Positions 1 to 64,000 of a stretch of 64,000 nucleotides of DNA are shown here, in pieces (the stretch's first letter is position 1; each line of letters starts with the position of its first letter). The translations under genes and the position numbers were made by a program. The stretch is from an uncultured Gammaproteobacteria bacterium. GTDB taxonomy: Bacteria > Patescibacteriota > Patescibacteriia > Buchananbacterales > UBA6539. The stretch spans positions 10,297-74,296 of the forward strand of contig CAZCCC010000001.1 in NCBI GenBank assembly GCA_964497245.1, in the 5' to 3' direction. The notes beneath the pieces are model-generated. The model was not told where the DNA came from and ran no database searches. It saw only the letters and a list, made by a program, of their open reading frames with translations.

Positions 1-237
1 CAATTTCTAGATTTCCCCCCTACCTTGGTTGTTGCAGAGGCAAAATGGAGAGAAAGGCTAGGGCAGAGAGGAAGTTAAGTTAAAAGTAATTTTCCAGGCT
101 TTACATATCTCGCAGGGGAAAGAGATTGATTGAATTAAAATCTTTTAAATCAAACTCCGCAAAAAGCAATTTCTAGATTTCCCCTCTCCCCTTGTGGGAG
201 AGGGTTAGGGAGAGGGGGTGGAGTAGAGAATAAAACC
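1..237. repeat. Two copies of a roughly 70-bp palindromic repeat unit (cover 1-80 and 160-237), same family as 621-884; copy 1 is truncated at the window start
   Basis: caatttctagatttcccc occurs at 1-18 and 168-185. Copy 2 contains the hairpin cccctctcccc-ttgtg-ggagaggg (181-204) followed by gggagagggggtggagtagag. Confidence 0.7.
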
Positions 238-253
238 ACGGCAAAATAAAATT

Positions 254-601
254 ATGAAAAAAAGATTAGTAAAAATAGCAAGAGTTTTAAGAAAGAATTC
301 AACCGATCAAGAATCAAAATTATGGTATAATATTAAAAATAAAAATTTTGCCAATTTAAAATTTCGTCGTCAATATCCTATTGGTGATTATGTTGTAGAT
401 TTTTGTTGCCCTGCCAAGAAATTAGTTTTAGAGTTAGACGGCAGTGGTCATTTATTGGCTAATCAGAGAGTAAAAGATGAAATCAGGGATAAATTTTTAG
501 TAGAGCAGGGATTTCAAGTTATTAGAATAAATAATAGTGATATTAATGGAAATTTAGACGGAGTTTTAGAAAGCATTTTTAATTTATTAGACAGAGATTA
601 A
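254..601 (+). CDS. DUF559 domain protein (Vsr/restriction-endonuclease-like fold)
   Basis: 115 aa; motifs QESKLW, RRQYPIGDYVVDFCCP and LVLELDGSGH are typical of the DUF559 family. Flanked on both sides by palindromic repeat units. Confidence 0.7.
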   Translation: MKKRLVKIARVLRKNSTDQESKLWYNIKNKNFANLKFRRQYPIGDYVVDFCCPAKKLVLELDGSGHLLANQRVKDEIRDKFLVEQGFQVIRINNSDINGNLDGVLESIFNLLDRD

Positions 602-620
602 TTTTGTAGGTTTGCTTTTA

Positions 621-884
621 CCCCTCACCCGCTAAAAAAATCAAAGTGCCCTATCACGCAAGGGGAGAGGGGTTAGAAGTAAAGTTTTTTGCAAAGCTAA
701 ATAAAAAAAATATTTTCAAATTTTCTCTCTCCCTTGGTGGGAGAGGGTAGGGGTAAGAAGGATGAAAGTAATATATGATTTTCTTTTACCTTGGCAATAA
801 ATTATAATCAAAGTTAAAATCTAATTTCCGCACAAAGCTTTATTTAAGCTTTCCCTCTCCCTTGGTGGGAGAGGGGGAGTAGAG
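621..884. repeat. Three further palindromic repeat units (621-680, 700-762, 826-884) between the DUF559 gene and the dehydrogenase gene
   Basis: Hairpins: cccctcaccc...ggggagagggg (621-672), tctctctccc-ttggtg-ggagaggg (724-746) and tccctctccc-ttggtg-ggagaggggg (852-877). Each is preceded by a gcaaagc/ccgcacaaagc motif and followed by tagggg/gagtagag. Confidence 0.75.
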
Positions 885-940
885 TAAAATAAAAAGATTC
901 ATTCCATTGATTTTTAAAGCAATAATTATATAAATAAATT

Positions 941-2191
941 ATGGAAACAAAAATTTGTGTCGTCGGTCTAGGCTATGTTGGATTGCCTCTGGCTTGCCTG
1001 CTTTCAAAAAAATACAAAGTTTATGGGTTTGATATAAGCGAAAAAAAAATAAATAATCTTAAAAACGGCTATGATGAAACAGGAGAAGTTGAAAATTTTT
1101 CTGATTTTAATTTGGAAATATCCAGCGATCCGGCAATTATAAAAAATGCAAATTTTATAATTGTTGCCGTTCCCACACCGGTAAAAGAAGATTTTACGCC
1201 TGATATCAGCTTGGTTTTAAGCGCTTCCGGCCTTGTCGGTCAAAATTTGCAATCCGGCTCAATTGTTGTTTACGAAAGCACCGTTTATCCAGGATGCACC
1301 GAAGAAGACTGCCTGTCGGTTTTGGAAAAAGAATCCCGGCTTCAATTAAATAAAGATTTTGGTTTGGGCTACTCGCCTGAGCGGGTTAATCCGGGCGACA
1401 AAACCCATACAATTGATAAAATTTTTAAAATTGTTTCAGGAAGTGACGAAAAAACCTTGGAAAATATAGCTGAAGTTTACGGTTCAATTACTCAAATTCA
1501 TAAAACAACTTCGATTAAAGTTGCTGAAGCAGCGAAAGTTATTGAAAATGTTCAGCGAGATTTGAATATCGCTTTAATGAATGAATTAGCTCTTATTTTT
1601 GAAAAAATTGGTATTGACACAAAAGAGGTGATAAAAGCCGCTTCAACTAAGTGGAATTTTGGCAAATATTATCCGGGGCTTGTTGGCGGACATTGTATCG
1701 GAGTTGATCCTTATTATCTAACTTATAAGTCAAGAAAGCTGGGGTATGAACCAAAAATAATTTTAGCCGGCCGAGAGATTAATGAGTATATGGCTGAGCA
1801 CGTCGCAAAAAAAATGATAAGCAAAAACCGGGTAATGATACTAGGATTGACTTTCAAGGAAAATATCCCTGATATTAGAAATAGCAAAGCCAATGATATT
1901 TGTAGAATACTGACTGATTGGGGTAAAGAAGTTTTCGGCTTTGATCCTTTGGTTGAAGATAAAAATTATTTAAAGAAAAATTTTTGCCAAACCATTTTGG
2001 AGAGCTGGCCGCCGAAAGAAAAATTTGGTGGTATTATTGTTTTTTCTCCACATAATGAATTCAAAGATGAAAAATATTCATTGGAAAATCTTAGAAATAT
2101 TTGTGATGAAAATCCGATCATTTTTGATATTAAAGGTTTTTACGATAAATCGGAAGCTGAAAGTCTTGGTTTCAAATATTTAACATTATAG
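941..2191 (+). CDS. Nucleotide-sugar dehydrogenase, UDP-N-acetyl-D-hexosamine (GlcNAc/ManNAc) 6-dehydrogenase type (WbpA/WecC/TviB-like)
   Basis: 416 aa; N-terminal Rossmann motif VVGLGYVGLPLA and catalytic-Cys motif GGHCIGVDP, the GGHC variant typical of UDP-HexNAc dehydrogenases rather than the GGSC of UDP-Glc dehydrogenases. Confidence 0.75.
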   Translation: METKICVVGLGYVGLPLACLLSKKYKVYGFDISEKKINNLKNGYDETGEVENFSDFNLEISSDPAIIKNANFIIVAVPTPVKEDFTPDISLVLSASGLVGQNLQSGSIVVYESTVYPGCTEEDCLSVLEKESRLQLNKDFGLGYSPERVNPGDKTHTIDKIFKIVSGSDEKTLENIAEVYGSITQIHKTTSIKVAEAAKVIENVQRDLNIALMNELALIFEKIGIDTKEVIKAASTKWNFGKYYPGLVGGHCIGVDPYYLTYKSRKLGYEPKIILAGREINEYMAEHVAKKMISKNRVMILGLTFKENIPDIRNSKANDICRILTDWGKEVFGFDPLVEDKNYLKKNFCQTILESWPPKEKFGGIIVFSPHNEFKDEKYSLENLRNICDENPIIFDIKGFYDKSEAESLGFKYLTL

Positions 2192-2226
2192 AAAAACTTT
2201 TAACTTTAAAATTTTAACTATAAACC

Positions 2227-3345
2227 ATGCGCATTCTAATAATATCTCTGGCTTACCCGCCGTTTATAGGTGGAGCTGAACTGGCAGTAAAAGAAATTAC
2301 CGATCGAATTTTTGATGTCAGTTTTGATATGATTACGGCAAATTTGGATGGAAAACAAAAAGAATCTGAAAAAATCGGAAACATACAAGTTTATCGAGTT
2401 GGCAGTGGAAAAATGTCTAAATATTTTTTCCCATTTTCCGCTTTTAAAAAAGCTGAAGAGCTTCACAAAAAAAATAAATATGACGTTGTTTGGGCAATTA
2501 TGGCTAATCAGGCAGGATTGGCCGCTTTGCGATTTAAAAAAACTTTTCCAGAAGTGAAATATCTGCTAACCTTGCAGGAAGGCGATTCATTAAAGAGAAT
2601 CTGGTCGCGAACTTGGTTTATGAGGCCCAGGTATAAAGAAATTTACATGAAAGCGGATTTAATTCAGCCAATTAGTAATTTTTTAGCCAACCGAGCAAAA
2701 AAATACGGTTATAAAGGAAGAATGGAAATAGTGCCCAACGGAGTTGATCTGACTAATTTCAGCAAAGAGTATAATGAAAATGATTTGGCTGAATTTAAAA
2801 AAAGTCTTGGTCTAGAACAAAATGATAAAATTATCACAACCATTTCTCGTTTAGTGCATAAAAACGGAATTGATACATTAATAAAATCAACAAAAAATCT
2901 TCCGGTAAAAGTTTTGGTAATTGGCAGTGGTAGACTTGAAAATAAACTCAAGTCATTGGCTCAAGAAATAGGCGTTAGAGATAAAGTTTTATTTTTAGGT
3001 TATATTCCCTCAAAAAATTTACCAAAGTATCTTAAAATAACAGATGTATTTGTACGCACTTCTCGTTCTGAAGGTCTTGGTTCGGCTTTCTTGGAAGCCA
3101 TGGCTGCCGAAGTTCCGGTCATTGGAACGTGTGTAGGTGGAATTCCTGATTTTTTGAAAGTCGATGAAACCGGCTTATTTTGTGAAGTGGGCAATCCGGC
3201 GGATTTAGCAGAAAAGATTAAAATTTTACTTGCCGATTCGGAATTGAAAAAAAAATTAATAGCCAATAGCAAGAAGTTGGTTATGGAAAACTATGACTGG
3301 TTGCCAATTTCTGAAAAAATGGAAAATATTTTTAAAGAGTTATGA
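2227..3345 (+). CDS. Glycosyltransferase family 4 (GT-B)
   Basis: 372 aa; C-terminal motif EGLGSAFLEAMAAEVPVIGTCVGGIPDF (the GT4 E-x7-E region). Confidence 0.75.
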   Translation: MRILIISLAYPPFIGGAELAVKEITDRIFDVSFDMITANLDGKQKESEKIGNIQVYRVGSGKMSKYFFPFSAFKKAEELHKKNKYDVVWAIMANQAGLAALRFKKTFPEVKYLLTLQEGDSLKRIWSRTWFMRPRYKEIYMKADLIQPISNFLANRAKKYGYKGRMEIVPNGVDLTNFSKEYNENDLAEFKKSLGLEQNDKIITTISRLVHKNGIDTLIKSTKNLPVKVLVIGSGRLENKLKSLAQEIGVRDKVLFLGYIPSKNLPKYLKITDVFVRTSRSEGLGSAFLEAMAAEVPVIGTCVGGIPDFLKVDETGLFCEVGNPADLAEKIKILLADSELKKKLIANSKKLVMENYDWLPISEKMENIFKEL

Positions 3346-4592
3346 AATTAATAATTGCAGCTGAAATTTTTCCACCGGATATTGGTGGGCCGGCAACATA
3401 TAGTAAAAAATTTGCAAAAGAGTTAATTCATTTGGGTTGGGAGGTTGAACTAATTTGTTATAGTCAAAATAAGCAGAAAAATGATTTCAGTTTTAAGGTT
3501 TTTAGAATTATTAAAAGCAGGATTAAAGGTTGGCATTATTTTAAATATTTTTTTAAGCTATTACGTTTAGCTTTTAAGTGTGATGTAATTTATGCCCAAG
3601 GCCCAATAAGCTCCGGCTTGCCTGCTGTTGTAGTTGCTTTTTTATTGCGTAAAAAAGTTGTAGTAAAGGTTGTAGGTGATTATGCATGGGAACAATACAT
3701 GAATAAACAAGTTAAATTATCAATTAGTAAAACTATTAGTATTGATGAATTTCAAAAGCGACAAGAAAAAAAATTTGATAAAAAAATTGAACTATTAAAA
3801 TGGATTGAAAAGAAAGTTTGCAATAAAGCAGATAAAGTAATTGTTCCCAGTAGGTATTTGAAAAATATTGTACAAGGTTGGGGGGTAAAAGAACATAAAG
3901 TAAATGTAATTTATAATTCTATTAATTTAATGGATAAATTTGGTGCTATTGATAAAGTGAATGCAAGAAAAAAATTAGGATTTAATAGTAATGATTTTAT
4001 TGTTATTTCAGTTGGTCGACCTGTCTCATGGAAAGGTTTTGGCATGCTTGCGATTGTATCATCTGAATTAATAGAGGAAGAAAATATTCCGCTTAAATTA
4101 AGATTATTAGGTGTTGATAATGTGTCACAGTTAAATAGGCTTATTAAACTGTATGAAGATCAGGTAGTATATGAAAACCAGCCTTTAAGTAATTCAGATA
4201 AAGTAGTAAGAGTTTTAAAAGTAGAGGATATTAAAGACTTTCCTGCAGGGATACAGCCAAAGTTAAAAGTTTATGAATACTTACTAGCAGCAGATTTGTT
4301 TGTTTTAAATACTGCTTACGAGGGCTTACCCCACACTATTTTAGAAGCTATGGATGCTGGTGTTCCTGTGGTTACTACAAATATGTGTGGCAATCCGGAA
4401 GTTGTTACGGATGGATATAATGGTTTACTAATTGAATATAATAATAAAGAACAACTCAAAGAAGTAATTTTAAAACTTTATAATAATAGAGAATTGTGTC
4501 ATAAATTAGTAGCTAATTCTAAAAAAGTTTTAGAAAAATTCACATTTAATAAGATGATTAGTGATACTATTAAAACTTTAAAATCAATATGA
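3342..4592 (+). CDS. Glycosyltransferase family 4
   Basis: 416 aa; motif EGLPHTILEAMDAGVPVVTTNMCGNPEVV; 4-nt ATGA overlap with the upstream gene. Confidence 0.7.
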   Translation: MKLIIAAEIFPPDIGGPATYSKKFAKELIHLGWEVELICYSQNKQKNDFSFKVFRIIKSRIKGWHYFKYFFKLLRLAFKCDVIYAQGPISSGLPAVVVAFLLRKKVVVKVVGDYAWEQYMNKQVKLSISKTISIDEFQKRQEKKFDKKIELLKWIEKKVCNKADKVIVPSRYLKNIVQGWGVKEHKVNVIYNSINLMDKFGAIDKVNARKKLGFNSNDFIVISVGRPVSWKGFGMLAIVSSELIEEENIPLKLRLLGVDNVSQLNRLIKLYEDQVVYENQPLSNSDKVVRVLKVEDIKDFPAGIQPKLKVYEYLLAADLFVLNTAYEGLPHTILEAMDAGVPVVTTNMCGNPEVVTDGYNGLLIEYNNKEQLKEVILKLYNNRELCHKLVANSKKVLEKFTFNKMISDTIKTLKSI

Positions 4593-5680
4593 AAGTGCTT
4601 ATGCTTTCAATTGACAGAGGCTTACTTGGCGCGCGACAGTTAGGAGATGTAGTTGAACGTCACAAAAAATACGGCGAATTTGTTGATCAATTGGATATCG
4701 TTGTTTTTTGCAAGACAGGTTTTAATAAAAATATAATTTCAGAAAAAGTAGCTGTCTATCCGACAAATTCTAAAAGCAAATTAAAATATTTTTTTGACGC
4801 AAAGCACGTAGGCAAAAAGCTGTCTAAAAAAATAAAGTATGATTTAATTGTGACGCAAGAGCCTTTTTTGACTGGTTTAGTAGGCGTGTGTCTAAAAAAT
4901 GAATTTGGCAATAAATTATTAGTACATTTACATGGGGATTTTATTGGGCTATATATGTTATTTGCCAAAATATTTGTTTTGCCAAAAGCCGATGGTATTA
5001 GAGTAATGAGCCAAGGGCAGAGAGATAAATTGATTAAAGCGGGAATAGATGAAAATAAGATTAGAGTAATTTCTACACCTGTTGATTTGGATAAATATTT
5101 AAATCAAGAATCAATGATTAAGAATAAAGAATTAAGAATTAAGAATAAAGAATTGAGAATAATTCTTCATGTTGGGCGCGATGATAAAGTTAAAGATTAT
5201 CCAACTTTGATCAAGGCTTTTAAAATAGTTAGCCAAAAATTGCCGAACACTAAATTTGTTCAGGCCGGAGCTGACCTTGAAATTAAAAAAGCGATTCAAA
5301 ATTTCGGCCCGCTTGAAGTAGATATCTTGGGAAAAGTCAGCGCTGAAAATCTGATAAATATTTATCACAGATCCGATGTTGTGGTTTTAAGTTCAACTTC
5401 TGAAAGTTTTGGTAAGGTCTTGGTTGAGGCCAACGCTTGCGGTAAGCCGGTAGTGTCAACAGCAACAACCGGTGCCAAAGAAATTATTCAACATGGTTAT
5501 AATGGATATTTAGTGCCGGTTGGCAATGCCAATGCTTTAGCGGAAAATATTTTATACCTTTTGAATAATCCTGAATTGGCAAAAACGATGGGAGAAAATG
5601 GCCGTAAATCAGTTCAGGAAAAATATGGTGACAATACCGAAAAAATAATTAATTTTTGGAGAGAAATAATTAAGTTATGA
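4589..5680 (+). CDS. Glycosyltransferase family 4; contains an in-frame 21-bp tandem duplication
   Basis: 363 aa; motif ESFGKVLVEANACGKPVVST; start overlaps the upstream stop by 4 nt. Confidence 0.7.
   Translation: MKVLMLSIDRGLLGARQLGDVVERHKKYGEFVDQLDIVVFCKTGFNKNIISEKVAVYPTNSKSKLKYFFDAKHVGKKLSKKIKYDLIVTQEPFLTGLVGVCLKNEFGNKLLVHLHGDFIGLYMLFAKIFVLPKADGIRVMSQGQRDKLIKAGIDENKIRVISTPVDLDKYLNQESMIKNKELRIKNKELRIILHVGRDDKVKDYPTLIKAFKIVSQKLPNTKFVQAGADLEIKKAIQNFGPLEVDILGKVSAENLINIYHRSDVVVLSSTSESFGKVLVEANACGKPVVSTATTGAKEIIQHGYNGYLVPVGNANALAENILYLLNNPELAKTMGENGRKSVQEKYGDNTEKIINFWREIIKL
5117..5158 (+). repeat. 21-bp direct tandem duplication inside the GT4 gene (encodes IKNKELR twice)
   Basis: attaagaataaagaattaaga / attaagaataaagaattgaga, with one mismatch. 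Confidence 0.8.
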
Positions 5681-6177
5681 AAAAAATAATTTGTCATAAT
5701 CTCTTTAGAGAGGAATTTGAAGTTGATTCCAGTAAATTATATTTCAGGCCTTCAATTTATGGAATTTTAATAGAAGATAAAAAAGTGCTATTGTCCAGAC
5801 AACATGGTGGTTATGATTTTCCCGGTGGCGGAATCAATATTGACGAGACTTTGGACGAAGCCTTAAAGCGTGAATTTTGGGAAGAAACCGGAATAATTAT
5901 AGAGCCTGTTATACCCATTCATTGTGAAACTTCGTTTTTTTGCCCAGCACATTCACCAAAACACAAAAATGAATATTGGAATTGCGTTTTGATTTATTAC
6001 CTGGTTAGAAAAATTGGCGGAAAAATTTCAAAGGATAATTTTGACGAAGAAGAAAAAAACTATGCTGATTTGCCGGAATGGATTGATATTGAGAAAATTA
6101 CAAAATTGAAATATTATAATTCCGTTGACAATCAAAAGATTATACTGAAAGCGGCTGAATTAATAAAATCAGTTTAA
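5677..6177 (+). CDS. NUDIX hydrolase (likely nucleotide-sugar pyrophosphatase)
   Basis: 166 aa; Nudix box GGINIDETLDEALKREFWEETGI (G-x5-E-x7-REUxEExGU). Confidence 0.7.
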   Translation: MKKIICHNLFREEFEVDSSKLYFRPSIYGILIEDKKVLLSRQHGGYDFPGGGINIDETLDEALKREFWEETGIIIEPVIPIHCETSFFCPAHSPKHKNEYWNCVLIYYLVRKIGGKISKDNFDEEEKNYADLPEWIDIEKITKLKYYNSVDNQKIILKAAELIKSV

Positions 6178-6204
6178 TTTAATAGTTTATAAGTTTTAAT
6201 AGTT

Positions 6205-7251
6205 ATGAAGTTATTAATGATTACAAGAAAAGTTGATAGAAACGATCATTTGGCAGGGTTTACTTATAATTGGGTAAAAAAAATTGGAGAGCAGGTTGAA
6301 GAACTTAGAGTAATTAGTTGGCAGGAAGGGGACAGCTTTGGCTTGCCGGAAAATATTAAAGTTTATCATTTGCCGACCAATGGTAATAAGTTTTTGAAGA
6401 TTATAAAATTCAAATTATTAGTTTGGAAAAATTTAAACGGAGTTGATGGAATTTTTTGTCATCAAATGCCAATTTATACTATTATTGCCGGATTTTTGGC
6501 TCGTTTAAAGGGAAAGAAGGTAGTTAGCTGGTATATGCACAAGCAAGTTGATTGGCGAGTTAAACTGATGGAAAAGATTGCTAACGTTATTTTATCAGCT
6601 TCAAAAGAAAGTTTTCGCCTGCCCTCTAAAAAATTAGTGATTACCGGTCATGGAATTGATATTAAAATGTTTAAACTGGGTCAAAAAAATCAAAATAATG
6701 ATATTTTTAAAATAATAAGCATTGGCCGAATTTCCCCAACAAAAGACTATGAATCAATGATTAAAGCAGTTGATATTTTGGTAAAAAAGGGAATTAGTAA
6801 TATAAAATTAACCATTATTGGTGATGCTGGTCTTGCCTCACAAAAGGTTTATTTTGAAAATTTAAAACAAATGTATTTAAAAATGGGTTTACAGGGAAAA
6901 GTTGAATTTTTAGGGTCAAAACCCAATAATGAGATTTCTGCTTATTTACAGCAGTCGGATTTGTTTATTAATATGAGTAGTACCGGAAGTATAGACAAAG
7001 CGGTTTTAGAAGCAATGAGTTGTGGCTGTTTAGTTTTGACCGCTAACGAAGCTTTTTTAGGCATCTTACCTGAAGAATTAAGAACTGAAAGGGATAATCC
7101 ACAAATACTTGCGGGAAAAATAAAAGCAATTATTAATATCCCATCAGAAAAATCTAGCAAATTAAGAGAAGATCTAAGGCAAGAAGTTGTAGAAAACCAT
7201 AATTTGGATAATTTAGTTAAAAAAATAGTGCAATGTTTTTCAAAAGATTAA
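6205..7251 (+). CDS. Glycosyltransferase, GT4-like (Glycos_transf_1 C-terminal domain)
   Basis: 348 aa; RISPTKDYESMIKAV ... EAMSCGCLVLTANEAF. Confidence 0.55.
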   Translation: MKLLMITRKVDRNDHLAGFTYNWVKKIGEQVEELRVISWQEGDSFGLPENIKVYHLPTNGNKFLKIIKFKLLVWKNLNGVDGIFCHQMPIYTIIAGFLARLKGKKVVSWYMHKQVDWRVKLMEKIANVILSASKESFRLPSKKLVITGHGIDIKMFKLGQKNQNNDIFKIISIGRISPTKDYESMIKAVDILVKKGISNIKLTIIGDAGLASQKVYFENLKQMYLKMGLQGKVEFLGSKPNNEISAYLQQSDLFINMSSTGSIDKAVLEAMSCGCLVLTANEAFLGILPEELRTERDNPQILAGKIKAIINIPSEKSSKLREDLRQEVVENHNLDNLVKKIVQCFSKD

Positions 7252-8138
7252 AATTAGAGTTTTTCTATTTACGTAAAGCGTTTTTTGAGTATCGCGCTGG
7301 CTTTAAATATATTTATAATAAATTTATTTTAGCTCCGAAAATTTTAAAAACAAATAAGATTTTAGAAAAACCCATAAATAATAATGATTTATCTATTCAT
7401 ATTTTGACTTGCCACAAAGATTTAGTAATGACAGTCTGGTCGTTAGCTAGTTTCTACAGAAATATTGAGGTGGTTGGACAACTTTTCATTCATAGCGACG
7501 GAAGCCTTAATTCAACAGATGAAGATATTCTAAAGAAATTTTTTCCGAATGCAAAAATAATTGTTCCAGGTTACTTATTTGAGAAATATAATTTAGAATT
7601 AAATAGCTATTTAATTGTAAGAAAATTTAGAATAGAATTTACCAATTATTTTTTGCTTAAAAAATTGATTGATCCTTATTTTGTTTCCGATAAAAAATTT
7701 CGTTTAATTATTGATTCTGATTTATTATGGCTTTCATCGGCCAAGGAAATTAGCAGCGCTGTCATTGAAAATAAAAGTCAGGCATTAATGATGAAGAATA
7801 ATAATAGCTGTTATATTTATTTTAAAAGTGGCAAATCAAGCGATAATTTAGCGTCTTTTAATTCCGGAATTGTTTTGTATAACAAAATCGATTTTAACCT
7901 GGATAAATTGTCAGACTATTTAAGCAAGATTGATATTGAGAATAAAGAGAATTCTCATTTTATTGAACAAGCTGGTTATGCCTATTGTTTAAATAATCTG
8001 GTTTCGTTGCCTGAAAACTTATACTCTATAAAAGATAAAATTGATGGTAAAACGGTCGTTAAGCATTATACCAGTCCACGGCGGCCATTATTTTTTATTG
8101 AGGGTCTAGAAATTTTAAAGGATAGAATATTAAATTAA
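7233..8138 (+). CDS. Hypothetical protein, possibly a GT-A-fold (GT8-like) nucleotide-diphospho-sugar transferase
   Basis: 301 aa; DxD-like IDSDLLW, FNSGIVLYNK (cf. the GT8 NSGVML motif) and KHYTSPRRP (cf. GT8 H-x-x-G-x-x-KPW). Weak. Confidence 0.35.
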   Translation: MFFKRLKLEFFYLRKAFFEYRAGFKYIYNKFILAPKILKTNKILEKPINNNDLSIHILTCHKDLVMTVWSLASFYRNIEVVGQLFIHSDGSLNSTDEDILKKFFPNAKIIVPGYLFEKYNLELNSYLIVRKFRIEFTNYFLLKKLIDPYFVSDKKFRLIIDSDLLWLSSAKEISSAVIENKSQALMMKNNNSCYIYFKSGKSSDNLASFNSGIVLYNKIDFNLDKLSDYLSKIDIENKENSHFIEQAGYAYCLNNLVSLPENLYSIKDKIDGKTVVKHYTSPRRPLFFIEGLEILKDRILN

Positions 8139-9986
8139 ATGTGTGGAATAAATGGTTTTAATTGGAAAAGTCAAGAATCAATTCAATTAATGAATAAATT
8201 GATTTCTCATCGTGGACCAAATGGTGGTGGAATTTTTTGCAATGATAATTTTTCTTTAGGCCACAGGCGTTTGGCAATTTTGGATCTTTCGGAAAGTGGA
8301 AAACAGCCAATGGAGTTTGAAGGTTTGAAGATTGTATATAATGGTGAAGTCTATAATTTCCAAGAAATCAGAAGAGAACTGGAAAAATTAGGATATACTT
8401 TTTACTCAAACACTGACACGGAAGTTGTTTTGAAAGCCTATCACTGCTGGAAGGAAAAATCCCTGCAAAAATTTAATGGTATATTTGCATATGCGATTTT
8501 AGATGAAAAAGGTAGGACTCTTTTTATGGCAAGAGACAGATTGGGTGTCAAGCCTTTATATTATTACCAAAAAGAAAATAGATTGATTTTTTCTTCGGAA
8601 ATTAAAGCCATATTAAGTCATTCAAATATAGATAAGACAATAGTTCCAGAAAGAATCAGTTTTATTTATCAAATGAACTGTCTTCCGGGAGAGTTGACAA
8701 TGTATAAAAATATTCATATGCTTCCTGCGGCAAATTGGGCTTTATACAAAGATGGTAGAATTGCAAAAAAAAGATACTGGGAGATTAATGATTTTGAAGA
8801 TATTAAAAGTAAGGAAGGAATAATTTTTAAAATAAAAGAAATTTTAAACGATTCAGTGAAGATAAATATGATTAGTGATGTGTCACTTGGAGTTTTTTTA
8901 TCCGGGGGATTTGATTCAAGCATTATCACGCTTTTAGCCGGTAAATACTCAAGATTGCCAGTTAAGACTTATTCTGTTGGTTTTGAAGTGGATAAAAATC
9001 AGGATGAAAAATTTAACGCGGATTTTTATTTGGCAAGAAAAACCTCTAAATTTTTTGGAACTGATCATCACGAATTATTTTTAAAAAAAGGCAAGGCTTT
9101 GGAATATGTATCAGAAAAAATGGCTGATAATTTGGAGTTGCCAAACGCTATGACAACAGCTATCCCAAGCTATTGGCTCTCGGAAATTGCAAAAAAAGAA
9201 GTTTCAGTCGTCTTGGGGGGGGACGGTGGAGATGAATTATTTGGTGGATATCCAAGATACAATTTATCTTTTATGTTTTCTCAGTGGCTTAAAATTCCTG
9301 CCTCAATAAGAAGGTTGGTGCCGACTAAGCTAATAGGAAATATGTTAGGAAAAAAAGATCTGCATGAACGGTTGAATTTATCAAGTGACGTTGAAAGATA
9401 TTGTACGTTAAAACTTCATCAAGGAAAAGATGTCAAAAAAGTCTTTAAAAACTGTTATAATTCAAATTTGACAATTGATTATCTTAATGAAAATTATTTT
9501 TCTAAAAAATTAACCGGCGATTTTGAAAAGCATTTTATGATAACCGATTCAATGACTTGGCTTACTGATCATTCATTATTAAGAACTGATAAAAGCACTA
9601 TGGCCTTTGGGATTGAACAGAGAGTTCCTATTTTAGACTACAGGCTTGTTGAACTTTCTGCCAAGATACCCACTAAATACAAATTGAATTTTAAAGATAA
9701 TAAAATTATATTTAAGGAAGCATTTGCCAAAGAGTTGCCTAGTCATTTATTTAATCAGCCAAAACGCGGCTGGCTTTCTCCGGCAGCGAAATGGCTTCGT
9801 GATGAACTAAAAGATTTTTCTTATGATGTTATAAATAAGAATTATACGCAGGGTTCTGAAGAGTTTATTGATTTTAAGGCTGCTAGGAAATTGCTTGATG
9901 ACCACATTGAAGGAAAGAAATATAATTTGCATTTAATTTGGATTTTAATTACTTGGCAGCTTTGGTATAAAAAATGCTGTTTATAA
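8139..9986 (+). CDS. asnB: Asparagine synthetase (glutamine-hydrolysing) family amidotransferase; in this context probably a uronic-acid amidotransferase (WbpS-like)
   Basis: 615 aa; N-terminal nucleophile MCGI, GHRRLAILDL, and PP-loop SGGFDSS. Confidence 0.8.
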   Translation: MCGINGFNWKSQESIQLMNKLISHRGPNGGGIFCNDNFSLGHRRLAILDLSESGKQPMEFEGLKIVYNGEVYNFQEIRRELEKLGYTFYSNTDTEVVLKAYHCWKEKSLQKFNGIFAYAILDEKGRTLFMARDRLGVKPLYYYQKENRLIFSSEIKAILSHSNIDKTIVPERISFIYQMNCLPGELTMYKNIHMLPAANWALYKDGRIAKKRYWEINDFEDIKSKEGIIFKIKEILNDSVKINMISDVSLGVFLSGGFDSSIITLLAGKYSRLPVKTYSVGFEVDKNQDEKFNADFYLARKTSKFFGTDHHELFLKKGKALEYVSEKMADNLELPNAMTTAIPSYWLSEIAKKEVSVVLGGDGGDELFGGYPRYNLSFMFSQWLKIPASIRRLVPTKLIGNMLGKKDLHERLNLSSDVERYCTLKLHQGKDVKKVFKNCYNSNLTIDYLNENYFSKKLTGDFEKHFMITDSMTWLTDHSLLRTDKSTMAFGIEQRVPILDYRLVELSAKIPTKYKLNFKDNKIIFKEAFAKELPSHLFNQPKRGWLSPAAKWLRDELKDFSYDVINKNYTQGSEEFIDFKAARKLLDDHIEGKKYNLHLIWILITWQLWYKKCCL

Positions 9987-10002
9987 ATTTTATTTACACC
10001 TT

Positions 10003-10629
10003 ATGAATAGTGATTCTAATATTCTAAAACCGGAAGAATACTTGGGGGAGTCATATCTTAATAAAGAAAGATGGGCAAGTTATTCAATACAGGCAGATTT
10101 AGTTCATAATTTTTTTCCCTTAGGGGAAATTTTAGAGATTGGTATTGGAAATGGAATAATAACCGAAATTTTGAGGAAAAAATATAATTTAACCACAGTT
10201 GATATTAATCCTTGTCTAAATCCGGATGTAGTCTCTTCAGTAGATGATTTAAGTGGTTTACCCGAATATAAGTTTGATGCTTCTTTATGTTTTGAAGTTT
10301 TAGAACATCTGTCTTTTAAGGATTTTAGTAAATGTCTTTCTGAACTTCACCGAGTGACTAGGCACTATATTTTTTTATCTTTGCCATATTGGGGTTATAC
10401 TTTTGGCCTTAAACTAAAATTACCATTCCTTAGTGTTAAACAATTAAAATTTAAAATTTCTGGTTTAAAAAAACATAAATTTAATGGCCAGCATTATTGG
10501 GAAATCGGCAAAAAGGGATATTCTTTAAAAATGATAAAAAAAGAAATAAATAATAGTAGTTTAAAAATAATTAAGTCTTTTTGGGATATTGATGATCCAT
10601 ATCATTATTATTTTGTTTTGAAAAAATAA
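10003..10629 (+). CDS. Class I SAM-dependent methyltransferase-like protein
   Basis: 208 aa; glycine-rich motif I, LEIGIGNGIITE, then an acidic residue after beta-2 (TTVDIN). Confidence 0.5.
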   Translation: MNSDSNILKPEEYLGESYLNKERWASYSIQADLVHNFFPLGEILEIGIGNGIITEILRKKYNLTTVDINPCLNPDVVSSVDDLSGLPEYKFDASLCFEVLEHLSFKDFSKCLSELHRVTRHYIFLSLPYWGYTFGLKLKLPFLSVKQLKFKISGLKKHKFNGQHYWEIGKKGYSLKMIKKEINNSSLKIIKSFWDIDDPYHYYFVLKK

Positions 10630-10636
10630 GTTTCGT

Positions 10637-11794
10637 ATGAAGATTTTATATATTGCCAATATAAGAATACCAACAGAAAAAGCCCATGGCTTGCAGATTA
10701 TGAAAATGTGTGAATCTTTTGTATTTGCCGGTGTGGAGGTTAAATTGATTTTGCCCACAAGAAAAAATTCAATTCAAACCGATCCGTTTGAGTATTATGG
10801 TATAAAAGATGATTTTGAATTAAAAAAATTAAAATCATTTGATCCTGATTTTTTGATTCCAATGCCGGCTGGTTATTATATTAAAGCGCAATTTTTGATA
10901 TTTATTAAAAGCCTATTTTTTTATCTTATTTTCAAGAAAAACAAAAAAAATTATATTTTTTATACCCGTGATGAAATGCTTTTGCCGGTTTTGCAGCTGT
11001 TTTCTAAAAAGGTTGTTTGGGAATCTCATGCTCTGCCTAATAATAAAAAAAGATATTTTAAATATTGGAAAAAATGCTATAAAATTTTTTGTTTGACTAA
11101 TCAAGTCAAAAATGACCTGATAAAATTAGGAATATGCGAAGATAAAATTGTAGTTTCGCCTGATGCGGTTGACTTGAAAATATTTGACATACCTGAAAGT
11201 AAAGAGGATGCCAGAAAAAAATTGAATTTGCCTCAAGATAAAATAATTTTAGGTTACACCGGCAGTTTTAAGACAAAGGGAATGGATAAGGGGATAGCTG
11301 ATATTATAAAAGCATTATCTATTATTGATAAAAAAAGGCAAGATGTAATTTTTTATTCAGTTGGGGGGAGCCAAGAAGATATTGAATTTTATAAAAAAAT
11401 TGCCAGAGATTATAATATTTTGGAAAAATTATTTTTTATTGAAAAGGTAAGTCAAAAAGAAGTGGCTTTGTATCAAAAAGCCTTTGATATTTTATTGATG
11501 CCCTTTCCTTTTAATCAGCATTATGCATATTATATGTCGCCTTTGAAAATGTTTGAGTATATGGCAGCCCATCGGCCGATCATTGCTTCAGATTTGCCCA
11601 GTATTCATGAAATTTTAAATGAAAAAAATTGTTTGTTTTGTCGGTCTGACGACCCAAAAGATTTAGCCGAAAAAATTGATTACGCGATAGTGGAAAAGGT
11701 AGAGTTAAACAAGCTAGCTTCAGTGGCATTTAACAGCGTTAAGGAATATACTTGGTTGAAACGAGCTTCTAATATTATAAGTTGGCTTAACTAG
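10637..11794 (+). CDS. Glycosyltransferase family 4
   Basis: 385 aa; LKMFEYMAAHRPIIASDLPSIHEIL within a GT-B C-terminal domain. Confidence 0.65.
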   Translation: MKILYIANIRIPTEKAHGLQIMKMCESFVFAGVEVKLILPTRKNSIQTDPFEYYGIKDDFELKKLKSFDPDFLIPMPAGYYIKAQFLIFIKSLFFYLIFKKNKKNYIFYTRDEMLLPVLQLFSKKVVWESHALPNNKKRYFKYWKKCYKIFCLTNQVKNDLIKLGICEDKIVVSPDAVDLKIFDIPESKEDARKKLNLPQDKIILGYTGSFKTKGMDKGIADIIKALSIIDKKRQDVIFYSVGGSQEDIEFYKKIARDYNILEKLFFIEKVSQKEVALYQKAFDILLMPFPFNQHYAYYMSPLKMFEYMAAHRPIIASDLPSIHEILNEKNCLFCRSDDPKDLAEKIDYAIVEKVELNKLASVAFNSVKEYTWLKRASNIISWLN

Positions 11795-11805
11795 CAATAA
11801 AAAAT

Positions 11806-12966
11806 ATGCTTTTATTTATTAAAAAAATTTTTGCAAGCAGCTTTTTGAAAACATTGATTTTAATTTTTTTACTTAAAGGCGTAGTGGTTTTTGCTGTATT
11901 TTTTGGGTTTCCCGATTTAGGCATTGATGGATTAAAAATTCCGCATGGCGGTGATAGCCGTGGTTATTATTCTTTCAGCCGTTATTTAATTAACGGAAAT
12001 TTAGGCGGTGGTTCTCTGCCAATTGGTTATCCTTTGGTTATTATCCCAGTTATAAAAATTTTTCCAAATGTCGATGCGGTGCAGCTTGATTTTTATTTTT
12101 CTTTATTTCATTCCTTGGTAGCCTTTACTATTGCTGCCGGCTTACTTTATAAATTCATCGAGATAATTTTTAAGAAAGAATTTTACGCAAAGACGGCCGC
12201 CTGGCTTTTTGTTTTTTTTCCTTATTTTTTTTATTTTTTGTCTGGGTTTTTTTTAAAGTCCATACCATATGCTATTGACTTTCAGCAATCGCGTACATTA
12301 CAGTTACTTTGGCTTCAGTCAGGCTCAGATTATCTTTCAACAGCTATTATCTTTGGTATTTTTTTGGCAATTTTATTTTGGAATAGATTTGGAAATAATC
12401 ATTTATTTTGGTTTGGGCTTGGTGTTGGTTTAATAGTAGTGATGCGACCGCAAAATTCGGTTTTACTAATATTAGGTTTAATTTTAATTTTATTAGCTAG
12501 AAAATGGCATTGGTTTTTTTGGTTTTTAATGGGAATTATTCCTTTTGTGGGCATACAATTGCTGATTAATTTTTTAACAGAGAGCCAGTTTTTTAGTTTT
12601 GGTTATGATGCATCAACTAATGATAATATAGCTAGTCTAGAAGAACATGGCGCTGTAATATTTTCGCCATGGAATACATTTAAAATAATTAGTTATTTGG
12701 ATCGATATGAGGTATTATGGCTTGGTGTTTTCATTTTATTATTTTTATCCCTATTATTTTTAATTGGTTTATATTGGATATATAATAAAAATAGGATTGT
12801 TTTTGTTTTATGTGGTTTAATTTTACCGGTTTATATTTACTCATTGACTTGGTTTGAGCCGGTTTACCGAAATCCGCGCTATTTTTTTCCGATAATTCCG
12901 TTGGTTTTCGTTATAATTTTTTCTTGCTATAATTATTTTTTAGAATTTTATGCTAAACAAAAATGA
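11806..12966 (+). CDS. Polytopic integral membrane protein (at least 10 predicted TM segments), possibly a glycan polymerase or GT-C-like
   Basis: 386 aa, very hydrophobic with repeated F/L/I-rich segments; located inside the glycan cluster. Confidence 0.45.
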   Translation: MLLFIKKIFASSFLKTLILIFLLKGVVVFAVFFGFPDLGIDGLKIPHGGDSRGYYSFSRYLINGNLGGGSLPIGYPLVIIPVIKIFPNVDAVQLDFYFSLFHSLVAFTIAAGLLYKFIEIIFKKEFYAKTAAWLFVFFPYFFYFLSGFFLKSIPYAIDFQQSRTLQLLWLQSGSDYLSTAIIFGIFLAILFWNRFGNNHLFWFGLGVGLIVVMRPQNSVLLILGLILILLARKWHWFFWFLMGIIPFVGIQLLINFLTESQFFSFGYDASTNDNIASLEEHGAVIFSPWNTFKIISYLDRYEVLWLGVFILLFLSLLFLIGLYWIYNKNRIVFVLCGLILPVYIYSLTWFEPVYRNPRYFFPIIPLVFVIIFSCYNYFLEFYAKQK

Positions 12967-13813
12967 AAAATTAAGCGTCATTGTTCCTGTTTACAATGAA
13001 GCTGGTGGAGTTATTAATACAATTGATTCATTAAAAACGGTTCTTGATAAATTTGGTTGCAGCTACGAAATAATTGTTGTTAATGATGCTTCAACCGATA
13101 AAACTGTCGATTTACTAAAACAAATTGAACGTATTAAAACTCTTAATAACCCATATAATCTCGGCTATGGAGCTTCTTTAAAAAAGGGAATAAAAGAAAG
13201 TAATGCTGACTGGATTTTGATTATTGATGCTGACGGAACTTATCCAATTGATTATATTCCCAAGTTGCTTGAACCGGCAGGGGATTACGACATGGTTGTA
13301 GGCAACCGTCAGCATGAAAAAGATCATTTTGGCCGAAAACCTGCCAAGTGGATTTTAAAAAAACTGGCTAGTTTTTTGGCTGGCTATCACATACCAGATT
13401 TAAATTCAGGAATGAGGATTTTTCGCAGAAGTATTGCTTTGGAATTTTTTCATCTTTTTCCTTCCGGGTTTTCCTTTACCAGTACAATTACCATTGCCTG
13501 TTTTTCCAATGATTATACGGTTAAGTATATAGACATTCCTTATTATAAAAGGATTGGACAATCAAGTATCAGGCCATTTCACTTTTTTAAATTTGCTGCT
13601 TTAATATTGAAATTATTTTTTTATTTTAAGCCCCTTAAAATGATTACTCCGTTAGCTTTAGCATTTGTTTTTTTCGGACTTGCAAAAATGATTCGTGATA
13701 TTTTGGTAGTGCATTACATTGGAACACTGGCTTCACTATTAATTACCTTTGGTGTTTTATTATTTTTTATATCTCTGATTTCCGAAATAATCGTCAAGCG
13801 CATATCTCGTTAA
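12950..13813 (+). CDS. GT2 polyprenyl-phosphate glycosyltransferase (GtrB/DPM1-like) with C-terminal TM helices
   Basis: 287 aa; LSVIVPVYNEAGGV, VVNDASTDKT, IIDADGTYP (DxD); two C-terminal hydrophobic helices. Confidence 0.7.
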   Translation: MLNKNEKLSVIVPVYNEAGGVINTIDSLKTVLDKFGCSYEIIVVNDASTDKTVDLLKQIERIKTLNNPYNLGYGASLKKGIKESNADWILIIDADGTYPIDYIPKLLEPAGDYDMVVGNRQHEKDHFGRKPAKWILKKLASFLAGYHIPDLNSGMRIFRRSIALEFFHLFPSGFSFTSTITIACFSNDYTVKYIDIPYYKRIGQSSIRPFHFFKFAALILKLFFYFKPLKMITPLALAFVFFGLAKMIRDILVVHYIGTLASLLITFGVLLFFISLISEIIVKRISR

Positions 13814-13818
13814 ATAAT

Positions 13819-14187
13819 ATGAAAAAACAATTAATTCGTTACACTTTGGGCGGTTTTCTAAGTTATGGAATAAAAATAGTTTTGACTTATATTGCCGCCG
13901 AGTTTTTTAATGTTTGGTATTTTGCCGCCTATTTAACGTCTTTGGCAACGGTTATAATAGTTAATTTTATAATTAACGCCCGTTGGATTTTCCCTGGAGG
14001 AAAACCATCAGTTAACTGTTTTTTTAAATATCTTTTTAGTGTCTTAATAATTTCTTTAATAGATTCCATTTTTGTTAAAACAGCAACTGAATTTTTAGGA
14101 CTGCATTATATTTTGTCAATTATTGGGGTAACCACTACTTTATTTGTTTTGAAATTTTTTATTTATAAACGTTTTGTTTTTGTTTAA
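13819..14187 (+). CDS. GtrA-family small membrane protein (4 TM)
   Basis: 122 aa; LIRYTLGGFLSYGIKIVLTYI...; lies immediately downstream of the GtrB-like GT2, the canonical GtrA position. Confidence 0.65.
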   Translation: MKKQLIRYTLGGFLSYGIKIVLTYIAAEFFNVWYFAAYLTSLATVIIVNFIINARWIFPGGKPSVNCFFKYLFSVLIISLIDSIFVKTATEFLGLHYILSIIGVTTTLFVLKFFIYKRFVFV

Positions 14188-14204
14188 TCATTATTTTATA
14201 ATTA

Positions 14205-14227
14205 AAAAGGTCTTATTTAAGCCTTTT
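14205..14227 (+). terminator. Weak A/T-rich hairpin after gtrA-like gene
   Basis: aaaagg-tcttatttaag-cctttt followed by ata; low-energy stem. Confidence 0.25.
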
Positions 14228-14249
14228 ATATTAAATTAATTGATACCTA

Positions 14250-14279
14250 TTGACATCTTTTGACACCTTTTGGTATAAT
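14250..14279 (+). promoter_or_regulatory. Near-consensus sigma70-type promoter with duplicated -35-like box
   Basis: TTGACA (14250-14255), second TTGACA (14260-14265), TATAAT (14274-14279). The first box sits 18 bp upstream of the -10. Direct repeat ttgacaYcttt x2. The HTH gene starts 37 nt downstream. Confidence 0.5.
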
Positions 14280-14315
14280 TGTTAATGTTTAATTCTCAAA
14301 ATATAAATTAACAAT

Positions 14316-14561
14316 ATGCCTGAAATAAATCCAAATGAAGTATATACTTCAAATGAAACCCAAGTGCTGCTAAAGGTTAGCTCAAGCACAATGAAGCGTC
14401 TTTTAAAAAAGGGATTAATTAGAGCCAATAAAGTTGGTGGGCAATATCGTATTTTAGGTAAAGAAATTTTACGTTTAATTTCGCCGGAATTGGAGCAAAA
14501 AGCAGTTGATGTTTATCAGGCAATAAAGAAAAACGCAGTTGATAAGATTAATAAGTGGTAA
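14316..14561 (+). CDS. Excisionase/MerR-like helix-turn-helix DNA-binding protein (HTH_17 type)
   Basis: 81 aa; VYTSNETQVLLKVSSSTMKRLLKKGLIRANKVGGQYRI matches the excisionase-family HTH pattern (ellgvs..tvyrlikkGelpa.kiGr.wri). Confidence 0.55.
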   Translation: MPEINPNEVYTSNETQVLLKVSSSTMKRLLKKGLIRANKVGGQYRILGKEILRLISPELEQKAVDVYQAIKKNAVDKINKW

Positions 14562-15331
14562 CTATGAAGGTAATATTTTATTGCCTTATTTTAATATTGG
14601 AGCGCCTTTTTCCAACAAGGGATATTGCGGTAATTTTATACCATCGGATTGACGACGACGGCAATTATTCAGTAAAACCCGAATTATTTGAAAAACAATT
14701 GAAACATCTTAAAAAACTTGACTATGTATCAATTTCTCCCGAAGATCTAAAAGGTTTTTTAGATGGCAAAATTAATTTGTCGAGAAGAAGCATTTTAATT
14801 ACTTTTGATGATGGTTTTAAGGATAATTACTCTATTGCTTACCCTTTGTTAAAAAAATATAATTTTACAGCAACCTTTTTTATTTCAGCCCGCCATATCG
14901 GAAAATTAAGCGATTATTCTGAAAAAATAAAAAATAAGGAAATGATGAGCTTCGCTGAATTGTCAGAATTAATTGAAAATGGTTTTACGGTTGCCAACCA
15001 TTTTTATTCCCACAGGAATTTAACCGAAATTTCTGATCAGGAAATTGAGTCTGAATTTAACCATGCATGTGAAATTTTAAGTAATATTGTAAATTCTGAA
15101 AATGATTTGAAATATGTAGCTTATCCGAGAAACCGAACCACGAGCAACGTTTTTGCCACTTTGAAAAAAGTTGGAGTAAAATTAGGTTTTGGTGGAAATC
15201 CTGCTTTAGTTAGTGGAATCGTCGATTATTTGAATATTCCGAGAATAGAAATATTCGGTAATAATTCAGTATTGAAATTCAGGGTTAAAATTTCTGGGCA
15301 TTATTACAGATTAATTAATTTATTTCGATAA
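14555..15331 (+). CDS. Polysaccharide deacetylase (NodB homology domain, CE4)
   Basis: 258 aa; ILITFDDGFKDNYSIAYPLLKKYNFTATFFI (TFDDG motif) and HFYSH. Confidence 0.7.
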   Translation: MVTMKVIFYCLILILERLFPTRDIAVILYHRIDDDGNYSVKPELFEKQLKHLKKLDYVSISPEDLKGFLDGKINLSRRSILITFDDGFKDNYSIAYPLLKKYNFTATFFISARHIGKLSDYSEKIKNKEMMSFAELSELIENGFTVANHFYSHRNLTEISDQEIESEFNHACEILSNIVNSENDLKYVAYPRNRTTSNVFATLKKVGVKLGFGGNPALVSGIVDYLNIPRIEIFGNNSVLKFRVKISGHYYRLINLFR

Positions 15332-15334
15332 GAT

Positions 15335-16099
15335 ATGGTGATTAAAAGGAATTTATTTCTTTTTAAAACTATCCGTTTTGTTTTGGAACCGTTGCCGGAA
15401 GAAATAGAAAAGCTTAAGAAAATATATTTAATGATAAACTGCTTATCCTATCAAGAATTATCTTTAGCCGGTTTTGAAAAAAGGCAAAAAAAAACCCCTT
15501 TGATTGATTTGACAAAAACACTACCTGAAATCTTTTTTGCCTTTCACGATACAACAAGAAATGAAATAAGAAGATCCGAAAAAAATTTTGATTTAAAGTT
15601 TGTTAATGATGATGGTAATTTTAAAGAAGCATATAAGCTTTATTGCCGGCATGAAACATCACAAAAGAGGATACCGGAAAGTAAAAACGAGTTTTCTGGT
15701 TGTAAGGTATTTTCGGCATATTTCAAGGATAAAATGATTTCCACCATTATATGTTTTACAGGTTCTAAATATTTGAGAGCAAAATCTATAAGTTCCTTGC
15801 GCATGGAGTCATTTGACAAAGAAATGCTGAGATTGATAAGTTTTTCCACCAGAAGATTGGTTTGGGAGATATGCAAATATGGTAAAGAAAATGATTATTT
15901 TGGTTTTGATTTGGGATCAATTAATTTAGTCGATTCAAATAAAGCAAGTATTGCTCAGTTTAAAAACTCTTTTGGTGGAAAAATTGTTGATGAATATTTA
16001 TACATTTATAAGTCAAAAATCTTTAAATTTTTTGAAAGAGTAGTTAAACTTAAAGTCTTAGCTTTAAAATTTTTATTAAAGAAAACTGATAATGAATAA
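15335..16099 (+). CDS. Hypothetical protein, possibly FemAB/Acetyltransf_6-like (GNAT fold) acyl/aminoacyl transferase
   Basis: 254 aa; C-terminal FKNSFGGKIV resembles the FemAB-family FK.kFGg motif. Weak. Confidence 0.3.
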   Translation: MVIKRNLFLFKTIRFVLEPLPEEIEKLKKIYLMINCLSYQELSLAGFEKRQKKTPLIDLTKTLPEIFFAFHDTTRNEIRRSEKNFDLKFVNDDGNFKEAYKLYCRHETSQKRIPESKNEFSGCKVFSAYFKDKMISTIICFTGSKYLRAKSISSLRMESFDKEMLRLISFSTRRLVWEICKYGKENDYFGFDLGSINLVDSNKASIAQFKNSFGGKIVDEYLYIYKSKIFKFFERVVKLKVLALKFLLKKTDNE

Positions 16100-17492
16100 T
16101 AATCTTAGAACAATTATTATTGTAGTTGAAGAAGGTTTTACTGCTCGTAGTCTTTTACGTTCAAATTTTTTGACAAAGATAAAGGAAAATTTTGAAAGAA
16201 TTGTTATTGTTGCTCCAAAAGCGAAACTCGATTATTATAATGAAAAATATTGTGACGATAGGATAATATTTGAACCGATGGATGAGGATAAAAATTCATT
16301 ATTTCAAAGAGCAATATTCAAAATTATAAAATACAGTATTCATTCTAATATAAATAAAATAAAACTTTTACGAACTTTATATAATAAAGATGGTAAAGTT
16401 AAATTTAACAAGGATTTTTTCTTTTTCCCTATTTTATTTTTATGTTGGTTCATGGGTCAATACCGTTGGTGGCGATTTTTTTTACGAATGATTTATTCAA
16501 CTACCCGTCTTGATGGAAGGTGTATTAAATTAATTGATAGGTATAAGCCAATGGTCGTGTTTGCTAATTATAGTGATATTAGTGTTAATAATTTTAATTT
16601 AAAATTGATTAGAGCATCTAAAAAAAGAAAAATAAAAACAGTTGGTAATATTTTTAGCTGGGATAATCTATTTAGTAAAGTTTTCATAACAGATTTTTCT
16701 GATTGTATTACTGTGCCGAACGGAATAGTTCGAGATGTAGCAGTTTTAATGGACGATGTCGATGCTAAAAAGATAATGGTAGTTGGTTTACCTCATTTCG
16801 ATGTTTATTTTAATAAGAATATAATAAAATCAAAGGAATATTTTTTTAGGGAAATTAATGCTGATATTAATAAGAAGTTAATTGTTTTTGCTATTGGTAT
16901 TAAAGATGCAATTAACGAAAATCATTTCTTGGATTTATTTAATAATCTAGCGAAAAGTTCTTTTTCTAATATACAATTCTATATTAGGCCATATCCCAAG
17001 GTTGGGCTTAAACAGAATATAGTTGATAAATTTAAAGGTAATGTTAATATTCTAATTGAAAATAGGCCAGCTAAAAATTGTGGAGTTTATTTTGAATTTT
17101 TTGATAATGATCCAGAGTTTTTAGCTAACTTATTATTACATTCAGATGTTTTAATTACTTATTATTCTACTATTATTATTGAATCATGCATTACTGACAC
17201 TCCAATAATAAATCTTAATTACTCCGGAGGATTGTCAAATAGCTACTATCATCAGATACAAAGATATTATTATTATGATCATATTAAACAAATTTTAGAT
17301 ACTGGTTGTGCTAAGTGGGTAAATAATGATAAAGAATTAGTTAATGTCTTGAAACAATATTTAGATAATCCATTGACAGACCGCAATGCTAGGAAAAAGA
17401 CAGTGATAGAACAGTTATCATATATTGATGGAAAATCAGCAGAAAGGTTATTTTTAGCTATTAGAAATACCATTAATAGTAAAAATGATTAG
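16092..17492 (+). CDS. Uncharacterized protein, paralog A of a tandem pair; possibly a distant TagF-like (CDP-glycerol glycerophosphotransferase, GT-B) relative
   Basis: 466 aa; shares with the next gene EGFTARSLLRSNFL, KTVGNIFSWDNLFSKVFIT, VVGLPHFDVYFN, YIRPYPK and LITYYSTIIIESCITDTPIINL (cf. TagF DYSS...D.PIIfy). Confidence 0.45.
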   Translation: MNNNLRTIIIVVEEGFTARSLLRSNFLTKIKENFERIVIVAPKAKLDYYNEKYCDDRIIFEPMDEDKNSLFQRAIFKIIKYSIHSNINKIKLLRTLYNKDGKVKFNKDFFFFPILFLCWFMGQYRWWRFFLRMIYSTTRLDGRCIKLIDRYKPMVVFANYSDISVNNFNLKLIRASKKRKIKTVGNIFSWDNLFSKVFITDFSDCITVPNGIVRDVAVLMDDVDAKKIMVVGLPHFDVYFNKNIIKSKEYFFREINADINKKLIVFAIGIKDAINENHFLDLFNNLAKSSFSNIQFYIRPYPKVGLKQNIVDKFKGNVNILIENRPAKNCGVYFEFFDNDPEFLANLLLHSDVLITYYSTIIIESCITDTPIINLNYSGGLSNSYYHQIQRYYYYDHIKQILDTGCAKWVNNDKELVNVLKQYLDNPLTDRNARKKTVIEQLSYIDGKSAERLFLAIRNTINSKND

Positions 17493-17494
17493 CT

Positions 17495-18889
17495 ATGATT
17501 GACAAAAATATTTTAATTATTATTGAAACTGGCTATGTTGCCCGCAGTCTTCTGCGTTCAAATTTTTTATTTAATATAAAAAGTGATTTTTCAAAAGTAA
17601 TTTTGGTTGTTCCAAGAGAAAAGGTTAATAGTTATAAAAAATTATATGGTTTTAATAATGTCATAATAGAATCAATAATTGATAGTTATCCTAGTATTTT
17701 TCAAAAAAAATTTAATATAATTTTAAAATATAGCATTCATGCAAAAGTGGCAAAATTAAAAATAATGAGGAAAATTTTCAAAGAGAGCGGGTTCAGGTTC
17801 AATATATGGATTCTTTATTTTCCACTAATATTTTTTTCTTATTTTTTAAGTCGATTTAAGCTTTGGCGTAAAATTTTAAGATTTATATATTCATTTTTTC
17901 CTGTCAATATTGATTGTATTAATCTTCTGAAAAAATATAATATTGACATTATTTATGCTAACTATACTAGCATAGGGGTAAGGGATTTTAATTTGAATAT
18001 ATTAAAAGCTGCAAAAAGTTTGGGGATCAAAACCGTAGGAAATATATTTAGTTGGGATAATTTATTTAGTAAAGTCTTTATAACAACACATACTGATTTT
18101 ATTACTGTCCCAAATCAACAGGTAGCCGAGGACGCTGTTAATATTGGTGATTTCAAAAGAGATTCGGTAAAAATTGTTGGCTTGCCTCATTTTGATTTTT
18201 ATTTTAATCACAAATTAATTCTCCCAAAGGATGATTTTTTTGATAAAATTGGTGCAAATCCAAAAAAAGATTTTTTCATTTTTGCTTTTGGGGCCGGTAA
18301 CCAAAGAGTTGATTATGAATATTTTTTAGACCTGCTTAATAAAATTTCAGAAAAATGTGGAGGAATTCAGTTTTATCTAAGGCCTTATCCAAAAAATTAT
18401 TACAATAAGAGTATTTTAAATAAATATTTTGGTAACAAAAATTTAATTTTTGAAAAAAGACCATTAGATAATTTAGAAAACCTTGGTAATAATTTTGAAT
18501 TTCCAGAAGAAGATAATCAGCTTCTTTTTAATTTACTTTATCATTCAAGGGGACTTATTTGTTTGACTTCTACACTTATGATCGAGGCTTGTTTGATGAA
18601 TACGCCGATAATTAATCTGCTGTATCTCGGGGATAAAAAGATAAATTATTATTATCGGCCGGAGAGACATTATGAATTAGACCATATAGTCAGAATTTTT
18701 AAAAGAAATTTTTCCATTAAAGTTAGGAATGATAACGAGCTAGTAAATGCCATTAATTCTTACCTTATGAATAAAGAGCTGCACCAAAAGGAAAGGAAAG
18801 AAACTGCGCTAGAACAAATGCATATTGTTAATGGTACCTCGGCAAGAGAATTAGCTGCTGTTCTTTCTAGTGTCGGGAGGGAAATATAA
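17495..18889 (+). CDS. Uncharacterized protein, paralog B of the tandem pair
   Basis: 464 aa; TGYVARSLLRSNFL, KTVGNIFSWDNLFSKVFIT (identical 19-mer), KIVGLPHFDFYFN, YLRPYPK. Confidence 0.45.
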   Translation: MIDKNILIIIETGYVARSLLRSNFLFNIKSDFSKVILVVPREKVNSYKKLYGFNNVIIESIIDSYPSIFQKKFNIILKYSIHAKVAKLKIMRKIFKESGFRFNIWILYFPLIFFSYFLSRFKLWRKILRFIYSFFPVNIDCINLLKKYNIDIIYANYTSIGVRDFNLNILKAAKSLGIKTVGNIFSWDNLFSKVFITTHTDFITVPNQQVAEDAVNIGDFKRDSVKIVGLPHFDFYFNHKLILPKDDFFDKIGANPKKDFFIFAFGAGNQRVDYEYFLDLLNKISEKCGGIQFYLRPYPKNYYNKSILNKYFGNKNLIFEKRPLDNLENLGNNFEFPEEDNQLLFNLLYHSRGLICLTSTLMIEACLMNTPIINLLYLGDKKINYYYRPERHYELDHIVRIFKRNFSIKVRNDNELVNAINSYLMNKELHQKERKETALEQMHIVNGTSARELAAVLSSVGREI

Positions 18890-18890
18890 T

Positions 18891-19847
18891 ATGAGACTTT
18901 TAATTGTCATGTATCATCATATAGATTCAGAAAAAAAATATAAATCAGGGATTTATCCGATTTCGATAGAAAGATTTACCAAGCAGCTTGATATTATTAG
19001 GAAAAAATATACTTTTATAAATGAAGATAAATTGGTTAAAATAATAGGGGGATCAGACAAATTGCCAGATATAAATTTTTGTTTTTTAACTTTTGATGAC
19101 AGTCTCCGCTGTCAATATGATAATGCCATACCTGTGCTGAAAGAAAGAAGAATTCCCGCAACTTTTTATATAAATAGTAAACCTTATCTTGAGAATAGTG
19201 CTTGCAGTGTCCATTTGATACATTGGCTTTTGACATTTCTCGATCCAAAGAAATTTTTGGAAGAAATTTATACCAATTATAATAAAATAACTGGTAATAT
19301 ATTAATCTTATCTGAAGCGGAAGAGAAAGAAGCATCAAAATTTAAGAGGTATGATAATAAAGACATCTCAAAATTAAAGTTTATTTTGAATAACTATTTA
19401 GATGTAGGAATATCGGAAATAATTATTGGTGGTATTTTCAAGAAATATTCAAAGATTGGAATGCTAGATTTTTGTAAAAAATTATATATGTCGGTGGGCA
19501 ATTTAAAAAATTTATTATCTGATAGTTTATTTAGTCTTGGAATGCATACAAATAGCCACATAAATATCAGTAAATTAAGCCAAGAATCTTTGAATAATGA
19601 ATATCAATTGAATTACAATTTTTTATGTAAAATTGGAGCAAATGTTCAAGGGATAGCATATCCTTACGGAACCTTTGGAGATAAAAAAGATTTTGATTCT
19701 ATCTTATCGGTTAATAAAAATATTGGGATTTTGTATGGGTTAACGACACTACGAAATATTAACATAAATTTAGATAGTCCATTTTATTTAAGTAGGTGTG
19801 ATACTAATGACATTAAGGGAGGAAAAAACCCAATAATAAGCATTTAA
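18891..19847 (+). CDS. Polysaccharide deacetylase-like protein (NodB/CE4 family)
   Basis: 318 aa from the ATG at 18891 (GGGAGG Shine-Dalgarno at 18875-18880; the ORF-track start at 18870 overlaps the upstream gene). CFLTFDDSLRCQYDNAIPVLKERRIPATFYI and LGMHTNSH. Confidence 0.6.
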   Translation: MRLLIVMYHHIDSEKKYKSGIYPISIERFTKQLDIIRKKYTFINEDKLVKIIGGSDKLPDINFCFLTFDDSLRCQYDNAIPVLKERRIPATFYINSKPYLENSACSVHLIHWLLTFLDPKKFLEEIYTNYNKITGNILILSEAEEKEASKFKRYDNKDISKLKFILNNYLDVGISEIIIGGIFKKYSKIGMLDFCKKLYMSVGNLKNLLSDSLFSLGMHTNSHINISKLSQESLNNEYQLNYNFLCKIGANVQGIAYPYGTFGDKKDFDSILSVNKNIGILYGLTTLRNININLDSPFYLSRCDTNDIKGGKNPIISI

Positions 19848-19852
19848 AGTAT

Positions 19853-20938
19853 ATGATTAAAAGTACAGAAGACATGTTAAATATATTAAAAAAAGGGATT
19901 TTTTTTATCGCTGAAATTGGTAAAAATTTTATTCAAACATCAGATGAAAAAACAATCAATGAATATTTAGAGAACGCTAAGAAATTAATCAAGGCGGCTA
20001 AAGAAAGCGGAGCTGATGCGGTAAAATTTCAAACTCATAATTTAGATGATGAATTTTTGAAAATTAATGTTATTTCGCCGCATTTTTCATCAGTTGATCG
20101 TTATAATTGGATAAAGAGGAATCAGCAGGCTACTCCTTTGGAGTTTTGGCGCGAACTTAAGGATTATTCTGAACAGCTAGACATTTTATTTTTTTCAACG
20201 CCGATGAGCCGCGGAGCAGCAGAAATTTTAAGTAAAATAGATGTTCCTGTTTGGAAAATTGGCTCCGGAGATATATTAGATTTTGTTATGTTGGATTACG
20301 TGGCGCAAACAGGTAAGCCGGTCATAATTTCTACCGGTATGAGCAGCTTGGAAGAGATTGATAAAGCAGTTAATTTTTTAAGGGAAAGAACGGATAAAAT
20401 AATCATTATGCACTGTGTTTCCAAATATCCTTGTCCGCCGGAAGAATTGAATTTAAAAACGATTAGATTTTTAGAACAAAGATATAATTTACCGGTTGGT
20501 TTCTCCAGTCATTCAATTAATGACAAAGATGCAGTCGCCGCCGCCATTGATTTAGGTGCTAAAGTAATTGAAAAACATTTTTCATTAAGCCGTGACCTAT
20601 GGGGCCCAGACCATAAGGTTTCTTTAACGCCCGATGAATTTAAATCAATGGTTAATATGGCTTATAGCGGCAAAAAATCGAATTTTACTGACTTAGGTTC
20701 AGAATATAAAATATTAAATAATGATGAAATGGTGTTCCGGCCGATATTTCGTAAATCTTTGGTTGCCGGTAAAAATATTAAAGCCGGAGAAACGATTTCT
20801 AAAGAAAAGATTTATTCGATGAGGCCGCATGGCTATATTAATGGTCTACCGTCCGAAGAGTATGAAAATGTTATAGGGAAAAAGGCGTTGAAGAATTTAA
20901 ATAAATATGATCCAATAACTATTAGTATAATAGAATAA
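19853..20938 (+). CDS. neuB: N-acetylneuraminate (nonulosonic acid) synthase, NeuB family with C-terminal SAF domain
   Basis: 361 aa; FIAEIGKNF...AAKESGADAVKFQTH (NeuB TIM-barrel domain), C-terminal SAF/antifreeze-like segment VAGKNIKAGETISKEKIYSMRP. Confidence 0.8.
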   Translation: MIKSTEDMLNILKKGIFFIAEIGKNFIQTSDEKTINEYLENAKKLIKAAKESGADAVKFQTHNLDDEFLKINVISPHFSSVDRYNWIKRNQQATPLEFWRELKDYSEQLDILFFSTPMSRGAAEILSKIDVPVWKIGSGDILDFVMLDYVAQTGKPVIISTGMSSLEEIDKAVNFLRERTDKIIIMHCVSKYPCPPEELNLKTIRFLEQRYNLPVGFSSHSINDKDAVAAAIDLGAKVIEKHFSLSRDLWGPDHKVSLTPDEFKSMVNMAYSGKKSNFTDLGSEYKILNNDEMVFRPIFRKSLVAGKNIKAGETISKEKIYSMRPHGYINGLPSEEYENVIGKKALKNLNKYDPITISIIE

Positions 20939-20943
20939 AAAAT

Positions 20944-22107
20944 ATGGAAAAACGTAAAATTTGTTTTGTGATTACAAGTCAAATTCATTATGCTAGAAAC
21001 AAGTTGATTATTCAGGAATTAAAAAAACGTGATGATGTAGAATTGCAGTTGGTAATTGCCGGTTCCGCGATATTAAAACAGTATGGCAACGTTGAAAAAC
21101 TCTTAAAAGATGACGGAATTGAATTTCAGAGCAAGGCAACCATAATCGTTGAAGGCGGTAATCCTGTAGCCATGGCTAAAACAGCCGGGTTAGGCTTGAT
21201 TGAATTTGCTTCAATCTTTGAAAATTTAAATCCCGATATCGTATTGCTTAGAGGTGATCGCTATGAAGTTCTTTCGGCTGCGATTGCCGCCGCTTATATG
21301 AATATAACTTTGGCTCATATAGAGGGTGGTGATATCAGCGGTAGCATTGATGAGAGTGTAAGACATGCAATTACTAAATTGTCCAATATACATTTTACAA
21401 CCAATGCCGAATCTAAAGGCCGCGTTATACAAATGGGGGAAGATGAAAAATATGTCTTTGATTTTGGCAGCCCTGATGTTGAATTTGCCGCTATTAATAA
21501 TTTTTCAGTCACGAATGAAGAAATCAATCAAATTGGAGTAGGCATGAAAGAGTTTAATATTAATAATAAATTCTTGATTGTAATACAACATCCGGTTACT
21601 AGCGAAATAAATGAAAATGGAAAAAATATTGAAGAGACGCTAAAAGCGATTTCTGATTTTAAAATGCCGACTCTTTGGTTTTGGCCCAATATTGATGCCG
21701 GCAATGATGAAGTCTCCAATGCCATTAGAAAATTCAGGGAGAATACAGATATTGACAGCTATACCCATTTTATAAAGTATCTTGCCCCGGATAAATTTTT
21801 ATCATTACTTAGAAAAACCTCATGTTTGATCGGCAATTCATCGGCTGGAATTAAAGAATCTTCTTATTTTGGCACTCCTGTTGTAAATATTGGCAGCCGG
21901 CAGAACGGAAGGCTAAAGGGCAATAACTTGTTAGATGTCCAATATGATTCTGAACAGATAAAGAAAGCAATCAAGAAGCAATTAGATAATGGTTATTATC
22001 CTCAAGATAATATATATTTTAAAGGTAATTGCAGCAAACAAATTTCAGATACTTTGGCAAAAATCAAACTGTATACCCAGAAAAAATTTAATGATAAAAT
22101 TAAGTAG
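20944..22107 (+). CDS. neuC: UDP-N-acetylglucosamine 2-epimerase (hydrolysing), NeuC type
   Basis: 387 aa; LLRGDRYEVLSAAIAAAYMNITLAHIEGGDISGSIDESVRHAITKLSNIHFTT is the Epimerase_2 family core; position between neuB and neuA. Confidence 0.75.
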   Translation: MEKRKICFVITSQIHYARNKLIIQELKKRDDVELQLVIAGSAILKQYGNVEKLLKDDGIEFQSKATIIVEGGNPVAMAKTAGLGLIEFASIFENLNPDIVLLRGDRYEVLSAAIAAAYMNITLAHIEGGDISGSIDESVRHAITKLSNIHFTTNAESKGRVIQMGEDEKYVFDFGSPDVEFAAINNFSVTNEEINQIGVGMKEFNINNKFLIVIQHPVTSEINENGKNIEETLKAISDFKMPTLWFWPNIDAGNDEVSNAIRKFRENTDIDSYTHFIKYLAPDKFLSLLRKTSCLIGNSSAGIKESSYFGTPVVNIGSRQNGRLKGNNLLDVQYDSEQIKKAIKKQLDNGYYPQDNIYFKGNCSKQISDTLAKIKLYTQKKFNDKIK

Positions 22108-22113
22108 CGTTTT

Positions 22114-22839
22114 ATGAAAAAAAGATTAAATATTTTAGGCATAATTCCGGCCCGCGGTGGATCCAAGGGGATACCTAAGAAAAATATAAAAATTTTAGGT
22201 GATAAGCCGTTGATTTATTATACGATTAAAAGCGCAAAAAGAAGCGTTTATATAACTGACCTGATTGTGTCTACTGACGACTTGGAGATCGCAAAAATAG
22301 CTGAATCCTGCGGCGCTAATGTTCCTTTTATTCGGCCGAAGGAATTGGCTTTGAATGAAACTCCAATGCTTCCTGTTTTAAGGCATGCGGTTGATTTTAT
22401 GGAAAAAAACAAAAATATTATTTTTGATTATATAGTAATCCTGCAACCGACATCACCTTTTAGACTGCCGGAAGATATAGATAAAACAATAGAAGTAATT
22501 ATTGAAAAAGGCGCCGATAGTGCTGTCAGTCTGGTGGAAGTGGAAAGCCAGTTTCATCCAATGAAAATGAAAAAGTTCGAGGAGCAGAGGGTATTGTCTT
22601 ATACTATTGATGAGCCGGAAGGAATAAATCGTCAGGATTTGCCAAAGGTATATAGGCGAAGCAGTGCAGTTTATGTTCAAAAACGAGATTTGATCGTTAA
22701 AAAGAATCAGTTATATGGTGATTATATTGTCGGACATATTGTGCCGGCAGAAAGATATATTGATATTGATAATGAATTTGATTGGTTAAAGGCAGAATAT
22801 ATGTTAAAAAAATTAAAAGATAGAGGATATAATTATTAA
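22114..22839 (+). CDS. neuA: N-acylneuraminate cytidylyltransferase (CMP-sialic acid synthetase)
   Basis: 241 aa; LGIIPARGGSKGIPKKNIKILGDKPLIYYTI (cf. AIIPARSGSKGLPRKN), CTP_transf_3 family. Confidence 0.8.
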   Translation: MKKRLNILGIIPARGGSKGIPKKNIKILGDKPLIYYTIKSAKRSVYITDLIVSTDDLEIAKIAESCGANVPFIRPKELALNETPMLPVLRHAVDFMEKNKNIIFDYIVILQPTSPFRLPEDIDKTIEVIIEKGADSAVSLVEVESQFHPMKMKKFEEQRVLSYTIDEPEGINRQDLPKVYRRSSAVYVQKRDLIVKKNQLYGDYIVGHIVPAERYIDIDNEFDWLKAEYMLKKLKDRGYNY

Positions 22840-22853
22840 GTAATAAAATTAAT

Positions 22854-23708
22854 ATGGAAGAAAAAAAATTGTCAGATTTTAATTTTGATTTTGAAGCTTT
22901 AGTGAGTTGCCCTTTTTGCAGTAGCCAAGTTATGATACCTAATGGCAGGGTAAAATGGTATAGTTTTGACTTCTGGTATGTTTTTTGTCCATCTTGCGGA
23001 TTAAAATATATGAATCCAAGACCGACAATCCAATCGTATAAAGATTTCTATAAAAAATTTTTTTGGGAACAGAAAATAACCAATACCGGTTTTCATCAAG
23101 AGGGTCAGATGTGGGGGCTTGATAAATATAAATTTGATAATGAAAAAATTTGGGATGCAAAAGATGGAAAAAAAAATCGGATTGAAAAGCAAAAAGCGCA
23201 AAGAATAAAAACTATAATCCCGGTGATTGAAAAAAGTATTAGTATCAACAGCAATTCAGATATTCTTGAAATTGGTTGCGGTTTTGGAGTCACTTTGAAC
23301 GAATTAAGTTTGAAATATAATTGTAAATCTTACGGAATTGAGCCGTCGGAAGAAGCCAGAAAAACTATTTTAGAATATGGCAAGATTAATTTGATTGGCT
23401 ATTATGCTGAGGAAATTGAAGAAATATCAACAAAAGATATAAAGTTTGATGTTATTATATTTTCTCATTCTTTGGAAAATACTGTTGACCCGATAAACAT
23501 AATAAAATACGCAAAATTGTGTTTAAAGAATTCAGGGATCATTTATATTCAAACTCCAAATTTATTGACTTTTGATCAAATGAACCCTTATCATCCTTTC
23601 ATTTTCTCGCAGAATTCTGTTTTGCATTTGGCTGAAAAAAACAATTTAAATTGCAGTATTGAATCTGAGACTATAGATAAAATGTTAGTAACAGTTTTTA
23701 AGAATTAA
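22854..23708 (+). CDS. SAM-dependent methyltransferase with N-terminal Cys4 zinc ribbon
   Basis: 284 aa; CPFCSS...CPSCG zinc ribbon; motif I ILEIGCGFGVTLNELS. Confidence 0.55.
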   Translation: MEEKKLSDFNFDFEALVSCPFCSSQVMIPNGRVKWYSFDFWYVFCPSCGLKYMNPRPTIQSYKDFYKKFFWEQKITNTGFHQEGQMWGLDKYKFDNEKIWDAKDGKKNRIEKQKAQRIKTIIPVIEKSISINSNSDILEIGCGFGVTLNELSLKYNCKSYGIEPSEEARKTILEYGKINLIGYYAEEIEEISTKDIKFDVIIFSHSLENTVDPINIIKYAKLCLKNSGIIYIQTPNLLTFDQMNPYHPFIFSQNSVLHLAEKNNLNCSIESETIDKMLVTVFKN

Positions 23709-23737
23709 TTTTTGGTTTTTAGTATTTTAAAAGAAAT

Positions 23738-24421
23738 ATGAGGACAATAAAAATAGGTAAAATAGATGAACAAATCAAAAGTTTATATGATTTTTTTAAA
23801 TTAAAAGAAGGTTCTGAACACATATCTTGCCTCGGTGCTCTACAGGGATTAAATAAAATACTTCAGGATTTAAAACCAAAAAATATTCTTGAGTTTGGTG
23901 GTGGAATAGGGGCATTAAGTTACTTTTGTATGAATAATACAAATGCAAATCTTACTATATATGAAGATAATAGTTTTTGTCTAAATCAGCTTGAAAAAAA
24001 TTTAAGCGCTTTTAAAGAAAGGTATTCAATAATTTCAGATTATAATAATTTTAAGCCACTTCCTTATAAAAATTACGAATTAATTTTGGCGGATGGAGGA
24101 CCATATAATTTAATTAGTGAAATAGTAAAAAATATTAGAGGAATTAGAATAATATTTTTTGAGGGTAGAAGAATACCAATGCAAGTACTTTTTAGAAAAG
24201 CATTGAAGAAAAAATATATATTCAAAACTATAAAATATGAGTATGAAAATAATAACAAAAATACTAAGTGTGCTTATGTTATTTATTGTCAGCCGTGTAA
24301 AAATGTTTTTTTAAGAAAAATAAATTATTATTATCAAGAAATTATTTCATTGATTGATTTTATCAGGATAAGGGGATTTATGAATTATATTAAGTATGAT
24401 TTTTTATCCAAAATTTTATAA
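23738..24421 (+). CDS. Hypothetical protein, possible class I methyltransferase fold
   Basis: 227 aa; NILEFGGGIGALSYF glycine-rich loop, later LILADGGP. Weak. Confidence 0.35.
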   Translation: MRTIKIGKIDEQIKSLYDFFKLKEGSEHISCLGALQGLNKILQDLKPKNILEFGGGIGALSYFCMNNTNANLTIYEDNSFCLNQLEKNLSAFKERYSIISDYNNFKPLPYKNYELILADGGPYNLISEIVKNIRGIRIIFFEGRRIPMQVLFRKALKKKYIFKTIKYEYENNNKNTKCAYVIYCQPCKNVFLRKINYYYQEIISLIDFIRIRGFMNYIKYDFLSKIL

Positions 24422-24445
24422 TTTTAACTAAATTGTGGTTTTTTT

Positions 24446-25708
24446 ATGGTAAAAATCTTATATAATAAAATATTAAGTATAATAAGTCGTGTTGAGAAAA
24501 TTGTAAAAGTTGATTTAATATATTATTTAAAAGGTAGTTTTTGGATGAATATGGAACAAGGAGTCTCAACTCTTACCGCTATTATTTTGTCGATTGTATT
24601 TGCTAATTTGCTTTCTAAGGAAACTTATGGGTCATATTCATATATTTTAACAATTGCCAATCTTTTGGCATTTACTACACTGACCAGTATGAATGAAGCA
24701 GTAACAAGATCAGTGGCAAAAGGAAATAATGATTCAGTAATTTCAGCTTTATATACCAAAATTAGATTTGGTTTTTTTGGCAGTATAATAAGTTTAGCGA
24801 TAGCGCTTTATTATTTTATAAACAATTCTTTAGTTTTGGCGATTTGTTTTTTATTTGTTTCATTATTTATTCCTTTTTGGCCTTCGCTCAGTATTTACTC
24901 TGCTTTTTTTAATGGGAAAAGAAATTTTGGACTCTCATCAATTATTGGTGCTGCTAGAAATATTATTACTTCCTTTTTTTTAGTTATGGTAATATTTTTT
25001 ACAAGAAATATTTTTTTGATTATTTTAACATATTTTTTATCATTTTTATTATTTGATTTTTTTTATTTAAAAAAAGTTATTAATAAATTTAAGTTGACAA
25101 ATATTCGTAATCCAGAAACAATTTCTTATGGAAAATATTTAAGTTTCGTAAGGATAATTGGTCTTATTAATAGTAATATTGATAAAATATTAATTTGGAA
25201 TCTGCTTGGTCCGGTTCAAGTGGCAGTTTATTCAATTGCACTGGCGCCAGTTGATAAAATTAAGGGTACAATTGGTAATATCAAATCATTAGCTTTCCCA
25301 AAATTCAGCTTAGCTCCACAGAATCAAATGCAGAAAACGTTAATGGGAAAAATGTTAAAGCTTTTTTTTATTTTAATTCCTGTTGTAGCGACTTATATTA
25401 TATTCATACCTTTTCTTTTTAAAATTTTTTACCCTAAATATTTAGATTCAATTATTTATTCCCAAATACTTTCACTAACTATTTTAGCTACGCCTGAACA
25501 GCTTTTTACCGTTTATTTCAAGGCGCATAAGATGAAAAAAGAAATAGTAATTATGAGCTCGGTTGTACCCTTGATAAATATACTAATAATGGTATTTGCC
25601 GGCGTATTTTTTGGTTTAATTGGTTTGGTAATTGGCAGAGTGCTAGGATTTATTTCTTATTTTCCAGTTGCTTTTTATTTGTTTAAATTTCAGAAATATA
25701 AAGATTAA
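24446..25708 (+). CDS. Oligosaccharide flippase (Wzx-like / polysaccharide biosynthesis protein, MOP superfamily)
   Basis: 420 aa, about 12 hydrophobic segments throughout, no soluble domain; the true start may be an internal Met (e.g. MNMEQG). Confidence 0.55.
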   Translation: MVKILYNKILSIISRVEKIVKVDLIYYLKGSFWMNMEQGVSTLTAIILSIVFANLLSKETYGSYSYILTIANLLAFTTLTSMNEAVTRSVAKGNNDSVISALYTKIRFGFFGSIISLAIALYYFINNSLVLAICFLFVSLFIPFWPSLSIYSAFFNGKRNFGLSSIIGAARNIITSFFLVMVIFFTRNIFLIILTYFLSFLLFDFFYLKKVINKFKLTNIRNPETISYGKYLSFVRIIGLINSNIDKILIWNLLGPVQVAVYSIALAPVDKIKGTIGNIKSLAFPKFSLAPQNQMQKTLMGKMLKLFFILIPVVATYIIFIPFLFKIFYPKYLDSIIYSQILSLTILATPEQLFTVYFKAHKMKKEIVIMSSVVPLINILIMVFAGVFFGLIGLVIGRVLGFISYFPVAFYLFKFQKYKD

Positions 25709-25718
25709 TTATTATAAA

Positions 25719-26639
25719 ATGTTTAAAAAAATAGGACCAGATTTTTTAATAACCGGGCTTGAAAGAAGTGGCACTCACTGGGTTGCCGGTTTACTGAATG
25801 CGCATCCGGAGATTTCTTGTTTTCCGGCCGATTATTTTGATAAAGGTTTTGGTGAATATAATAGAGAAATTATTGGGGAAGTCCATTTATTTAATACTTT
25901 GGCAAGTCTTGAATTGAATACCGAAGATAAGCATACCCGGCCCATATCTGGATATTTAACCAAGCATAATTTGATTTTTGCCGATTTGGCAGCGTTAGAG
26001 GGCAAGGTGCCTAAGGAAGAATTATATAATATGTTTATAAAAAGGTATAATGAGATTTGTGAAGAGAACCGCTATGGCAAAAAAATGGTTGGTGAATCAA
26101 CTCCAGCCTATGTTTTTCACTTAGATTTTATTGATTCATTTTATCCAAATATAAAAAAGCTTTGTATAATCAGAGATCCGAAGGATAAAATAGTATCTTG
26201 GCATTTTAGCAAACTAAGAAAAGGTCAGAAGACCGAGGTTGTTATTACCGATGAATTTATCAAAGAATATTGCGAGAAAACGATTAAAAAAGAATATGAA
26301 AGCCTGCTTGATTATAAAGGCAATATTTACTGTTTTACTTATGAGAGTTTGGCTGAAAATCAAAACGGGGTTTTATGTGATATCCTTTCTTATTTAGATG
26401 TTGCCATTAATGCTGATATTATTAGTCATATGATTAAAGAAGGTTCATTTAAGGAAATGACAGCTAAGGGGAATATTACTGGTGGAAGAGATAATGGACA
26501 AGAAGAGCTACAGAGTCCTTATCGTAAGGGTGTAGTTGGTGACTGGGTAAATCATATGACTAAAAAACAGGCTGAATTGGTGGATGCTATTGTTGGTGAG
26601 GTGAGAAAAATGACTTTTAATAAATATAAAATTTACTAA
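25719..26639 (+). CDS. PAPS-dependent sulfotransferase
   Basis: 306 aa from the ATG at 25719 (the ORF-track start at 25668 overlaps the flippase gene). 5'-PSB loop ITGLERSGTHW (cf. PKSGTTW); 3'-PB motif IIRDPKDKIVSWHFS (cf. RNPKDxxVS). Confidence 0.65.
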   Translation: MFKKIGPDFLITGLERSGTHWVAGLLNAHPEISCFPADYFDKGFGEYNREIIGEVHLFNTLASLELNTEDKHTRPISGYLTKHNLIFADLAALEGKVPKEELYNMFIKRYNEICEENRYGKKMVGESTPAYVFHLDFIDSFYPNIKKLCIIRDPKDKIVSWHFSKLRKGQKTEVVITDEFIKEYCEKTIKKEYESLLDYKGNIYCFTYESLAENQNGVLCDILSYLDVAINADIISHMIKEGSFKEMTAKGNITGGRDNGQEELQSPYRKGVVGDWVNHMTKKQAELVDAIVGEVRKMTFNKYKIY

Positions 26640-26647
26640 GACTACTT

Positions 26648-29437
26648 ATGTTCAAGAAAAATATTAAGATTATTGTTACCTTGGGTCCGTCAACTAAAAC
26701 CATATCAGATTTAAGAAAAATTAAAGATAGGGGCGTAAGTTTTGTTCGTATTAATATGTCGCATTCCAGTATTGATGATCTTAAATATTTTATTAATTTG
26801 GCAAAAACTGTTGATATCCCATTTATTATTGACACTGAAGGTTCTCAAATCAGGACAGGTGATCTAATTGAAAGCAGTATTAATCTGAATGAGAATGACG
26901 AGATAAAGATATATAAAGAGCAAATAGTTGGTGATATCCACAAAATATCAATTAAGCCAAGTTATGTAATAGACCAACTTAAAATTGGTGATATATTGTA
27001 TGTAGATTTTAATGCTTTAATTTTAGAAATTTCAGATATTTCAACTATTTCTGTAGGCTATATTACGGCCAAGGCTATCAATAAAGGCAGTCTGGGACGA
27101 AATAAAGGCGTAGCAATAGATTCATCTGATAATACTAAGTTTGATTTGCCAGTTCTGTCGGAAAAAGATTATCAATCAATCAAGGTAGGTTTAGAAGAGG
27201 GTATTAGTCATATTGCGGCATCATTTATGAGATCTGAGCAGTTTGTTAAAGATGTTAAGATGGCTACGAAAGGCAAGATGAAAATTATTTCAAAAATTGA
27301 GTGCCTTGATGCACTAAATAATTTAGATGAGATTATTAAAGAGTCTGATTTTTTGTTAATTGACAGAGGAGATTTAAGTAAAGAAATTCCAATAGAAAAA
27401 ATTCCATTTTTACAAAAAATAATTCTAAGCAAATCTCGTAATTATAATAAGGAAACTTTTATTGCAACTAATTTATTAGAGACCATGGTTGAAAAGAGTA
27501 ATCCAACCAGAGCGGAAGTTAATGATGTAATTAATGCTATTTTAGATGGTGCTTCTGGTTTAACCCTTTCATCTGAAACAGCAATAGGTAAATATCCAAT
27601 AGCCTGTATTAATATGCTAAATAAATTGATCAAGCAAACAACCTTATTTAATGATATAACTTATCAAAAATCCGGTGATCGGTTAGCTAAAAAGTTATTT
27701 AAGTCAAATTATTTTTTAAGTACAGATTCATCATCTTCTCTAATTTCTCCTCACGGCGGCACCTTAATAAATAGGATTTCTGATGGATCGTTTAGTAAGC
27801 AATATTTAGATTCTTTAAAAAAAATTGTAGTAAGTCAAAATATTTCAATGGATATTGAGCAGATAGCAGTTGGTACTTTTAGCCCCCTGGAAGGTTTTAT
27901 GATAAAACGTGATTTTAATAGTGTTCTCAATAAAATGAGACTTGTAAACGGAGCAGTATGGACAATTCCCATAGTTTTGGATGTCTCAAAAGAACATGCT
28001 GACAATATATCTTTAGGTGAAGATATTATGCTAATTGGTGATGGCGGCTTGATAGCATTAATCAATGTAGAGGATAAATACTCATTTAATAAAAAAGAAG
28101 TTTCTTTAAAACTTTATGGTACTACTAGTAATAAACATCCCGGTGTTTTGTGGGTGAATAGCCTAGATCAAATATTACTGGGAGGGAAAATTACTCTTCT
28201 CAAAAGAAGAGAATCAGAGTTTCAGGAATATATTCTGACTCCCAGACAAACAAGAAGGTTGTTTGAAGAAAAAAATTGGTCTAGGGTTGTGGGATTTCAT
28301 ACTAGAAATGTTATTCACCGCAGTCATGAATTTATTCAAATGAAAGCTTTGGAGGTTGAAAATTGTGATGGGCTTTTTGTTCATCCAGTAATTGGCAAAA
28401 AGAAGCCTGGTGATTTTTATGCCAAATACATTATTGAAAGTTATAAGCTTATGGTTAAAAATTTTTACCCAGCCGATAAGGTATTCTTTGCCACTTTGCC
28501 GACTTATTCTAGATATGCCGGTCCCAGAGAAGCAGTTTTTACCGCTTTGTGCCGCAAGAACTTCGGTTGCAGCCATTTTATTGTTGGTCGTGACCACACT
28601 GGAGTTGGTAATTTTTACAATCCTACGGCGTCTCATGATATTTTTGATAAATTTCCTGATTTAGGCATGAAAATAATTAAATTTAATAAGATATTTTACT
28701 CAAAAAAATATGACGGTTATATTCATGAGACTGAGGATTCTGATCATTTGGAAGAAGATAAGCTTCATATAAGCGGCACAGAAGCTAGAAAAATGTTTGA
28801 GGAAGGGGATATTCCGCCATGCTGGTTTATGCGTCCGGAAATATCACAATTTATTTCAAATGCAATTTGCAACAAAGAAGAAGTTTTTATTAAAAAAGAG
28901 TCAGTTGAAAAAGGAATAGTTCTTTGGTTTACTGGTTTAAGTGGCTCAGGAAAAACCACGATTGCCGGTGAATTAGAAAATCGATTAAAAACTCTTAGAA
29001 AGAAAGTTGTGATAATTGATGGCGATACCGTAAGGTCTACAATTAATAAAAATCTTGGTTTTTCCCGAGAAGACATAAAAGAAAATAATTTAATAATTGC
29101 AAAATTAGCTGAGGAAGCAGCTTTTAAAAATGATTTTGTGGTTGTACCAATTATTTCTCCTTACCAAGAAGATAGAAACATGGCTCGCTCATTAATTGGC
29201 TCTCGATTTTTTGAAATTTTTATAAATTGTTCTATTGATAAATGTATTAAAAGAGATCCCAAGGGTTTTTATAAGAAAGCTTTAGAAGGAAAAATCAATA
29301 ATTTTATAGGGCTTAGTAAAAGTAATCCGTATGAGATTCCAATAAATCCGGATTTAGAAATAAAAACTGATATTCATAGTCTTGATGAAAATATTCTTTT
29401 AATTTTAGATTTTTTAAAATCTAAGGCCTTATTGTAA
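26648..29437 (+). CDS. Tri-domain protein: pyruvate-kinase-like catalytic (A+B) domains, ATP sulfurylase, and APS kinase (PAPS synthase with an N-terminal PK module)
   Basis: 929 aa. Residues 1-340 align along their whole length with pyruvate kinase: KIIVTLGP, VRINMSHSS, IIDTEGSQIRTG, IISKIECLDAL...LLIDRGDLSKEIP, ATNLLETMVEKSNPTRAEVNDVINAILDGASGLTLSSETAIGKYP. Residues about 360-750 are ATP sulfurylase: LISPHGGTLINRI, GFHTRNVIHRSHEF, VGRDHTGVG. Residues about 760-929 are APS kinase: LWFTGLSGSGKTTIA, CIKRDPKGFYKKALEGKINNFIGLSKSNPYE. Confidence 0.8.
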   Translation: MFKKNIKIIVTLGPSTKTISDLRKIKDRGVSFVRINMSHSSIDDLKYFINLAKTVDIPFIIDTEGSQIRTGDLIESSINLNENDEIKIYKEQIVGDIHKISIKPSYVIDQLKIGDILYVDFNALILEISDISTISVGYITAKAINKGSLGRNKGVAIDSSDNTKFDLPVLSEKDYQSIKVGLEEGISHIAASFMRSEQFVKDVKMATKGKMKIISKIECLDALNNLDEIIKESDFLLIDRGDLSKEIPIEKIPFLQKIILSKSRNYNKETFIATNLLETMVEKSNPTRAEVNDVINAILDGASGLTLSSETAIGKYPIACINMLNKLIKQTTLFNDITYQKSGDRLAKKLFKSNYFLSTDSSSSLISPHGGTLINRISDGSFSKQYLDSLKKIVVSQNISMDIEQIAVGTFSPLEGFMIKRDFNSVLNKMRLVNGAVWTIPIVLDVSKEHADNISLGEDIMLIGDGGLIALINVEDKYSFNKKEVSLKLYGTTSNKHPGVLWVNSLDQILLGGKITLLKRRESEFQEYILTPRQTRRLFEEKNWSRVVGFHTRNVIHRSHEFIQMKALEVENCDGLFVHPVIGKKKPGDFYAKYIIESYKLMVKNFYPADKVFFATLPTYSRYAGPREAVFTALCRKNFGCSHFIVGRDHTGVGNFYNPTASHDIFDKFPDLGMKIIKFNKIFYSKKYDGYIHETEDSDHLEEDKLHISGTEARKMFEEGDIPPCWFMRPEISQFISNAICNKEEVFIKKESVEKGIVLWFTGLSGSGKTTIAGELENRLKTLRKKVVIIDGDTVRSTINKNLGFSREDIKENNLIIAKLAEEAAFKNDFVVVPIISPYQEDRNMARSLIGSRFFEIFINCSIDKCIKRDPKGFYKKALEGKINNFIGLSKSNPYEIPINPDLEIKTDIHSLDENILLILDFLKSKALL

Positions 29438-29448
29438 ATGATTTAATT

Positions 29449-30252
29449 ATGCCAAAATTTTCTCCAGAAATTTTAATAGCAATAAAAGCGGCTATAAAGG
29501 CTTCAGTAGAAATAAAAAAAATATATAGTAAAGATTTTTTATTGCAGTTTCGGGATGGCAATCCAGTTTCCGAGGCTGATACAGTAAGCAATAAAATAAT
29601 AAAGAAATTTTTAAGTAAAACGGAAATCGACATTTTTTCAGAAGAAGATTTAGACAATTTTAGCCGTTTATCAAAAAGGAAAATTTGGATTATTGATCCG
29701 TTAGATGGTACTTTAGATTTTATTAATAGGACTGGAGAATTTTCTATTATTATTGGACTTGTCGAAAATAAAATTTCTGTTGGCGGAGTAATATATAAGC
29801 CAATTGGTGATACATTATATGTGGCAGAAAAAAATAAAGGAGCTTATCGGTGTAAAGATAAGATTTGGGATAAGATATCTGTCAGTTCAATCTCTGAGTT
29901 AGTAGAAGCAAGGGTGGTAATGAGCAGACATCACTTGTCAACAGAGGATAAAGAATTTTTAAGTCACTTGAAAATTAATAATTATATACAATGCGGGAGC
30001 TGTGGGTTAAAAGCTGCATCAATAGCTGAAGGAAAGGCGGAATTATATTTTACAAGTACTAATAAGATAAAGCAGTGGGATACTTGTGCGGCAAGCTGTT
30101 TAATTGCAGAAGCTGGTGGAGAGATTACAGATATGTTTGGGCAATCATTAGTTTATAATATAAAAAAAAATAACCACGATAATGGCATCCTAGTGTCTAA
30201 TGGAATAATTTATCAAGAAGTAATTAACAAATTAAAAATTTTACAAAAGTAA
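29449..30252 (+). CDS. cysQ: Inositol-monophosphatase-family 3'(2'),5'-bisphosphate nucleotidase (CysQ-like PAP phosphatase)
   Basis: 267 aa; IWIIDPLDGTLDFI (W-x-x-DPLDGT) and WDTCAASCLIAEAGG (WD..A motif). Confidence 0.7.
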   Translation: MPKFSPEILIAIKAAIKASVEIKKIYSKDFLLQFRDGNPVSEADTVSNKIIKKFLSKTEIDIFSEEDLDNFSRLSKRKIWIIDPLDGTLDFINRTGEFSIIIGLVENKISVGGVIYKPIGDTLYVAEKNKGAYRCKDKIWDKISVSSISELVEARVVMSRHHLSTEDKEFLSHLKINNYIQCGSCGLKAASIAEGKAELYFTSTNKIKQWDTCAASCLIAEAGGEITDMFGQSLVYNIKKNNHDNGILVSNGIIYQEVINKLKILQK

Positions 30253-30267
30253 ATTAAAATTAAATTT

Positions 30268-31656
30268 TTATTGCCCCTTCCTCGTTAAAATAGTTTTAAT
30301 AGTTTTTAGCATTATGCTCAAATCAAGCGCCAATGATCGATTTTTAATATAATATAAATCATACTGTAATTTTTCTAGTGTTTCTTCTTTAGATCCACCG
30401 TAAGCCGGCCCGGCAACTTGCGCCCAGCCGGTTAGGCCGGGTTTAACCAATAATCTTTCCTTGTAAAAGGGAATTTCTTTTTCCAGTTCTTGGACAAATT
30501 CCGGTCTTTCGGGTCTTGGTCCAATTAAGCTCATTTCATTTTTTAAAATATTAATCAGCTGGGGAATTTCGTCAATTCTGGTTTTTCTGAAAAATTTTCC
30601 AACTTTAGTTATCCTTGAATCGTTTTTTGCCGCCCATTGCGGACCGTTGACTTCGGCATTATTTATCATTGTTCGGAATTTTATTGCCAAAAAATTTTTT
30701 CCATCCTTGCCGGTTCTGATTTGTTTGAAAAATACTGGACCCTTGCTTTCAAGTTTTATTACCAAGGCAATTAATGGCCAAAATATCATAGTAACCAATA
30801 GCATAAATACTGAAAATGTAATATCAAAAAATCTTTTTAATGTATCATAATTTTTTTTGCTTTTTTCAGTCAGATTTTCTAGAAACCAAACTCGTTCAAT
30901 TGTAGCGACAGGAATTTTGCCGGTTATTTTTTCGTAAAAATTTGTAATGTCAAAAAAACCGATTTTGAGAGGCAGACATTCAAACAAGCTTTTTGCAAGA
31001 TTGTCGTTTTCACGCGGATGTATTGTTGATATGACAGTATTTATGTCGTTGTCTTGGCAAATTAACTTTAAATTTTTAAAATCATCATTTACCACCAAAC
31101 TTTCAAAATCTTTTAAAACTTCAATCCCTGGTTCAAGTATTATTTTTTTTATCCTTAATCCGAGTTGAGGCTTTCTGTTTACTTCTTTTATTATTTGTTC
31201 AACCAGATCATTGAATCCTATTATTGCAACCGCGTTAAAAGCCATAGAAGAAGTGGCTAAATCATATGTTAGTCGCCATAGGTAAATTAAAGTTCCGCTT
31301 ACTAAGATATATATGAATAAGACTCTTTGGGGCTTGATGCTAAAAATATTATTTTGTCCGATGTAAAAAAATACAATAGTTATAAGACTGCTGATTAAAA
31401 TACTTCTCATAATCCGCACTAAAAGGCTTATTTTGCTTTGACTTCTGTCTATTTCGTAAAGGTCGTCTATGTAAAAAATTATCAGCCAGACTGCAAATAC
31501 CACTGAAAAAGGCCAGAGATGTTTTTCCCAGATTTGTCCATTGAATTCATTTTGATACCTAAGTGCCAAAGTTAAAAATAAAGAAAAATAAAGGATTATT
31601 ATATCCCCAAGCAATAATAAATATTTTTTCTTTTTTACCAATGAATCATTTGCCAT
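30268..31656 (-). CDS. Polyprenyl-phosphate hexose-1-phosphate transferase (bacterial sugar transferase; WbaP/PglC-like initiating enzyme)
   Basis: 462 aa; N-terminal TM helices, C-terminal KRFFDITFSVFMLL...KQIRTGKDGKNFLAIKFRTM...DEIPQLINILKNEMSLIGPRPERPEF. Confidence 0.8.
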   Translation of the reverse strand: MANDSLVKKKKYLLLLGDIIILYFSLFLTLALRYQNEFNGQIWEKHLWPFSVVFAVWLIIFYIDDLYEIDRSQSKISLLVRIMRSILISSLITIVFFYIGQNNIFSIKPQRVLFIYILVSGTLIYLWRLTYDLATSSMAFNAVAIIGFNDLVEQIIKEVNRKPQLGLRIKKIILEPGIEVLKDFESLVVNDDFKNLKLICQDNDINTVISTIHPRENDNLAKSLFECLPLKIGFFDITNFYEKITGKIPVATIERVWFLENLTEKSKKNYDTLKRFFDITFSVFMLLVTMIFWPLIALVIKLESKGPVFFKQIRTGKDGKNFLAIKFRTMINNAEVNGPQWAAKNDSRITKVGKFFRKTRIDEIPQLINILKNEMSLIGPRPERPEFVQELEKEIPFYKERLLVKPGLTGWAQVAGPAYGGSKEETLEKLQYDLYYIKNRSLALDLSIMLKTIKTILTRKGQ

Positions 31657-31750
31657 TATGGCTGAATTATAGGATAATTATTTTTTTTAGTCAATTAAAT
31701 AGGCTTGAAGTTAAGGTTGTTTTCTGGTAGAATTAAATTGTTTTTACTTT

Positions 31751-34447
31751 ATGATTTTAGAAGAAAAAAGCCATCAAATTGGAAATTTTTTGACGCATTT
31801 TATCAAATTTGGCGTTTTTTTTATTTTGTTTTTGCCAATGGTGATGAACAGTGGATTTTTTTTCCCTTTTGTTGTCCCAAAAAATATACTTTTTAGGATT
31901 AGTGTTGAAATTATTTTTGCTTCATATCTGCTTTTGCTTTATTTTAAACCCGAATACCGTCCGAAATTGAATAATTTGATTTGGGCAGTTTTGGCATTTT
32001 TTGGATTAATTTTTATTTCAACTTTCAGCGGAATTGGCGTTTATCTAAGTTTTTGGGGAAATTATGAGAGAATGGGTGGGCTTTTTCATCATTTGCATCT
32101 TTTGGCTTATTTTTTAGTCTTAATAAGTGTTATAAAAAGAAAAGACGACTGGGATCAATTTTTTTCTTTTTCAATTTTTGTAAGCACATTGATGTCTTTT
32201 TTGGCTTATGCTCAATGGCTTGAGTTGCCTTTTTTGCTTCCTTCTTCGGGCGGAGCCAGGCTTACGGGCATGGTTGGCAATGCAACTTATCTTGCGGCTT
32301 ATCTGATATTTAATGTTTTTTTTGTCCTTTATTTTTTAATGAAGCCTGAAAAATTCAAGATAAAACTTTTTTTATACAGTTTTTTAGTTTTTGATTTATT
32401 TTTAATCCTTAGCGGAGTTTTGGCTAGAATTTATCGTTTTTCAGATTGGGGCAGCTTTAATTTTTTAAAAGCTTCAATAATCAAAGATAGTTTATATTAT
32501 CCTTGGTTTCTTTACCTTTTTTTGGCTTTTCAAATTTTAATATTTTTAACTTGGTATTTCCGTTTTAAAAAATACGCAATTTCTTGTTTGCTTTGGGTTA
32601 TTTTTATTTTTCAGGCATGGGTGATTTTAAATACCCAAACCAGGGGAGCGGTTTTAGGGCTTTTGGCTGGTTTTGCCGTTTTTTTAATTATTTTATTTTT
32701 CAGCTGCAGTAATAAGAAAAGAAAAATTTTTTATCTTTCTACTTCCGGATTAATTTTATTTTTTCAGCTTTTGGCTTTTGGCTGGGGCAGATCAATAGCT
32801 GATTTTTTGAAAGAAAGTGAGCTTAAATTTTTTAGCGATCTGGGAATAGTTTTAGCTAGGGTTTCAGGCTCTATTTCCTTAGTAGGCTTTTATTTAAGCC
32901 TGCTTGGAATTTCTATTGTTTGTATTTATTTTTTTAGAGAAAAAAGAAAAAAGATAATAGTTACTTTTTTTGTTTTTACTTTACTCTTGCTGCCAATTTT
33001 TGGAATTTTTAGTAGAAGTATCTTTTCAAAAACAGACAACCATGTTTTTGGTCGATTTCTTAATTTTTCCAATATTAAAGATAAAACCACTCAGTCGCGA
33101 TTACTTACATGGGAAGCAAGCTGGAAAGGCCTTACCGAAAGTCCCAAAACTTTTTTGATCGGTTATGGTTTGGAGAATTATTATTACATTTTTAATAAAT
33201 ATTTTCCGGTTGAAATTTATAAAAACGCTGGATCGCAAATTTGGTTTGATCGGCCTCATAACATTATTTTTGATGTTGCTTCAACTGCCGGAGTCTTGGG
33301 CCTTTGTTGCTATCTAGTTATTTTAGGTCTGGCAATTTTTAGCTTGATTAAAAATTATAAGTTAAATAAGTCAGTCCGCCGAACCTGGCTTTTTGTTTGT
33401 TTGCTTTTTGCCTATTTAATTCAGAATTTTTTTGTTTTTGATACTTTGAATACGGAAATTTTGTTTTTTTTGGTTTTAGCAATGGTTTGTTTTGAAAAAA
33501 ATCTATATATTACACGCAAGGATGACAAACAAAATTCAATCACGAAAATTTTTAGCTATATTTATCCGGTAATTTCGGTAATAATTGTAGTTGCTGGACT
33601 GATTGTTAATATTAATATAGCCAAAGCCAATATTCTTCTGGTTGAGGCGATTCATCCAATTAAGATATCAAAACACTGTTCGGAAAAAATTGATTGTTTC
33701 CGTATAGCTATTGATAAGTCAATAGTCGGCCGATTTGAAGCTCGCCAACAGCTGGGAAGTTATGTTTTATCCAGCTTGGGAAGTAACAGAATTTTAGAAA
33801 GCAAAAAAAGTGACGCGGTAAACTTTACTGCTAACGAACTCAGAAAAAGCGTTGAGGAAGAGCCGCTTAATGTTAGGCATTATCTTTTTTTGGCCGGATT
33901 TTATAATAGTACAGCCAATTTTAACAGGCAGAATCCGGCAAAAACTCTTGGTTTATTGGAAAAAGCCAAGGTTCTCAGTCCGACCAGACCTCATATATAT
34001 TATGAGATGGGCAAGGCATATTATCTTTTAGGCGATTTTGATAATTCAATAAATAGTTTTAAAGAGGCAATTGAATTGGCGCCTAATGTGATTGATGCTC
34101 ATTTAAACCTTCTTAGATCATATATAATTTTCGGACAAAGTGATTTATTTGAAGAATATTTTGAAAAAATGAAACAGGAGTTTAATTGGGAACCGAAAGC
34201 AGAAGAATACGCAATAATGGCAAGCTTATTTCAGATAAGCAAGAATTATGATAAAATGATTGAACTGCAGCTTCAGGCCGTCAAATTGGAACCCAGCTTT
34301 GAAAATTATAAGAATTTGGTGGTTTTTTATGCCTTGGCACAAAAATCAGACAAGGCTGAAGATGTTATTTCTGAAATAAAAAAAATTAGTTCGGCTGCCG
34401 CCTTGGAGCTGGAAAAAATTTTACAAGAATTAAATAATTTGAAATAA
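31751..34447 (+). CDS. O-antigen ligase/polymerase-like membrane protein (Wzy_C) with C-terminal TPR repeats
   Basis: 898 aa; about 12 TM segments in the N-terminal 600 aa; C-terminal roughly 250 aa has TPR-like periodicity (MGKAYYLLGDFDNSINSFKEAIELAPN...). Confidence 0.55.
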   Translation: MILEEKSHQIGNFLTHFIKFGVFFILFLPMVMNSGFFFPFVVPKNILFRISVEIIFASYLLLLYFKPEYRPKLNNLIWAVLAFFGLIFISTFSGIGVYLSFWGNYERMGGLFHHLHLLAYFLVLISVIKRKDDWDQFFSFSIFVSTLMSFLAYAQWLELPFLLPSSGGARLTGMVGNATYLAAYLIFNVFFVLYFLMKPEKFKIKLFLYSFLVFDLFLILSGVLARIYRFSDWGSFNFLKASIIKDSLYYPWFLYLFLAFQILIFLTWYFRFKKYAISCLLWVIFIFQAWVILNTQTRGAVLGLLAGFAVFLIILFFSCSNKKRKIFYLSTSGLILFFQLLAFGWGRSIADFLKESELKFFSDLGIVLARVSGSISLVGFYLSLLGISIVCIYFFREKRKKIIVTFFVFTLLLLPIFGIFSRSIFSKTDNHVFGRFLNFSNIKDKTTQSRLLTWEASWKGLTESPKTFLIGYGLENYYYIFNKYFPVEIYKNAGSQIWFDRPHNIIFDVASTAGVLGLCCYLVILGLAIFSLIKNYKLNKSVRRTWLFVCLLFAYLIQNFFVFDTLNTEILFFLVLAMVCFEKNLYITRKDDKQNSITKIFSYIYPVISVIIVVAGLIVNINIAKANILLVEAIHPIKISKHCSEKIDCFRIAIDKSIVGRFEARQQLGSYVLSSLGSNRILESKKSDAVNFTANELRKSVEEEPLNVRHYLFLAGFYNSTANFNRQNPAKTLGLLEKAKVLSPTRPHIYYEMGKAYYLLGDFDNSINSFKEAIELAPNVIDAHLNLLRSYIIFGQSDLFEEYFEKMKQEFNWEPKAEEYAIMASLFQISKNYDKMIELQLQAVKLEPSFENYKNLVVFYALAQKSDKAEDVISEIKKISSAAALELEKILQELNNLK

Positions 34448-34448
34448 A

Positions 34449-36689
34449 ATGAAATTAAAAAGAACATTGTTTTTACTATTTTTTATTTTTGCTGTTTTTT
34501 TTATTAATTGTAAAGAGCCTTCTGCCTCTGCGACTGAAAATAAAAATTTTCGCTTAGGTGAAGCCCTGCTTAAATTTAAAGGAAATCCCGAAATTTATAA
34601 AATTAGTTTTTCTGAGGATGCAAACATTGAAACCGTAATAAGCGAATATGCTATTATTGGAGAAATAGAATACATTGAACCCAATTATATTGTAAAAACT
34701 GTTGCTTTTCCTAATGATCCAGACTACAATTTGCAGTGGTATTTTACTCCGATTAATGCCAGAGATTTTTGGATTAAAGAATCTCTTTTAAGAGAGCAGG
34801 AAAATAATCATATTAGGCCAGTTATTGCCATTTTGGATACAGGTGTTGATTTAAATCATCCTGATTTAAAAAATAATATTTGGATAAATAAAAAAGAGAT
34901 AGATGGAAATGGTATTGATGATGATAAAAACGGCTATATTGATGATATAAATGGTTGGAATTTTGTTGAGAATAATTCAGACCCTAATCCGGTAGTATCT
35001 CCTTATTATGATCAAAGTGCAGTAAAACATGGTACAATTGTTGCAGGAATTTCGGCCGCAGTCACCAATAACGGACAGGGAATTGCCGGGATGAGCCGAT
35101 TTGCCCAGATAATGGCCTTAAGGGTTTTGGACAGCGACGGTACCGGCGATGTTTATTCGGTGATAAGGGCTATAGATTATTCAATTAGAAATAAAGCTGA
35201 TCTAATAAACATGAGTTTTGTTGGTGATACCTATAGCCAGGGGCTTTATGACGCAATAAAGAGGGCATATGACAGTGGAATTTTAGTAGTGGCAGCCGCT
35301 GGCAACACCGATCCTAATGCCAATGGCGTTGATTTAGATAAAGTGAGACATTATCCGGTTTGTTATGACGGTCCAAACGGTGAAAATATGGTAATCGGGG
35401 TTGCTTCTTTGGACCGGAGTTTAAAGAAATCCAAGTTTTCTAATTACGGGAGCTGTATTGATTTAGTTGCTCCTGGAGAAGAATTTTATTCTACACAAGT
35501 CTACGATTCAAATGTTTTTGGTTTTAATAGATATTATGGCGGTTATTGGTCGGGAACTTCGGTTTCCGCTCCGCTAGTAAGCGGAACTTTGGCGACAATT
35601 AAAGCTCTGCGTCCGAATTTAAGACCTGACCAGATAAGAGATTTGGTTTTAAATAACACTATTGATATATATCCATACAATAAAGAATATCAAGGTAAGC
35701 TTGGAAGCGGAATGCTTGATTCAACAAAAGCGCTGGAAGGAGTATTGGATAAAAAGTCGGAAGTAGTCGGTGACTTAAAAAACAGCAGCTATATTGTAGC
35801 CGGACTGGGGCTTGGTTCTCATCCGCAGCTTAAAATTTTAAGACCGGACGGATCAGTTTTTAAGGCTTTTTATGCTTATAATCCTAATTTTAGCGGCCTT
35901 ATTAGTGTCGCAGTCGGCGATGTAACCGGCGACGGCAAACAAGAAATTATCACTGCTCCGGGTCCAGGAGGCGGACCTCATATTAGAATATTTAATATTG
36001 AAGGTCAACCAATTTCGCAATTTTTTGCTTGGCAAGAGAGTTTTCGTGGCGGAGTTAATGTCGCAGTCGGCGATGTAACCGGCGACGGCAAGAGGGAAAT
36101 AATTGTCGGCTTAGGTAGCGGCGCTCAGCCGGAAGTCAAAGTCTTTGATTATAAAGGTAGGTTAATAAGCAGTTTTTTGGCTTATGATGAAAAGTTTAGA
36201 GGTGGAGTTAAAGTGGCAGTTGGTGATGTTAATAAAAATAAAATAGCTGAAATAGTGACCGGTGCCGGATCAGGCGGCGGTCCTCATGTTAGAATTTTTA
36301 ATTATCAAGGGTCGCTAATTTCTCAATTTTTTGTTTTTAATCATTATGTCACTAAGGGAATAAATATAGCTTGCGGTGATCTTTCTGGCAATGGTCAAGC
36401 AGAGATAGTTGTTGCCTTGGAAAAAGAATCATTGCCAATAGTTAGAATTTTTAATTATAAAGGAGATAAATTAAATGATTTTTTTGCTTACCAATCTTCT
36501 TATCATGGTTTGAATCTGGCAATAGGTGATATTGACGGCGACAAAATTTCGGAAATTATTACCGGGATAGGAGTTGGTGGCAAGCCGGAAATTAAAATTT
36601 TTGATTTCTTCGGAAAAAGTAAAATTGATTTTCTGGCTCATACTGAAAATTATTCCGGAGGTGCAAGGGTTGGAATTATTAATTACTAA
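34449..36689 (+). CDS. Secreted subtilisin-like serine protease (S8) fused to FG-GAP/VCBS-type beta-propeller repeats
   Basis: 746 aa; signal/TM region, catalytic triad motifs AILDTGVD, HGTIVAGI, GTSVSAPLVSGT; at least 6 repeats of VAVGDVTGDGK.EII...G.GGGPHIRIFN. Confidence 0.8.
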   Translation: MKLKRTLFLLFFIFAVFFINCKEPSASATENKNFRLGEALLKFKGNPEIYKISFSEDANIETVISEYAIIGEIEYIEPNYIVKTVAFPNDPDYNLQWYFTPINARDFWIKESLLREQENNHIRPVIAILDTGVDLNHPDLKNNIWINKKEIDGNGIDDDKNGYIDDINGWNFVENNSDPNPVVSPYYDQSAVKHGTIVAGISAAVTNNGQGIAGMSRFAQIMALRVLDSDGTGDVYSVIRAIDYSIRNKADLINMSFVGDTYSQGLYDAIKRAYDSGILVVAAAGNTDPNANGVDLDKVRHYPVCYDGPNGENMVIGVASLDRSLKKSKFSNYGSCIDLVAPGEEFYSTQVYDSNVFGFNRYYGGYWSGTSVSAPLVSGTLATIKALRPNLRPDQIRDLVLNNTIDIYPYNKEYQGKLGSGMLDSTKALEGVLDKKSEVVGDLKNSSYIVAGLGLGSHPQLKILRPDGSVFKAFYAYNPNFSGLISVAVGDVTGDGKQEIITAPGPGGGPHIRIFNIEGQPISQFFAWQESFRGGVNVAVGDVTGDGKREIIVGLGSGAQPEVKVFDYKGRLISSFLAYDEKFRGGVKVAVGDVNKNKIAEIVTGAGSGGGPHVRIFNYQGSLISQFFVFNHYVTKGINIACGDLSGNGQAEIVVALEKESLPIVRIFNYKGDKLNDFFAYQSSYHGLNLAIGDIDGDKISEIITGIGVGGKPEIKIFDFFGKSKIDFLAHTENYSGGARVGIINY
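35907..36091 (+). repeat. Exact 32-bp intragenic repeat (two copies, 35907-35938 and 36060-36091) corresponding to FG-GAP repeat modules
   Basis: gtcgcagtcggcgatgtaaccggcgacggcaa occurs twice. Confidence 0.8.
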
Positions 36690-36693
36690 TCTG

Positions 36694-37128
36694 ATGAATA
36701 TTGGTAAGTTTATATTTGTTACAGCCAAAGAATTAAGGCAGTTTATAAAATTTTGTATTGTTGGAGTAATTGCCGCTTTAATTCATTTTTTAGTGATGTA
36801 TCTGATGACTGAAAAATTTGCTTTTTGGTATGTTTATTCAGCGCTAAGCGGAGGAATAATTTCAGCGATATGGAATTTTTTAGCCAATAAGTTTTGGACA
36901 TTTAAAAATTTGGCTTTCGGTTATCAGGCAGTAAGTCAGGCAGTTAAATTTTTTGTAGTAATTTGTCTTGGGGTTGGGCTTAATACGGTTATTATTTTTA
37001 TGTTTACCGATTTTTTAAATTTTGATTACAGGCTGTCATGGGTTTTTGCTACCGGCATTGTTTTGTTTTGGAATTTTGGTTTTAATAAATTTTGGACGTT
37101 TAGGCTTAATTCCGAAATTAGCCTTTAA
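36694..37128 (+). CDS. GtrA-family membrane protein (second copy in window)
   Basis: 145 aa from the ATG at 36694 (in frame with the ORF-track start at 36574, which overlaps the protease gene). QFIKFCIVGVIAALIHFLVMYLM...AIWNFLANKFWTFKN. Confidence 0.6.
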   Translation: MNIGKFIFVTAKELRQFIKFCIVGVIAALIHFLVMYLMTEKFAFWYVYSALSGGIISAIWNFLANKFWTFKNLAFGYQAVSQAVKFFVVICLGVGLNTVIIFMFTDFLNFDYRLSWVFATGIVLFWNFGFNKFWTFRLNSEISL

Positions 37129-37236
37129 TTTGTTTTTTTTCGTATTTTAAGATATAATTTAGTAAAATAAAGGAACAGCTGATTTAAAAAAATACCCAAT
37201 AGCAAGCTTATTAATGTCAATAATAAATATATTTTT

Positions 37237-38286
37237 ATGCCAAAAAGAGTAATTTTTGAGAAGAAAAACGTTTTAGTAACAGGGGGAGCTGGATTTATTG
37301 GCTCTCATCTTTGTGATGAATTAATAAGTGAAAATAAGGTTATATGCATTGATAATTTTATTTCCGGGGATGAGGCTAATATTGACCATTTATTACAGAA
37401 TCCTAATTTTCAATTTATTAAACATGATATCAATATTCCTTTTGATCTGGATTCTTTTCCCGAACTTGATAAATTTAAGATCAAGTTTCAAGGTGTTCAA
37501 GAAATTTATCATTTAGCCTGTCCGACATCCCCCAAGGATTTTGAAAAAACCGTAATAGATACCGTACTTGCCAATTCAATCGGGGTAAAAAATGTTTTAG
37601 ATTTAGCTGTAAAATATAAAGCAAAATTTCTTTTTGTTTCTTCTCCCGTTATTTATGGTCCAAGAGATAAAAAAAATCCTTATTTTAATGAAGAATATAA
37701 AGGAGTAGTAGATCATTTAAGTCCTAGGGCATGTTATGATGAAGGAAAAAGATTTGCCGAAACCCTGGTTAAAACTTACGGAGTTAATTATGACCTTGAT
37801 GCAAAAATTGCTCGAGTATTCAGAACCTACGGCCCGAGAATGATGCTTAGAACAGGTCAAATGATTCCTGATTTTGTTTATAATGCTCTTGAGAACAAAG
37901 ATTTGGTTATTTTTGGCGGGGAAGATTTTTCTTCTTCTTTTTGCCATGTTTCTGATATAGTTCAAGGATTGGTGAAATTTATGAAAAGCGTTGAACAGGG
38001 TCCTTTTAATTTTGGTAGTGACTTAGAATATAAAATTGTTGATGTTGCTAAAAAAATAATTAAGCTTACTGACTCAAAATCAAGTGTTGTTTTTAAAAAT
38101 CCATTGCTTTTTATGAGCCCTTTGGGTTTTCCCGATCTTACTTTGGTAAAAGAAAAATTAAGCTGGTTTCCAATTATTTTGCTTGAAGATGGTATAAAAG
38201 GGGCGATTGATTATTTTAGGGCATATAAATACAATTTAAAGCCAACAAGTAAACTTAAGCAGCTTTTAGAAGAAGAGCTTGGGTAA
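37237..38286 (+). CDS. NAD-dependent epimerase/dehydratase, UDP-glucuronate decarboxylase (UXS)-like
   Basis: 349 aa; VLVTGGAGFIGSHLCDEL, PRACYDEGKRFAETLV (cf. UXS YDEGKRVAETL). Confidence 0.65.
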   Translation: MPKRVIFEKKNVLVTGGAGFIGSHLCDELISENKVICIDNFISGDEANIDHLLQNPNFQFIKHDINIPFDLDSFPELDKFKIKFQGVQEIYHLACPTSPKDFEKTVIDTVLANSIGVKNVLDLAVKYKAKFLFVSSPVIYGPRDKKNPYFNEEYKGVVDHLSPRACYDEGKRFAETLVKTYGVNYDLDAKIARVFRTYGPRMMLRTGQMIPDFVYNALENKDLVIFGGEDFSSSFCHVSDIVQGLVKFMKSVEQGPFNFGSDLEYKIVDVAKKIIKLTDSKSSVVFKNPLLFMSPLGFPDLTLVKEKLSWFPIILLEDGIKGAIDYFRAYKYNLKPTSKLKQLLEEELG

Positions 38287-38292
38287 TTTGCT

Positions 38293-38964
38293 ATGAAAAT
38301 ATTTGCGGTCATCCCAGCTTATAATGAAGCAGAAGTCATAAAACAGGTGGTCAATTCAATTTCCAATATGGTTGACGAAGTAATAGTTGTAGATGATGGT
38401 TCAAGTGACCAGACTTTTTGTCTAGCTATAGAGTCAGGCGCAAAGACTTTGCGTCATTTTTTAAATCGGGGGCAGGGAGCAGCCTTGCAGACGGGAATTG
38501 ATTTTGCTTTGAGAATGGGTGCTGATATTATAGTCACTTATGACGCTGACGGTCAGTTTATTCCAGAAGAAATCGAGAAAATTATTAAACCCTTGCTTCT
38601 GGGGGAATGCGATATTTGTCTGGGCTCGCGATTTTTAGATGACAAAAGTAAAATTCCTAAAATAAAAAAAACAGTTTTAAAGTTTGCAGTTCTGGTGACC
38701 AGAATTTATACCGGTTTGTCGGTTACGGATACTCATAATGGCTTTCGGGCTTTATCTGAAAAAGCCGCCAGGCTGATAATAATAAAACAAGACAAAATGG
38801 CCCATGCTTCAGAGATACTTGAGCAGGTGAAAAAACATAATCTAAAATTTAAAGAAATTCCCGTTACTGTAAAATATACAGATTATTCTTTGCAAAAAGG
38901 GCAAAAAATTTCCAACTCATTTAAAATAATTCGTGATTTAATTATTAGCAGGGTTACAAGATGA
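38293..38964 (+). CDS. GT2 glycosyltransferase (short DPM/GtrB-like catalytic domain)
   Basis: 223 aa; FAVIPAYNEAEVI, VVVDDGSSDQT, TYDADGQ. Confidence 0.7.
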   Translation: MKIFAVIPAYNEAEVIKQVVNSISNMVDEVIVVDDGSSDQTFCLAIESGAKTLRHFLNRGQGAALQTGIDFALRMGADIIVTYDADGQFIPEEIEKIIKPLLLGECDICLGSRFLDDKSKIPKIKKTVLKFAVLVTRIYTGLSVTDTHNGFRALSEKAARLIIIKQDKMAHASEILEQVKKHNLKFKEIPVTVKYTDYSLQKGQKISNSFKIIRDLIISRVTR

Positions 38965-39299
38965 TAATTAAGGCAATAATAATTTTATTCATTCTATTCG
39001 TTTTATGGCGGACTTTTTTGCGTTTTCAGAAAGGGGATATAACCAGTCGGGAATTTTTCATTTGGCTTGTGTTTTGGTTTATGGTTGCAGCCGCTACAAT
39101 GGCTCCGAAAAGAACAGATATAATTGCTCAGTTGCTTGGCGTGGAGCGGGGTGCTGATTTGTTGGTTTACATTTCAATTATAGTTTTATTTTTTACCGTT
39201 TTTAAAATTATAGTAAAACTGGAAAAAATTGATAGAGATATTACAAAAATTGTAAGAAAAAATGCATTAGACAAGGCAGACAAGGAAATAAAAAATTAA
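38961..39299 (+). CDS. Small 2-3 TM membrane protein (DUF2304-like GT2 partner)
   Basis: 112 aa; hydrophobic N-terminal half, charged C-terminal tail; ATGA overlap with the upstream GT2. Confidence 0.45.
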   Translation: MIIKAIIILFILFVLWRTFLRFQKGDITSREFFIWLVFWFMVAAATMAPKRTDIIAQLLGVERGADLLVYISIIVLFFTVFKIIVKLEKIDRDITKIVRKNALDKADKEIKN

Positions 39300-39309
39300 G
39301 AAATTAAAA

Positions 39310-40353
39310 ATGAATAGTAAAATATTAATTGTCATTTTAAATTACAATGGCACAGATTATATCGGCGATTGTTTTTCCAGTTTGGAAAAAATAAATTATC
39401 CCAAAGATTATTTTCAAATCTTAGTGATTGACAACGCTTCGGCCGATAATTCATTGGAATTAATTAAAAATAAATGGCCGCGAATCAAAATAATTGAAAA
39501 TAAAGAGAATATCGGTTTTGCCGCCGGCAATAATATCGGTTTTGATTATGCTGTTCAAAATAATTTTGATTATGTTTATCTGCTTAATCAAGACACAGCG
39601 GTTGAACCCGATTTTTTATTTGAAGCAATTGAGTTGGCAGAAACAGATGAAAAAATCGGTGCAGTCCAGTCCAAGCTTTTACTTTTTCAAAACAAAAAAA
39701 TTAACAGTATTGGAAATGAAATTCATTTTTTAGGTTTCGGCTATGCTGGCGGCTACCAGATGTCTGATTCTGAAATAGCAGTCAAGGAAATTACTTATCC
39801 TTCCGGAGCGGCAGTTCTTATTAAAATAAAAGCTTTAAAAGAAGTCGGTTTTTTCAATGAAGAATTTTTTGCTTATCATGAAGATACTGATTTAGGCTGG
39901 CGGATGTGGCTTTGTAATTTTAAGGTTATGCTTGCACCAAAATCAGTTGTTTATCATAAGTATGAGTTTTCTCGCTCAATAAAGAAATATTATTACATGG
40001 AGCGCAATCGTTATTTAATAATGCTTCAAAATTACAAAATGGGGACTTTATTTTTAATATTGCCGGCGGCAACCTTAATGGATATTGCAATGTTTTTTTA
40101 CGCTTTTTTTGGCGGTTTTTGGAAAGAAGAATTTAGGGTTTATACATATTTCTTTCGGAAAAAATCTTGGGATAATATTTTAAAATCACGGCAGGATATT
40201 CAGGCAAAAAGGAAAGTGAAAGACAAAGAAGTGGTAAAAAGATTTACCGGTAAAATTGAATTTCAAGATTTGAATAATCCATTGCTTAAGTATATTGCCA
40301 ATCCGTTTTTTAATGCCTATTGGCAGATTGCCAAAAGGATTATTTGGTGGTAA
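39310..40353 (+). CDS. GT2 glycosyltransferase (rhamnosyltransferase-like)
   Basis: 347 aa; ILIVILNYNGTDYI, VIDNASADNS, DTDLGWRM. Confidence 0.7.
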   Translation: MNSKILIVILNYNGTDYIGDCFSSLEKINYPKDYFQILVIDNASADNSLELIKNKWPRIKIIENKENIGFAAGNNIGFDYAVQNNFDYVYLLNQDTAVEPDFLFEAIELAETDEKIGAVQSKLLLFQNKKINSIGNEIHFLGFGYAGGYQMSDSEIAVKEITYPSGAAVLIKIKALKEVGFFNEEFFAYHEDTDLGWRMWLCNFKVMLAPKSVVYHKYEFSRSIKKYYYMERNRYLIMLQNYKMGTLFLILPAATLMDIAMFFYAFFGGFWKEEFRVYTYFFRKKSWDNILKSRQDIQAKRKVKDKEVVKRFTGKIEFQDLNNPLLKYIANPFFNAYWQIAKRIIWW

Positions 40354-40443
40354 TTTTTAGGGTTATAATAGACAGAAATGATATTAAAAAAATTTATTTT
40401 TTGGAACCCTTTGCTCAATAATTAAAATTAAAAGTTATTTTTT

Positions 40444-40480
40444 AAAAAACATCCTAGATATAAAGTCTGGATGTTTTTTA
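40444..40480. terminator. Bidirectional intrinsic terminator between convergent genes
   Basis: Perfect 10-bp stem aaaaacatcc (40445-40454) / ggatgttttt (40469-40478), 14-nt loop, A-tract upstream and T-tract downstream. Confidence 0.6.
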
Positions 40481-40574
40481 ACGAGATAGTTATGGCTTTT
40501 TTGGCTTCCTTCAAACTAGGGAAGGTTGTATAGACAATAATCATGAAAGAAATTAAAACAATTAGTTTTAATTT

Positions 40575-40949
40575 CTAGGCTTTCCAAAGGCCATGCAGAT
40601 TGCAGTATTCTCTGGCGGTAATATTTTCCGCTTTAATGAAAAATTCAGCAACCGGATCATCTCCTGGCTTGAGAAATTTTTTGTATGATTTATCATCAGC
40701 GATTATTTCTATCCATTCAATATAATGAGTTTTTTCCATTGGATGAAACACTGAACCAATGCTTACTTTAATTTTGTTTTCCATTTTTTCAATTACCGGG
40801 ACATGTTTTTCCAGTGAAGCATCAACTGTATTTTCTTGTTGTAATTTCATCGGTTGTCCGCAACAGACCAACTCACCGGCTCCGGCATGGACCATTTCAA
40901 CGATATTGCCGCAGACTTCACATTTATATACTTGGTTTATTTCAGTCAT
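40575..40949 (-). CDS. dfx: Desulfoferrodoxin (2Fe superoxide reductase)
   Basis: 124 aa; N-terminal desulforedoxin domain [27 protein letters not shown]; C-terminal centre II histidines ([13 protein letters not shown]). Confidence 0.8.
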
Positions 40950-40959
40950 ATTTTATAAA

Positions 40960-41544
40960 TTAATATTCTTCACATTTAATTTGATAATAGGCGCTGGAAT
41001 GATCGCAAGACGGGCACATTTCTGGCGGTTCAGCGCCGAAGTGAGCATATCCGCATTCTCGGCAAATCCACCAGACTTTTTCTTCTTTTTTAAATACCGT
41101 ACCGGCTTCAACTTGGACAAGTAATTTTTTGTAGCGTTCTTCGTGATGCTTTTCTGCGTTGGCAATTGACCTTAACCTTCTGGCAATTTCATCAAGACCT
41201 TCTTCTTCGGCAGTTTTCGCAAACTCGGGATACATTTCATTATATTCATAATATTCTCCGGCTGCCGCTTCTTTCAGATTTTTTGCAGTATTGCCATAAG
41301 TATTAGGCGATGCCGCTTCAACTATAATTTCATTGGTTTTATCGCCCATTTTTTCCTTAAGTTCCTGAATGTGCTCAAAAAGCCGTTTAGCATGAGTTTT
41401 CTCTTGTTCGGCCGTAATTAAAAAAATTTCCGCGATTTGTTCAAAGCCTTCTTTTTTGGCGATTTTTGCATAAAATGTGTATCTGTTTCGCGCTTGTGAT
41501 TCGCCAATAAAGGCTTTAGTTAAATTTTTTATTGTTTTTTCCAT
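40960..41544 (-). CDS. rbr: Rubrerythrin (di-iron ferritin-like domain + C-terminal rubredoxin-like domain)
   Basis: 194 aa; [27 protein letters not shown]...[10 protein letters not shown]; C-terminus [10 protein letters not shown]...CPSCDH. Confidence 0.8.
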
Positions 41545-41580
41545 AAATTTAAACTTATTGATTAATTGTTAATTTCAGAT

Positions 41581-41730
41581 TTTATTGGCGACGTAGAGCG
41601 AGTGAAACAATCCGCCAAAGGCGGATTGTTTCCGAGCCGAGGAGCCAAAAAGGGTTAATACCACGTCATGACTTTACGTCGGGACTGCGGAAGAAGTGGG
41701 CGGAGCTTGCTTCGGGGTTAATACCCTTTA
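41581..41730 (+). repeat. Structured repeat element copy E1 (150 bp; candidate ncRNA or MITE-like element)
   Basis: 5' ttattggcgacgtagagcgagtg; perfect hairpin aaacaatccgcc-aaag-ggcggattgttt (41605-41632); internal aaaaagggttaatacc; 3' ggggttaatacccttta. Confidence 0.6.
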
Positions 41731-41802
41731 TTGTATCATAAATATTTTTTTTAGTAAATATTTTTATTTGATAAATAAGATAAAATAAGCTAAAATTATA
41801 TT

Positions 41803-42951
41803 ATGAAAATAGCAATTATTACCTCAACTTTTCCACCTTATGCCGGAGGAATTGGCAATGTTGCCGCTTTTAATGCCAAAGAGCTTTTAAAATTAGGGCA
41901 TAAAGTGGTTGTTTTTACTCCTTTTTATGAAAAAGTAAAAGAAGAGTTTACTGATTTTGAAATTAAGCGCCTTCCACCTTTATTTAACTATGGAAATGCC
42001 GCAATTGTTTTGTCTCTCAGGTGGGCACTTCAAGATTTTGATATTATTCATATCCATTATCCTTTTTTTGGCGGAGCTGAAGTGATCTGGCTTTACAGCA
42101 GGAGATTTAAAAAACAGGGGGCAAAAATTATCCTTCATTATCATATGGACGTCTGTGGACAAGGAGCTATGAAATTTTTTTTCAAACTTCATAAATCATT
42201 AATTCTTCCCAGGATAGTAAAAATTTCCGATAAGGTAATATTTACTTCAATGGATTACGGTCAGAATTCTTACCTAGCGGAGTTTTTTAAAAAAGATCCC
42301 AAAAAGTTTATTGAAGTTCCAAATGGCGTTGACAGTAATAACTTTTATTCGGCTCCAAAAGACAATATTCTGCTGGAAAAATATGAAATTACTGAAGATG
42401 AAAAAATTGTTTTATTTGTGGGCGGATTAGACAAAGCCCACTATTTTAAAGGCATTGAATATTTAATAGAGGCAATGAGCCGTTTAAGAAATTCCCAATA
42501 CCTTTGGCGGCTTTTAATAGTTGGAGAAGGAGACTTAAAAAAATATTATGTTTCATTAGTGGATCAATTTAGGCTTAAATCAAAAGTGATTTTTGCTGGT
42601 TATGTATCAAATGAAGATTTGCCGAAATATTATAATTTGGCGGATGTGGCAGTTTTACCCTCAGTTGATAAGTCTGAAGCTTTTGGCCTCACCTTGGTTG
42701 AAGCAATGAGCTGTGGCAAGCCGGTAGTAGCCTCAAATTTGCCCGGCGTCAGAAGCGTTGTCACTGAAAAAATGAACGGCTTGCTGGTTGAGCCGGGAAA
42801 TTCAGATGATTTGGCAGCAAAAATAAATTATTTTTTAAGTGATTCTCAGCAGTCTTATGATTTCGGCAAAGCTGGGAGAAATAAAGTAAAGCTCAAATAT
42901 GATTGGTCAATAATCGGTCGTAAGCTTGATGAACTTTACAAGGGGTTATGA
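41803..42951 (+). CDS. Glycosyltransferase family 4
   Basis: 382 aa; EAFGLTLVEAMSCGKPVVASNLPGVRSVV. Confidence 0.75.
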   Translation: MKIAIITSTFPPYAGGIGNVAAFNAKELLKLGHKVVVFTPFYEKVKEEFTDFEIKRLPPLFNYGNAAIVLSLRWALQDFDIIHIHYPFFGGAEVIWLYSRRFKKQGAKIILHYHMDVCGQGAMKFFFKLHKSLILPRIVKISDKVIFTSMDYGQNSYLAEFFKKDPKKFIEVPNGVDSNNFYSAPKDNILLEKYEITEDEKIVLFVGGLDKAHYFKGIEYLIEAMSRLRNSQYLWRLLIVGEGDLKKYYVSLVDQFRLKSKVIFAGYVSNEDLPKYYNLADVAVLPSVDKSEAFGLTLVEAMSCGKPVVASNLPGVRSVVTEKMNGLLVEPGNSDDLAAKINYFLSDSQQSYDFGKAGRNKVKLKYDWSIIGRKLDELYKGL

Positions 42952-43325
42952 GCAGAGTTGGTCGTATTATTTTTTGGTGGGTGGCGGTTTTTTTCTGGTT
43001 TATGGTAATTTATTATTTTTCCAGCCAGCCGAGCCTTAAATCAGACTTTCAACCTTTTTGGGATTTGATTTTAAGAAAAATTGCCCACATGGCCGAGTTT
43101 TTTGTTTTGGCTTATTTATTTTTTAATGCCTATCGGAGCCTTGGCTTGAAAGTAGGACGATCGCTTTTACTAGCTTTTATTTTTTCTTTGGTTTATGCAT
43201 TTTTTGACGAATGGCATCAGGATCAAGTTCTGGGTAGAACCAAAAGCATTATTGATGTGGTAATAGATGGATTGGGAATTTCCGTTTTTATTTTTTTGAA
43301 GTTAATTCAGAAATCAAAAAATTAG
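42948..43325 (+). CDS. VanZ-like family membrane protein
   Basis: 125 aa; 4 TM; FFDEWHQDQVLGR (VanZ DE.hQ motif). Confidence 0.6.
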   Translation: MSRVGRIIFWWVAVFFWFMVIYYFSSQPSLKSDFQPFWDLILRKIAHMAEFFVLAYLFFNAYRSLGLKVGRSLLLAFIFSLVYAFFDEWHQDQVLGRTKSIIDVVIDGLGISVFIFLKLIQKSKN

Positions 43326-43395
43326 GTCGTCAGTTCGGCTAAAAACTAATAGTGTAATTGGGTGTTTTAAAATAATTAAATTTTATTAATATATT

Positions 43396-44562
43396 ATGAA
43401 AATATGTCTGATTCATAGCTTATATAAACCATATACTCGAGGCGGGGCTGAGGTTGTTGTTGAAAATATTATTGATGGTTTTTTAAAGTTTGGACATGAA
43501 GTAATTTTGGTCACAATCGGCAGAAAAAATGAAGTTCAGCAAGAAGGAAGGTTAAAAATTTACCGGATTAATCCTTTTAATGTTTTTTCTTTTTTAAAGA
43601 TAGATAAAATGCCTGTTTGGCTCAGATTGTTTTGGCATCCGTTGGATGTTTTTAATTTTTCAAGTTATTTTAAAATAAAAAAAATTCTAAAGTTAGAAAG
43701 GCCTAAAGTGGTAATGACTCATAACCTGAAAGGAATTGGCTATTTGGTGCCGGCAGCAATAAGGCGGAGAAAAATTAGGCATTTCCATACTGTTCACGAT
43801 GTTCAGCTTTCACGGCCATCCGGCTTGATAATTTTTGGCCAAGAAAAACCGTTTTTAATCTTAGATAAGCTTTATGAAAAAATTGTCAAAAGGCTTTTTG
43901 GGAATCCCGACTTGCTGATTTCGCCTTCGCGTTGGCTTTTGGGGTATTATCAAGCGCGCGGGTTTTTTTATGAGTCAAAAAAAGTGGTGATGGCAAACCC
44001 GATAATTTTTAAGAAAACTGATAAAAGAGAGGAAGTATTAGTAGAAGAAAAAATCATTTTTTTATTTGTTGGGCAGCTGGAGTGGTTTAAGGGAATTCTT
44101 TTTTTAATTGATACTTTAAAAGAGGTTAAGTCGCAGAATTGGCAGCTTTTGATAATCGGTTCTGGTGGTGTTCAAAAAGCCGTTCAGAAAGAAGTTTTGG
44201 GAGATAGCCGTTTTAAATTTATTGGAAGAGTTGATCATGAAAAGTTGGCGGAATTTTATCGCCAAGCTGATTTTACCGTTGTCCCATCCCTTTGTTATGA
44301 AAACTCGCCGAAAGTGATTGATGAGAGTCTGGTGGCTAATGTTCCGGTAATTGCCGCAGATATCGGCGGGGTTTCTGAAATAGTCAAAGATTATTACAAT
44401 GGATTTACTTTTGCCCCTGGCAATAAGAAGAATTTAATAGAAGTCTTAGAATATTTTTTGAATAATCGGGAAAAAATAGCTGATCTTAAAAAAAATTGTT
44501 TTATTTCAGTGAGGAATTCTTCAATCAGAAATTATATTAATCAGCTTTTGAAATTAATTTAG
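43396..44562 (+). CDS. Glycosyltransferase family 4
   Basis: 388 aa; LCYENSPKVIDESLVANVPVIAADIGGVSEIV. Confidence 0.65.
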   Translation: MKICLIHSLYKPYTRGGAEVVVENIIDGFLKFGHEVILVTIGRKNEVQQEGRLKIYRINPFNVFSFLKIDKMPVWLRLFWHPLDVFNFSSYFKIKKILKLERPKVVMTHNLKGIGYLVPAAIRRRKIRHFHTVHDVQLSRPSGLIIFGQEKPFLILDKLYEKIVKRLFGNPDLLISPSRWLLGYYQARGFFYESKKVVMANPIIFKKTDKREEVLVEEKIIFLFVGQLEWFKGILFLIDTLKEVKSQNWQLLIIGSGGVQKAVQKEVLGDSRFKFIGRVDHEKLAEFYRQADFTVVPSLCYENSPKVIDESLVANVPVIAADIGGVSEIVKDYYNGFTFAPGNKKNLIEVLEYFLNNREKIADLKKNCFISVRNSSIRNYINQLLKLI

Positions 44563-44563
44563 G

Positions 44564-44610
44564 TTTATTGGCGACATCAAGCGAGTGTGCAGCACCGTTA
44601 ATACCCTTTA
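44564..44610 (+). repeat. Repeat element copy E2 (47-bp short form: 5' and 3' termini of the E family only)
   Basis: tttattggcgacatcaagcgagtg-tgcagcacc-gttaatacccttta, starting 2 nt after the stop codon of the GT4 gene. Confidence 0.6.
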
Positions 44611-44688
44611 TTATTTTGCCAATTTTTATAATCTAGAGTTTTAGACGGTTAAAAAAAACTGCTTTGATTTTTCAAAACAGCTTTAGTC

Positions 44689-44952
44689 TTAATGCAAGAA
44701 TCCAGAAATGGATGACGAAAGAGCAAGGTAGTCTATTTCATTTCCTTTTCCAAATTTTGTCATTAGAAAGTACCAAAGATCATTACCAATAATATGTGTC
44801 TGCCCATGTGCATTTACTAGGGAGGTAAATGCGCGACAAATTGTCTCTTCAGGCAGATCACAAAAAACGGCCTTTAGGCTGAAAAGAAGTTTTAAAAGAT
44901 TGCCGTGTCCATTGGCCAGTTCTTCAAAAGTGCAAAAGGTGCGAGTAGACAT
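44689..44952 (-). CDS. Hypothetical small protein (orphan; locally higher GC)
   Basis: 87 aa ORF, no recognisable motif; the only minus-strand ORF in this neighbourhood. Confidence 0.3.
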   Translation of the reverse strand: MSTRTFCTFEELANGHGNLLKLLFSLKAVFCDLPEETICRAFTSLVNAHGQTHIIGNDLWYFLMTKFGKGNEIDYLALSSSISGFLH

Positions 44953-45067
44953 TTAGATTTCCCTTTTTGTTTTGGTTGTCAGAAATTTGAATATTAATAT
45001 TACCCCATTTTTTATATATTGTCAATTAATCGTGGAGTTTTGCAAAGGGGAAATAGAAATGTCCTAC

Positions 45068-45104
45068 TTTTAAAATAAAATTAGCCGATTATTCAACCGG
45101 CTAG
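45068..45104 (-). terminator. Putative intrinsic terminator for the minus-strand membrane-protein gene
   Basis: Minus-strand reading: tagccg-gttgaataat-cggcta followed by attttattttaaaag. Confidence 0.35.
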
Positions 45105-45176
45105 AATCCAAAGCCCTAAAGGCAATTTGGGGTTAAATTATGAAATTTTTATTATAGGTTTAAGACTCTGAATATA

Positions 45177-47276
45177 TTAGTGTTTATATTTAAAGATAAG
45201 AATTTCTCCATCGTCTACCGTGTAAATTTTGTCTGCCGAGTTAGCCGCCTGATTTGCGATTTTTTCAAAATTTTGCCAATATTTGTTCAAGATAAAATAG
45301 CTTTCATTTACTCCAGCTTCATTCATCACTTTTTGCATTGTTTCTTTTTTCGCCCCTTCGTAAATCATTTCCAAATAGCCTTGATAAAAGGTTTTAGGCT
45401 CTCCCATTGGCATTGAGTAATAGAATTGGTTATTGTAATATTTTTTGAATCCCAATTCTTTAATTGCCGCTGCGCCAACCATCTGATTGGCAAGCACTAT
45501 GTGTTCTGGCGCAGCGATTTGCTCAATCAGGGTTATGGCTTTGATGTCTGATTCCGAAAGGCTGAAAAATTTAGCCGGCTCATATTGGTTTAAGCGAGGG
45601 TAAGATAGATATAAGGAAATCAATAACAGCCCGCTTAAAATAGAAACCAGGAAAGATTTTGCCAAATAATTTTCTTTTTGCCATAAATTTTTAATAAAAA
45701 CATATAATCCAATAAGAAAAAAAGGAAGAAGGATATAAAAAGTAAGCACTAAAAGTCTATTGGTAAATGAATTTTTATCATAATCTATCAAGGCGGGGAA
45801 AGTGATAAAATATTTTACAATTAAAAAATTGATGAAAATAACGGCTGATGCCATTAGATAACCAGAATTATTTTTTAGAAGTTTGTGCTTGGTGATATAG
45901 GCAAGTCCGATTAAAATTACTAAAAATGCCAGAATTATTTTATTTAAATTTATTAGGTACACGATGTTTAAAGGAAGGTCATATTTGTCAATCCAACTAA
46001 ATAAAACAAGATTTTCAAAGTTTATATCAGGTTTGTTTAAATTCAATGAGGATCCGTTTATTATAAAGGATAAAGGCAGAAAGATTATAAAAACCGTTCC
46101 CGTCAGAAAATAAAGCCAGATATGCCTTTTGTAGTTTTTATAGAACAATTTAAAAATATTCAAAAGCATTATTGTTATTAAAAGCGGAATTCCTGCCAAC
46201 GGATGAATGGCCAGTGCCGCTAAAGCCAAAAAATAGAGGGTAATGGCGGAAATATCATCTTTAAAATAAAGCAGAGAAAAAAGTATCGTTATAATAAAAA
46301 TTAGATTTGCCAGATTTTGAGGAGTAGTCATAATAAATCCGGAATAGGGAATCGCAATAATCATTAAGGCCATTATTAGCGAATACTTTTTTTGTAGCCA
46401 GTTGCTGAATACATAAAATACCGTTGTGGGAGCAAAAATTGAAAAAAAGACAGGTACCAGCATTTTATCAATCAAGGAGATGCTAATCCCACTGAATTTA
46501 TGCAGGAAAGTGACAATCGCATATTGCCCGAGATAATAAAGGGGCTTAGGGGTGATTGTTCCTGTTTGGCTGATTATTTTTTCCGTTGCTTGATGGATGA
46601 AAGGATCAAAGCCATAGCCTATTTTGTAGACTATTAAAGCAATACCAGCGCTTAGAAAAGTATGAACTATTGTTAATAATAAAGGCAATTTGGTTCTTGT
46701 TGATCTTAATAGATAAGTAACTAAACAGACGGTTAATCCAAAGTAAACAGGAAAAAATTTTGAATCCACAGTTTGCCAAGGTTCCTGTATTGACAGAGAT
46801 GTTTGTCCGTTTAAAAGCAGGAAAAAACAAAAAAAGGTACCGATGATATAAATAATAACAAGAAAAAAATTAGTTTTAGGCTCTTTTCTTTCATTAAATT
46901 TTGAAAAGTATTCTTTTACAATTTTTCTAAGTGATAGTTTTTTTTCGGGTTTTATCCAATAATACAAGAAAGCAAGAACAACAGGAATAAAGAAAAACAA
47001 ACCAAGTAGAATATTGTTGCTTAGACGATAAATATAGATTAGCCCAGCACCAACTATTGAAATGAAACAAAGTAAAAAAAGCGGGCCAAAAATAGTCTGC
47101 CAGCCTCGCTTATCAATAAATAAAGATCCGGTAATAAAGCCGAAGAATATTATATATGACAAGGTAAAAAAGGAACCTATGACAATATTATTCCAATACA
47201 AAAAATTAAATGCCAAAGAAAGGCAAATAATTAGAGCCGTCGTAAAGTATTTGAATTTAGTGATTTTTTCTTCCAT
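45177..47276 (-). CDS. Large polytopic membrane protein (about 14 TM + C-terminal soluble domain), possible GT-C-type glycosyltransferase
   Basis: 699 aa; hydrophobic through about residue 560, then a soluble tail; transcribed divergently from the next gene. Confidence 0.4.
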   Translation of the reverse strand: MEEKITKFKYFTTALIICLSLAFNFLYWNNIVIGSFFTLSYIIFFGFITGSLFIDKRGWQTIFGPLFLLCFISIVGAGLIYIYRLSNNILLGLFFFIPVVLAFLYYWIKPEKKLSLRKIVKEYFSKFNERKEPKTNFFLVIIYIIGTFFCFFLLLNGQTSLSIQEPWQTVDSKFFPVYFGLTVCLVTYLLRSTRTKLPLLLTIVHTFLSAGIALIVYKIGYGFDPFIHQATEKIISQTGTITPKPLYYLGQYAIVTFLHKFSGISISLIDKMLVPVFFSIFAPTTVFYVFSNWLQKKYSLIMALMIIAIPYSGFIMTTPQNLANLIFIITILFSLLYFKDDISAITLYFLALAALAIHPLAGIPLLITIMLLNIFKLFYKNYKRHIWLYFLTGTVFIIFLPLSFIINGSSLNLNKPDINFENLVLFSWIDKYDLPLNIVYLINLNKIILAFLVILIGLAYITKHKLLKNNSGYLMASAVIFINFLIVKYFITFPALIDYDKNSFTNRLLVLTFYILLPFFLIGLYVFIKNLWQKENYLAKSFLVSILSGLLLISLYLSYPRLNQYEPAKFFSLSESDIKAITLIEQIAAPEHIVLANQMVGAAAIKELGFKKYYNNQFYYSMPMGEPKTFYQGYLEMIYEGAKKETMQKVMNEAGVNESYFILNKYWQNFEKIANQAANSADKIYTVDDGEILIFKYKH

Positions 47277-47367
47277 ATTTTCTAGTATCTATATTTTAGC
47301 ACAAAAACGACTTTTTTTGCTATAATACTAAATATGATAAGGCTAAAAAATTAATAATTATTCTATA

Positions 47368-48945
47368 ATGTTTAAGAAGCGCAATTTTTTTCTGGCAGCT
47401 ATCGGAGTAGTGTCTTTAGTTGTTTATTTTTGGCTGGTTTCGCCTATTAATACCGGTCTTGAAATAAGCCATCGTTTTGATTGGCCTGATGAAGTTTCCA
47501 ATTATTTTTGGATTACTAATTACGCGGAAACCAGTCAGCTTTATGTTGCTGAACCTTTAAATTTAATCGCTGAAAATCAAATTCATCCAAGGAGTTTTAA
47601 TGTCCGGGAAGACGGCTCGCTTGTTCCGGGCAGTTTTTTTGGCTTAATACTGGTTTATGGATTGATTGCTAAATTATTTAGTTCCACTTTGGCTATTTAT
47701 TTTACTCCAATATTGGCGATAATAGCGTCTTTTTGCTTTTATGGAATAATTAGACACATATTTGACTTAAGAATTGCTCTATTGTCTTTAGTTTTAATGC
47801 TTTTTCATCCAGCCTGGCTTTATTATTCAGTCACTCCGATGCTTCCCAATGCTTGTTTTGTTTCACTTATTATCATTAGCGTTTGGCTTTTGATTTTCAG
47901 GAAAAATAGGATAAGTTCAATTCAAGTCCTGTTTTCGGCGCTTGCTTTAGGTTTTGCGGTATCAGTTCGGCCGGTTGAGATTTTTTGGATTTTTGCTTTG
48001 TATTTTTTAATTTTTATTTATTTATTTAAAAGGCTTGATTGGCAAAAAATTATTTTGTTTTTGGTAATCTTATTTTTAGCAGTAATTCCTTCAATTTATC
48101 AGCAGCAGATATTGTTTGGGAGTATTTTTACTTCAGGGTATGATCAGTTTCATATAGAAAAATCAATATTAGAGCAGTCGGCCGGTTTTATAAAATCTTT
48201 TATCGCTCCTTTTGGCATTCATCCTCGCTTAGCAACAGAAAATCTTTGGCTTTATTTTTTTAAGCAGCTTTGGTGGCTCTCATTTTTGGCCGTTTTGGGC
48301 TTGTTTGTCTCTTTATTTAATTTTAGGAAAAGAAACGAACTATTTTTTGGTTATGTTATTTTCAGCTTATTTTTGTTTTTTTGGCTTGGAAATTTTTATG
48401 GCAGCTGGCAATTTGAAGACAAACTCACGGTAAAACTCAATGTTTTAGGAATTTCTTATTTACGTTACTGGTTGCCTATATATTTAGTATCAGTTCCTTT
48501 TATTGCCTCTGGGCTTGCTTGGATTTCTAGCCTTTTAAAAACACGGGTTTTAAAAAAGTCAGCCTTGGCAATTTTCATTATTTTTCTTTTGTATAATTCT
48601 TTGCTACTATCCCTATTTAAAAATGAGGACAGCATTTTGCCGGTCCGCCGAAGAATTGCTGAATATAAAAAAACGGCAGCCAGAGTTATTTCATTAACCG
48701 AACAAGATTCAATAATCATTACTGTCAGAAAAGATAAAGTTTTTTTTCCCGAAAGAAAAGTAATTCATACTTTTGAGAAGCTTTCTGATAATCAAAAAAT
48801 ACAAAATTTTTTGCCTAATTTAATCAATGAAGCACCGGTTTATTATTATTCCCTTGAATTTGAAAAAAATCTTGAAATGGAAAACGGAATGTCTTTAGAA
48901 TTGGTGCAAAATATCGGTAATGAAGTTTTATATAAAATAAAATGA
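47368..48945 (+). CDS. Polytopic membrane protein, possible GT-C/PMT-like glycosyltransferase
   Basis: 525 aa; many TM segments; C-terminal soluble domain. Confidence 0.4.
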   Translation: MFKKRNFFLAAIGVVSLVVYFWLVSPINTGLEISHRFDWPDEVSNYFWITNYAETSQLYVAEPLNLIAENQIHPRSFNVREDGSLVPGSFFGLILVYGLIAKLFSSTLAIYFTPILAIIASFCFYGIIRHIFDLRIALLSLVLMLFHPAWLYYSVTPMLPNACFVSLIIISVWLLIFRKNRISSIQVLFSALALGFAVSVRPVEIFWIFALYFLIFIYLFKRLDWQKIILFLVILFLAVIPSIYQQQILFGSIFTSGYDQFHIEKSILEQSAGFIKSFIAPFGIHPRLATENLWLYFFKQLWWLSFLAVLGLFVSLFNFRKRNELFFGYVIFSLFLFFWLGNFYGSWQFEDKLTVKLNVLGISYLRYWLPIYLVSVPFIASGLAWISSLLKTRVLKKSALAIFIIFLLYNSLLLSLFKNEDSILPVRRRIAEYKKTAARVISLTEQDSIIITVRKDKVFFPERKVIHTFEKLSDNQKIQNFLPNLINEAPVYYYSLEFEKNLEMENGMSLELVQNIGNEVLYKIK

Positions 48946-49460
48946 AAAATAACTATTTAAAATTAATTAAATTACTACTGATAGTTTTTTCAATTTTTTT
49001 ATTTTTGTTTTTAATTAATAAAAATTTCCCCAGGTCAGGACAGATAACTGTTGAAATGAAATTGGGCAAAGATTTGCCGGCAATTACCAAGCTTGGACCT
49101 GAGCCGAGAGTAATTTTGCAAAATGGATTCCAATCGGTTCTGGAAGGCCCGGTTTATTTTGATTTAAGGTCAATGCCATGGTTTAAAGAAGCTATTGTCA
49201 TTATAGTTTTTTTGGAAGAAGAAATGGAACTCGAGGGAATTGCCGGTCAGTCAGGGCCCGGCTGGCAGTATGATATAAAAGAACCTTTTCTGGTTAATGA
49301 TTTGGAGCAAGGCCTAAAAATTGCATTATTCAACTTTGACTTAGACGAATTATATCAGCAAAAAAATATCAGGCGATTTTTGATTTCCCTTAAGCCTTCG
49401 GGGCAACGGGAGCGTCCGGAACTTAAAATTTATTCACTTAAAATAATTCTAAACCAATAA
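48942..49460 (+). CDS. Hypothetical protein with N-terminal signal anchor
   Basis: 172 aa; single N-terminal TM. Confidence 0.4.
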   Translation: MKNNYLKLIKLLLIVFSIFLFLFLINKNFPRSGQITVEMKLGKDLPAITKLGPEPRVILQNGFQSVLEGPVYFDLRSMPWFKEAIVIIVFLEEEMELEGIAGQSGPGWQYDIKEPFLVNDLEQGLKIALFNFDLDELYQQKNIRRFLISLKPSGQRERPELKIYSLKIILNQ

Positions 49461-49462
49461 TA

Positions 49463-49657
49463 ATGAAAATATTTTCTAAAAATAAAGATATTTTTTTGAA
49501 GACGGTTGAAGCTGTTTTTCAAGTTTCTTTTGTTTCTTTTTTGGCTTTATTTGCAATTGACTATATTTTTCCCGGTTTTGTTTCTAATTGGTTTAATTCA
49601 GTTTGGCTATTGATTTTAAGTTTTTTTTGTATTATAATTATCATCGCAAAAGATTAA
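49463..49657 (+). CDS. Small hydrophobic protein (2 TM)
   Basis: 64 aa; may be spurious. Confidence 0.3.
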   Translation: MKIFSKNKDIFLKTVEAVFQVSFVSFLALFAIDYIFPGFVSNWFNSVWLLILSFFCIIIIIAKD

Positions 49658-49658
49658 T

Positions 49659-50114
49659 ATGATTAAAGGGATAAAAATAATAAAACTTGAAAAATTTAAT
49701 GATCAGCGCGGCTGGTTGTCTGAGTTTTTTAGAAATGATGAAATTATAGATTATGCACCGGCAATGGGATATGTTTCCCAGACTTTACCGGGAGTTTCCA
49801 GAGGACCACATGAACATTCAAGCCAATCCGATTTTTTCGTTTTTATTGTGGGTAAATTCAGGCTTTATCTTTGGGACAACAGACAGGGAGCAAAAAAATA
49901 CCGAATACTTGAAACTTTTGAAGTGGGAGGAGAAAATCCCTGTTCAGTGTTGGTTCCGCCAGGTGTCGTCCATGCTTATAGATGTATTTCAAAAGAACCA
50001 GGTTTGGTAATCAATTTGCCGGATTCTCTGTATAAAGGAAAAGGCAAACTGGAAGAAATAGATGAAATCAGATGGGAGGACGGTAGAAATTCGCCTTTTA
50101 AAATTAATGATTGA
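49659..50114 (+). CDS. dTDP-4-dehydrorhamnose 3,5-epimerase-like cupin (RmlC-like)
   Basis: 151 aa; RGWLSEFFRND...SRGPHEHSSQSDFFVFIVGKFRLYLWDNR resembles the RmlC core; shorter than canonical RmlC. Confidence 0.5.
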   Translation: MIKGIKIIKLEKFNDQRGWLSEFFRNDEIIDYAPAMGYVSQTLPGVSRGPHEHSSQSDFFVFIVGKFRLYLWDNRQGAKKYRILETFEVGGENPCSVLVPPGVVHAYRCISKEPGLVINLPDSLYKGKGKLEEIDEIRWEDGRNSPFKIND

Positions 50115-50530
50115 AAAATATGCCAGACTGCATTTTTTGTAAAATTATTAAAGGCAAAATTTCATGTTCTAAAATTTACGAAGATGAAAAGATTTTGGCT
50201 TTTTTGGATATAAGTCCGATTAACCCCGGCCATACTTTGGTTATTCCAAAAAATCACTCGCAAAATTTAGTCCAGACAAGCGATGAAGATTTATCAGCTG
50301 CCATTATGGTGATGAAAAAAATTGTGCCGGCGATTTTAAAAGCCGTTGGTGCTGAAGCATTTAATGTCATAACCAATAATGGTGAAATTTCCGGACAGAC
50401 TGTTGGCCATACTCATTTTCATATTATGCCTCGTTTTAAAGGAGATGGCTATAAACTTTGGGTTGGCAAGACTTATCAGGAAGGGGAGATGGAAAGAATC
50501 GCATCAAGAATTCAAAAAGAATTGCAATAA
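50111..50530 (+). CDS. HIT (histidine triad) family nucleotide hydrolase/transferase
   Basis: 139 aa; CIFCKII and GHTHFHIMPR (HxHxHxx). Confidence 0.8.
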   Translation: MKNMPDCIFCKIIKGKISCSKIYEDEKILAFLDISPINPGHTLVIPKNHSQNLVQTSDEDLSAAIMVMKKIVPAILKAVGAEAFNVITNNGEISGQTVGHTHFHIMPRFKGDGYKLWVGKTYQEGEMERIASRIQKELQ

Positions 50531-50578
50531 TATGTTAAAATCATAAATTAAGTTTTTTAGTTATAATTATTAAATTAA

Positions 50579-51589
50579 ATGAGTAAATTATTAGTGACAG
50601 GCGGAGCGGGATTTATCGGATCCAACTTCATTCATTACTGGCTTAAAAACCATCCAAAAGACAAGATTGTTAATTTAGATAAGCTAACATACGCCGGAAA
50701 CTTAGAGAATTTAGAGGCTACAAAAAAGAATCCAAAGTATCAGTTTGTTTTGGCCGATATTTGTGATTCAAAAATTGTTTCTGATTTAGTCAAAGATTGT
50801 GATCTGATTGTTCATTTTGCCGCCGAAAGCCATGTTGACCGTTCAATAATTAATGCTGGCGAATTTGTTAAAACCAATGTTTTGGGCACCCAGATCCTGC
50901 TTCAGGCGGCAAAAGATTATAATAAGCGTTTTCACCATATTTCAACTGATGAAGTCTTTGGCACATTAAATTTGGGGTCAAAGGAGAAATTTAATGAAAA
51001 TACGCCTTATGATCCGCACAGTCCATATTCGGCCAGTAAAGCAGCTTCCGATCATTTAGTCAGAGCGTATTTTCATACCCACAATTTAGCAGTTACAATT
51101 TCTAATTGTTCAAATAATTTTGGTCCATATCAGTTTCCGGAAAAATTTTTGCCTTTGGCAATTACTAATCTGCTTGAAGGAAAAAAAGTTCCGGTTTATG
51201 GTGACGGCCTTTATGTGCGCGATTGGCTTTATGTTCAAGATCACTGCCGGGCGATTGATTTAATTTTGGAAAAAGGTAAAATCGGGGAAACTTATTGTAT
51301 CGGGGGAATTATTGACGACGTAAGTAATTTAGATATTATTAGAAGAATTTTAAATATTTTAGGTAAGGATGAATCAATGATTGAATATGTTAAAGATCGG
51401 CCCGGCCATGACCGGCGATATGCCGTTGATTGGTCAAAAGCCAATCAAGAAATTGGTTTTACTCCCGAGCATGATTTTGATGCCTACCTTAAAGAAACCA
51501 TTGATTGGTATAGTAAAAATGCCAAGTGGTGGCAAAAGATAAAATCAGGGGAGTATCGGAACTATTATGAAAGGCAGTACCGGCCATGA
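50579..51589 (+). CDS. rmlB: dTDP-glucose 4,6-dehydratase
   Basis: 336 aa; LLVTGGAGFIGSNFIHY, YSASKAASDHLVRAY (catalytic YxxxK). Confidence 0.85.
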   Translation: MSKLLVTGGAGFIGSNFIHYWLKNHPKDKIVNLDKLTYAGNLENLEATKKNPKYQFVLADICDSKIVSDLVKDCDLIVHFAAESHVDRSIINAGEFVKTNVLGTQILLQAAKDYNKRFHHISTDEVFGTLNLGSKEKFNENTPYDPHSPYSASKAASDHLVRAYFHTHNLAVTISNCSNNFGPYQFPEKFLPLAITNLLEGKKVPVYGDGLYVRDWLYVQDHCRAIDLILEKGKIGETYCIGGIIDDVSNLDIIRRILNILGKDESMIEYVKDRPGHDRRYAVDWSKANQEIGFTPEHDFDAYLKETIDWYSKNAKWWQKIKSGEYRNYYERQYRP

Positions 51590-52275
51590 CAGAAAATGAA
51601 ATTTTAAAAAGAATTTATCCATCGGTTGTCACTTTTATCGGCAATTGGCGGAAAATGACCAAGGAAGTTTTTAATCTCGGGTTGACTGACATTTCTTTAT
51701 TTTTAACTTGTGCCGGCTATATGGAAAGACAAGAAATTTATAGAGAATTAGAAAAGACAAAAGTTAAAAATATTCCCCATGTCCATATTCGTCACGACAT
51801 GAGAGAAAGCGAATTGGATTATTTGTCATCGCGTTTTTGTGCCAAATCTTTTACCGTTCATTATCAGTATTTTTTTAAATTTTTTAAAAAATCAAGGTAT
51901 AGCAAGAAAATGTTTATTGAGAATAATAATGGACAGTCAAGAATTAAAGAATTGAGACTCGTTAAAGAAAGCGGAGGAATCTGTATTGACTTGTCGCACC
52001 TGAAACATTTTGAGAATTTTTATCCTGATTACTTTCTTTTAACTAAAAAAGCCGCTGACAACTACCGTATCGGTTGTAATCATTTAAGTGCAATTTTAGC
52101 AAATGGAAAAAGCTGGCACAAAGTGAAAAAGTTTTCTGATTTGGATTATTTAAAAACTATACCCAAGAAGTATTTTTCAGAATATATCTGTCTGGAAATG
52201 GCAAATCCAGTCAAGGAACAGCTGAAGTTTAAAAAGTATATTGCAAAAATTCTAGCTGAAAGCTGGAAAGGTTAA
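51586..52275 (+). CDS. Hypothetical protein embedded in the rml operon
   Basis: 229 aa; His-rich patch HVHIRHDM, CIDLSHLKH; no confident family. Confidence 0.4.
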   Translation: MTENEILKRIYPSVVTFIGNWRKMTKEVFNLGLTDISLFLTCAGYMERQEIYRELEKTKVKNIPHVHIRHDMRESELDYLSSRFCAKSFTVHYQYFFKFFKKSRYSKKMFIENNNGQSRIKELRLVKESGGICIDLSHLKHFENFYPDYFLLTKKAADNYRIGCNHLSAILANGKSWHKVKKFSDLDYLKTIPKKYFSEYICLEMANPVKEQLKFKKYIAKILAESWKG

Positions 52276-52287
52276 TTTAATTTTTTT

Positions 52288-53127
52288 ATGAGGCAAAAAA
52301 TTTTAATTTTAGGAGCAAAAGGAATGCTTGGTCATGAATTGGCTGAAGTTTTTTCTGAACAAAACCCGATTCTTTGGGATAGGGAAGATTTAGATATAGT
52401 TGGAAAAAAAGATGTTGAAAATAAATTATTAGAAGTCAAACCGACATTGATTATTAACGCAGCAGCTTATACCAACGTTGATGGCGCTGAAACCAATGGT
52501 GACTTGGCAGTAAAAATAAACGGCTATGCTGTTGGTCATCTGGCTGAAGTGGCAAAAAATCTTGGCGCAATTTTAGTGCATTATAGTACTGATTATGTTT
52601 TTGATGGTAAAAAGAAAGATGGCTACATGGAATCAGATCAGCCAAATCCAATTAATGTTTATGGCCAGTCAAAATTTTTGGGTGAAAAGTTGCTTTTAGA
52701 AAAAGGGGATATGTATTATCTGATTAGATCTTCTTGGATTTATGGCAAAAACGGCAAAAATTTTGTTGACACGATTTTAAACAAAGCTTTAACTGAAGAA
52801 TTTTTGTCTGTTGTCAATGATCAATTTGGTAAACCGACTTATGCCAAGGACTTGGCATATGCAACCAAGCAGTTAATTGACCAAATGAAGCCATGTGGCA
52901 TTTATCATCTTGTAAATGAAACAGATACCGGCGGAGTAAGCTGGCTTGATTTTGCCGATCTTGCCATATCAATTAAAGGTTTAGATGCAGAAGTTAGACC
53001 ATGTGCGACAAAAGATTTTCCAAGTCCGACTAAAAGGCCTAAATATGGGGTATTAATTAATACTAAATTTCAGAGATTAAGGAATTGGCAGGAGTCTTTG
53101 ACTGACTATTTAGAAAATAAAAATTAA
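52288..53127 (+). CDS. rmlD: dTDP-4-dehydrorhamnose reductase
   Basis: 279 aa; KILILGAKGMLGHEL, YGQSKFLGE. Confidence 0.8.
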   Translation: MRQKILILGAKGMLGHELAEVFSEQNPILWDREDLDIVGKKDVENKLLEVKPTLIINAAAYTNVDGAETNGDLAVKINGYAVGHLAEVAKNLGAILVHYSTDYVFDGKKKDGYMESDQPNPINVYGQSKFLGEKLLLEKGDMYYLIRSSWIYGKNGKNFVDTILNKALTEEFLSVVNDQFGKPTYAKDLAYATKQLIDQMKPCGIYHLVNETDTGGVSWLDFADLAISIKGLDAEVRPCATKDFPSPTKRPKYGVLINTKFQRLRNWQESLTDYLENKN

Positions 53128-53160
53128 AATTATAGAATATTTTAAATAATAACAATTGTT

Positions 53161-54234
53161 ATGCAAAAAATTTTAGAAAATATTGTTTGGCTAAATAGTA
53201 AAAGTTTGGCTGGTAATACCTTACAGGATTATCTTAATTCATTTTTTATTTTTTTACTGTTGGTTTTTATTCTAAAAATTTTTCAGCATGTTATTTTAGT
53301 CAAGTTAAAAGAAATAGCGGCTGGAACTAAAACTGATTTTGATGAAACCTTGATCAGAATTTTTTCAGAGATAAAACCGCCTTTTTATTTTTTTATAGCT
53401 TTTTATTTTGGTTTGAGCTTTTTGAATTTGTCTGAAATATTGTCCAAAACGATTAGGATCATTTTTTTAGCGTTAATTGTTTTTGAGATTATTAGGGCCA
53501 TGGATAAGTTGATTGATTTTTTCGCTTTTAAGTATTTAAAAAAAATTGATGAGGAAAATACTCAGCAGGAGAAAGAATATATAACCAGGCCGATAAAGAT
53601 AATTTTAAAAATTATCTTATGGCTTTTGGGTATTACTTTAGTTTTGGCTAATTTAGGAATTAATGTGACTTCTATAGTTGCGAGTTTGGGAATTGGCGGT
53701 GTGGCCATAGCCTTGGCGGTACAAAATATTTTGGGAGATATTTTTTCTTCTTTCTCTATTTATATAGACAAGCCTTTTAAAGTTGGTGACTTTATTCAAA
53801 TTGGTCAAGATGCCGGAATTGTTGAAAAAATAGGGCTTAAAACCACCAGAATAAGAACATTGCATGGAGAGGAGCTTGTGATATCTAATCATGAATTAAC
53901 CTCTGCTCGAGTACAAAATTTTAAGAAAATGGAAAACCGCAGAGTTTCCTTTACTATTGATTTGGTTTATGGTACAGACTTGAAACAATTAGATAAAGTT
54001 CCGGAAATAATCAAACAAATAATTGATACGGAAGAAATGGCCGAATTTAGCAGATGCCATTTTAAAGAATACGGCAAATCAGCGTTGATTTTTGAAGTGG
54101 TATATTTTGTTAATTCTCCTGATTATTTAGTTTATATGGACACAAGGCAGAGAATAAATTTGGCAATATATCGCGATTTCCAAATGGAAAAAATTAATTT
54201 CGCTTATCCAAAGACAATATTTGTCAAAAAATAA
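53161..54234 (+). CDS. Small-conductance mechanosensitive channel (MscS family)
   Basis: 357 aa; IVASLGIGGVAIALAVQNILGDIFSSFSIYIDKPFKVGDFIQIG. Confidence 0.8.
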   Translation: MQKILENIVWLNSKSLAGNTLQDYLNSFFIFLLLVFILKIFQHVILVKLKEIAAGTKTDFDETLIRIFSEIKPPFYFFIAFYFGLSFLNLSEILSKTIRIIFLALIVFEIIRAMDKLIDFFAFKYLKKIDEENTQQEKEYITRPIKIILKIILWLLGITLVLANLGINVTSIVASLGIGGVAIALAVQNILGDIFSSFSIYIDKPFKVGDFIQIGQDAGIVEKIGLKTTRIRTLHGEELVISNHELTSARVQNFKKMENRRVSFTIDLVYGTDLKQLDKVPEIIKQIIDTEEMAEFSRCHFKEYGKSALIFEVVYFVNSPDYLVYMDTRQRINLAIYRDFQMEKINFAYPKTIFVKK

Positions 54235-54260
54235 TTTTTTGCGTTTATTAAAAAGATATA

Positions 54261-55958
54261 ATGAAAAAATATAATCCGAAAAAAATAAGAATAGTATTTT
54301 TTATTTTTATTATTATTTTAGCGGTTTTTTTACGTTTTTGGGGGATACCCGGAAGCGATTTACAGCATGATACGGCAATTAATTCAGTCAGGGCTTATGG
54401 CTGGTTTGATTATCTTACAGGACAAGGGCAAACTTCCCCTGTTGTTTGGTTTTCAGAAATTCCTTGGTGGGCTAATTTATCTTTTCATGATCATCCACCA
54501 TTAACTTTTTTCATTCAAAATATTTTTTTCAAAGTAGTCGGAGCCTCTACGTTTTCAGCGCTGCTACCTTTTATTTTGGCGGGCATTGGTGTAGTTTTTC
54601 TGATCTATTTTTTTCTGAAGAATATAGAATTAAAAAAGGAGGCATTGTTAGCTTCTTTTTTATTTGCAATTTCTGCTCATTCAGTTTGGGTTTCCCGATC
54701 TGGTTATTTAGAAGGAATAGAGATATTTTTTATATTTTTAGGCTTTATTTGCTTTATTTATTTTTTATATTTTGATAAAAAAAGATATTTATTTTTTTGG
54801 GCAGCCAGTTTTTCACTGGCTATTTTAAGTAAGTATACGGCTGTTTTTATGTTTCCGGCGGCGATTTTGTATCTTTTGATTTGGCGGCGTGATGTTTTTA
54901 AAATGAAGGAATTTTGGTTGTCTTTAGTTTTTATTTTTTTGATTTTATCTCCTTTGATTTTTTATAACTTAATGGTTTTTCAAACTCGTGGTCATTTTGA
55001 TGCCGCTTTATCTTCAATGCTTGCTATGCATCCTGCAGATTTTGAGGTTATTTCTCAGCGCGGAACAAATACAGATTTTTTATCAAACATATCTTCAACC
55101 TTTAAATCAATCGGAGGAGTAAGCTCAACGCCGTTTTTTATTTTAAATATTTTATCTTTATTTTATTTACTTGCTAAAGTTATTCGAAAAAAAGGAAATC
55201 TTTTAATAAATTTTTTATTCATTAATATTTTAATGATAGTATTAATGTTTTGTTTTGGCAGCGGAGCGGTTCGTTTTTTGTCAATAATTTTTCCATTTTT
55301 AAGTATTAGCTTAAGTTTGATGATTTGTGAATTATGGCAGCAAATTAAAATTTACGGTCGTTTTTATCTCAAAATATTATCAGTATTTTTAATTTTTTTA
55401 TTCTGCTTTGAAGTATTTTATTCAGTTAATACTAATATATTAAAAAAGCCTATTGGGAAAAAAGGTTTTTTTTATTCTTCTGGTCGTTTTTACCAGTCTG
55501 GTTTTAATGAGCTTGAACAATATTTAAAAGATAATGTTTTTAAAAATATTACTGAAAAGAGAAAAATTAAAAATTTTTCTCAAATAAGCAGTTATTATAT
55601 AAAAGGAAAAGAAGTCGTTTTATTTGACGAAAGGATTGATTGGTTTTCTCGGATGTGGCATATTGACAGATATATCATTTATTATAATGCCCCTGTTTTT
55701 TATTTTACTGATCTTGATATTATTTTTTCAAGTAGTAATATTGAGAAAAATTTTATTGATTATCTAAGACAAGATCTTGAAGTAGCTGGATTTTGGTTTG
55801 TTGTTGGAGCTAATGAAGGAGTAAACAGGAAGAATCAATATTATAATGAATTGGTTGAATCTTTAGAAGATCAACTTATTTTAGCTGGCATTAATCCTGA
55901 ATCTGAAATAAAAAATTATTTAGGAAATGTGGTTTTTAGGGTTTACCGTTTTCAATAG
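54261..55958 (+). CDS. GT39/ArnT/PMT-like membrane glycosyltransferase (GT-C)
   Basis: 565 aa; N-terminal polytopic region with FHDHPPL (PMT/ArnT DEPPL-like loop). Confidence 0.55.
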   Translation: MKKYNPKKIRIVFFIFIIILAVFLRFWGIPGSDLQHDTAINSVRAYGWFDYLTGQGQTSPVVWFSEIPWWANLSFHDHPPLTFFIQNIFFKVVGASTFSALLPFILAGIGVVFLIYFFLKNIELKKEALLASFLFAISAHSVWVSRSGYLEGIEIFFIFLGFICFIYFLYFDKKRYLFFWAASFSLAILSKYTAVFMFPAAILYLLIWRRDVFKMKEFWLSLVFIFLILSPLIFYNLMVFQTRGHFDAALSSMLAMHPADFEVISQRGTNTDFLSNISSTFKSIGGVSSTPFFILNILSLFYLLAKVIRKKGNLLINFLFINILMIVLMFCFGSGAVRFLSIIFPFLSISLSLMICELWQQIKIYGRFYLKILSVFLIFLFCFEVFYSVNTNILKKPIGKKGFFYSSGRFYQSGFNELEQYLKDNVFKNITEKRKIKNFSQISSYYIKGKEVVLFDERIDWFSRMWHIDRYIIYYNAPVFYFTDLDIIFSSSNIEKNFIDYLRQDLEVAGFWFVVGANEGVNRKNQYYNELVESLEDQLILAGINPESEIKNYLGNVVFRVYRFQ

Positions 55959-56026
55959 TTTTGACAAAACATTTTAAAAAAAGTATCCTGAAGTATGTCA
56001 GAATTATGCTTTAGGAACTAAATATT

Positions 56027-56767
56027 ATGTTTATTTTTATGAAAGGAATAATTTTAGCAGGCGGAACCGGTTCGCGTCTTAGTCCGCTTACAAAAATAAC
56101 AAATAAGCATCTGCTACCGGTATATGATAAACCGATGATTTATTACCCGATTCAAACATTAGTTTCGGCGGGTATTAAAGATATTATGATAGTTTCAGGA
56201 AAAGGTCATGCCGGCCAATTTTTGGAATTACTTAAATCAGGCAAAGAATTTGGCGCTAATTTTTCATATGCTATTCAGGAAGAAGCCGGTGGGATAGCTC
56301 AAGCATTAAGTTTGTGTGAAGATTTTTCCGACCATGAAAAAATAGCTGTCATGCTTGGGGATAATATTTTAGAAGATAATATAGTAAATGCAGCCATTGA
56401 TTTTCATAATCAAAAAATGGGAGCAAAGATATTTTTAAAAGAAGTTAAGAATCCCTGCTCTTTTGGTGTAGCTGAAGTGGAAGGAAAAAAAATTATCAGC
56501 ATTGAAGAAAAGCCGAAAAGTCCGAAAAGCAATTTGGCAGTAATTGGGGTTTATATGTATGACAGTCAAGTTTGGAATGTGATTAAAACTCTGAAGCCTT
56601 CGGGCAGGGGAGAATTAGAAATAACCGATGTTAATAATTTTTATGCTGGGAAAGGGGAAATGACTTTTGAAATTTTAGCTGGCTGGTGGGGAGACGGAGG
56701 AGAGTCTTTTGACAGTTTATTGGAAGCGGCTAATTTAGTGGCAAAAAAACTAAGCAAGCAAAAGTAG
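56027..56767 (+). CDS. Sugar-1-phosphate nucleotidyltransferase (RmlA-like, short form)
   Basis: 246 aa; MKGIILAGGTGSRLSPLTKITNKHLLPVYDKPMIYYPI. Confidence 0.75.
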   Translation: MFIFMKGIILAGGTGSRLSPLTKITNKHLLPVYDKPMIYYPIQTLVSAGIKDIMIVSGKGHAGQFLELLKSGKEFGANFSYAIQEEAGGIAQALSLCEDFSDHEKIAVMLGDNILEDNIVNAAIDFHNQKMGAKIFLKEVKNPCSFGVAEVEGKKIISIEEKPKSPKSNLAVIGVYMYDSQVWNVIKTLKPSGRGELEITDVNNFYAGKGEMTFEILAGWWGDGGESFDSLLEAANLVAKKLSKQK

Positions 56768-56842
56768 TAATTTATCAGCGCTGTAAAAAAGCTCTCAATA
56801 TGTCATAAATTCATTTAAGACTATATATATTATTTTGACAAA

Positions 56843-56880
56843 AATTACCTCCTTGTTATGGGAGGTAATTAATTTTTTAT
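56843..56880. terminator. Bidirectional intrinsic terminator between convergent genes
   Basis: Perfect 10-bp stem aattacctcc (56843-56852) / ggaggtaatt (56861-56870), 8-nt loop, followed by aattttttat. Confidence 0.6.
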
Positions 56881-56894
56881 AAAATGGCGATAAT

Positions 56895-58265
56895 CTATTG
56901 GATTTCTAGCCTGTATATTCCTTGCTGGGTTCCGGCCTGCCCCTTGAAGTAAATGTTTTTACCTTGGTTATCGATGATAATTCCTAAAACGCTTTGCAGT
57001 TCAGCAATCTGAATGTCGTTTTTATACTCTTGTCCATCAGCTTCAATTGCTTTTATTTTGTTTTCTGTTTGGTATATTAGGTAATTATTTTCCGGATGCC
57101 ATGCAGCTTGAATGATTGTCCCGCTGTATCGGGTTACTAAATCTTTATGTGCGGTTTCAAAATTAAAAATTGATATTTCAAAATCAGTGTTGTATAAGAT
57201 TTTTTTTGCATCATCAGACCAAACAAATTTTTTTGCTCTGTCTTGGAGAATTATGCTCCTTTCTATATTTTCTTCACTAAAAGAATTGTCTTTTAAAATA
57301 AAGAAGTCATTGTTGTTTTGATCAATTAAAATAAGGTAATCACGGCTTTCCGGATAAAGTCCGAATTCTGTTGATGGAAGTTTTATTTTCTGAATTTTTT
57401 CCGGATTTTTTTCATTTATTGCAACCCTGCTGACAAATGATTCCTCATTTATTATTTCCATAAGAAGCAGAATATTATTATTTACCTGAAAATCTTGAAT
57501 CCGTCCGGATATTATTGGTTTTACTGAATTGGAAATCATATCTATCTGGTATAAAACAGCTTCTCTAAGTCCATAAAGATAATTTTCATCTCTGTTGTCC
57601 CACTTCAATTCGTTGAAATTTAGCCTGGTTATGTCAAATAATTCTCTGGTTTTTAGAGTTTCAACGTCAACGATTATAAATTTATTAAATTCACTTATTT
57701 TTTGATTTATTATTGCCTTATTTTGTTTTGGAGACCATTGAATGAAATCAATTTGACTGTAGGAATTAGGGCTGAATTTTTCTATAAGTAAATCTAATTG
57801 ATTTTTTAGGTTAAAAATTCTAAGTTCTTCACCGCTTTCGGAAATGATGGAATAAATCATTTTTGTTTTGTCCGGAGAAACTGTAAAAATATTTATTTCT
57901 CCGCTGATTATATTCATTGGCAGTGATTTTTTAAATAAGATAGTATCTTTGCTGAAAGTTGTTAAATTGCTTTTTATTTCAAGATCTTTCTCCCATGTAT
58001 GATAGCCCTCTTTTTCCACTTTTATCCTGTAAGTGTCCGGTAACATATATCTGAATCTGGCAGGGGTTTTATCTCTGTATTTGCCGTCAATATATATTAA
58101 AGATTGACGAGGCCTTGAATCAACATAAAGAATACCGGTTTTTTCAATTTTATTTTTTTTAAAATTATAGCGGTAGCCGGATGCATACATAATCAAGATC
58201 GGAGCAATAATAAAAAAAGCGGCAATGAATATTGAGTATGTAATTCGGCGAAAATACATTTTCAT
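56895..58265 (-). CDS. Membrane-anchored PEGA-domain protein with C-terminal beta-propeller-like region
   Basis: 456 aa; N-terminal TM; PEGA-like segment GILYVDSRPRQSLIYIDGKYRDKTPARFRYMLPDTYRIKVEKEGYHTWEKDLEI. Confidence 0.5.
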   Translation of the reverse strand: MKMYFRRITYSIFIAAFFIIAPILIMYASGYRYNFKKNKIEKTGILYVDSRPRQSLIYIDGKYRDKTPARFRYMLPDTYRIKVEKEGYHTWEKDLEIKSNLTTFSKDTILFKKSLPMNIISGEINIFTVSPDKTKMIYSIISESGEELRIFNLKNQLDLLIEKFSPNSYSQIDFIQWSPKQNKAIINQKISEFNKFIIVDVETLKTRELFDITRLNFNELKWDNRDENYLYGLREAVLYQIDMISNSVKPIISGRIQDFQVNNNILLLMEIINEESFVSRVAINEKNPEKIQKIKLPSTEFGLYPESRDYLILIDQNNNDFFILKDNSFSEENIERSIILQDRAKKFVWSDDAKKILYNTDFEISIFNFETAHKDLVTRYSGTIIQAAWHPENNYLIYQTENKIKAIEADGQEYKNDIQIAELQSVLGIIIDNQGKNIYFKGQAGTQQGIYRLEIQ

Positions 58266-58353
58266 AATGCTTGTGGAAATTTTTTTAAAATGTTAAACTT
58301 ACATAAAAGAACTAGTTTAATTTTACCAAAAATTTAATTTTTTTGCTAATTTT

Positions 58354-59658
58354 ATGAGTAATTATTTAATAGAAGGAAATAAGGATTTAAGGGGTGAAAT
58401 AACCACCAATACTTCAAAAAATGCAGCTGTTGCTTTGTTAAATGCTGCGCTTTTAAATAGAGGAAAGACGATTCTTAAAAATGTTCCAAAAATTGAGGAA
58501 GTCAGCCGGATTATGGAAGTATTGCAGAGTATTGGTGTATATGTCAAATGGATAAACAAAAAAGATATTGAGATAACTCGACCAAAAAAAATTAATTTAT
58601 CAGGAATTAATTATGATTCAGCCATAAAGACCCGTAGCATCCTGTTTTTGCTTGGAATTATGATTCATTACCAGAAATCTTTTTTAGTTCCCCAGCCGGG
58701 TGGTTGCCGTCTTGGAAAAAGAACAGTGAAACCACATCTTTTTGCTTTGGAGAATTTTGGTGTAAGGATTAATACTTTGAAGAAACATTATCAGGTAAAA
58801 TACAGCAAACTTTACCCTGCTAAAAATTTAGTTTTGTATGAATCAGGCGATACGGTAACTGAAAATGCGATTTTAGCCGCCGCCTTGATACCAGGCAAAA
58901 CTATAATCAAATTCGCTTCAGCAAATTATCAAGTTCAAGACCTTTGTTACTTTCTTGAAAAGCTGGGAATAAGAATTAAGGGAATAGGCACGACAACAAT
59001 TGAAATAGAAGGCAAAAAGAATATTAAAAAAGACATTGTCTATAATTTAACTGAAGATCCGATAGAGTCTATGCTTTTTTTATCAATTGCCGCCACTACC
59101 AACTCAAGCCTTACAATTAAACGCTGCCCAATTGATTTTTTAGAGATTGAGCTTCTAAAATTAGAGAAAATGGGCTTTAAATACAAAATAATTAGACGTT
59201 ACAAAGCAAAGAATGGCAAGGGAAATTTGGTTGACATTAAAACTTTTAGAAGCCGACTTTGCGCCGTTGAAGAAAAAATTGAATCTCGTCCCTTTCCCGG
59301 TTTAAATATAGATAACTTGCCGTTTTTTGCTCCTGTTGCCACTCAGGCGAAAGGAACCACTTTTATTTTTGATTGGGTTTTTGAAGAACGGGCGATTTAT
59401 TTTACCGAATTAAACAGACTCGGGGCAAAAGTAACGCTGGCTGATCCTCATCGGGTTTTTATAACCGGTCCTACACCTTTAAGAGGAAATGAAATAATTT
59501 GTCCGCCGGCCCTCAGACCTTCAACTATAATTTTAGTTGCCATGCTTGCCGCCCGTGGTAATTCAATATTAAGAAATGTTTATTCAATAGAGCGCGGCTA
59601 TGAAGATTTATGTGGTCGGTTGGAAAAAATAGGAGCAAAAATTAAAAAGATTGATTAG
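58354..59658 (+). CDS. murA: UDP-N-acetylglucosamine 1-carboxyvinyltransferase
   Basis: 434 aa; NTSKNAAVALLNAALLNRGKTILKNVP and catalytic loop PQPGGCRLGKRTV. Confidence 0.85.
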   Translation: MSNYLIEGNKDLRGEITTNTSKNAAVALLNAALLNRGKTILKNVPKIEEVSRIMEVLQSIGVYVKWINKKDIEITRPKKINLSGINYDSAIKTRSILFLLGIMIHYQKSFLVPQPGGCRLGKRTVKPHLFALENFGVRINTLKKHYQVKYSKLYPAKNLVLYESGDTVTENAILAAALIPGKTIIKFASANYQVQDLCYFLEKLGIRIKGIGTTTIEIEGKKNIKKDIVYNLTEDPIESMLFLSIAATTNSSLTIKRCPIDFLEIELLKLEKMGFKYKIIRRYKAKNGKGNLVDIKTFRSRLCAVEEKIESRPFPGLNIDNLPFFAPVATQAKGTTFIFDWVFEERAIYFTELNRLGAKVTLADPHRVFITGPTPLRGNEIICPPALRPSTIILVAMLAARGNSILRNVYSIERGYEDLCGRLEKIGAKIKKID

Positions 59659-59726
59659 ATTTGTGAATTAAATTTTTGTTGTATCTCAATTAAAGTATTA
59701 ATTTAATAATAAAATATAAATAAAAA

Positions 59727-61037
59727 ATGGAAATGAAAAAAAATCAAAATATTTTCAAGATAAAACCGTCTTCAAAAATGACGATTGTTTTTTTTAGTTT
59801 TATCTTTGCTACTTTAATTTTTATTGCTGGTTTTTTTACAGCTGAACTCTCCTTAATTTATGGATCGGCGGGCCGATCGGCCGGAAAAGGGGAGGTTGTA
59901 AATATCTCAAAAGAAACCCCTGATTTTTTAAGTAGAGATGTTGATTTTAATCAGTTTTGGCAAGTTTGGAAGCATGTTAAAGAAAATTACGTTGATTCAG
60001 ATATACCGGATACTAAATTATTTTATGGTGCTTTAGCCGGAATAGTTGCTTCTTTAGGCGATCCGTATTCAGTATTTTTAGATCCGGAAGTCGCCAAAAA
60101 GTTTCAGGAGGAAATTTCGGGAAGTTTTGAAGGAATCGGGGCGGAAATTGGCATTAAGGATGGGAGGCTTACAATTGTTTCTCCTTTGCCTCAGACACCG
60201 GCAGAAAAAGCCGGTCTGATGCCCGGGGACAGGATTTTGGCAATTGATGATTATGATACGACCGGAATTGCCATTGATTTGGCAGTAAGTAAAATTAGAG
60301 GACCGAAAGGAACCGAAGTGATTTTAACTATACTCAGTGAAGGCCAGTCTGAACCAAAGGAGATTTCAATAACAAGGGATAAAATTCAAATTGATAGTGT
60401 TATTTTTGAAAAAAAAGATTATAACGGAAAGTCAGAAGATGAAGAAGGGTTTGTAGTAAAAGAAGGCAACATTGCTTATATCCAACTTCGCTATTTCAAC
60501 GAAAATACACTGGTTGAATGGAATAAAATTGTTCAAAATATTATTAAGGCAGGCCCTAAAGGCATAATTTTGGATTTAAGGAATAATCCCGGCGGATTTT
60601 TGGCCACTGCCATTGAAATTGCCGGCGAATGGGCTAATGGCAGGCCGGTTGTGTTGGAAAAGCTTCGCAATGGGGAGTCAGTTTCGCATAAAGCCACCCG
60701 ACAAGCAAGATTTGAAGAAATTCCAACCGTTGTTTTAGTTAATGGCGGCAGTGCGTCAGGTGCTGAAATAGTTGCCGGCGCTTTGCAGGATTACGGTCTT
60801 GCGACTTTAGTCGGCCAAAAAACTTTCGGCAAAGGCTCAGTTCAAGATTTGAAGAAGCTTAAAGACGGTTCTTCGGTTAAATTGACAATTGCCGAATGGT
60901 TCACTCCGCTTGGCAGGAATATAAATAAAGAAGGAATTGAGCCGGATGTTGAAGTTGAAAGAACTAGAGAAGATTTTGATAAAGATATTGATCCGCAACT
61001 TGACAAGGCGATTGAGATACTAAAAAATCAACAGTAA
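59727..61037 (+). CDS. ctp: Carboxyl-terminal processing protease (S41) with PDZ domain
   Basis: 436 aa; N-terminal TM, PDZ (GLMPGDRILAIDD), ILDLRNNPGG, GGSASGAEIVAGALQD. Confidence 0.85.
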   Translation: MEMKKNQNIFKIKPSSKMTIVFFSFIFATLIFIAGFFTAELSLIYGSAGRSAGKGEVVNISKETPDFLSRDVDFNQFWQVWKHVKENYVDSDIPDTKLFYGALAGIVASLGDPYSVFLDPEVAKKFQEEISGSFEGIGAEIGIKDGRLTIVSPLPQTPAEKAGLMPGDRILAIDDYDTTGIAIDLAVSKIRGPKGTEVILTILSEGQSEPKEISITRDKIQIDSVIFEKKDYNGKSEDEEGFVVKEGNIAYIQLRYFNENTLVEWNKIVQNIIKAGPKGIILDLRNNPGGFLATAIEIAGEWANGRPVVLEKLRNGESVSHKATRQARFEEIPTVVLVNGGSASGAEIVAGALQDYGLATLVGQKTFGKGSVQDLKKLKDGSSVKLTIAEWFTPLGRNINKEGIEPDVEVERTREDFDKDIDPQLDKAIEILKNQQ

Positions 61038-61050
61038 AATGGCAAGCAAA

Positions 61051-61200
61051 TAAAGGGTATTGACCGCAAAGCGATTTTTTCGCAGCAAACTTCGGGTATT
61101 AACCTTTTTTGGTTCCCTGTCTGCCACGCCAAAGTCGTTTATCTCCGCCATAGGCGGACAAGCGACAACTGCGGGGACACTAGCTTGACGTTACCAATAA
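61051..61200 (-). repeat. Repeat element copy E3 (150 bp, reverse orientation)
   Basis: The reverse complement reads ttattggtaacgtcaagctagtg...gtccgcc-tatg-ggcggag...aaaaaaggttaataccc...ggtcaatacccttta, i.e. the same termini and architecture as E1 with compensatory stem changes. Confidence 0.6.
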
Positions 61201-61218
61201 ATTAAGCTGAAAGGATTA

Positions 61219-62757
61219 ATGCTTATCAGCTTCAATTTAGTTTATATGATAAAAAAAGATTTTAAAGTTTTGGTTGAAGATTATAATGTACCGCTTTTTC
61301 CGTGGTCAATTTTAGTTAATCAGACTTTTCAGAAAGATATGCCAAAGGAAACTAAAGGTAGGGTAAAAGTTGATAGTATTCTATTTTTTGAAAAAGATTA
61401 TACTTATTGGGCGCCGAATCTTAGGCATTTTATTTCCGCGGAAAAATACTACAACGAGAGACTTTGGTCGGATCAGAGTTTTGGTAGGCAGATTTGCAAG
61501 GATCATAATTTATATCTGCGAAAAATAAAAAAATTTGCAGGGGTTCTTTTAAAAGATGATTTGAAAAAGAAAACTAATAAGCAACTTTATGATATTTATT
61601 TGGAGGGAGTAAAAAATTATGCCGATATTTGGCTTTCCAGCATGGCTATTCAATATTCTGAAATGGGGGATAATATATTTTCTGAAAGAGTTAAACGATC
61701 CTTATTACCAAAGCTAAAAAAAATTGGCAGTCCGGATGTTGTTTTCAGTAAGCTGATTTCACCTCTTAAAGAAAATTTAATTTCCAAAGAAAATAAAGAA
61801 GTTCTTAATTTGTTAAGATTAATACAATCAAATAAAAAATTATTAGCTGAATTTAAAAAAAGTTCAGCTTTTAATTTATTATCTTTGTTTTTGCAAAAAA
61901 AGATAAAAAATTTAGAAAGAAAATTTGGCTGGCTGCAGTTTTATTATTTTGGACCGCCTGCAACAGTTGATTATTATTATTCTTTTATCAAGGGTCGAAT
62001 GAATATAGACGCAAAAAAACAGTTGGCTGAAATAAATTTAGGAAGAAAAGAATTAATTGAATATAAAGATAAATGTCGTAAACGATTTAATTGTAAAGAA
62101 TGGCAATTAATTAATGTTTTGTCTAATTTTTTATATTTGAAAGAAGCGCGAAAAGAAATACAAATATATTTATTGAATTTTGCTATGCATAGATGGTTTT
62201 GTGAATTCTCAAAGAGGTTCGATTTTTCACCCTTGCAGGCTAGATATATTTTGCCAAATGAATATAAAGATATTTTAGTTTTTAATAGAGAACCTTTAAG
62301 TGTTGATATATTAAATAAAAGATATCAGAAAAGCGCTTACTGTATTATTTCCAACAAGGAAAAAATTGTCTTTGGAAAGGATTTTGATTTGTTAAAACGG
62401 ATGTATTTAATTGAGCAGAAAATTGATAAAAATATTAAAGAAATTAAAGGTATAGTTGCTTTTTCTGGAGTTACTTCAGGAAAAGTTAAGATCGTTAATT
62501 CTACAAATGATCTGAATAAATTTATGAAGGGAGAGATTTTAGTTAGTATTTCAACAAATCCTTCTTTAATTGCGGCAATAAATAAAGCGAGTGCTATTAT
62601 TACCGATACAGGTGGAGTAACTTGTCATGCGGCAATTGTTGCCAGAGAGTTGAAAATTCCATGTATAATAGGCACTAAAATCGCCACCAAAGTTTTAAAA
62701 GATGGCGATTTGGTTGAAGTTGATGCCAATAAAGGAATAATTAAAAAATTGAAATAA
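61219..62757 (+). CDS. Protein with novel helical N-terminal region and C-terminal PEP-utilizing enzyme mobile (phosphohistidine swivel) domain
   Basis: 512 aa; C-terminus KGIVAFSGVTSGKVKIVN...AIITDTGGVTCHAAIVARELKIPCIIGT (the GG.TSHAAI.ARE.GIP phosphohistidine motif). Confidence 0.5.
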   Translation: MLISFNLVYMIKKDFKVLVEDYNVPLFPWSILVNQTFQKDMPKETKGRVKVDSILFFEKDYTYWAPNLRHFISAEKYYNERLWSDQSFGRQICKDHNLYLRKIKKFAGVLLKDDLKKKTNKQLYDIYLEGVKNYADIWLSSMAIQYSEMGDNIFSERVKRSLLPKLKKIGSPDVVFSKLISPLKENLISKENKEVLNLLRLIQSNKKLLAEFKKSSAFNLLSLFLQKKIKNLERKFGWLQFYYFGPPATVDYYYSFIKGRMNIDAKKQLAEINLGRKELIEYKDKCRKRFNCKEWQLINVLSNFLYLKEARKEIQIYLLNFAMHRWFCEFSKRFDFSPLQARYILPNEYKDILVFNREPLSVDILNKRYQKSAYCIISNKEKIVFGKDFDLLKRMYLIEQKIDKNIKEIKGIVAFSGVTSGKVKIVNSTNDLNKFMKGEILVSISTNPSLIAAINKASAIITDTGGVTCHAAIVARELKIPCIIGTKIATKVLKDGDLVEVDANKGIIKKLK

Positions 62758-62759
62758 TT

Positions 62760-64000
62760 ATGTCTAAGAATGAATGGCTGCCAGTCTGGGAAAGTCGGTC
62801 TTATCCTCCATTTTTAATGACAATAGTTGTTGATGCAACGGTTTTTGGTTTTAAAAAAATTTTTTTAAAAAGCAAAATAAATAGAGGAGTTTGTTATTGG
62901 CAGAATGAAAACGGCAATTATCTCTACTTAGATGATGAAATAAGTCAAACAGTTAAAGCGCTTTTTATAATGGCTGTCAAAAAGCCGAAAGAATTTTTTA
63001 AAATATTTGAGACCGCTTACTTTAAAGCGGTTTTATTCAATAAAGCCTCAAAAAGATACACTAACCGAAGTTGTCGCAATTTGTCTGATGAAGAATTAAT
63101 CAAGTCAATTTTTATTTATTATCAACTATTTTTTGATTTTTATTCCTATGCCACTGTTGCTTCTTGGTTCGGATATAACCAAAATAATCCTCTATATCTC
63201 CAAGCTGAAAAAATTTTAAAGGAAAAAACAGAATTTTGTCCTGACAAAAAAGTTGATTATTTTATAGCTTTAACCAATCCGCCCAAAGCGCTGAAAACGC
63301 TTTTAATGGAAAGAGATATTTTGATTTTTGCCGGACTGACTAAAAGGGCAAAAATAAAAACAGTATCAGGCATTAAAAAAAATTTTAAAAATGATTTAGA
63401 AAATCTTTATAATAAGTATAAATTTTTGTCTTATGATTTTACCGACAGTCTTGGCTGGGATTTAAATTATTTTGCTAAGTTAGTAATTGAAAGCCAAAAA
63501 AGCAATATTACCCAGGAGATAAAAAATATAGATAATTATCAAATAAAATCAGCCAGTGATTTTAAAGCCACGACTAAAAAGTTAGGTTTAAGCCAGGCTC
63601 AAATCAAAATTTTTAATTTAATCAGAAAACTTGGCTATTATAAATGGCTACGTGAATATGAATTTCAGGAAGGGCTTTATAATTTTCAAAATATATCAAT
63701 TGAGCTGGGCAGAAGAACCGGTTTAAAATCACTTGAATCAAAATATGTTATTCAGACTGAATGGCAAAAATTATTAAGAAATAACAAGAAAGCAAAAGAG
63801 ACGGTTAAAACAAGGATGAAAAATTGTCTTTATGATTGCCGTTTCGGTAAAAAGTCAATTTTATTGGACGGGTTAAAAGCCAAGGAAGCATACAAAAGTA
63901 TTAAGCTAGTTGATTTTTCGGATAAAATATTAGACAATAAAATCAAGGGTATGCCGGCTTTTGCTGGTAAGGTAATTGGCAAAGTTCGCTTGGTTAATAA
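62760..64000 (+). CDS. Partial CDS (runs off the window end); a paralog whose sequence at the window end begins a PEP-utilizer mobile domain
   Basis: Open frame from the ATG at 62760 through 64000 without a stop; the last residues KIKGMPAFAGKVIGKVRLVN resemble the start of a swivel domain (cf. GIAASPGIAIGKA). Confidence 0.45.
   Translation, partial: MSKNEWLPVWESRSYPPFLMTIVVDATVFGFKKIFLKSKINRGVCYWQNENGNYLYLDDEISQTVKALFIMAVKKPKEFFKIFETAYFKAVLFNKASKRYTNRSCRNLSDEELIKSIFIYYQLFFDFYSYATVASWFGYNQNNPLYLQAEKILKEKTEFCPDKKVDYFIALTNPPKALKTLLMERDILIFAGLTKRAKIKTVSGIKKNFKNDLENLYNKYKFLSYDFTDSLGWDLNYFAKLVIESQKSNITQEIKNIDNYQIKSASDFKATTKKLGLSQAQIKIFNLIRKLGYYKWLREYEFQEGLYNFQNISIELGRRTGLKSLESKYVIQTEWQKLLRNNKKAKETVKTRMKNCLYDCRFGKKSILLDGLKAKEAYKSIKLVDFSDKILDNKIKGMPAFAGKVIGKVRLVN

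Follow-up and report, generated by a model that had tools for sequence, protein, structure and literature searches.

A BoxC/PIT-type repeat flanks YcjD-type DUF559 nuclease genes across bacteria and points to a candidate repeat–nuclease partnership

Does the small nuclease gene at the start of our window (the whole 64,000-nucleotide stretch of DNA analyzed here) belong together with the GC-rich hairpin repeats that surround it, and what kind of element would the two form? The features on which the answer turns are the following.

1–80, forward strand: decayed left-end-type unit with head CAATTTCTAGATTT and degenerate arms CCCCCCTACC...GCAGAGG...GGAGAGAAAGG...GGGCAGAGAGG
156–181, forward strand: head TCCGCAAAAAGCAATTTCTAGATTT preceding the left unit (family D1), conserved locally
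182–218, forward strand: left terminal unit of the module; CCCTCTCCC (182–190), loop CTTGT, GGGAGAGGG (196–204), spacer TTA, GGGAGAGGGGG (208–218)
254–601, forward strand: DUF559 nuclease gene (YcjD-type, Vsr-like PD-(D/E)XK fold), 115 amino acids
621–672, forward strand: right terminal unit; CCCCTCACCC (621–630), 18-nt spacer, CCCTATCAC (649–657, two mismatches), loop GCAA, GGGGAGAGGGG (662–672)
725–760, forward strand: gene-less unit; CTCTCTCCC, loop TTGGT, GGGAGAGGG, spacer TA, degenerate third arm GGGGTAAGAAG
853–884, forward strand: gene-less unit; CCCTCTCCC, loop TTGGT, GGGAGAGGG, degenerate third arm GGAGTAGAG

The gene at 254–601 is the only DUF559 gene in the 64-kb window. Its product matches Pfam PF04480 (DUF559; E=5.4e-35), which bears out the first-pass annotation of a 115-residue DUF559 protein of Vsr-like fold amid hairpin repeats, as well as PDB 3HRL (E=6e-34), the NCBIfam YcjD model (E=1e-25, below the equivalog cut-off) and, more weakly, the homing endonuclease I-Bth0305I (3R3P; E=1.5e-5 over residues 51–111). 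Residues D49, E60, D62, H66 and R91 are invariant among 23 homologs, and the protein has a conserved N-terminal helical segment of ~35 residues. DUF559 is a very large protein family that includes E. coli YcjD and the solved structure 3HRL; to our knowledge, its function is not known. Some sources annotate such proteins as 'very-short-patch-repair endonuclease'. We ruled out that identity: the Pfam search with the window protein listed DUF559, MTES_1575 and DUF2726 with no match to Vsr (PF03852), and no Dcm-type cytosine methyltransferase gene adjoins the DUF559 gene in the window or the contigs of the locus. PADLOC models gave weak partial matches, and we likewise rejected a defense system. 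Pfam detected no transposase domain, the repeat array holds no ORF other than DUF559, and the neighboring genes in the window and the contigs of the locus encode a glycosyltransferase and a UDP-glucose dehydrogenase. With 27% GC, the gene is host-like in composition.

Positions 182–672 form a compact module of ~490 bp in which the gene lies between two inverted three-armed units, with more gene-less units on either side. The third arm of the left unit points toward the gene; the right unit is inverted relative to the left, and its third arm likewise faces the gene. The two differ in spacer length (short on the left, 18 nt on the right), and the right unit is 88% complementary to 181–204 (inverted family I2). 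Perfect CTCTCCC-N5-GGGAGAG hairpins occupy 184–202, 727–745 and 855–873, the latter two with loop TTGGT, and an imperfect hairpin at 649–672 is accompanied by an additional C-rich arm at 621–630. The first-pass annotation had counted at least five units of ~70 bp with perfect or near-perfect hairpins. Three perfect hairpins and one imperfect hairpin stand, and the fifth unit (1–80) is a relic. Hairpin-only modeling with ViennaRNA gave fold z-scores of −2.2 for unit 621–672, −2.0 for 725–760 and −4.7 for 853–884 (with 0/200 shuffles folding as well), and no significant fold for 1–80 (z=+0.77). A small A/T hairpin lies at 834–852, just before unit 853–884.

The 70-bp head–spacer–hairpin–tail design proposed initially also has to be replaced. 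The real unit is ~35–55 nt long and has three arms (a pyrimidine arm, loop, purine arm, spacer and second purine arm). The 'gcaaagc' head is conserved only locally: heads akin to 156–181 recur at 690–724 and 826–852, with 69–78% identity among the three copies, and no equivalent was seen at other loci or in other taxa. At 1–29 and 167–195 (family D2; 86% identity, 166 nt apart), the head is part of a tandem duplication of ~166 bp of the upstream region of the gene, to which unit 1–80 belongs.

These hairpins contrast with their AT-rich background, as first noted: the left unit has 66.7% GC against 31.8% for the window, the arms 58–67% against 27% for the gene, and 0.08% of 40-nt windows outside 1–1000 reach 65% GC. 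The remaining 63 kb of the window contains no such hairpins and only scattered half-motifs. All units lie outside the ORFs at 254–601 and 941–2191. The array continues leftward, as had been suspected, with a further unit of long-spacer design, like the right unit, on contig L001 of the same locus (L001:1075–1127), ~140–190 nt left of window position 1. The window itself starts inside a unit and several contigs of the locus terminate at units, so assemblies are disturbed here. We agree with the first-pass annotation that this is not a CRISPR array: the spacing is irregular (543 and 128 nt), both orientations occur, the units are palindromic and no cas-like ORF is adjacent. We also rejected intrinsic terminators; window 1–1000 has 0 terminator-like sites, and a G-rich sequence, not a T run, trails the hairpins. 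Rfam searches (1–1000 by E-value and the entire window at the gathering threshold) returned chance-level matches only and therefore no known RNA family.

PIT stands for potential intrastrand triplex. BoxC/PIT elements have long been known from E. coli and have been catalogued for ~30 years, since the 1990s; earlier accounts are reportedly those of Bergler (1992) and of Hoyne and Maher (2000). Judged by its sequence, the window repeat is this already described BoxC/PIT/TM_ECO 'intrastrand triplex motif' and not a new repeat. Positions 182–216 (forward strand) fit exactly the TM_ECO consensus CCCTCNCCC-N3-6-GGGNGAGGG-N3-GGGNGAGGG published by Holder et al. 2015 (PMC4666352) and are its sole regex match in the window; units 621–672, 725–760 and 853–884 have a degenerate arm or spacer. 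TM_ECO units are described as intergenic and tied to local instability; they come in two end types and either stand alone or form inverted doublets (PMC4666352). Intergenic position, singles and inverted doublets, and two end types are all found among the window units. One study counted 3,610 copies across 262 proteobacterial genomes; the main study of the repeats reports no mobility-related gene near them (PMC4666352), and no function has been assigned to them. In E. coli, the units occupy conserved loci and appear inactive at present (PMC4666352). Single strands of the E. coli sequences adopt a purine-motif triplex in vitro by CD and NMR; in vivo, no triplex was detected in this species (PMC4666352). 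The purine strand (GGG-AGA-GGG-TTA-GGG-AGA-GGG) resembles a canonical G-quadruplex, which we rejected as the primary structure because NMR excluded a quadruplex and favored the triplex (PMC4666352). The G4 repeat of Xanthomonas and Nostoc is unrelated, being a different heptamer tandem repeat.

The suggested tie between the repeats and DUF559 genes held up well beyond this locus, and neither of the two outcomes that the first-pass annotation had named as counting against it was obtained. We surveyed 122 YcjD-type DUF559 loci, 42 of them with close homologs in genome or viral contigs and 80 in metagenome contigs, in Patescibacteria, Proteobacteria, Chloroflexi, Bacteroidota and other taxa with 30–73% GC. 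A pyrimidine/purine hairpin lies within 200 bp of the gene at 40/42 genome or viral homologs and at 80/80 metagenome homologs. Where both flanks were readable (n=99), hairpins occurred on both sides at 78 loci, on one side at 19 and on neither at 2, such that 97/99 carry them. Enrichment near the gene, which had likewise been anticipated, is 14–24-fold: hairpin density near versus far was 3.27 versus 0.24 per kb in genome and viral contigs and 6.50 versus 0.27 per kb in metagenome contigs. Hairpins were present in 96/105 3′ flanks of DUF559 genes (91%) and in 19/126 3′ flanks of other genes at the same loci (15%). Such units also lie beside E. coli ycjD, a Klebsiella copy and N. gonorrhoeae NGO0050. 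An independent screen of inverted-repeat pairs points the same way, with DUF559 domain-containing proteins 14-fold enriched among the associated genes (PMC9881135). Distant DUF559-like domains, which have no N-terminal segment of ~35 residues, had hairpins in 0/36 cases. The repeat units also cause spurious '...PLSPxGRG...' extensions in gene calls and break metagenome assemblies.

This recurrence effectively refutes a reading of the palindromes as compositional accident or assembly error, to which we assign almost no weight. Contig ends at units, and a window that starts within one, would be in keeping with an artifact. Against this, five independent contigs or assemblies of the locus give the same sequence, hairpins are missing from the other 63 kb, and the arrangement recurs at ~120 independent loci across 30–73% GC.

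The association runs from gene to repeat and is far looser in the other direction. Among viral-contig loci holding the hairpin CCTCTCCC-N5-GGGAGAGG, a DUF559 gene was present within the examined stretch in 1/80, and the bulk of the repeat copies in nature have no DUF559 gene anywhere near. Strict linkage is therefore ruled out; a RAYT-like relationship with action in trans is compatible with this result. B2 strains of E. coli such as ST131 have no ycjD (PMC12817139) and carry 1–3 TM_ECO-type units per strain, compared with 14 in O157:H7, and eefRABCD has been reported at the ycjD site in ST11, the sequence type of O157:H7 (PMC12817139). This relationship between ycjD presence and unit number is loosely supportive only and is confounded by phylogroup. 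We found no link between the repeats and DUF559 or ycjD in papers naming either; the connection thus appears new, for a repeat that is already known.

Across loci, complete modules measure 430–690 bp, and their upstream flank aligns to the reverse complement of their downstream flank as inverted repeats of 32–118 bp (z up to 50). In short-spacer units, the third arm faces the gene in 58 versus 8 cases upstream and 60 versus 11 downstream, and units keep fixed offsets to the gene (median 42 nt upstream and 17 nt downstream). Gene-less doublets favor the same inward-facing geometry (28 versus 5), and the third arm is retained in 84% of 440 hairpins. The loop motif shows a modest orientation bias (TTG 50 versus CAA 21). 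Arm sequences differ between lineages. In local sequence, 62% of gene-less hairpins match the gene-flanking arms of their own locus, compared with 23% for the arms of other loci. The anatomy is conserved, gene and repeat co-localize, and gene-flanking and dispersed repeats match.

One could suppose that a host process spreads the repeats and that a free-standing, homing-type DUF559 gene landed at the center of a BoxC doublet. The shared geometry of gene-less inward-facing doublets and gene-flanking pairs (seen also in E. coli pairs; PMC4666352) is compatible with such homing into a pre-existing repeat, as are the relatedness to I-Bth0305I, the great excess of repeats over genes and the gene-less hrpB–mrcB doublet of E. 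coli, a clean presence/absence polymorphism of ~100 bp. We nonetheless consider it unlikely. For the DUF559 gene, we found no site that was gene-filled in one strain and an empty doublet in another; at fabI–sapF, ycjD alternates with the eefRABCD operon (PMC12817139), which is not a clean filled/empty comparison. Moreover, both units of a module vary in step with the lineage of the gene, and nearby gene-less units have the same arms. This co-variation suggests that it is the repeats that depend on the specificity of the gene and not the other way round. Vertical descent over so long a time, under purifying selection, would also be unusual for homing genes, which follow cycles of gain and decay.

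The DUF559 gene is under purifying selection (dN/dS 0.05–0.19), and one 13-member lineage has kept the module at one locus over dS ~1, which therefore reflects vertical inheritance and not recent movement. No target-site duplications were seen at the 24 module boundaries examined, nor at the filled/empty site in E. coli. Despite its terminal inverted repeats, we rejected an insertion sequence or MITE, given no target-site duplication and no transposase. We also rejected plasmids as vehicles, because YcjD-type genes are rare there (34/72,556 records). PD-(D/E)XK nucleases form no covalent intermediate and therefore cannot transpose DNA alone.

The fixed offsets to gene start and stop would equally suit cis-acting transcript elements, with units that govern how a potentially toxic nuclease mRNA is expressed or how stable it is, dispersed copies that are relics of dead genes, and a protein whose target lies elsewhere. 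The stop codon often falls inside the right unit, as in E. coli ycjD and in the C-terminal ...PSP... extensions of homologs, and a pyrimidine-type triplex can also form in RNA (PMC4666352). This explanation seems to us distinctly improbable, however, because window 1–1000 has 0 terminator-like sites and PIT elements showed neither promoter nor terminator activity in E. coli (PMC4666352). Dispersed copies are also too well preserved for passive relics, with the third arm kept in 84% of 440 and ordered doublets, and with one exception we found no DUF559 coding remnants beside them at E≤1e-3.

Inverted repeats of 32–118 bp around a gene might instead be crossover sites for its inversion and phase-variable expression, and 'DUF559 domain-containing protein' is indeed 14-fold enriched among genes associated with inverted-repeat pairs, the predicted targets of programmed inversion (PMC9881135). 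The mere presence of inverted repeats accounts for that enrichment. An invertible segment is very unlikely here, because neither the window nor contigs L001 and L002 have a recombinase gene beside the module, and all five independent contigs show it in the same orientation.

We favor, with moderate confidence, an interpretation of 182–672 as a partnership between a repeat and its cognate nuclease that resembles REPIN–RAYT and is built on an unrelated nuclease fold. The original REP/BIME and REP–RAYT analogy gains from the recurrence of RAYT-like features, namely inverted own-type flanks, gene-less doublets, vertical inheritance and purifying selection. We infer binding, cleavage and any role in repeat spread from this arrangement. 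The small PD-(D/E)XK nuclease probably binds as a dimer, and its target would be the interrupted pyrimidine/purine palindrome or a hairpin or triplex of the single-stranded repeat. Nicking or cutting at the repeat would then allow host recombination and repair to copy, delete or rearrange repeats. The enzyme would also act in trans on single units and on gene-less inverted doublets, both then being non-autonomous derivatives. Against the partnership we count the distance of most repeats from the gene, the loose E. coli correlation, the apparent inactivity of units, the missing target-site duplications and covalent intermediate, vertical retention, rarity on plasmids and the failure to detect a triplex in vivo in E. 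coli.

Because the same arrangement recurs in more than 100 unrelated bacterial loci, YcjD-type DUF559 nucleases are the strongest candidate to date for the missing partner enzyme of BoxC/PIT repeats. The broader proposition, that they are the cognate enzymes of BoxC/PIT/TM repeats across bacteria and constitute a second, evolutionarily independent REPIN–RAYT-like system with a Vsr-like hydrolase, is one we advance tentatively, at somewhat less than even confidence. These repeats form triplexes in vitro and mark unstable loci, and their origin, spread and function are unexplained; a near-universal physical link offers a testable hypothesis for both them and DUF559. If the proposition is true, repeat–nuclease partnerships of REPIN–RAYT type arose on two or more occasions from unrelated catalytic folds; DNA that forms triplexes naturally gains a dedicated protein partner; and few known self-contained DNA elements, selfish or domesticated, would be smaller than a gene-plus-inverted-repeat module of 430–690 bp. 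Folded (hairpin or triplex) DNA may be what the enzyme recognizes, which would also explain the genomic instability reported at the repeats. In practical terms, the units fragment metagenome assemblies and spoil gene calls.

Comparison with known systems delimits this module. Vsr shares a fold superfamily with the DUF559 protein, whereas the DUF559 gene has no adjoining cytosine methyltransferase and its Pfam match is DUF559. I-Bth0305I has a related catalytic core and provides a precedent within the fold for a selfish, recombination-dependent lifestyle. I-Bth0305I sits within a group I intron of a phage, and its DNA-binding region is separate; the window DUF559 gene is instead free-standing between inverted repeats, has no intron context and encodes the N-terminal helical segment of ~35 residues. 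As with insertion sequences and MITEs, the module encloses a single small gene in terminal inverted repeats, and gene-less doublets resemble internally deleted copies; it differs in that it lacks target-site duplications and any transposase of the DDE, HUH or serine/tyrosine type, and it is smaller than insertion sequences, which start at ~700 bp. With BoxC/PIT/TM_ECO, it shares a C-rich arm, 3–6-nt loop, G-rich arm, 3-nt spacer and second G-rich arm. Those repeats, however, were described as gene-less orphans of Proteobacteria and Cyanobacteria, whereas here they occur in an AT-rich Patescibacteria-like genome, and they or other-armed variants stand on both sides of a DUF559 gene in practically all lineages examined.

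The closest parallel is REPIN–RAYT, in which RAYT denotes a REP-associated tyrosine transposase. In both systems, short GC-rich palindromes are scattered singly and in inverted doublets, the nuclease gene is single-copy and stands between inverted copies of its own repeat type, repeat families are genome-specific, and the gene is inherited vertically under purifying selection. As in RAYT systems, the inverted own-type flanks and the dispersed copies are alike (62% versus 23% arm match in local sequence). The gene is DUF559 rather than an HUH/Y1 transposase: RAYTs are related to the TnpA of IS200/IS605 and act through covalent DNA intermediates, whereas DUF559 is a Vsr-like PD-(D/E)XK hydrolase. 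The BoxC-type repeats are further distinguished by a third arm with triplex potential and by arms that are similar across phyla.

The single DUF559 gene of the 64-kb window does lie among GC-rich hairpins, as the first-pass annotation had described, but the repeat was imprecisely defined there: each unit is more than a plain hairpin and comprises three arms (pyrimidine arm, loop, purine arm, spacer and third arm), and the unit placed at 1–80 is decayed. The features of the region are as follows.

1–80: decayed unit relic
182–218: left unit, CCCTCTCCC / CTTGT / GGGAGAGGG / TTA / GGGAGAGGGGG
184–202: perfect hairpin CTCTCCC-N5-GGGAGAG, within the left unit
254–601, + strand: DUF559 gene, 115-aa product (Pfam DUF559, E=5.4e-35)
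621–672: right unit, inverse of the left, CCCCTCACCC / 18 nt / CCCTATCAC / GCAA / GGGGAGAGGGG
649–672: imperfect hairpin
725–760: gene-less unit
727–745: perfect hairpin CTCTCCC-N5-GGGAGAG
853–884: gene-less unit
855–873: perfect hairpin CTCTCCC-N5-GGGAGAG

The inverted units bracket the gene with their third arms inward, forming a module of ~490 bp (182–672), and the other 63 kb of the window contain no hairpin of the CTCTCCC-N5-GGGAGAG type. GC content is 54–67% in the units, 27% in the gene and 31.8% in the window. A ~166-bp tandem duplication 5′ of the gene (1–100 versus 167–266) carries the head CAATTTCTAGATTT and a unit in each copy; decay is evident in the distal copy and further advanced in a third, situated farther left (L001:1170–1235). 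The array had been suspected to run leftward, and L001, another contig of this locus, indeed continues it with an extra unit (L001:1075–1127) besides the decayed copy. Directly 5′ of unit 853–884 is a small A/T-rich hairpin (AAAGCTT-TATTT-AAGCTTT, 834–852), and the two together give the most stable fold of the region (z=−4.7). We found no terminator-like sites or Rfam matches around the units, and no tRNA genes or Rfam matches at gathering score in the 64 kb. None of the 1-kb bins has a negative GC skew (all are zero or positive), and the entire window is therefore probably on a single replichore.

The window protein matches the solved Neisseria gonorrhoeae 'endonuclease-like protein' 3HRL (E=6e-34) and, more weakly, the Vsr-like homing endonuclease I-Bth0305I (PDB 3R3P, E=1.5e-5); its close homologs carry Patescibacteria labels. 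Across 23 aligned homologs, D49, E60, D62, H66 and R91 are without variation, the pattern that an active PD-(D/E)XK-type enzyme should show, and R13, T17, E20 and W24 of the N-terminal helical segment are likewise invariant. Gene calls of homologs frequently extend into units: the spurious N- or C-terminal extensions of P0020, P0037, P0061 and P0091 (...HPNPLPLGEGS..., ...PLPSGERVGVRG..., ...SPSPPSPLPQGERRV) are translated repeat arms, not genuine protein sequence.

Searching the full-text literature with the arm sequences led to the TM_ECO motif, CCCTCNCCC-N3-6-GGGNGAGGG-N3-GGGNGAGGG (Holder et al. 2015, PMC4666352), a repeat known in the 1990s as BoxC and called PIT by Hoyne and Maher (PMC4666352). 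Because window positions 182–216 fit the TM_ECO consensus exactly, the repeat is of a kind already described. TM_ECO numbers 3,610 copies across 262 proteobacterial genomes, 23 of them in E. coli K-12; its location is intergenic without exception, and inverted doublets pairing two end types are frequent (PMC4666352). Single-stranded TM_ECO forms a triplex in vitro, with a quadruplex excluded by NMR, and no triplex was detected in vivo; local genomic instability is associated with the element (PMC4666352). We consider it less likely that these intergenic units are purely cis-regulatory; TM_ECO has neither promoter nor terminator activity (PMC4666352). The same authors report no transposase, integrase or shared flanking function near TM_ECO, and DUF559 is absent from their text (PMC4666352). 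Literature naming DUF559 or ycjD gives no link of the protein to repeats, and the conserved association appears to be unreported in the searchable literature. In an independent screen, genes associated with inverted-repeat pairs were 14-fold enriched for the annotation 'DUF559 domain-containing protein' (PMC9881135).

Genome and viral-contig loci were gathered by protein similarity, and a pyrimidine/purine hairpin was defined as an 8-nt arm (≥7 pyrimidines, ≥5 C) with a complement of ≤1 mismatch and a loop of 3–9 nt. DUF559 copies elsewhere do carry the repeats: of 42 close full-length homologs (profile E≤1e-26), 40 bear a hairpin ≤200 bp from the gene, at 3.27 per kb near it versus 0.24 per kb farther off; many of the viral-contig loci are orthologous (same flanks), leaving ~24 independent contexts in that set. 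At least one hairpin was present in 80/80 further metagenomic loci (30–69% GC; 6.50 per kb near the gene versus 0.27 per kb distant), a set counted without such de-replication that may include orthologous loci. As a control, 96/105 DUF559 3′ flanks hold a hairpin versus 19/126 3′ flanks of other long ORFs at the same loci. None of 36 distant DUF559-like domains, chiefly on AT-rich phage contigs, has one; these domains are without the N-terminal ~35 residues, a segment that may be what links the YcjD type (close full-length homologs, named after E. coli ycjD) to the repeats. On viral contigs L050–L085, a distant DUF559-like subfamily covers profile positions ~35–115 only and has no flanking hairpins. 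A chance origin of the gene–repeat arrangement is excluded.

The arrangement is regular across loci. Among the 99 with ≥150 bp on each side, hairpins lie on both sides in 78, on a single side in 19 and on neither in 2, with medians of 42 nt from the upstream hairpin end to profile position 1 and 17 nt from the profile end to the downstream hairpin start. In short-spacer units the third arm points toward the gene (58 versus 8 upstream; 60 versus 11 downstream). Complete modules span 430–690 bp, with no target duplication at their boundaries, and the two flanks align once the downstream one is reverse-complemented, as inverted repeats of 32–118 bp (z-scores 4–50). That a module with such inverted ends is an inversion switch is the less likely reading. 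Flanks of L018, L023, L033, L024, L036 and L043 (comparison loci) bear a mini-hairpin in the gap between hairpin and third arm, whose sequence differs between left and right ends while pairing is kept (for example, GACCGCG..CGCGGTC versus GGCGGC..GCCGCC); these distinguishable spacers recall the two end types, A and B, described for E. coli doublets.

In the reverse direction, viral contigs often hold the hairpin CCTCTCCC-N5-GGGAGAGG (>120 stretches, 29–73% GC), and a DUF559 gene is nearby in only 1/80 of the loci holding it. The linkage is therefore one-directional: the gene is almost always with repeats, and most repeats are solitary. Across 120 viral-contig loci, 84% of 440 pyrimidine/purine hairpins retain the third arm, and unambiguous adjacent pairs favour the inward-facing layout (28 versus 5). 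Hairpins >200 bp from the gene match the gene-flanking arms of their own locus (≤1 mismatch) in 62% of cases and those of other loci in 23%; dispersed copies of REP/REPIN families likewise match the arms flanking their RAYT (REP-associated tyrosine transposase) gene.

Among DUF559 homologs, dN/dS is 0.05–0.19. In a 13-member lineage the module is fixed at one locus, with 70–84% nucleotide identity in the gene and 82–92% in the flanks; because it stayed put while gene and flanks diverged, this lineage shows vertical inheritance and purifying selection. The unit arms are under constraint of their own, since they are still GC-rich while the gene has host-like base composition. Similar modules also occur in unrelated contexts (L011/L013/L014, L008/L015, L006/L008 and L010/L029), and YcjD-type genes are rare on plasmids (34/72,556 records). 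The main rival to a gene–repeat partnership is that the DUF559 gene homes into doublets that already exist.

Such units also flank NGO0050 of N. gonorrhoeae, which encodes the 3HRL protein, and a copy of the gene in Klebsiella. The NGO0050 flanks carry a ~100-bp element as direct, not inverted, copies (L290 ~800–915 and 1430–1530), each terminating in a three-armed unit, CCCTCTCCC-TGT-GGGAGAGAG-CTA-GAGAGAGGG. In E. coli K-12, a degenerate hairpin spans the ycjD stop codon and TM_ECO number 9 lies ~170 bp downstream. Between them is a ~45-nt near-copy of the ycjD 3′ coding end (L206 ~1800–1870, K-12 minus strand), which points to an ancient rearrangement or to the loss of a second copy. We found ycjD in 3,378/5,426 complete E. 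coli genomes; the fabI–sapF site holds ycjD in phylogroups A, B1 and C and eefRABCD in other groups (PMC12817139). TM_ECO counts range from 1 to 32 per genome (median 18), with 1–3 in B2 strains (ST131, ATCC 25922) and 14 in O157:H7, and their relation to ycjD presence is suggestive only. K-12 shares the hrpB–mrcB BoxC inverted doublet (L287:547–631) with many strains, whereas A24 (L288) and many others lack it, a clean ~100-bp difference with no target duplication.

Several contig ends at this locus, a feature the first-pass annotation had suggested looking at, fall at or near units. The locus is identical in five independent ENA assemblies; its short-read contigs L002 and L004 stop (at 3006 and 1086) 3–20 nt past the equivalent of hairpin 727–745, L005 starts just ahead of hairpin 184–202, and window position 1 falls inside a unit. 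Many DUF559 homologs come solely from contigs of 0.5–1.5 kb. The units thus seem to break assemblies.

Because the module is conserved, the linkage one-directional, the lineage-specific arms common to dispersed copies and the protein under selection, DUF559 and its repeats fit, by analogy, a repeat-plus-cognate-nuclease partnership resembling REPIN–RAYT; the REP–RAYT parallel drawn earlier gains support from this comparative evidence. In such a partnership the enzyme might create, maintain, prune or simply target the repeats. The link offers a direct experimental test for two long-standing unknowns, the repeat and the protein. A Vsr-like hydrolase is unable to perform strand transfer; if the repeats spread or turn over, this would therefore have to proceed through nicks or breaks and host recombination repair, in a homing-like manner. 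The REPIN–RAYT enzyme, in contrast, is an HUH transposase, and the DUF559 system is therefore not a member of that family.

Follow-up and report, generated by a model that had tools for sequence, protein, structure and literature searches.

A tandem pair of TagF/TagB-like GT-B proteins in Patescibacteria, predicted to transfer CMP-activated nonulosonic acids

Two adjacent genes, termed here ORF A and ORF B, lie in a 64-kb stretch of DNA from a patescibacterium of the candidate phyla radiation (64,000 nucleotides, the window). They encode intact tandem paralogues with a GT-B fold and a borderline place in the PF04464 (TagF/TagB-like) family. With a probability of about 60%, A and B represent two membrane-associated CMP-nonulosonic-acid transferases of a Patescibacteria-specific TagF/TagB (PF04464) subfamily, a reading in which the donor and the acceptor are deduced from gene context and distant homology. 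Only a small number of transferases is known for bacterial sialic-acid-like sugars (PMC5420450).

The tandem gene pair

ORF A (16092..17492, + strand) extends from ATG to TAG and encodes 466 amino acids. ORF B (17495..18889, + strand) follows after 2 nt on the same strand and encodes 464 amino acids between ATG and TAA. The first is an A-type member of the Patescibacteria TagF/TagB-like GT-B subfamily and the second its B-type paralogue; they are predicted to be CMP-nonulosonic acid transferases 1 and 2, respectively. An earlier examination of the DNA letters (the sequence-only reading) had described a tandem pair of ~465-amino-acid proteins here, and its coordinates are exact.

The two proteins display 42% identity across 452 amino acids (BLASTP, E 2e-122). 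The shared blocks ARSLLRSNFL (A18, B16), VGLPHFD.YFN and Y.RPYPK, which had been pointed out before, are found in both. A further block had been given as an identical 19-mer, KTVGNIFSWDNLFSKVFIT; it is identical in both proteins (A182, B179), but the identical run is actually 20 amino acids long, IKTVGNIFSWDNLFSKVFIT (A, 16632..16691; B, 18026-18085; + strand), and includes the family-invariant S-W-D-N motif. Of the fifth block, previously written as YYST...D.PIIN, ST and TPIIN are common to both proteins, but YYST and the Asp are present in A only (A, YYSTIIIESCITDTPIINL; B, LTSTLMIEACLMNTPIINL). Within the 20-amino-acid block, the coding DNA of A and B differs at 9 of 60 nt, and all differences are synonymous. 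The identity of the block has thus been kept by purifying selection, and recent gene conversion is ruled out as its source.

Both proteins cover the full family profile and retain every invariant or near-invariant family residue; neither therefore looks like a pseudogene, an outcome that the sequence-only reading had named as damaging to its proposal. B deviates solely at a few C-terminal-tail and other positions that are conserved in about 87-93% of the family, and its tail deviations are common to A-type and B-type relatives. The candidate explanation that B is a pseudogene or degenerate copy was rejected, since the core conserved residues are all kept. In an NJ tree, A clusters with protein P0002 and the N-terminal half of a fusion protein, P0011 (bootstrap 76), B clusters with the C-terminal half of P0011 (bootstrap 79), and A, B, P0002 and both P0011 halves form one clade (bootstrap 100). 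The split into A-type and B-type is therefore older than the divergence of these genomes. This tree bears out the earlier suggestion of an old duplication with both copies maintained.

Fold and family relationships

A matches PF04464 (Glyphos_transf) with 52.2 bits over residues 201-457, above the gathering threshold of 22.1 bits. B has no Pfam match even at E<=10, so that PF04464 membership is found for A only; against the family profile, B has an E value of 1.6e-124. PF04464 is matched at E<=1e-3 by 57 of 61 subfamily members. An hhalign comparison of A with TarL/TarF gives a probability of 98.7 in the C-domain only (A residues 204-458), and the alignment of the intermediate sequence P0192 is likewise confined to the C-domain. 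The features of a GT-B fold, two Rossmann-like domains and an interdomain cleft, are present.

The subfamily comprises 2369 representatives at E<=1e-30, nearly all from Patescibacteria, and NCBI names its relatives 'CDP-glycerol glycerophosphotransferase family' or 'hypothetical'. A and B had been thought to form an undescribed, possibly TagF-like family. The TagF-like part of this proposal stands; the proteins do not fall outside described families, given the PF04464 matches and the NCBI names, and it is the subfamily alone that is unstudied. A broad literature search on the subfamily and another on Patescibacteria and nonulosonic acid found no paper. Single-sequence phmmer searches of A and B against PDB sequences gave no useful match, tblastn of A against plasmid and phage collections gave no match, and no family-model match to the known sialyltransferase families GT38, GT42, GT52 and GT80 was found.

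The N-domain of A carries an aromatic/basic helical insertion (approximately residues 96-140; 16377..16511, + strand), which is probably a monotopic membrane-association element. Its 45 residues include 15 aromatic, 8 K/R and 2 D/E, and the structure model displays helices at residues 107-121 and 125-136. No classical transmembrane segment is found (maximum KD19 1.2-1.5). Membrane association is known for the GT-B enzymes TagF and TarL (PMC10901376).

Gene neighbourhood in the window

A small HTH (excisionase/HTH_17-like) protein (14316..14561, + strand), with TIGR01764 and MamR-like matches, heads the conserved block; it is 77% identical in the syntenic loci L001-L003 and is also found in L094. 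All genes that follow are on the + strand. The NodB-type polysaccharide deacetylase 1 (14555..15331; PF01522, 8.7e-23) is syntenic in L001 and L094. Next is a 254-amino-acid protein with a Fem-like aminoacyl-tRNA-dependent transferase fold (15335..16099), whose stop overlaps the start of A by 8 nt. Its profile matches are to the aminoacyl-tRNA-dependent peptide synthase 9wqw (1.3e-5) and FemX 6snr, and its AF2 model (pLDDT 93.6) has Sbb17/Sba18, MprF and FemX as best Foldseek matches.

On the other side, NodB-type polysaccharide deacetylase 2 (18870..19847; PF01522, 3.5e-13) overlaps the end of B by 20 nt. It is followed by a NeuB-family nonulosonic acid synthase (19853..20938; PF03102, 1.3e-71, and a SAF domain), the hydrolysing UDP-GlcNAc 2-epimerase NeuC (20944..22107; TIGR03568, 372.6 bits vs a cutoff of 235.9) and a NeuA-type CMP-nonulosonic acid synthetase (22114..22839; PF02348, 8.3e-23). 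The best NCBIfam match of the NeuB is NeuB_NnaB, under the cutoff of that model. The neuB/neuC/neuA genes begin 964 nt downstream of B and are separated from it by a single NodB gene; the Pfam matches confirm the position of the pair between two NodB deacetylases and upstream of neuBCA. From the Fem-like gene to neuA, the genes form a run on one strand with overlaps or with gaps of 6 nt or less. NeuA is the sole cytidylyltransferase that Pfam scans found in the 64-kb window, and none of the scanned window ORFs matched a Pfam sialyltransferase family.

The same cluster also contains genes for Wzx, Wzy and an initiating phosphoglycosyltransferase. The complete Wzx/Wzy pathway and the many other glycosyltransferases of the cluster indicate a heteropolymeric repeat unit. 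They argue against a processive polymerase, whereby the A/B pair or fusion would form a polysialic-acid-like homopolymer of nonulosonic acid or an alternating polymer. Tandem or two-module fused paralogues do recall two-domain capsule polymerases, TagF-like enzymes are often polymerases (PMC10901376, PMC5974469), and the two NodB deacetylases score best against models of the polymer-acting deacetylases PgaB and IcaB, if well under the cutoffs of those models. However, A and B are without the extra N-terminal domain said to mark TagF-like polymerases (PMC10901376), and genes for an ABC exporter or of the KpsC/KpsS type are not seen in the window; a processive polymerase is an unlikely reading of the pair.

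Related loci, pairing and fusions

Of 80 Patescibacteria loci, 51 have a homologue of NeuA or NeuB no more than 10 kb from a family gene; among the 47 loci that are 15 kb or longer, the number is 34. These counts are from loci centred on the family gene, on which no distance-matched control is valid. The gap between NeuA/NeuB and the family gene has a median of 970 bp and is 500 bp or less in 20 of the 51 loci, and the genes are on the same strand in 40 of them. A B-type orthologue, P0033, directly follows NeuC-NeuA. Part of the co-location may be explained if the genes belong to a single large surface-glycan island. Since NeuA and NeuB are absent from the available flank in 29 of the 80 loci, some family members may use other donors. 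The comparative gene context nonetheless supports a role of the pair in attaching the neuBCA product, as had been suggested from the order of genes.

At least two family copies are present in 46 of the 80 loci and are directly adjacent in 25. The family profile matches twice in seven of the top 150 representatives (P0011-15, P0021 and P0108). Of these, P0011-15 were interpreted as two full copies within a single chain, and P0011 is an A-type::B-type fusion that is found in the same HTH/NodB/Fem-like synteny.

Residue substitutions

Among 155 aligned family domains, W190 is found in 154 and D191 in all 155, and the S-W-D-N motif to which they belong is a candidate for the catalytic acid of the family. 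The R-P-Y-P-K motif of A (residues 299-303; 16986..17000, + strand) has Tyr301 at the position of the TagF/TarL 'HP' histidine. Tyr301 and the corresponding Tyr of B align to the histidine of TarL 'KMHPF' both by hmmsearch against TarL (8va1) and by hhalign, in line with the proposal that Tyr replaces a TagF-type His in RPYP. That His had been taken for the catalytic one, but it is the phosphate-contacting His (TagF H584/TarL H433); the catalytic base is H444/H300. The column of the HP histidine comprises H 83, P 35, Y 20 and Q 8 across the 155 domains; close B-type orthologues have H or Y there. As judged from this alignment, the HP histidine is replaceable within the family.

In the N-domain, no column exceeds 26% His among the 155 domains, and a WH dipeptide is present in neither A nor B. 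Alignment of W-D with W-H-G by N-domain hhalign against four TagF-like plasmid sequences, run in local, greedy and global modes and also on sub-alignments of the N-domain, has near-zero confidence and puts W-H opposite a helix; only the C-domain aligns reliably.

The W-H-G His (H444/H300) and the HP His (H584/H433) are reported to be invariant and essential in TagF, TagB and TarL (PMC10901376), and neither is conserved in the family. A matches PF04464 without either histidine; a confident match that retained all of them was the other outcome that the sequence-only reading had set against its proposal. The loss of the histidines is also at odds with the usual database name, which implies that A and B are genuine TagF/TagB-type phosphotransferases that transfer a glycerol-phosphate, ribitol-phosphate or other phosphate-linked unit from a CDP donor. 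Pfam scans found no TagD-, TarI- or TarJ-type gene in the 64-kb window. A tblastn search of 87 related loci for TarI and TarJ found neither, bar one marginal 56-aa match, and NeuA-type cytidylyltransferases adjoin the family gene in 47 of 80 loci; as a control, genuine TagF-like genes on plasmids do adjoin TarI/TarJ. The TarF, TarB and TarL models match only 6 to 9 of 61 members, whereas 60 of 61 are matched by NF046086 (BFO_1060 family glycosyltransferase), the closest curated model (best E 4.9e-23). A phosphotransferase function is improbable on these grounds, and the polyol-phosphate option that had been considered for the pair is disfavoured.

It is very improbable that one copy is a dead scaffold or regulatory partner, or that both are non-transferases such as GT-B-fold sugar-nucleotide epimerase/hydrolase-like proteins: both keep every core conserved residue, the tail deviations recur in relatives of either type, the profile similarity is to TagF/BFO_1060 transferases and not to epimerases, the neighbouring NeuC is itself a bona fide epimerase, and the membrane-association insertion fits a lipid-linked acceptor.

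Proposed function

As CMP-nonulosonic-acid transferases, A and B would use the C-terminal Rossmann domain as a CMP/CDP-binding module common to TagF and TarL. The most likely donor is a CMP-nonulosonic (sialic-acid-like) sugar from the co-transcribed NeuC-NeuB-NeuA, rather than a CDP-polyol. Each protein would move the sugar to a lipid-linked repeat unit at the cytoplasmic membrane face, with CMP as the leaving group; after export of the sugar-bearing unit by Wzx, polymerisation by Wzy would form a surface glycan. By analogy with GT-B sialyltransferases, the invariant Asp of S-W-D-N may be the general base, and R299, Y/H301, S359-T360 and E364 may bind the phosphate and ribose of CMP. Between them, the paralogues probably add two residues, which may differ in acceptor position or linkage or come from differently modified donors. 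A and B are predicted to act as a functional pair that in some relatives is one fused polypeptide.

The subfamily comprises thousands of sequence clusters that are labelled teichoic-acid-type 'CDP-glycerol glycerophosphotransferase' or hypothetical. If nonulosonic acid transfer is true, a widespread annotation would be corrected and the enzyme repertoire for glyco-engineering enlarged. Nonulosonic-acid envelopes would then appear common in Patescibacteria, a mostly uncultured group with a poorly understood surface chemistry and host attachment. The family would, in addition, serve as a natural experiment in which a CMP-leaving-group GT-B scaffold tolerates the loss of both 'essential' TagF/TarL histidines.

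A broader proposal is tentative and rather doubtful. A and B may belong to an unrecognised, Patescibacteria-wide class of nonulosonic-acid transferases that arose from a TagF-type CMP-leaving-group scaffold, with the His base changed to an invariant Asp, the HP His relaxed and two modules obligate, as heterodimer or fusion. With the co-conserved NodB de-N-acetylases and the Fem-like transferase, these might build an N-aminoacylated di- or poly-sialic-acid-like coat, whereby many ultra-small episymbionts would present sialic-acid-type sugars to their hosts.

Comparison with known systems

BFO_1060 and its relatives Tanf_01245 and TFUB4_00887 are TagB-like Pse/Leg transferases of Tannerella forsythia; Tanf_01245 is a Pse transferase and TFUB4_00887/BFO_1060 a Leg transferase (PMC5420450). 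In knock-outs of these transferases, the terminal nonulosonic acid is lost and the CMP-sugar pool persists (PMC5420450). Like A and B, they are TagB-like GT-B proteins of about 445-465 amino acids encoded beside CMP-nonulosonic acid biosynthesis genes, and they carry out the reaction predicted for A and B, in which a glycan receives a 9-carbon sugar acid from its CMP-activated form (PMC5420450). A scores 44.1 bits against NF046086 (profile positions 40-364 of 365), far under the 200-bit cutoff, and A and B are therefore not members of the T. forsythia family. As compared by HMM and published description, the T. forsythia enzymes carry the HP histidine, whereas A and B have Tyr; they are from Bacteroidota, in contrast to the tandem or fused paralogues of Patescibacteria. 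No 'BFO_1060 family' annotation is found among the plasmid TagF-like matches.

TagF, TarL, TarF and TagB (PF04464; PDB 3L7I, 8VA1) have an N-domain that is not alignable with that of A and B. TagF/TarL display the W-H-G catalytic histidine and the HP histidine, whereas the A/B family has the invariant S-W-D-N without such a His, and a Tyr in A and B at an HP position that is variable across the family. Unlike in TagF/TarL systems, CDP-polyol synthesis genes are missing near A and B, as is the extra N-terminal domain of the polymerases.

In GT80 and GT52 sialyltransferases, the N-domain supplies an acidic base, and the C-domain contains (H)P together with S-S/T as a phosphate-binding pair. The GT-B sialyltransferases and polysialyltransferases (CAZy GT38, GT52, GT80; SiaD, PDB 5WC6) share the GT-B fold with A and B, use a CMP-sialic-acid-type donor as predicted for A and B, and have an N-domain acidic base and C-domain phosphate-binding motifs that are analogous. 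PMC5420450 describes the sialyltransferase motifs, citing Freiberger 2007.

Multi-domain capsule polymerases (Bcs3, PDB 8A0C; Cps family, PMC5974469) carry unrelated glycosyltransferase domains alongside a TagF-like phosphotransferase. The Bcs3/Cps polymerases belong to ABC-transporter-dependent group 2 capsule systems, whereas A and B represent the same module twice in a Wzx/Wzy cluster.

Two tandem TagF-like paralogues

ORFs A and B are predicted to be CMP-nonulosonic acid transferases on a TagF-type scaffold, with a probability of roughly 0.6; donor, acceptor and catalytic roles are all putative. ORF calling in the window places A (466 aa) at 16092..17492 and B (464 aa) at 17495..18889, both on the + strand and 2 nt apart, exactly where the sequence-only reading had put a duplicated pair. 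The proteins are 42% identical over 452 residues (BLASTP, E 2e-122), and the genes show an overall nucleotide identity of 57%. The longest run identical in both is the 20-residue block IKTVGNIFSWDNLFSKVFIT, which had been recognized as identical but counted as a 19-mer. Four of five shared motif blocks reported with it are present in both proteins, but the fifth, YYST...D.PIIN, is complete only in A and reads LTST......NTPIIN in B. At the DNA level, the 20-residue block differs between the genes at 9 of 60 positions. Because every difference is synonymous, the block is maintained by purifying selection. Recent gene conversion as its source is ruled out by these nine differences.

Family assignment

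ORF A matches PF04464, the CDP-glycerol:poly(glycerophosphate) glycerophosphotransferase (TagF/TagB) family, at 52.2 bits (gathering threshold 22.1), and B alone has no Pfam match. A profile of the Patescibacteria subfamily that holds A and B recovers TarL (8VA1) among PDB sequences with an E value of 0.0012. When the 155-domain family alignment is compared by hhalign with four annotated TagF-like proteins from plasmid records (TarL, TarF and two 'CDP-glycerol glycerophosphotransferase family' proteins), the probability is 98.7, for the C-terminal domain only (A residues 204-458).

Of 61 members, 60 match the NCBIfam model NF046086, 'BFO_1060 family glycosyltransferase' (best E 4.9e-23), and 6 to 9 match the TarF, TarB and TarL models. 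The BFO_1060 family is thus the nearest curated relative, yet a different family, because all NF046086 scores fall far below the 200-bit cutoff. BFO_1060 is the legionaminic-acid transferase homologue of T. forsythia, and knock-outs of the T. forsythia genes lose the terminal nonulosonic acid while the CMP-sugar is still present (PMC5420450). As to the proposed undescribed family, A and B fall within described families, but their subfamily is wholly uncharacterised, and a literature search found no paper on it.

The N-domain of A carries an aromatic and basic helical insertion, with 15 aromatic residues and 8 K/R in 45 residues, in which no true transmembrane segment is found. This suggests that the protein attaches monotopically to the membrane, as TagF and TarL are described to do (PMC10901376).

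Paired and fused copies

In a neighbour-joining tree, A clusters with the A-type protein P0002 and the N-terminal half of P0011 (bootstrap 76), whereas the partner of B is the C-terminal half of P0011 (bootstrap 79), and all five sequences fall together with a bootstrap of 100. From these groupings the A-type/B-type split predates the divergence of these organisms, in agreement with an earlier suggestion that the duplication is old and both copies are maintained.

Three arrangements of the pair are observed: tandem, as in the window, fused and separated. The fused form is P0011, a 924-aa protein with A-type and B-type parts joined by almost no linker, whose synteny repeats the HTH/NodB/Fem-like order of the window. 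In the separated form, from a second relative, P0002 stands alone between a Fem-like gene and NodB-NeuB, and the B-type orthologue P0033 directly follows NeuC-NeuA in the same two metagenomes. The 3′ end of locus L001 and the 5′ end of locus L097, on contigs from metagenomes ERZ27293400 and JGI 3300004210, both lie inside NeuC. Joined, they would read NodB/Fem-like/A-type/NodB/NeuB/NeuC/NeuA/B-type. Assuming that the two contigs are contiguous, this arrangement would fit a single operon whose B-type gene was relocated to the far side of neuBCA.

Two to four copies are present in 46 of 80 related loci and are directly adjacent in 25. Among the top 150 representatives, two profile matches in a single polypeptide of 600-1100 aa occur in P0011-P0015, P0021 and P0108, listed together with locus L094 (2616-5390). 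The halves come from distant clades in P0012 and P0013 and are sister sequences in P0014 and P0015. P0016 (795 aa) has an unrelated N-terminal domain of ∼340 aa instead of a second copy.

The recurrent tandem arrangement and fusion argue that the paralogues work together. A poly-nonulosonic acid polymerase pair, which such linkage would also suit, is unlikely. As CMP-nonulosonic acid transferases, the two paralogues might each account for one of two added residues, or differ in the modified donors or acceptors that they use.

Gene neighbourhood and the predicted donor

ORFs A and B belong to a series of overlapping or abutting ORFs on one strand: HTH, NodB deacetylase, a 254-aa protein, A, B, NodB deacetylase, NeuB, NeuC and NeuA. 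The pair is thus located, as first described, between two NodB deacetylases and upstream of neuBCA. NeuC passes the TIGR03568 equivalog cutoff. The best models for NeuB and NeuA are nonulosonic acid synthase and cytidylyltransferase, both under the model cutoffs. NeuA is the sole cytidylyltransferase detected in the 64 kb; neither TagD- or TarI-type enzymes nor Pfam sialyltransferase families are found in this window.

A NeuA or NeuB homologue is found within 10 kb in 51 of the 80 loci, and in 34 of the 47 loci of at least 15 kb. The median distance to the nearest is 970 bp; it lies within 500 bp in 20 of the 51 loci and on the same strand in 40. Homologues of TarI and TarJ are absent from 87 loci, except for one marginal 56-aa match; control TagF-like plasmid genes adjoin TarI/TarJ. 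That A and B are true polyol-phosphate transferases, as the common database name suggests, runs against this gene context and is quite improbable.

In locus L007 (9387-11522) and in L004, a short NeuB (287 aa, without the SAF domain), a CTP_transf_3 protein and a HAD phosphatase lie beside the relatives. This pathway is KDN-type or phosphate-dependent, unlike NeuC/NeuB/NeuA, and the donor sugar therefore probably varies across the family.

Catalytic residues

TagF, TagB and TarL share two histidines described as invariant and essential (PMC10901376, PMC11666461). One is the base in the W-H-G motif of the N-domain (TagF H444, TarL H300), and the other is the HP histidine of the C-domain, which touches the phosphate of the donor (TagF H584, TarL H433). 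The Tyr of RPYP, singled out from the outset as a replacement of the HP histidine, does align with TagF H584/TarL H433 in hmmsearch and hhalign. Over the 155 family domains this column holds H (83), P (35), Y (20) and Q (8), and it alternates between H and Y in close B-type orthologues. Because of this variation, the HP histidine is dispensable in the family. The base histidine of W-H-G likewise has no conserved counterpart, since no N-domain column exceeds 26% His.

The family instead displays W190 (154 of 155 domains) and D191 (155 of 155), with G232, D237, R299, P302, S359-T360, D/E364, P371, H397, R434 and G447 as other invariant or near-invariant residues. W-D is situated at the end of an N-domain strand, immediately ahead of the TarL-alignable region, and TarL has a strand ending in W-H ahead of the matching region. 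We infer that the two are equivalent, a tentative assignment as N-domain profile alignments against TagF-like proteins are unreliable.

These residues resemble those of GT-B sialyltransferases, with an acidic N-domain base and a C-domain (H)P and S-S/T pair. GT80 and GT52 have the same pattern. For GT-B sialyltransferases it is outlined in PMC5420450, citing Freiberger 2007. In the proposed CMP-nonulosonic acid transferases, the CMP-binding C-domain would be conserved because both chemistries release CMP as the leaving group, and the acceptor/base half would be remodelled, with W-D where TagF-type enzymes have W-H. The enzymes would act on a lipid-linked repeat unit at the cytoplasmic membrane face, ahead of Wzx/Wzy processing.

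A non-transferase or dead-partner role is very improbable: A and B both span the full family profile and keep every invariant or near-invariant residue, and neither looks like a pseudogene, a possibility raised when the pair was first noted.

Size and distribution

An exhaustive HMM search yields 12121 representatives at E≤1e-3, of which 2369 reach E≤1e-30; the majority are ∼450 aa long. A scan of one genome per species gave 109 confirmed loci, of which 80 were kept. Nearly all are from Patescibacteria/CPR MAGs (Parcubacteria-group lineages and 'Saccharibacteria'-labelled bins), and a handful carry Gammaproteobacteria or Bdellovibrionales labels. Plasmid and phage collections contained no relatives of A and B. 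Where source names are given, they are 'CDP-glycerol glycerophosphotransferase family protein' or 'hypothetical protein'.

The family is a divergent, phylum-wide subfamily of a known superfamily, and the activity predicted for it has a precedent in one distant relative. Three points should interest specialists: neither 'essential' histidine is conserved, the family is probably misannotated, and sialic-acid-like glycans would by implication be made by many CPR bacteria. Current understanding is not overturned by any of them.

Other genes of the glycan cluster

The window contains a surface-glycan cluster of ∼45 kb. It encodes several GT4 and GT2 enzymes, an AsnB-like amidotransferase, methyltransferases and rml genes, as well as Wzx, a Wzy_C/TPR protein, a Bac_transf initiating transferase and sulfation genes (sulfotransferase, PAPS-synthesis fusion, CysQ).

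The 254-aa protein (15335-16099, + strand) has no Pfam or NCBIfam match, but both its profile matches (9wqw at 1.3e-5; FemX) and its fold (AF2 pLDDT 93.6; Foldseek top matches Sbb17/Sba18, MprF and FemX) make it a single-domain Fem-like aminoacyl-tRNA-dependent transferase. In L001-3 and L094, the Fem-like gene and a NodB deacetylase are conserved together immediately upstream of the A-type gene; the Fem-like gene is also found in L046, L068, L072 and L080. This combination suggests that an amino sugar or nonulosonic acid is first de-N-acetylated and then N-aminoacylated. Heading the conserved block is an 81-aa HTH_17/excisionase-like protein (14316-14561, + strand), which may be an operon regulator and whose gene overlaps the following one in its stop region. 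The protein scores 45 bits with the MamR model, under the cutoff, and shares 77% identity with its counterpart in the syntenic relative L001.

An unusual 929-aa fusion of a pyruvate-kinase barrel, PUA_2, ATP-sulfurylase and APS-kinase (26648-29437, + strand), which lies between a sulfotransferase (25668-26639) and a CysQ-like phosphatase (29449-30252), implies a sulfated glycan. A 615-aa asparagine-synthase-like amidotransferase (8139-9986, + strand) inside the cluster and a neighbouring UDP-sugar dehydrogenase (941-2191) may be a sign that the glycan contains amidated uronic acids. A 386-aa polytopic membrane protein (11806-12966, + strand) and a 699-aa protein (45177-47276, - strand), both inside the cluster, have no Pfam or NCBIfam match. 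Two PMT_2 (GT-C-like) proteins are located at 47368 and 54261 of the window.

Follow-up and report, generated by a model that had tools for sequence, protein, structure and literature searches.

The closest described systems are the N-acetylneuraminic acid (Neu5Ac) pathways of E. coli K1, O104 and O145 and of N. meningitidis, in which genes of the NeuB, NeuC and NeuA families lie adjacent to each other in a surface polysaccharide locus without dehydratase or aminotransferase genes. The window, which is the whole 64-kb stretch of DNA analysed here (64,000 nucleotides), shares these features and is aminotransferase-free like the three E. coli loci. It differs from E. coli and N. meningitidis in gene order, which is B-C-A instead of (D)-B-A-C, and in the absence of a NeuD acetyltransferase and of a GT38 or GT52 sialyltransferase. 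The proteins differ as well. NeuB of the window is placed apart from their synthases. Its NeuC is GNE-like, whereas that of E. coli belongs to the HxHGG subtype. Its NeuA lacks the C-terminal domain of the 418-residue E. coli NeuA, presumably an O-acetylesterase. The epimerase domain of vertebrate GNE (4ZHT) agrees with the window NeuC in its HIEGG motif and in the length of the loop, but GNE carries a fused ManNAc kinase domain that is missing here; a bacterial route through free ManNAc, and not ManNAc-6-P, is therefore expected. The legionaminic acid (Leg) clusters of Acinetobacter (lga), E. coli O108 and B. subtilis (sps) also have adjacent NeuC-, NeuB- and NeuA-like genes, but they always contain LegB, LegC and LegH and usually PtmE, all four of which are missing from the window. 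Extra genes are likewise present in the Leg loci of Acinetobacter and E. coli O108 and in the pseudaminic acid (Pse) locus of a Klebsiella plasmid.

The original prediction had placed an intact, adjacent neuB-neuC-neuA set at 19853-22839, and the ORFs were found exactly there. All three are complete, start with ATG and lie on the + strand, with 5-6 bp between neighbours. The enzyme identities proposed for them are borne out by very strong Pfam and NCBIfam family matches, well above chance level. The trio consists of intact genes for making and activating a nonulosonic acid (NulO), a nine-carbon sugar resembling sialic acid, within a large surface-glycan locus whose features are as follows.

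14250-14279, +, best promoter-like site and probable start of the unit (TTGACA, 18-nt spacer, TATAAT; 12/12 with TG)
14316-14561, +, small HTH_17 protein, first gene of the unit (Pfam HTH_17, E = 1.2e-9)
14555-15331, +, second CE4 polysaccharide deacetylase (Pfam Polysacc_deac_1, E = 8.7e-23), with a TM-like N-terminal hydrophobic segment at residues 1-20
16092-17492, +, TagB/Glyphos_transf-like GT-B glycosyltransferase, candidate CMP-NulO transferase (Pfam Glyphos_transf, E = 6e-14)
17495-18889, +, its tandem paralog, second candidate NulO transferase (42% identity, blastp E = 1e-119), with no Pfam or NCBIfam match of its own
18870-19847, +, CE4-type polysaccharide deacetylase directly upstream of neuB (Pfam Polysacc_deac_1, E = 3.5e-13; motifs TFDD, HTNSH and AYPYG)
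19853-20938, +, neuB, nonulosonic acid synthase of the NeuB family with a SAF domain, 361 aa
20944-22107, +, neuC, hydrolysing UDP-sugar 2-epimerase, GNE-like, 387 aa
22114-22839, +, neuA, CMP-nonulosonate synthetase (cytidylyltransferase) without an esterase domain, 241 aa
22854-23708, +, SAM-dependent methyltransferase (several Pfam methyltransferase families; Methyltransf_23, E = 1.7e-14)
23738-24421, +, SAM-dependent methyltransferase (weak MTS match only, E = 8e-4, under the Pfam cut-off)
24446-25708, +, Wzx-type flippase (Pfam Polysacc_synt, E = 1.9e-13)
25668-26639, +, PAPS-dependent sulfotransferase (Pfam Sulfotransfer_1, E = 1.1e-22)
26648-29437, +, PAPS synthase fusion of a pyruvate kinase barrel, PUA_2, ATP sulfurylase and APS kinase (Pfam PK, E = 1.9e-71; PUA_2, 2.7e-43; ATP-sulfurylase, 2.3e-76; APS_kinase, 3.1e-49)
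29449-30252, +, CysQ-like 3'(2'),5'-bisphosphate nucleotidase for PAP removal, last gene of the unit (Pfam Inositol_P, E = 9e-48; NCBIfam CysQ, 171 bits, under the cut-off of 228.8)
30268-31656, -, initiating polyprenyl-phosphate glycosyl-phosphotransferase, convergent with the unit (Pfam Bac_transf, E = 8e-68; NCBIfam EPS_sugtrans, 391 bits, above cut-off)
31751-34447, +, Wzy_C/O-antigen-ligase-like membrane protein with TPR repeats (Pfam Wzy_C, E = 1.9e-13, and TPR families)

The trio probably belongs to a single transcription unit of about 16 kb, spanning about 14316-30252. The promoter-like site lies in the 128-bp gap ahead of the HTH_17 gene; it is a consensus match, of a kind whose total number is not above that of shuffled controls. 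The nearest relatives of the trio proteins are found in Patescibacteria (CPR) MAGs, and the host is probably a Patescibacteria-type bacterium. In CPR relatives the neuB-neuC-neuA genes are kept together, and methyltransferases lie beside them in all relatives examined. The HTH_17 gene leads the unit in L041 and in L042, the closest syntenic relative examined, where the 31751-34447 gene is also syntenic.

NeuC is, from its sequence, clearly of the hydrolysing, GNE-like type. It matches Pfam Epimerase_2 (E = 9.9e-69) and reaches 372.6 bits against the hydrolysing NCBIfam model NeuC_NnaA (TIGR03568; cut-off 235.9), as opposed to only 59.8 bits against the non-hydrolysing wecB model. No grouping with WecB was found, in agreement with the hydrolysing epimerase originally proposed. 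Its best PDB match is the human GNE epimerase domain (227.8 bits, 34% identity), above A. baumannii LegG (191.8 bits). Our trees are all neighbour-joining (NJ) trees with few experimentally verified references. In such a tree with 200 bootstraps, NeuC and its CPR orthologs cluster with the NeuC proteins of two aminotransferase-free loci, Flavobacterium L031 and Rhizobium L005 (bootstrap 96). Human GNE joins this group next (70.5), and 17/17 LegG sequences with a LegC neighbour are separated from all of these by a split with a support of 97.5.

Sequence alignment gave the same picture. NeuC agrees with GNE in having E134 (HIEGG), a polar residue at 141 and a loop, GG(D/E)xS-G(S/T)-ID, that is shorter by one residue; both proteins have D112, E134 and D143, which we take to be the catalytic residues of GNE. 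The LegG sequences carry A141, T218 and G283 in 17/17 cases and S289 in 16/17 (GNE numbering), while NeuC has S, I, P and G at these positions and thus none of the four LegG residues. This LegG signature (HxHGG, an extra loop residue and A141/T218/G283/S289) is an unpublished rule that we derived from the 17 LegC-context sequences. Since NeuC groups with GNE and with aminotransferase-free NeuC proteins and lacks the LegG residues, the analysis indirectly favours UDP-GlcNAc as its substrate, and hence ManNAc and Neu5Ac as the products.

NeuB is less easily classified. It matches Pfam NeuB (E = 1.3e-71) and SAF (E = 4e-6), and scores 277 bits against NCBIfam NeuB_NnaB (TIGR03569; cut-off 399.65) and 257 bits against PseI (cut-off 340). 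As both scores lie under the cut-offs, these models do not give the synthase subtype. Its PDB matches are N. meningitidis NeuB (163 bits), C. jejuni PseI (162 bits) and B. subtilis SpsE (1VLI, 152 bits), the last of which is a Leg-pathway synthase (PMC7439481). NeuB shares 57-68% identity with the members of a large Patescibacteria clade and only about 33% with the Neu5Ac synthases of E. coli and N. meningitidis. On the phylogeny that the original prediction had called for, it belongs to a Patescibacteria-only clade on a long branch, separate from the N. meningitidis and E. coli proteins. A robust grouping with the synthases of Leg or Pse is not seen, and the clade has no supported link to Neu5Ac, Leg or Pse synthases in this NJ tree, whose deep nodes have less than 50% support. 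The verified Neu5Ac synthases are polyphyletic in the same tree.

The isolated, long-branch position of NeuB under both equivalog cut-offs would be consistent with the Patescibacteria clade making a different or new NulO, neither plain Neu5Ac nor Leg or Pse. This could for instance be a Neu derivative whose N-acyl group would be removed by the adjacent CE4 enzyme and then replaced or methylated, or a sugar that would derive from a ManNAc analogue. CPR loci repeatedly have the CE4 deacetylase next to neuB or close by: it adjoins neuB equally in L003 and L004, and is one methyltransferase away in L042 and in the P0050 contig. A weak homolog occurs in a Halorussus NulO locus. The methyltransferases that always flank the trio point in the same direction, as do the up to three NeuB paralogs of some CPR loci, which imply several NulO types. 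We nevertheless consider such a product unlikely, because NeuB has canonical residues at the substrate- and metal-binding positions that were checked. The check covered twelve PEP-, metal- and sugar-binding positions that are conserved in the clade, plus position 134: K53, Q55, K129, S132, Y186, S213, H215, E234, H236, D247 and R314 (N. meningitidis numbering) are kept, S154 is kept in 14/15 clade sequences, and the sole change is the conservative E134D. Moreover, the GNE-like NeuC argues for an ordinary ManNAc precursor, CE4 enzymes usually act on polymers and not on free or CMP-linked sugars, and the divergence of NeuB may merely reflect a fast-evolving CPR lineage.

NeuA matches Pfam CTP_transf_3 (E = 8.3e-23) and, in the PDB, the CMP-NeuAc synthetase of V. 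cholerae (112 bits), mouse CMAS (80 bits) and N. meningitidis CSS (71.5 bits). Its top NCBIfam model is PseF (154 bits, under the cut-off of 205.7). By BLAST it is 37-40% identical to Acinetobacter LegF-type enzymes versus 31.6% to E. coli NeuA, and the NJ phylogeny, also called for originally, does not resolve its subtype.

This slight nearness to LegF-type enzymes is one of several points that would fit synthesis of Leg or of a stereoisomer (8eLeg, 4eLeg, Aci), with NeuC acting as LegG on UDP- or GDP-2,4-diacetamido-2,4,6-trideoxyglucose and the supply genes lying outside the window. Both routes employ a hydrolysing epimerase of the NeuC type, and these are not told apart by the NCBIfam NeuC model, a Leg-locus epimerase being annotated neuC. 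NeuB stands apart from the verified Neu5Ac synthases, its E134D change is also found in half of the LegI sequences, and some of its orthologs are named 'N,N'-diacetyllegionaminate synthase' in the automatic, KO-based annotation of JGI. In L042, a DegT aminotransferase and an SDR lie about 8 kb downstream of the trio. The window being 64 kb of a genome, dehydratase and aminotransferase genes could lie elsewhere.

A Leg-type product is however improbable in view of NeuC, which lies beyond the 97.5-supported split from the LegG clade and lacks both the four signature residues and the LegG loop length, and in view of the gene content of the locus. The 64 kb, which belong to a dedicated glycan locus, contain no LegB, LegC, LegH or PtmE homolog. 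Searches of the whole 64 kb by tblastn and blastp with LegB, LegC, LegH, PtmE, PseB, PseC and PseG seeds returned nothing relevant: the LegB and PtmE seeds matched only RmlB and RmlA, and the Acinetobacter LegC and LegH seeds gave no match at E <= 1. The LegB model TIGR04180 reaches at most 145 bits in the window, for a cut-off of 475. Apart from RmlB and RmlD, the only SDR there is a protein weakly similar to a dTDP-glucose dehydratase. Pfam and NCBIfam scans of gene-like ORFs of at least 100 aa detected no PseB/PseC-type genes. The window thus yielded none of the dehydratases, aminotransferases and N-acetyltransferases used to make Leg or Pse, and the original statement that PseB/PseC-type dehydratase and aminotransferase genes are absent holds across the 64 kb by profile scans, tblastn and blastp. 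In the CPR relative L040, a second NeuC adjoins an extra DegT/PIG-L/Hexapep/SDR module that includes its aminotransferase, and in L003 a second NeuB lies beside Hexapep, WbqC and PIG-L genes, which indicates that the trio is a separate pathway.

Pseudaminic acid is hardly credible as the product: NeuB does score nearly as well with PseI (257 bits for the model, 162 for the C. jejuni protein) as with the NeuB references, and PseF is the top model for NeuA, but both model scores are under the equivalog cut-offs, verified PseI and PseF form separate clades (bootstrap 95.5 and 100) without the window proteins, the route needs the UDP-sugar hydrolase PseG where a NeuC-type epimerase is found instead, and PseB, PseC, PseH and PseG are all absent from the window.

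Neu5Ac is thus the most likely product of the trio, with a probability of roughly 0.6. The claim of genuine Neu5Ac made in the original prediction is strengthened by the GNE-like NeuC and by the lack of upstream Leg or Pse enzymes in the 64 kb, and weakened by the unaffiliated, below-cut-off NeuB. The three genes probably constitute a working de novo pathway to a CMP-activated neuraminic-type NulO. NeuC would epimerise and hydrolyse UDP-GlcNAc to ManNAc, NeuB would condense ManNAc, its presumed substrate, with phosphoenolpyruvate to give Neu5Ac, and NeuA would convert Neu5Ac and CTP to CMP-Neu5Ac.

The two tandem TagB-like GT-B proteins encoded upstream may then transfer the CMP-sugar to a lipid-linked surface glycan built by a Wzx/Wzy system. 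The original prediction had suggested a search for a sialyltransferase among the unassigned glycosyltransferases; none of the GT38, GT42, GT52 and GT80 Pfam families was detected among the scanned ORFs of the window. The two tandem proteins are instead related to the Pse/Leg transferase family of T. forsythia, which the 16092-17492 protein resembles by its TagB/Glyphos_transf-like domain, by a match to the BFO_1060 HMM and by the presence of homologs beside NulO genes in several phyla. BFO_1060 is a T. forsythia homolog aligned with the Pse/Leg transferases Tanf_01245 and TFUB4_00887, whose deletion abolishes nonulosonic acid (PMC5420450). The match to the NCBIfam BFO_1060 family (NF046086) covers profile positions 40-364 with 44 bits (E = 1.4e-11), far under the family cut-off of 200, and 5/7 members of the TagB-like GT-B family of 16092-17492 match it. 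The AF2 model of the protein (pLDDT 88.8) gave a generic GT-B fold in a fold search. Its homologs adjoin NulO genes in L001 (two copies), L031 and L005, and a Glyphos_transf gene also lies near NulO genes in L040 and in the P0050 contig; the linkage of the TagB-like GT-B to NulO genes extends over four lineages. CDP-glycerol, or some other substrate activated with CMP or CDP, might just as well serve as the donor.

The CE4 deacetylases, the methyltransferases and the PAPS-dependent sulfotransferase encoded nearby may modify the glycan and perhaps also the sialic acid. The PK-PAPS synthase fusion architecture is common to all of the best 120 database matches, and the named ones are nearly all Patescibacteria.

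The kind of pathway described here is ordinary; its lineage, probably Patescibacteria (CPR), is under-studied. As a tentative and rather doubtful extension, the unit 14316-30252 might be a Patescibacteria-specific cassette for an unusual sialoglycan, in which a lineage-specific NeuB would make the sugar, TagB-like, BFO_1060-related transferases would replace classical sialyltransferases, and the sugar or glycan would then be de-N-acetylated, methylated and sulfated, with the PK-fused PAPS synthase regenerating ATP from PEP. If this is true, the cassette would produce what, to our knowledge, has not been described for bacteria: a surface polymer of CPR cells that bears sialic acid and is both sulfated and methylated.

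The neuB, neuC and neuA genes named in the original prediction are three ORFs lying exactly where it placed them, each starting with ATG and separated from its neighbour by 5-6 bp, with family matches far beyond chance:

19853-20938, + strand: neuB, 361 aa; Pfam NeuB (E = 1.3e-71) and SAF (E = 4e-6)
20944-22107, + strand: neuC, 387 aa; Pfam Epimerase_2 (E = 9.9e-69)
22114-22839, + strand: neuA, 241 aa; Pfam CTP_transf_3 (E = 8.3e-23)

NeuC scores 372.6 bits against the NCBIfam equivalog of the hydrolysing NeuC/NnaA enzymes (curated cut-off 235.9) and merely 59.8 bits against non-hydrolysing WecB. The epimerase is thus of the hydrolysing type, as had been proposed, and a WecB identity is ruled out (60 versus 373 bits). 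Among PDB sequences it is closer to the epimerase domain of human UDP-GlcNAc 2-epimerase (GNE, 227.8 bits) than to A. baumannii LegG, the epimerase of the legionaminic acid (Leg) route (191.8 bits). NeuB stays below the NCBIfam cut-offs of both N-acetylneuraminate synthase (277 bits, cut-off 399.65) and PseI (257 bits, cut-off 340) and is therefore a NeuB-family enzyme without assigned subtype; its PDB relatives are N. meningitidis NeuB (163 bits), C. jejuni PseI (162 bits) and B. subtilis SpsE (152 bits). The top NCBIfam model for NeuA is PseF, at 154 bits under a cut-off of 205.7, and its PDB relatives are CMP-NeuAc synthetases (71-112 bits).

In order to distinguish N-acetylneuraminic (Neu5Ac), Leg and pseudaminic (Pse) acid routes, we assembled reference loci. 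Those for Neu5Ac were from E. coli K1, O104 and O145, whose capsule or O-antigen we take to carry sialic acid (Neu5Ac). As Leg references we used six Leg loci of Acinetobacter and another 21 LegG-containing loci recovered by a genome scan in which the crystallised A. baumannii LegG served as seed; the E. coli O108 locus, whose O-antigen sugar is presumably 8-epilegionaminic acid, contributed a Leg-type gene set. A Klebsiella plasmid with a complete pseBCFGI set, a Halorussus locus and PDB sequences were also included. The plasmid collection, in which the top NeuB match is only 37.6% identical, served solely to provide Pse and archaeal reference loci. Seeds for LegB, LegC, LegH, PtmE, PseB, PseC and PseG recovered their targets in all Leg and Pse reference loci. 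Seeds of the same types found none in the 64-kb window, and none either in the Neu5Ac loci of E. coli or in the flanking regions of four related loci from CPR bacteria (L001-L004), so that the predicted absence of PseB/PseC-type dehydratase and aminotransferase genes holds within the window. The SDR proteins encoded there are RmlB, RmlD and a weak dTDP-glucose-dehydratase-like protein, none of them near the LegB or PseB models.

Neighbour-joining trees with 200 bootstraps were calculated for NeuB, NeuC and NeuA. The window NeuC clusters, together with its CPR orthologs, with the NeuC proteins of Flavobacterium terrisoli and Rhizobium sp. WL3 (bootstrap 96), and human GNE joins this group next (bootstrap 70.5). 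The loci grouping with the window NeuC lack an aminotransferase, and all 17 LegG sequences with a LegC neighbour fall across a split supported at 97.5. Column analysis showed that the window NeuC shares with GNE E134 (in HIEGG) and a one-residue-shorter loop before D143; D112, E134 and D143 are presumably the catalytic residues of GNE. The window protein has a polar residue at position 141, as do the four Neu5Ac references (N or T) and the five aminotransferase-free relatives (N, S or T); A or G stands there in 23 of 23 epimerases with an aminotransferase context. None of A141, T218, G283 and S289, invariant or nearly so in LegG according to a signature derived in this analysis and not from a published rule, is present in the window NeuC.

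The NeuB tree (Kimura distance, 46 sequences) included references from E. coli K1/O104/O145, N. meningitidis, Acinetobacter and E. coli O108 (Leg), and C. jejuni and Klebsiella (Pse). The window NeuB falls into a long-branched clade made up solely of Patescibacteria, and none of its links to other groups is supported. Support is lacking at the deep nodes, and the verified Neu5Ac synthases come out as polyphyletic, those of N. meningitidis and E. coli lying in different parts. The synthase is therefore not typable by tree. In the phylogeny that had been suggested as a check, NeuB does not group robustly with Leg or Pse synthases and has no supported tie to Neu5Ac synthases; the NeuA tree assigns no subtype. 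Only three columns of NeuB discriminate Neu from Leg synthases, all weakly and none decisively. The clade conserves the 12 active-site positions that were checked (numbered as in N. meningitidis), S154 in 14 of 15 members. At position 134, D conservatively replaces E in all 15, a change reported as typical of archaeal and eukaryotic synthases (PMC8208679).

The reading best supported by these comparisons is a predicted ManNAc-to-Neu5Ac route, to which we assign a probability of about 0.6. A lineage-specific or modified nonulosonic acid, which the separate NeuB clade would allow and towards which the GNE-like epimerase does not point, is unlikely. A Leg-type product is about equally unlikely: the E134D change, shared with half of the LegI sequences examined, speaks for it, but both the NeuC signature and the seed searches argue against it. 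Both are retained because NeuB and NeuA are not typable and the view is limited to the 64-kb window. Pse is excluded in practice, since its route runs through PseG and not a NeuC-type epimerase, and PseB, PseC and PseG are all absent from the window.

Among database proteins, the 120 closest to NeuB share 56-68% identity with it, and the named ones are nearly all Patescibacteria, Parcubacteria or Sungbacteria MAGs; the named ones among the best 120 relatives of a 929-aa PAPS-synthase fusion encoded downstream are likewise nearly all Patescibacteria. A CPR origin of the window DNA is well supported by these sequence relatives. The CPR relatives examined retain the trio and variously the neighbouring deacetylase, methyltransferases, TagB-like glycosyltransferase or a Capsule_synth (KpsS/KpsC-like) protein, and the block of sulfotransferase, fusion and CysQ is retained in three of their loci. 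In two relatives there is also a second nonulosonic acid module, comprising aminotransferase, PIG-L or Hexapep genes and an extra NeuC or NeuB of its own, and this argues that the trio is self-sufficient.

The 21-kb CPR locus L001 (JGI Ga0208904_1000096) contains three NeuB paralogs, two NeuC and three CTP_transf_3 genes, together with two TagB-like glycosyltransferases, a Capsule_synth protein and a B12-binding radical SAM enzyme, and no aminotransferase. Such a gene set suggests that a single CPR cell makes several different nonulosonic or ulosonic acids. The gene immediately after neuA in L001 (12959-13912) and in L040 (12934-13863), another CPR locus, encodes a D-2-hydroxyacid dehydrogenase; on the CPR contig P0050 the dehydrogenase gene lies one methyltransferase further away, and the window has two methyltransferases at this position. 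A possible role of the dehydrogenase is to provide an acyl or ether substituent, for example glyceroyl or lactyl.

With about 31% GC the window is AT-rich, and nearly all its genes are on the + strand. The trio lies within a tightly packed same-strand run, 14316-30252:

From 14316, + strand: HTH_17 protein; CE4 deacetylase; uncharacterised 254-aa protein
16092-17492, 17495-18889 and the next gene, + strand: two TagB/Glyphos_transf-like GT-B paralogs; second CE4 deacetylase
19853 onward, + strand: neuB-neuC-neuA; two methyltransferases; Wzx
25668-26639, 26648-29437 and 29449-30252, + strand: sulfotransferase; pyruvate kinase (PK)-PUA_2-ATP sulfurylase-APS kinase fusion; CysQ

Ahead of the run, one of the window's few intergenic gaps holds a perfect match to a sigma-70-type promoter (14250-14279), a consensus match only. 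The run stops against a convergent phosphoglycosyl transferase gene (Bac_transf), beyond which lies the gene for a Wzy_C/TPR protein.

The unassigned glycosyltransferases had been proposed as the place to look for a sialyltransferase of family GT38, GT42, GT52 or GT80; the scanned ORFs of the 64-kb window include none. The tandem TagB-like genes are 42% identical to each other. That at 16092-17492 has a below-cut-off match to the BFO_1060 family (E = 1.4e-11), which five of seven members of the TagB-like family also match, and that at 17495-18889 matches no Pfam or NCBIfam model. Among the BFO_1060 family are the T. forsythia Pse/Leg transferases Tanf_01245 and TFUB4_00887, whose deletion leads to loss of nonulosonic acid (PMC5420450). 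TagB-like homologs lie beside nonulosonic acid genes in CPR, Flavobacterium (locus L031, 17304-18701) and Rhizobium (locus L005, 16064-17458). The AlphaFold model of a TagB-like protein (pLDDT 88.8) adopts a GT-B fold. Foldseek against the PDB returned generic GT-B structures only (MshA, UDP-GlcNAc 2-epimerases; TM about 0.55), with TagF and sialyltransferases absent among the 50 best matches listed, and a sequence profile search of the PDB gave nothing significant. We infer that the two TagB-like enzymes are candidate CMP-nonulosonic acid transferases.

The remainder of the window is almost wholly devoted to glycan biosynthesis (941-13813 and 37237-56767, +), including eight GT4/GT1-family and four GT2 glycosyltransferases, a TviB-like UDP-GlcNAc 6-dehydrogenase, an AsnB-type amidotransferase, two GtrA-like proteins, two PMT_2 (ArnT-like) transferases and a full rmlABCD set. 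CPR genomes are usually small; if this genome is CPR-sized, glycan genes occupy an unusually large share of its coding capacity. A subtilase with FG-GAP repeats (34449-36689, +) directly follows the Wzy_C/TPR gene and is syntenic in the CPR locus L042, and a PEGA-domain protein (56895-58265, -) has weak matches to beta-propeller domains; both are possibly surface- or S-layer-associated. An EPSP-synthase-family gene (58354-59658, 434 aa), read as MurA, lies about 1.5 kb upstream of a gene for a 512-aa protein (61219-62757, +) in which only a PEP-utilising mobile domain at the C-terminus (residues 437-506) can be recognised, the N-terminal 400 residues having no Pfam match.

The 929-aa fusion combines a pyruvate kinase barrel (without PK_C), PUA_2, ATP sulfurylase and APS kinase, and with the flanking sulfotransferase and CysQ-like PAP phosphatase it forms a complete sulfation module. 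The PK-sulfurylase architecture recurs in its 120 best database matches, with or without APS kinase, under the PGAP name 'sulfate adenylyltransferase' alone; in the loci examined, the fusion always lies in glycan loci beside a sulfotransferase. Our literature search found no description of a PK-PAPS synthase fusion. The PK domain might regenerate ATP from PEP and ADP and so drive PAPS synthesis. The module is also found in the surface-glycan loci L042, L043, L044 and P0050, adjoining the neuBCA trio in three, which implies that Patescibacteria surface glycans are probably sulfated.

The trio follows the same pathway logic as NeuC, NeuB and NeuA of E. coli and Neisseria, but differs by its GNE-like epimerase, its lineage-specific synthase clade and its non-classical candidate transferases; its NeuA is short and lacks the C-terminal extension of the E. 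coli enzyme. Pathways for nonulosonic acids occur widely among bacteria and archaea. Sialic acid production genes have been noted in passing in the CPR phylum Peregrinibacteria (PMC4736985), and a literature search on CPR or Patescibacteria and nonulosonic acids found nothing beyond this remark. The trio itself is therefore unsurprising. The value of the finding is descriptive: across a large Patescibacteria clade, neuB-neuC-neuA is conserved as a module whose epimerase is GNE-like; it lies within large surface-glycan loci, often adjoining a sulfation module and without a classical sialyltransferase. That it constitutes a Patescibacteria-specific cassette for a sulfated, methylated sialoglycan is a tentative and rather doubtful proposal. 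Where cells are ultra-small and depend on a host, the surface glycan probably forms the interface with that host. The predicted coat, acidic, of sialic-acid type and possibly sulfated, could inform labelling with lectins or antibodies and DMB-HPLC surveys of CPR enrichments, as well as the search for new CMP-nonulosonic acid transferases.
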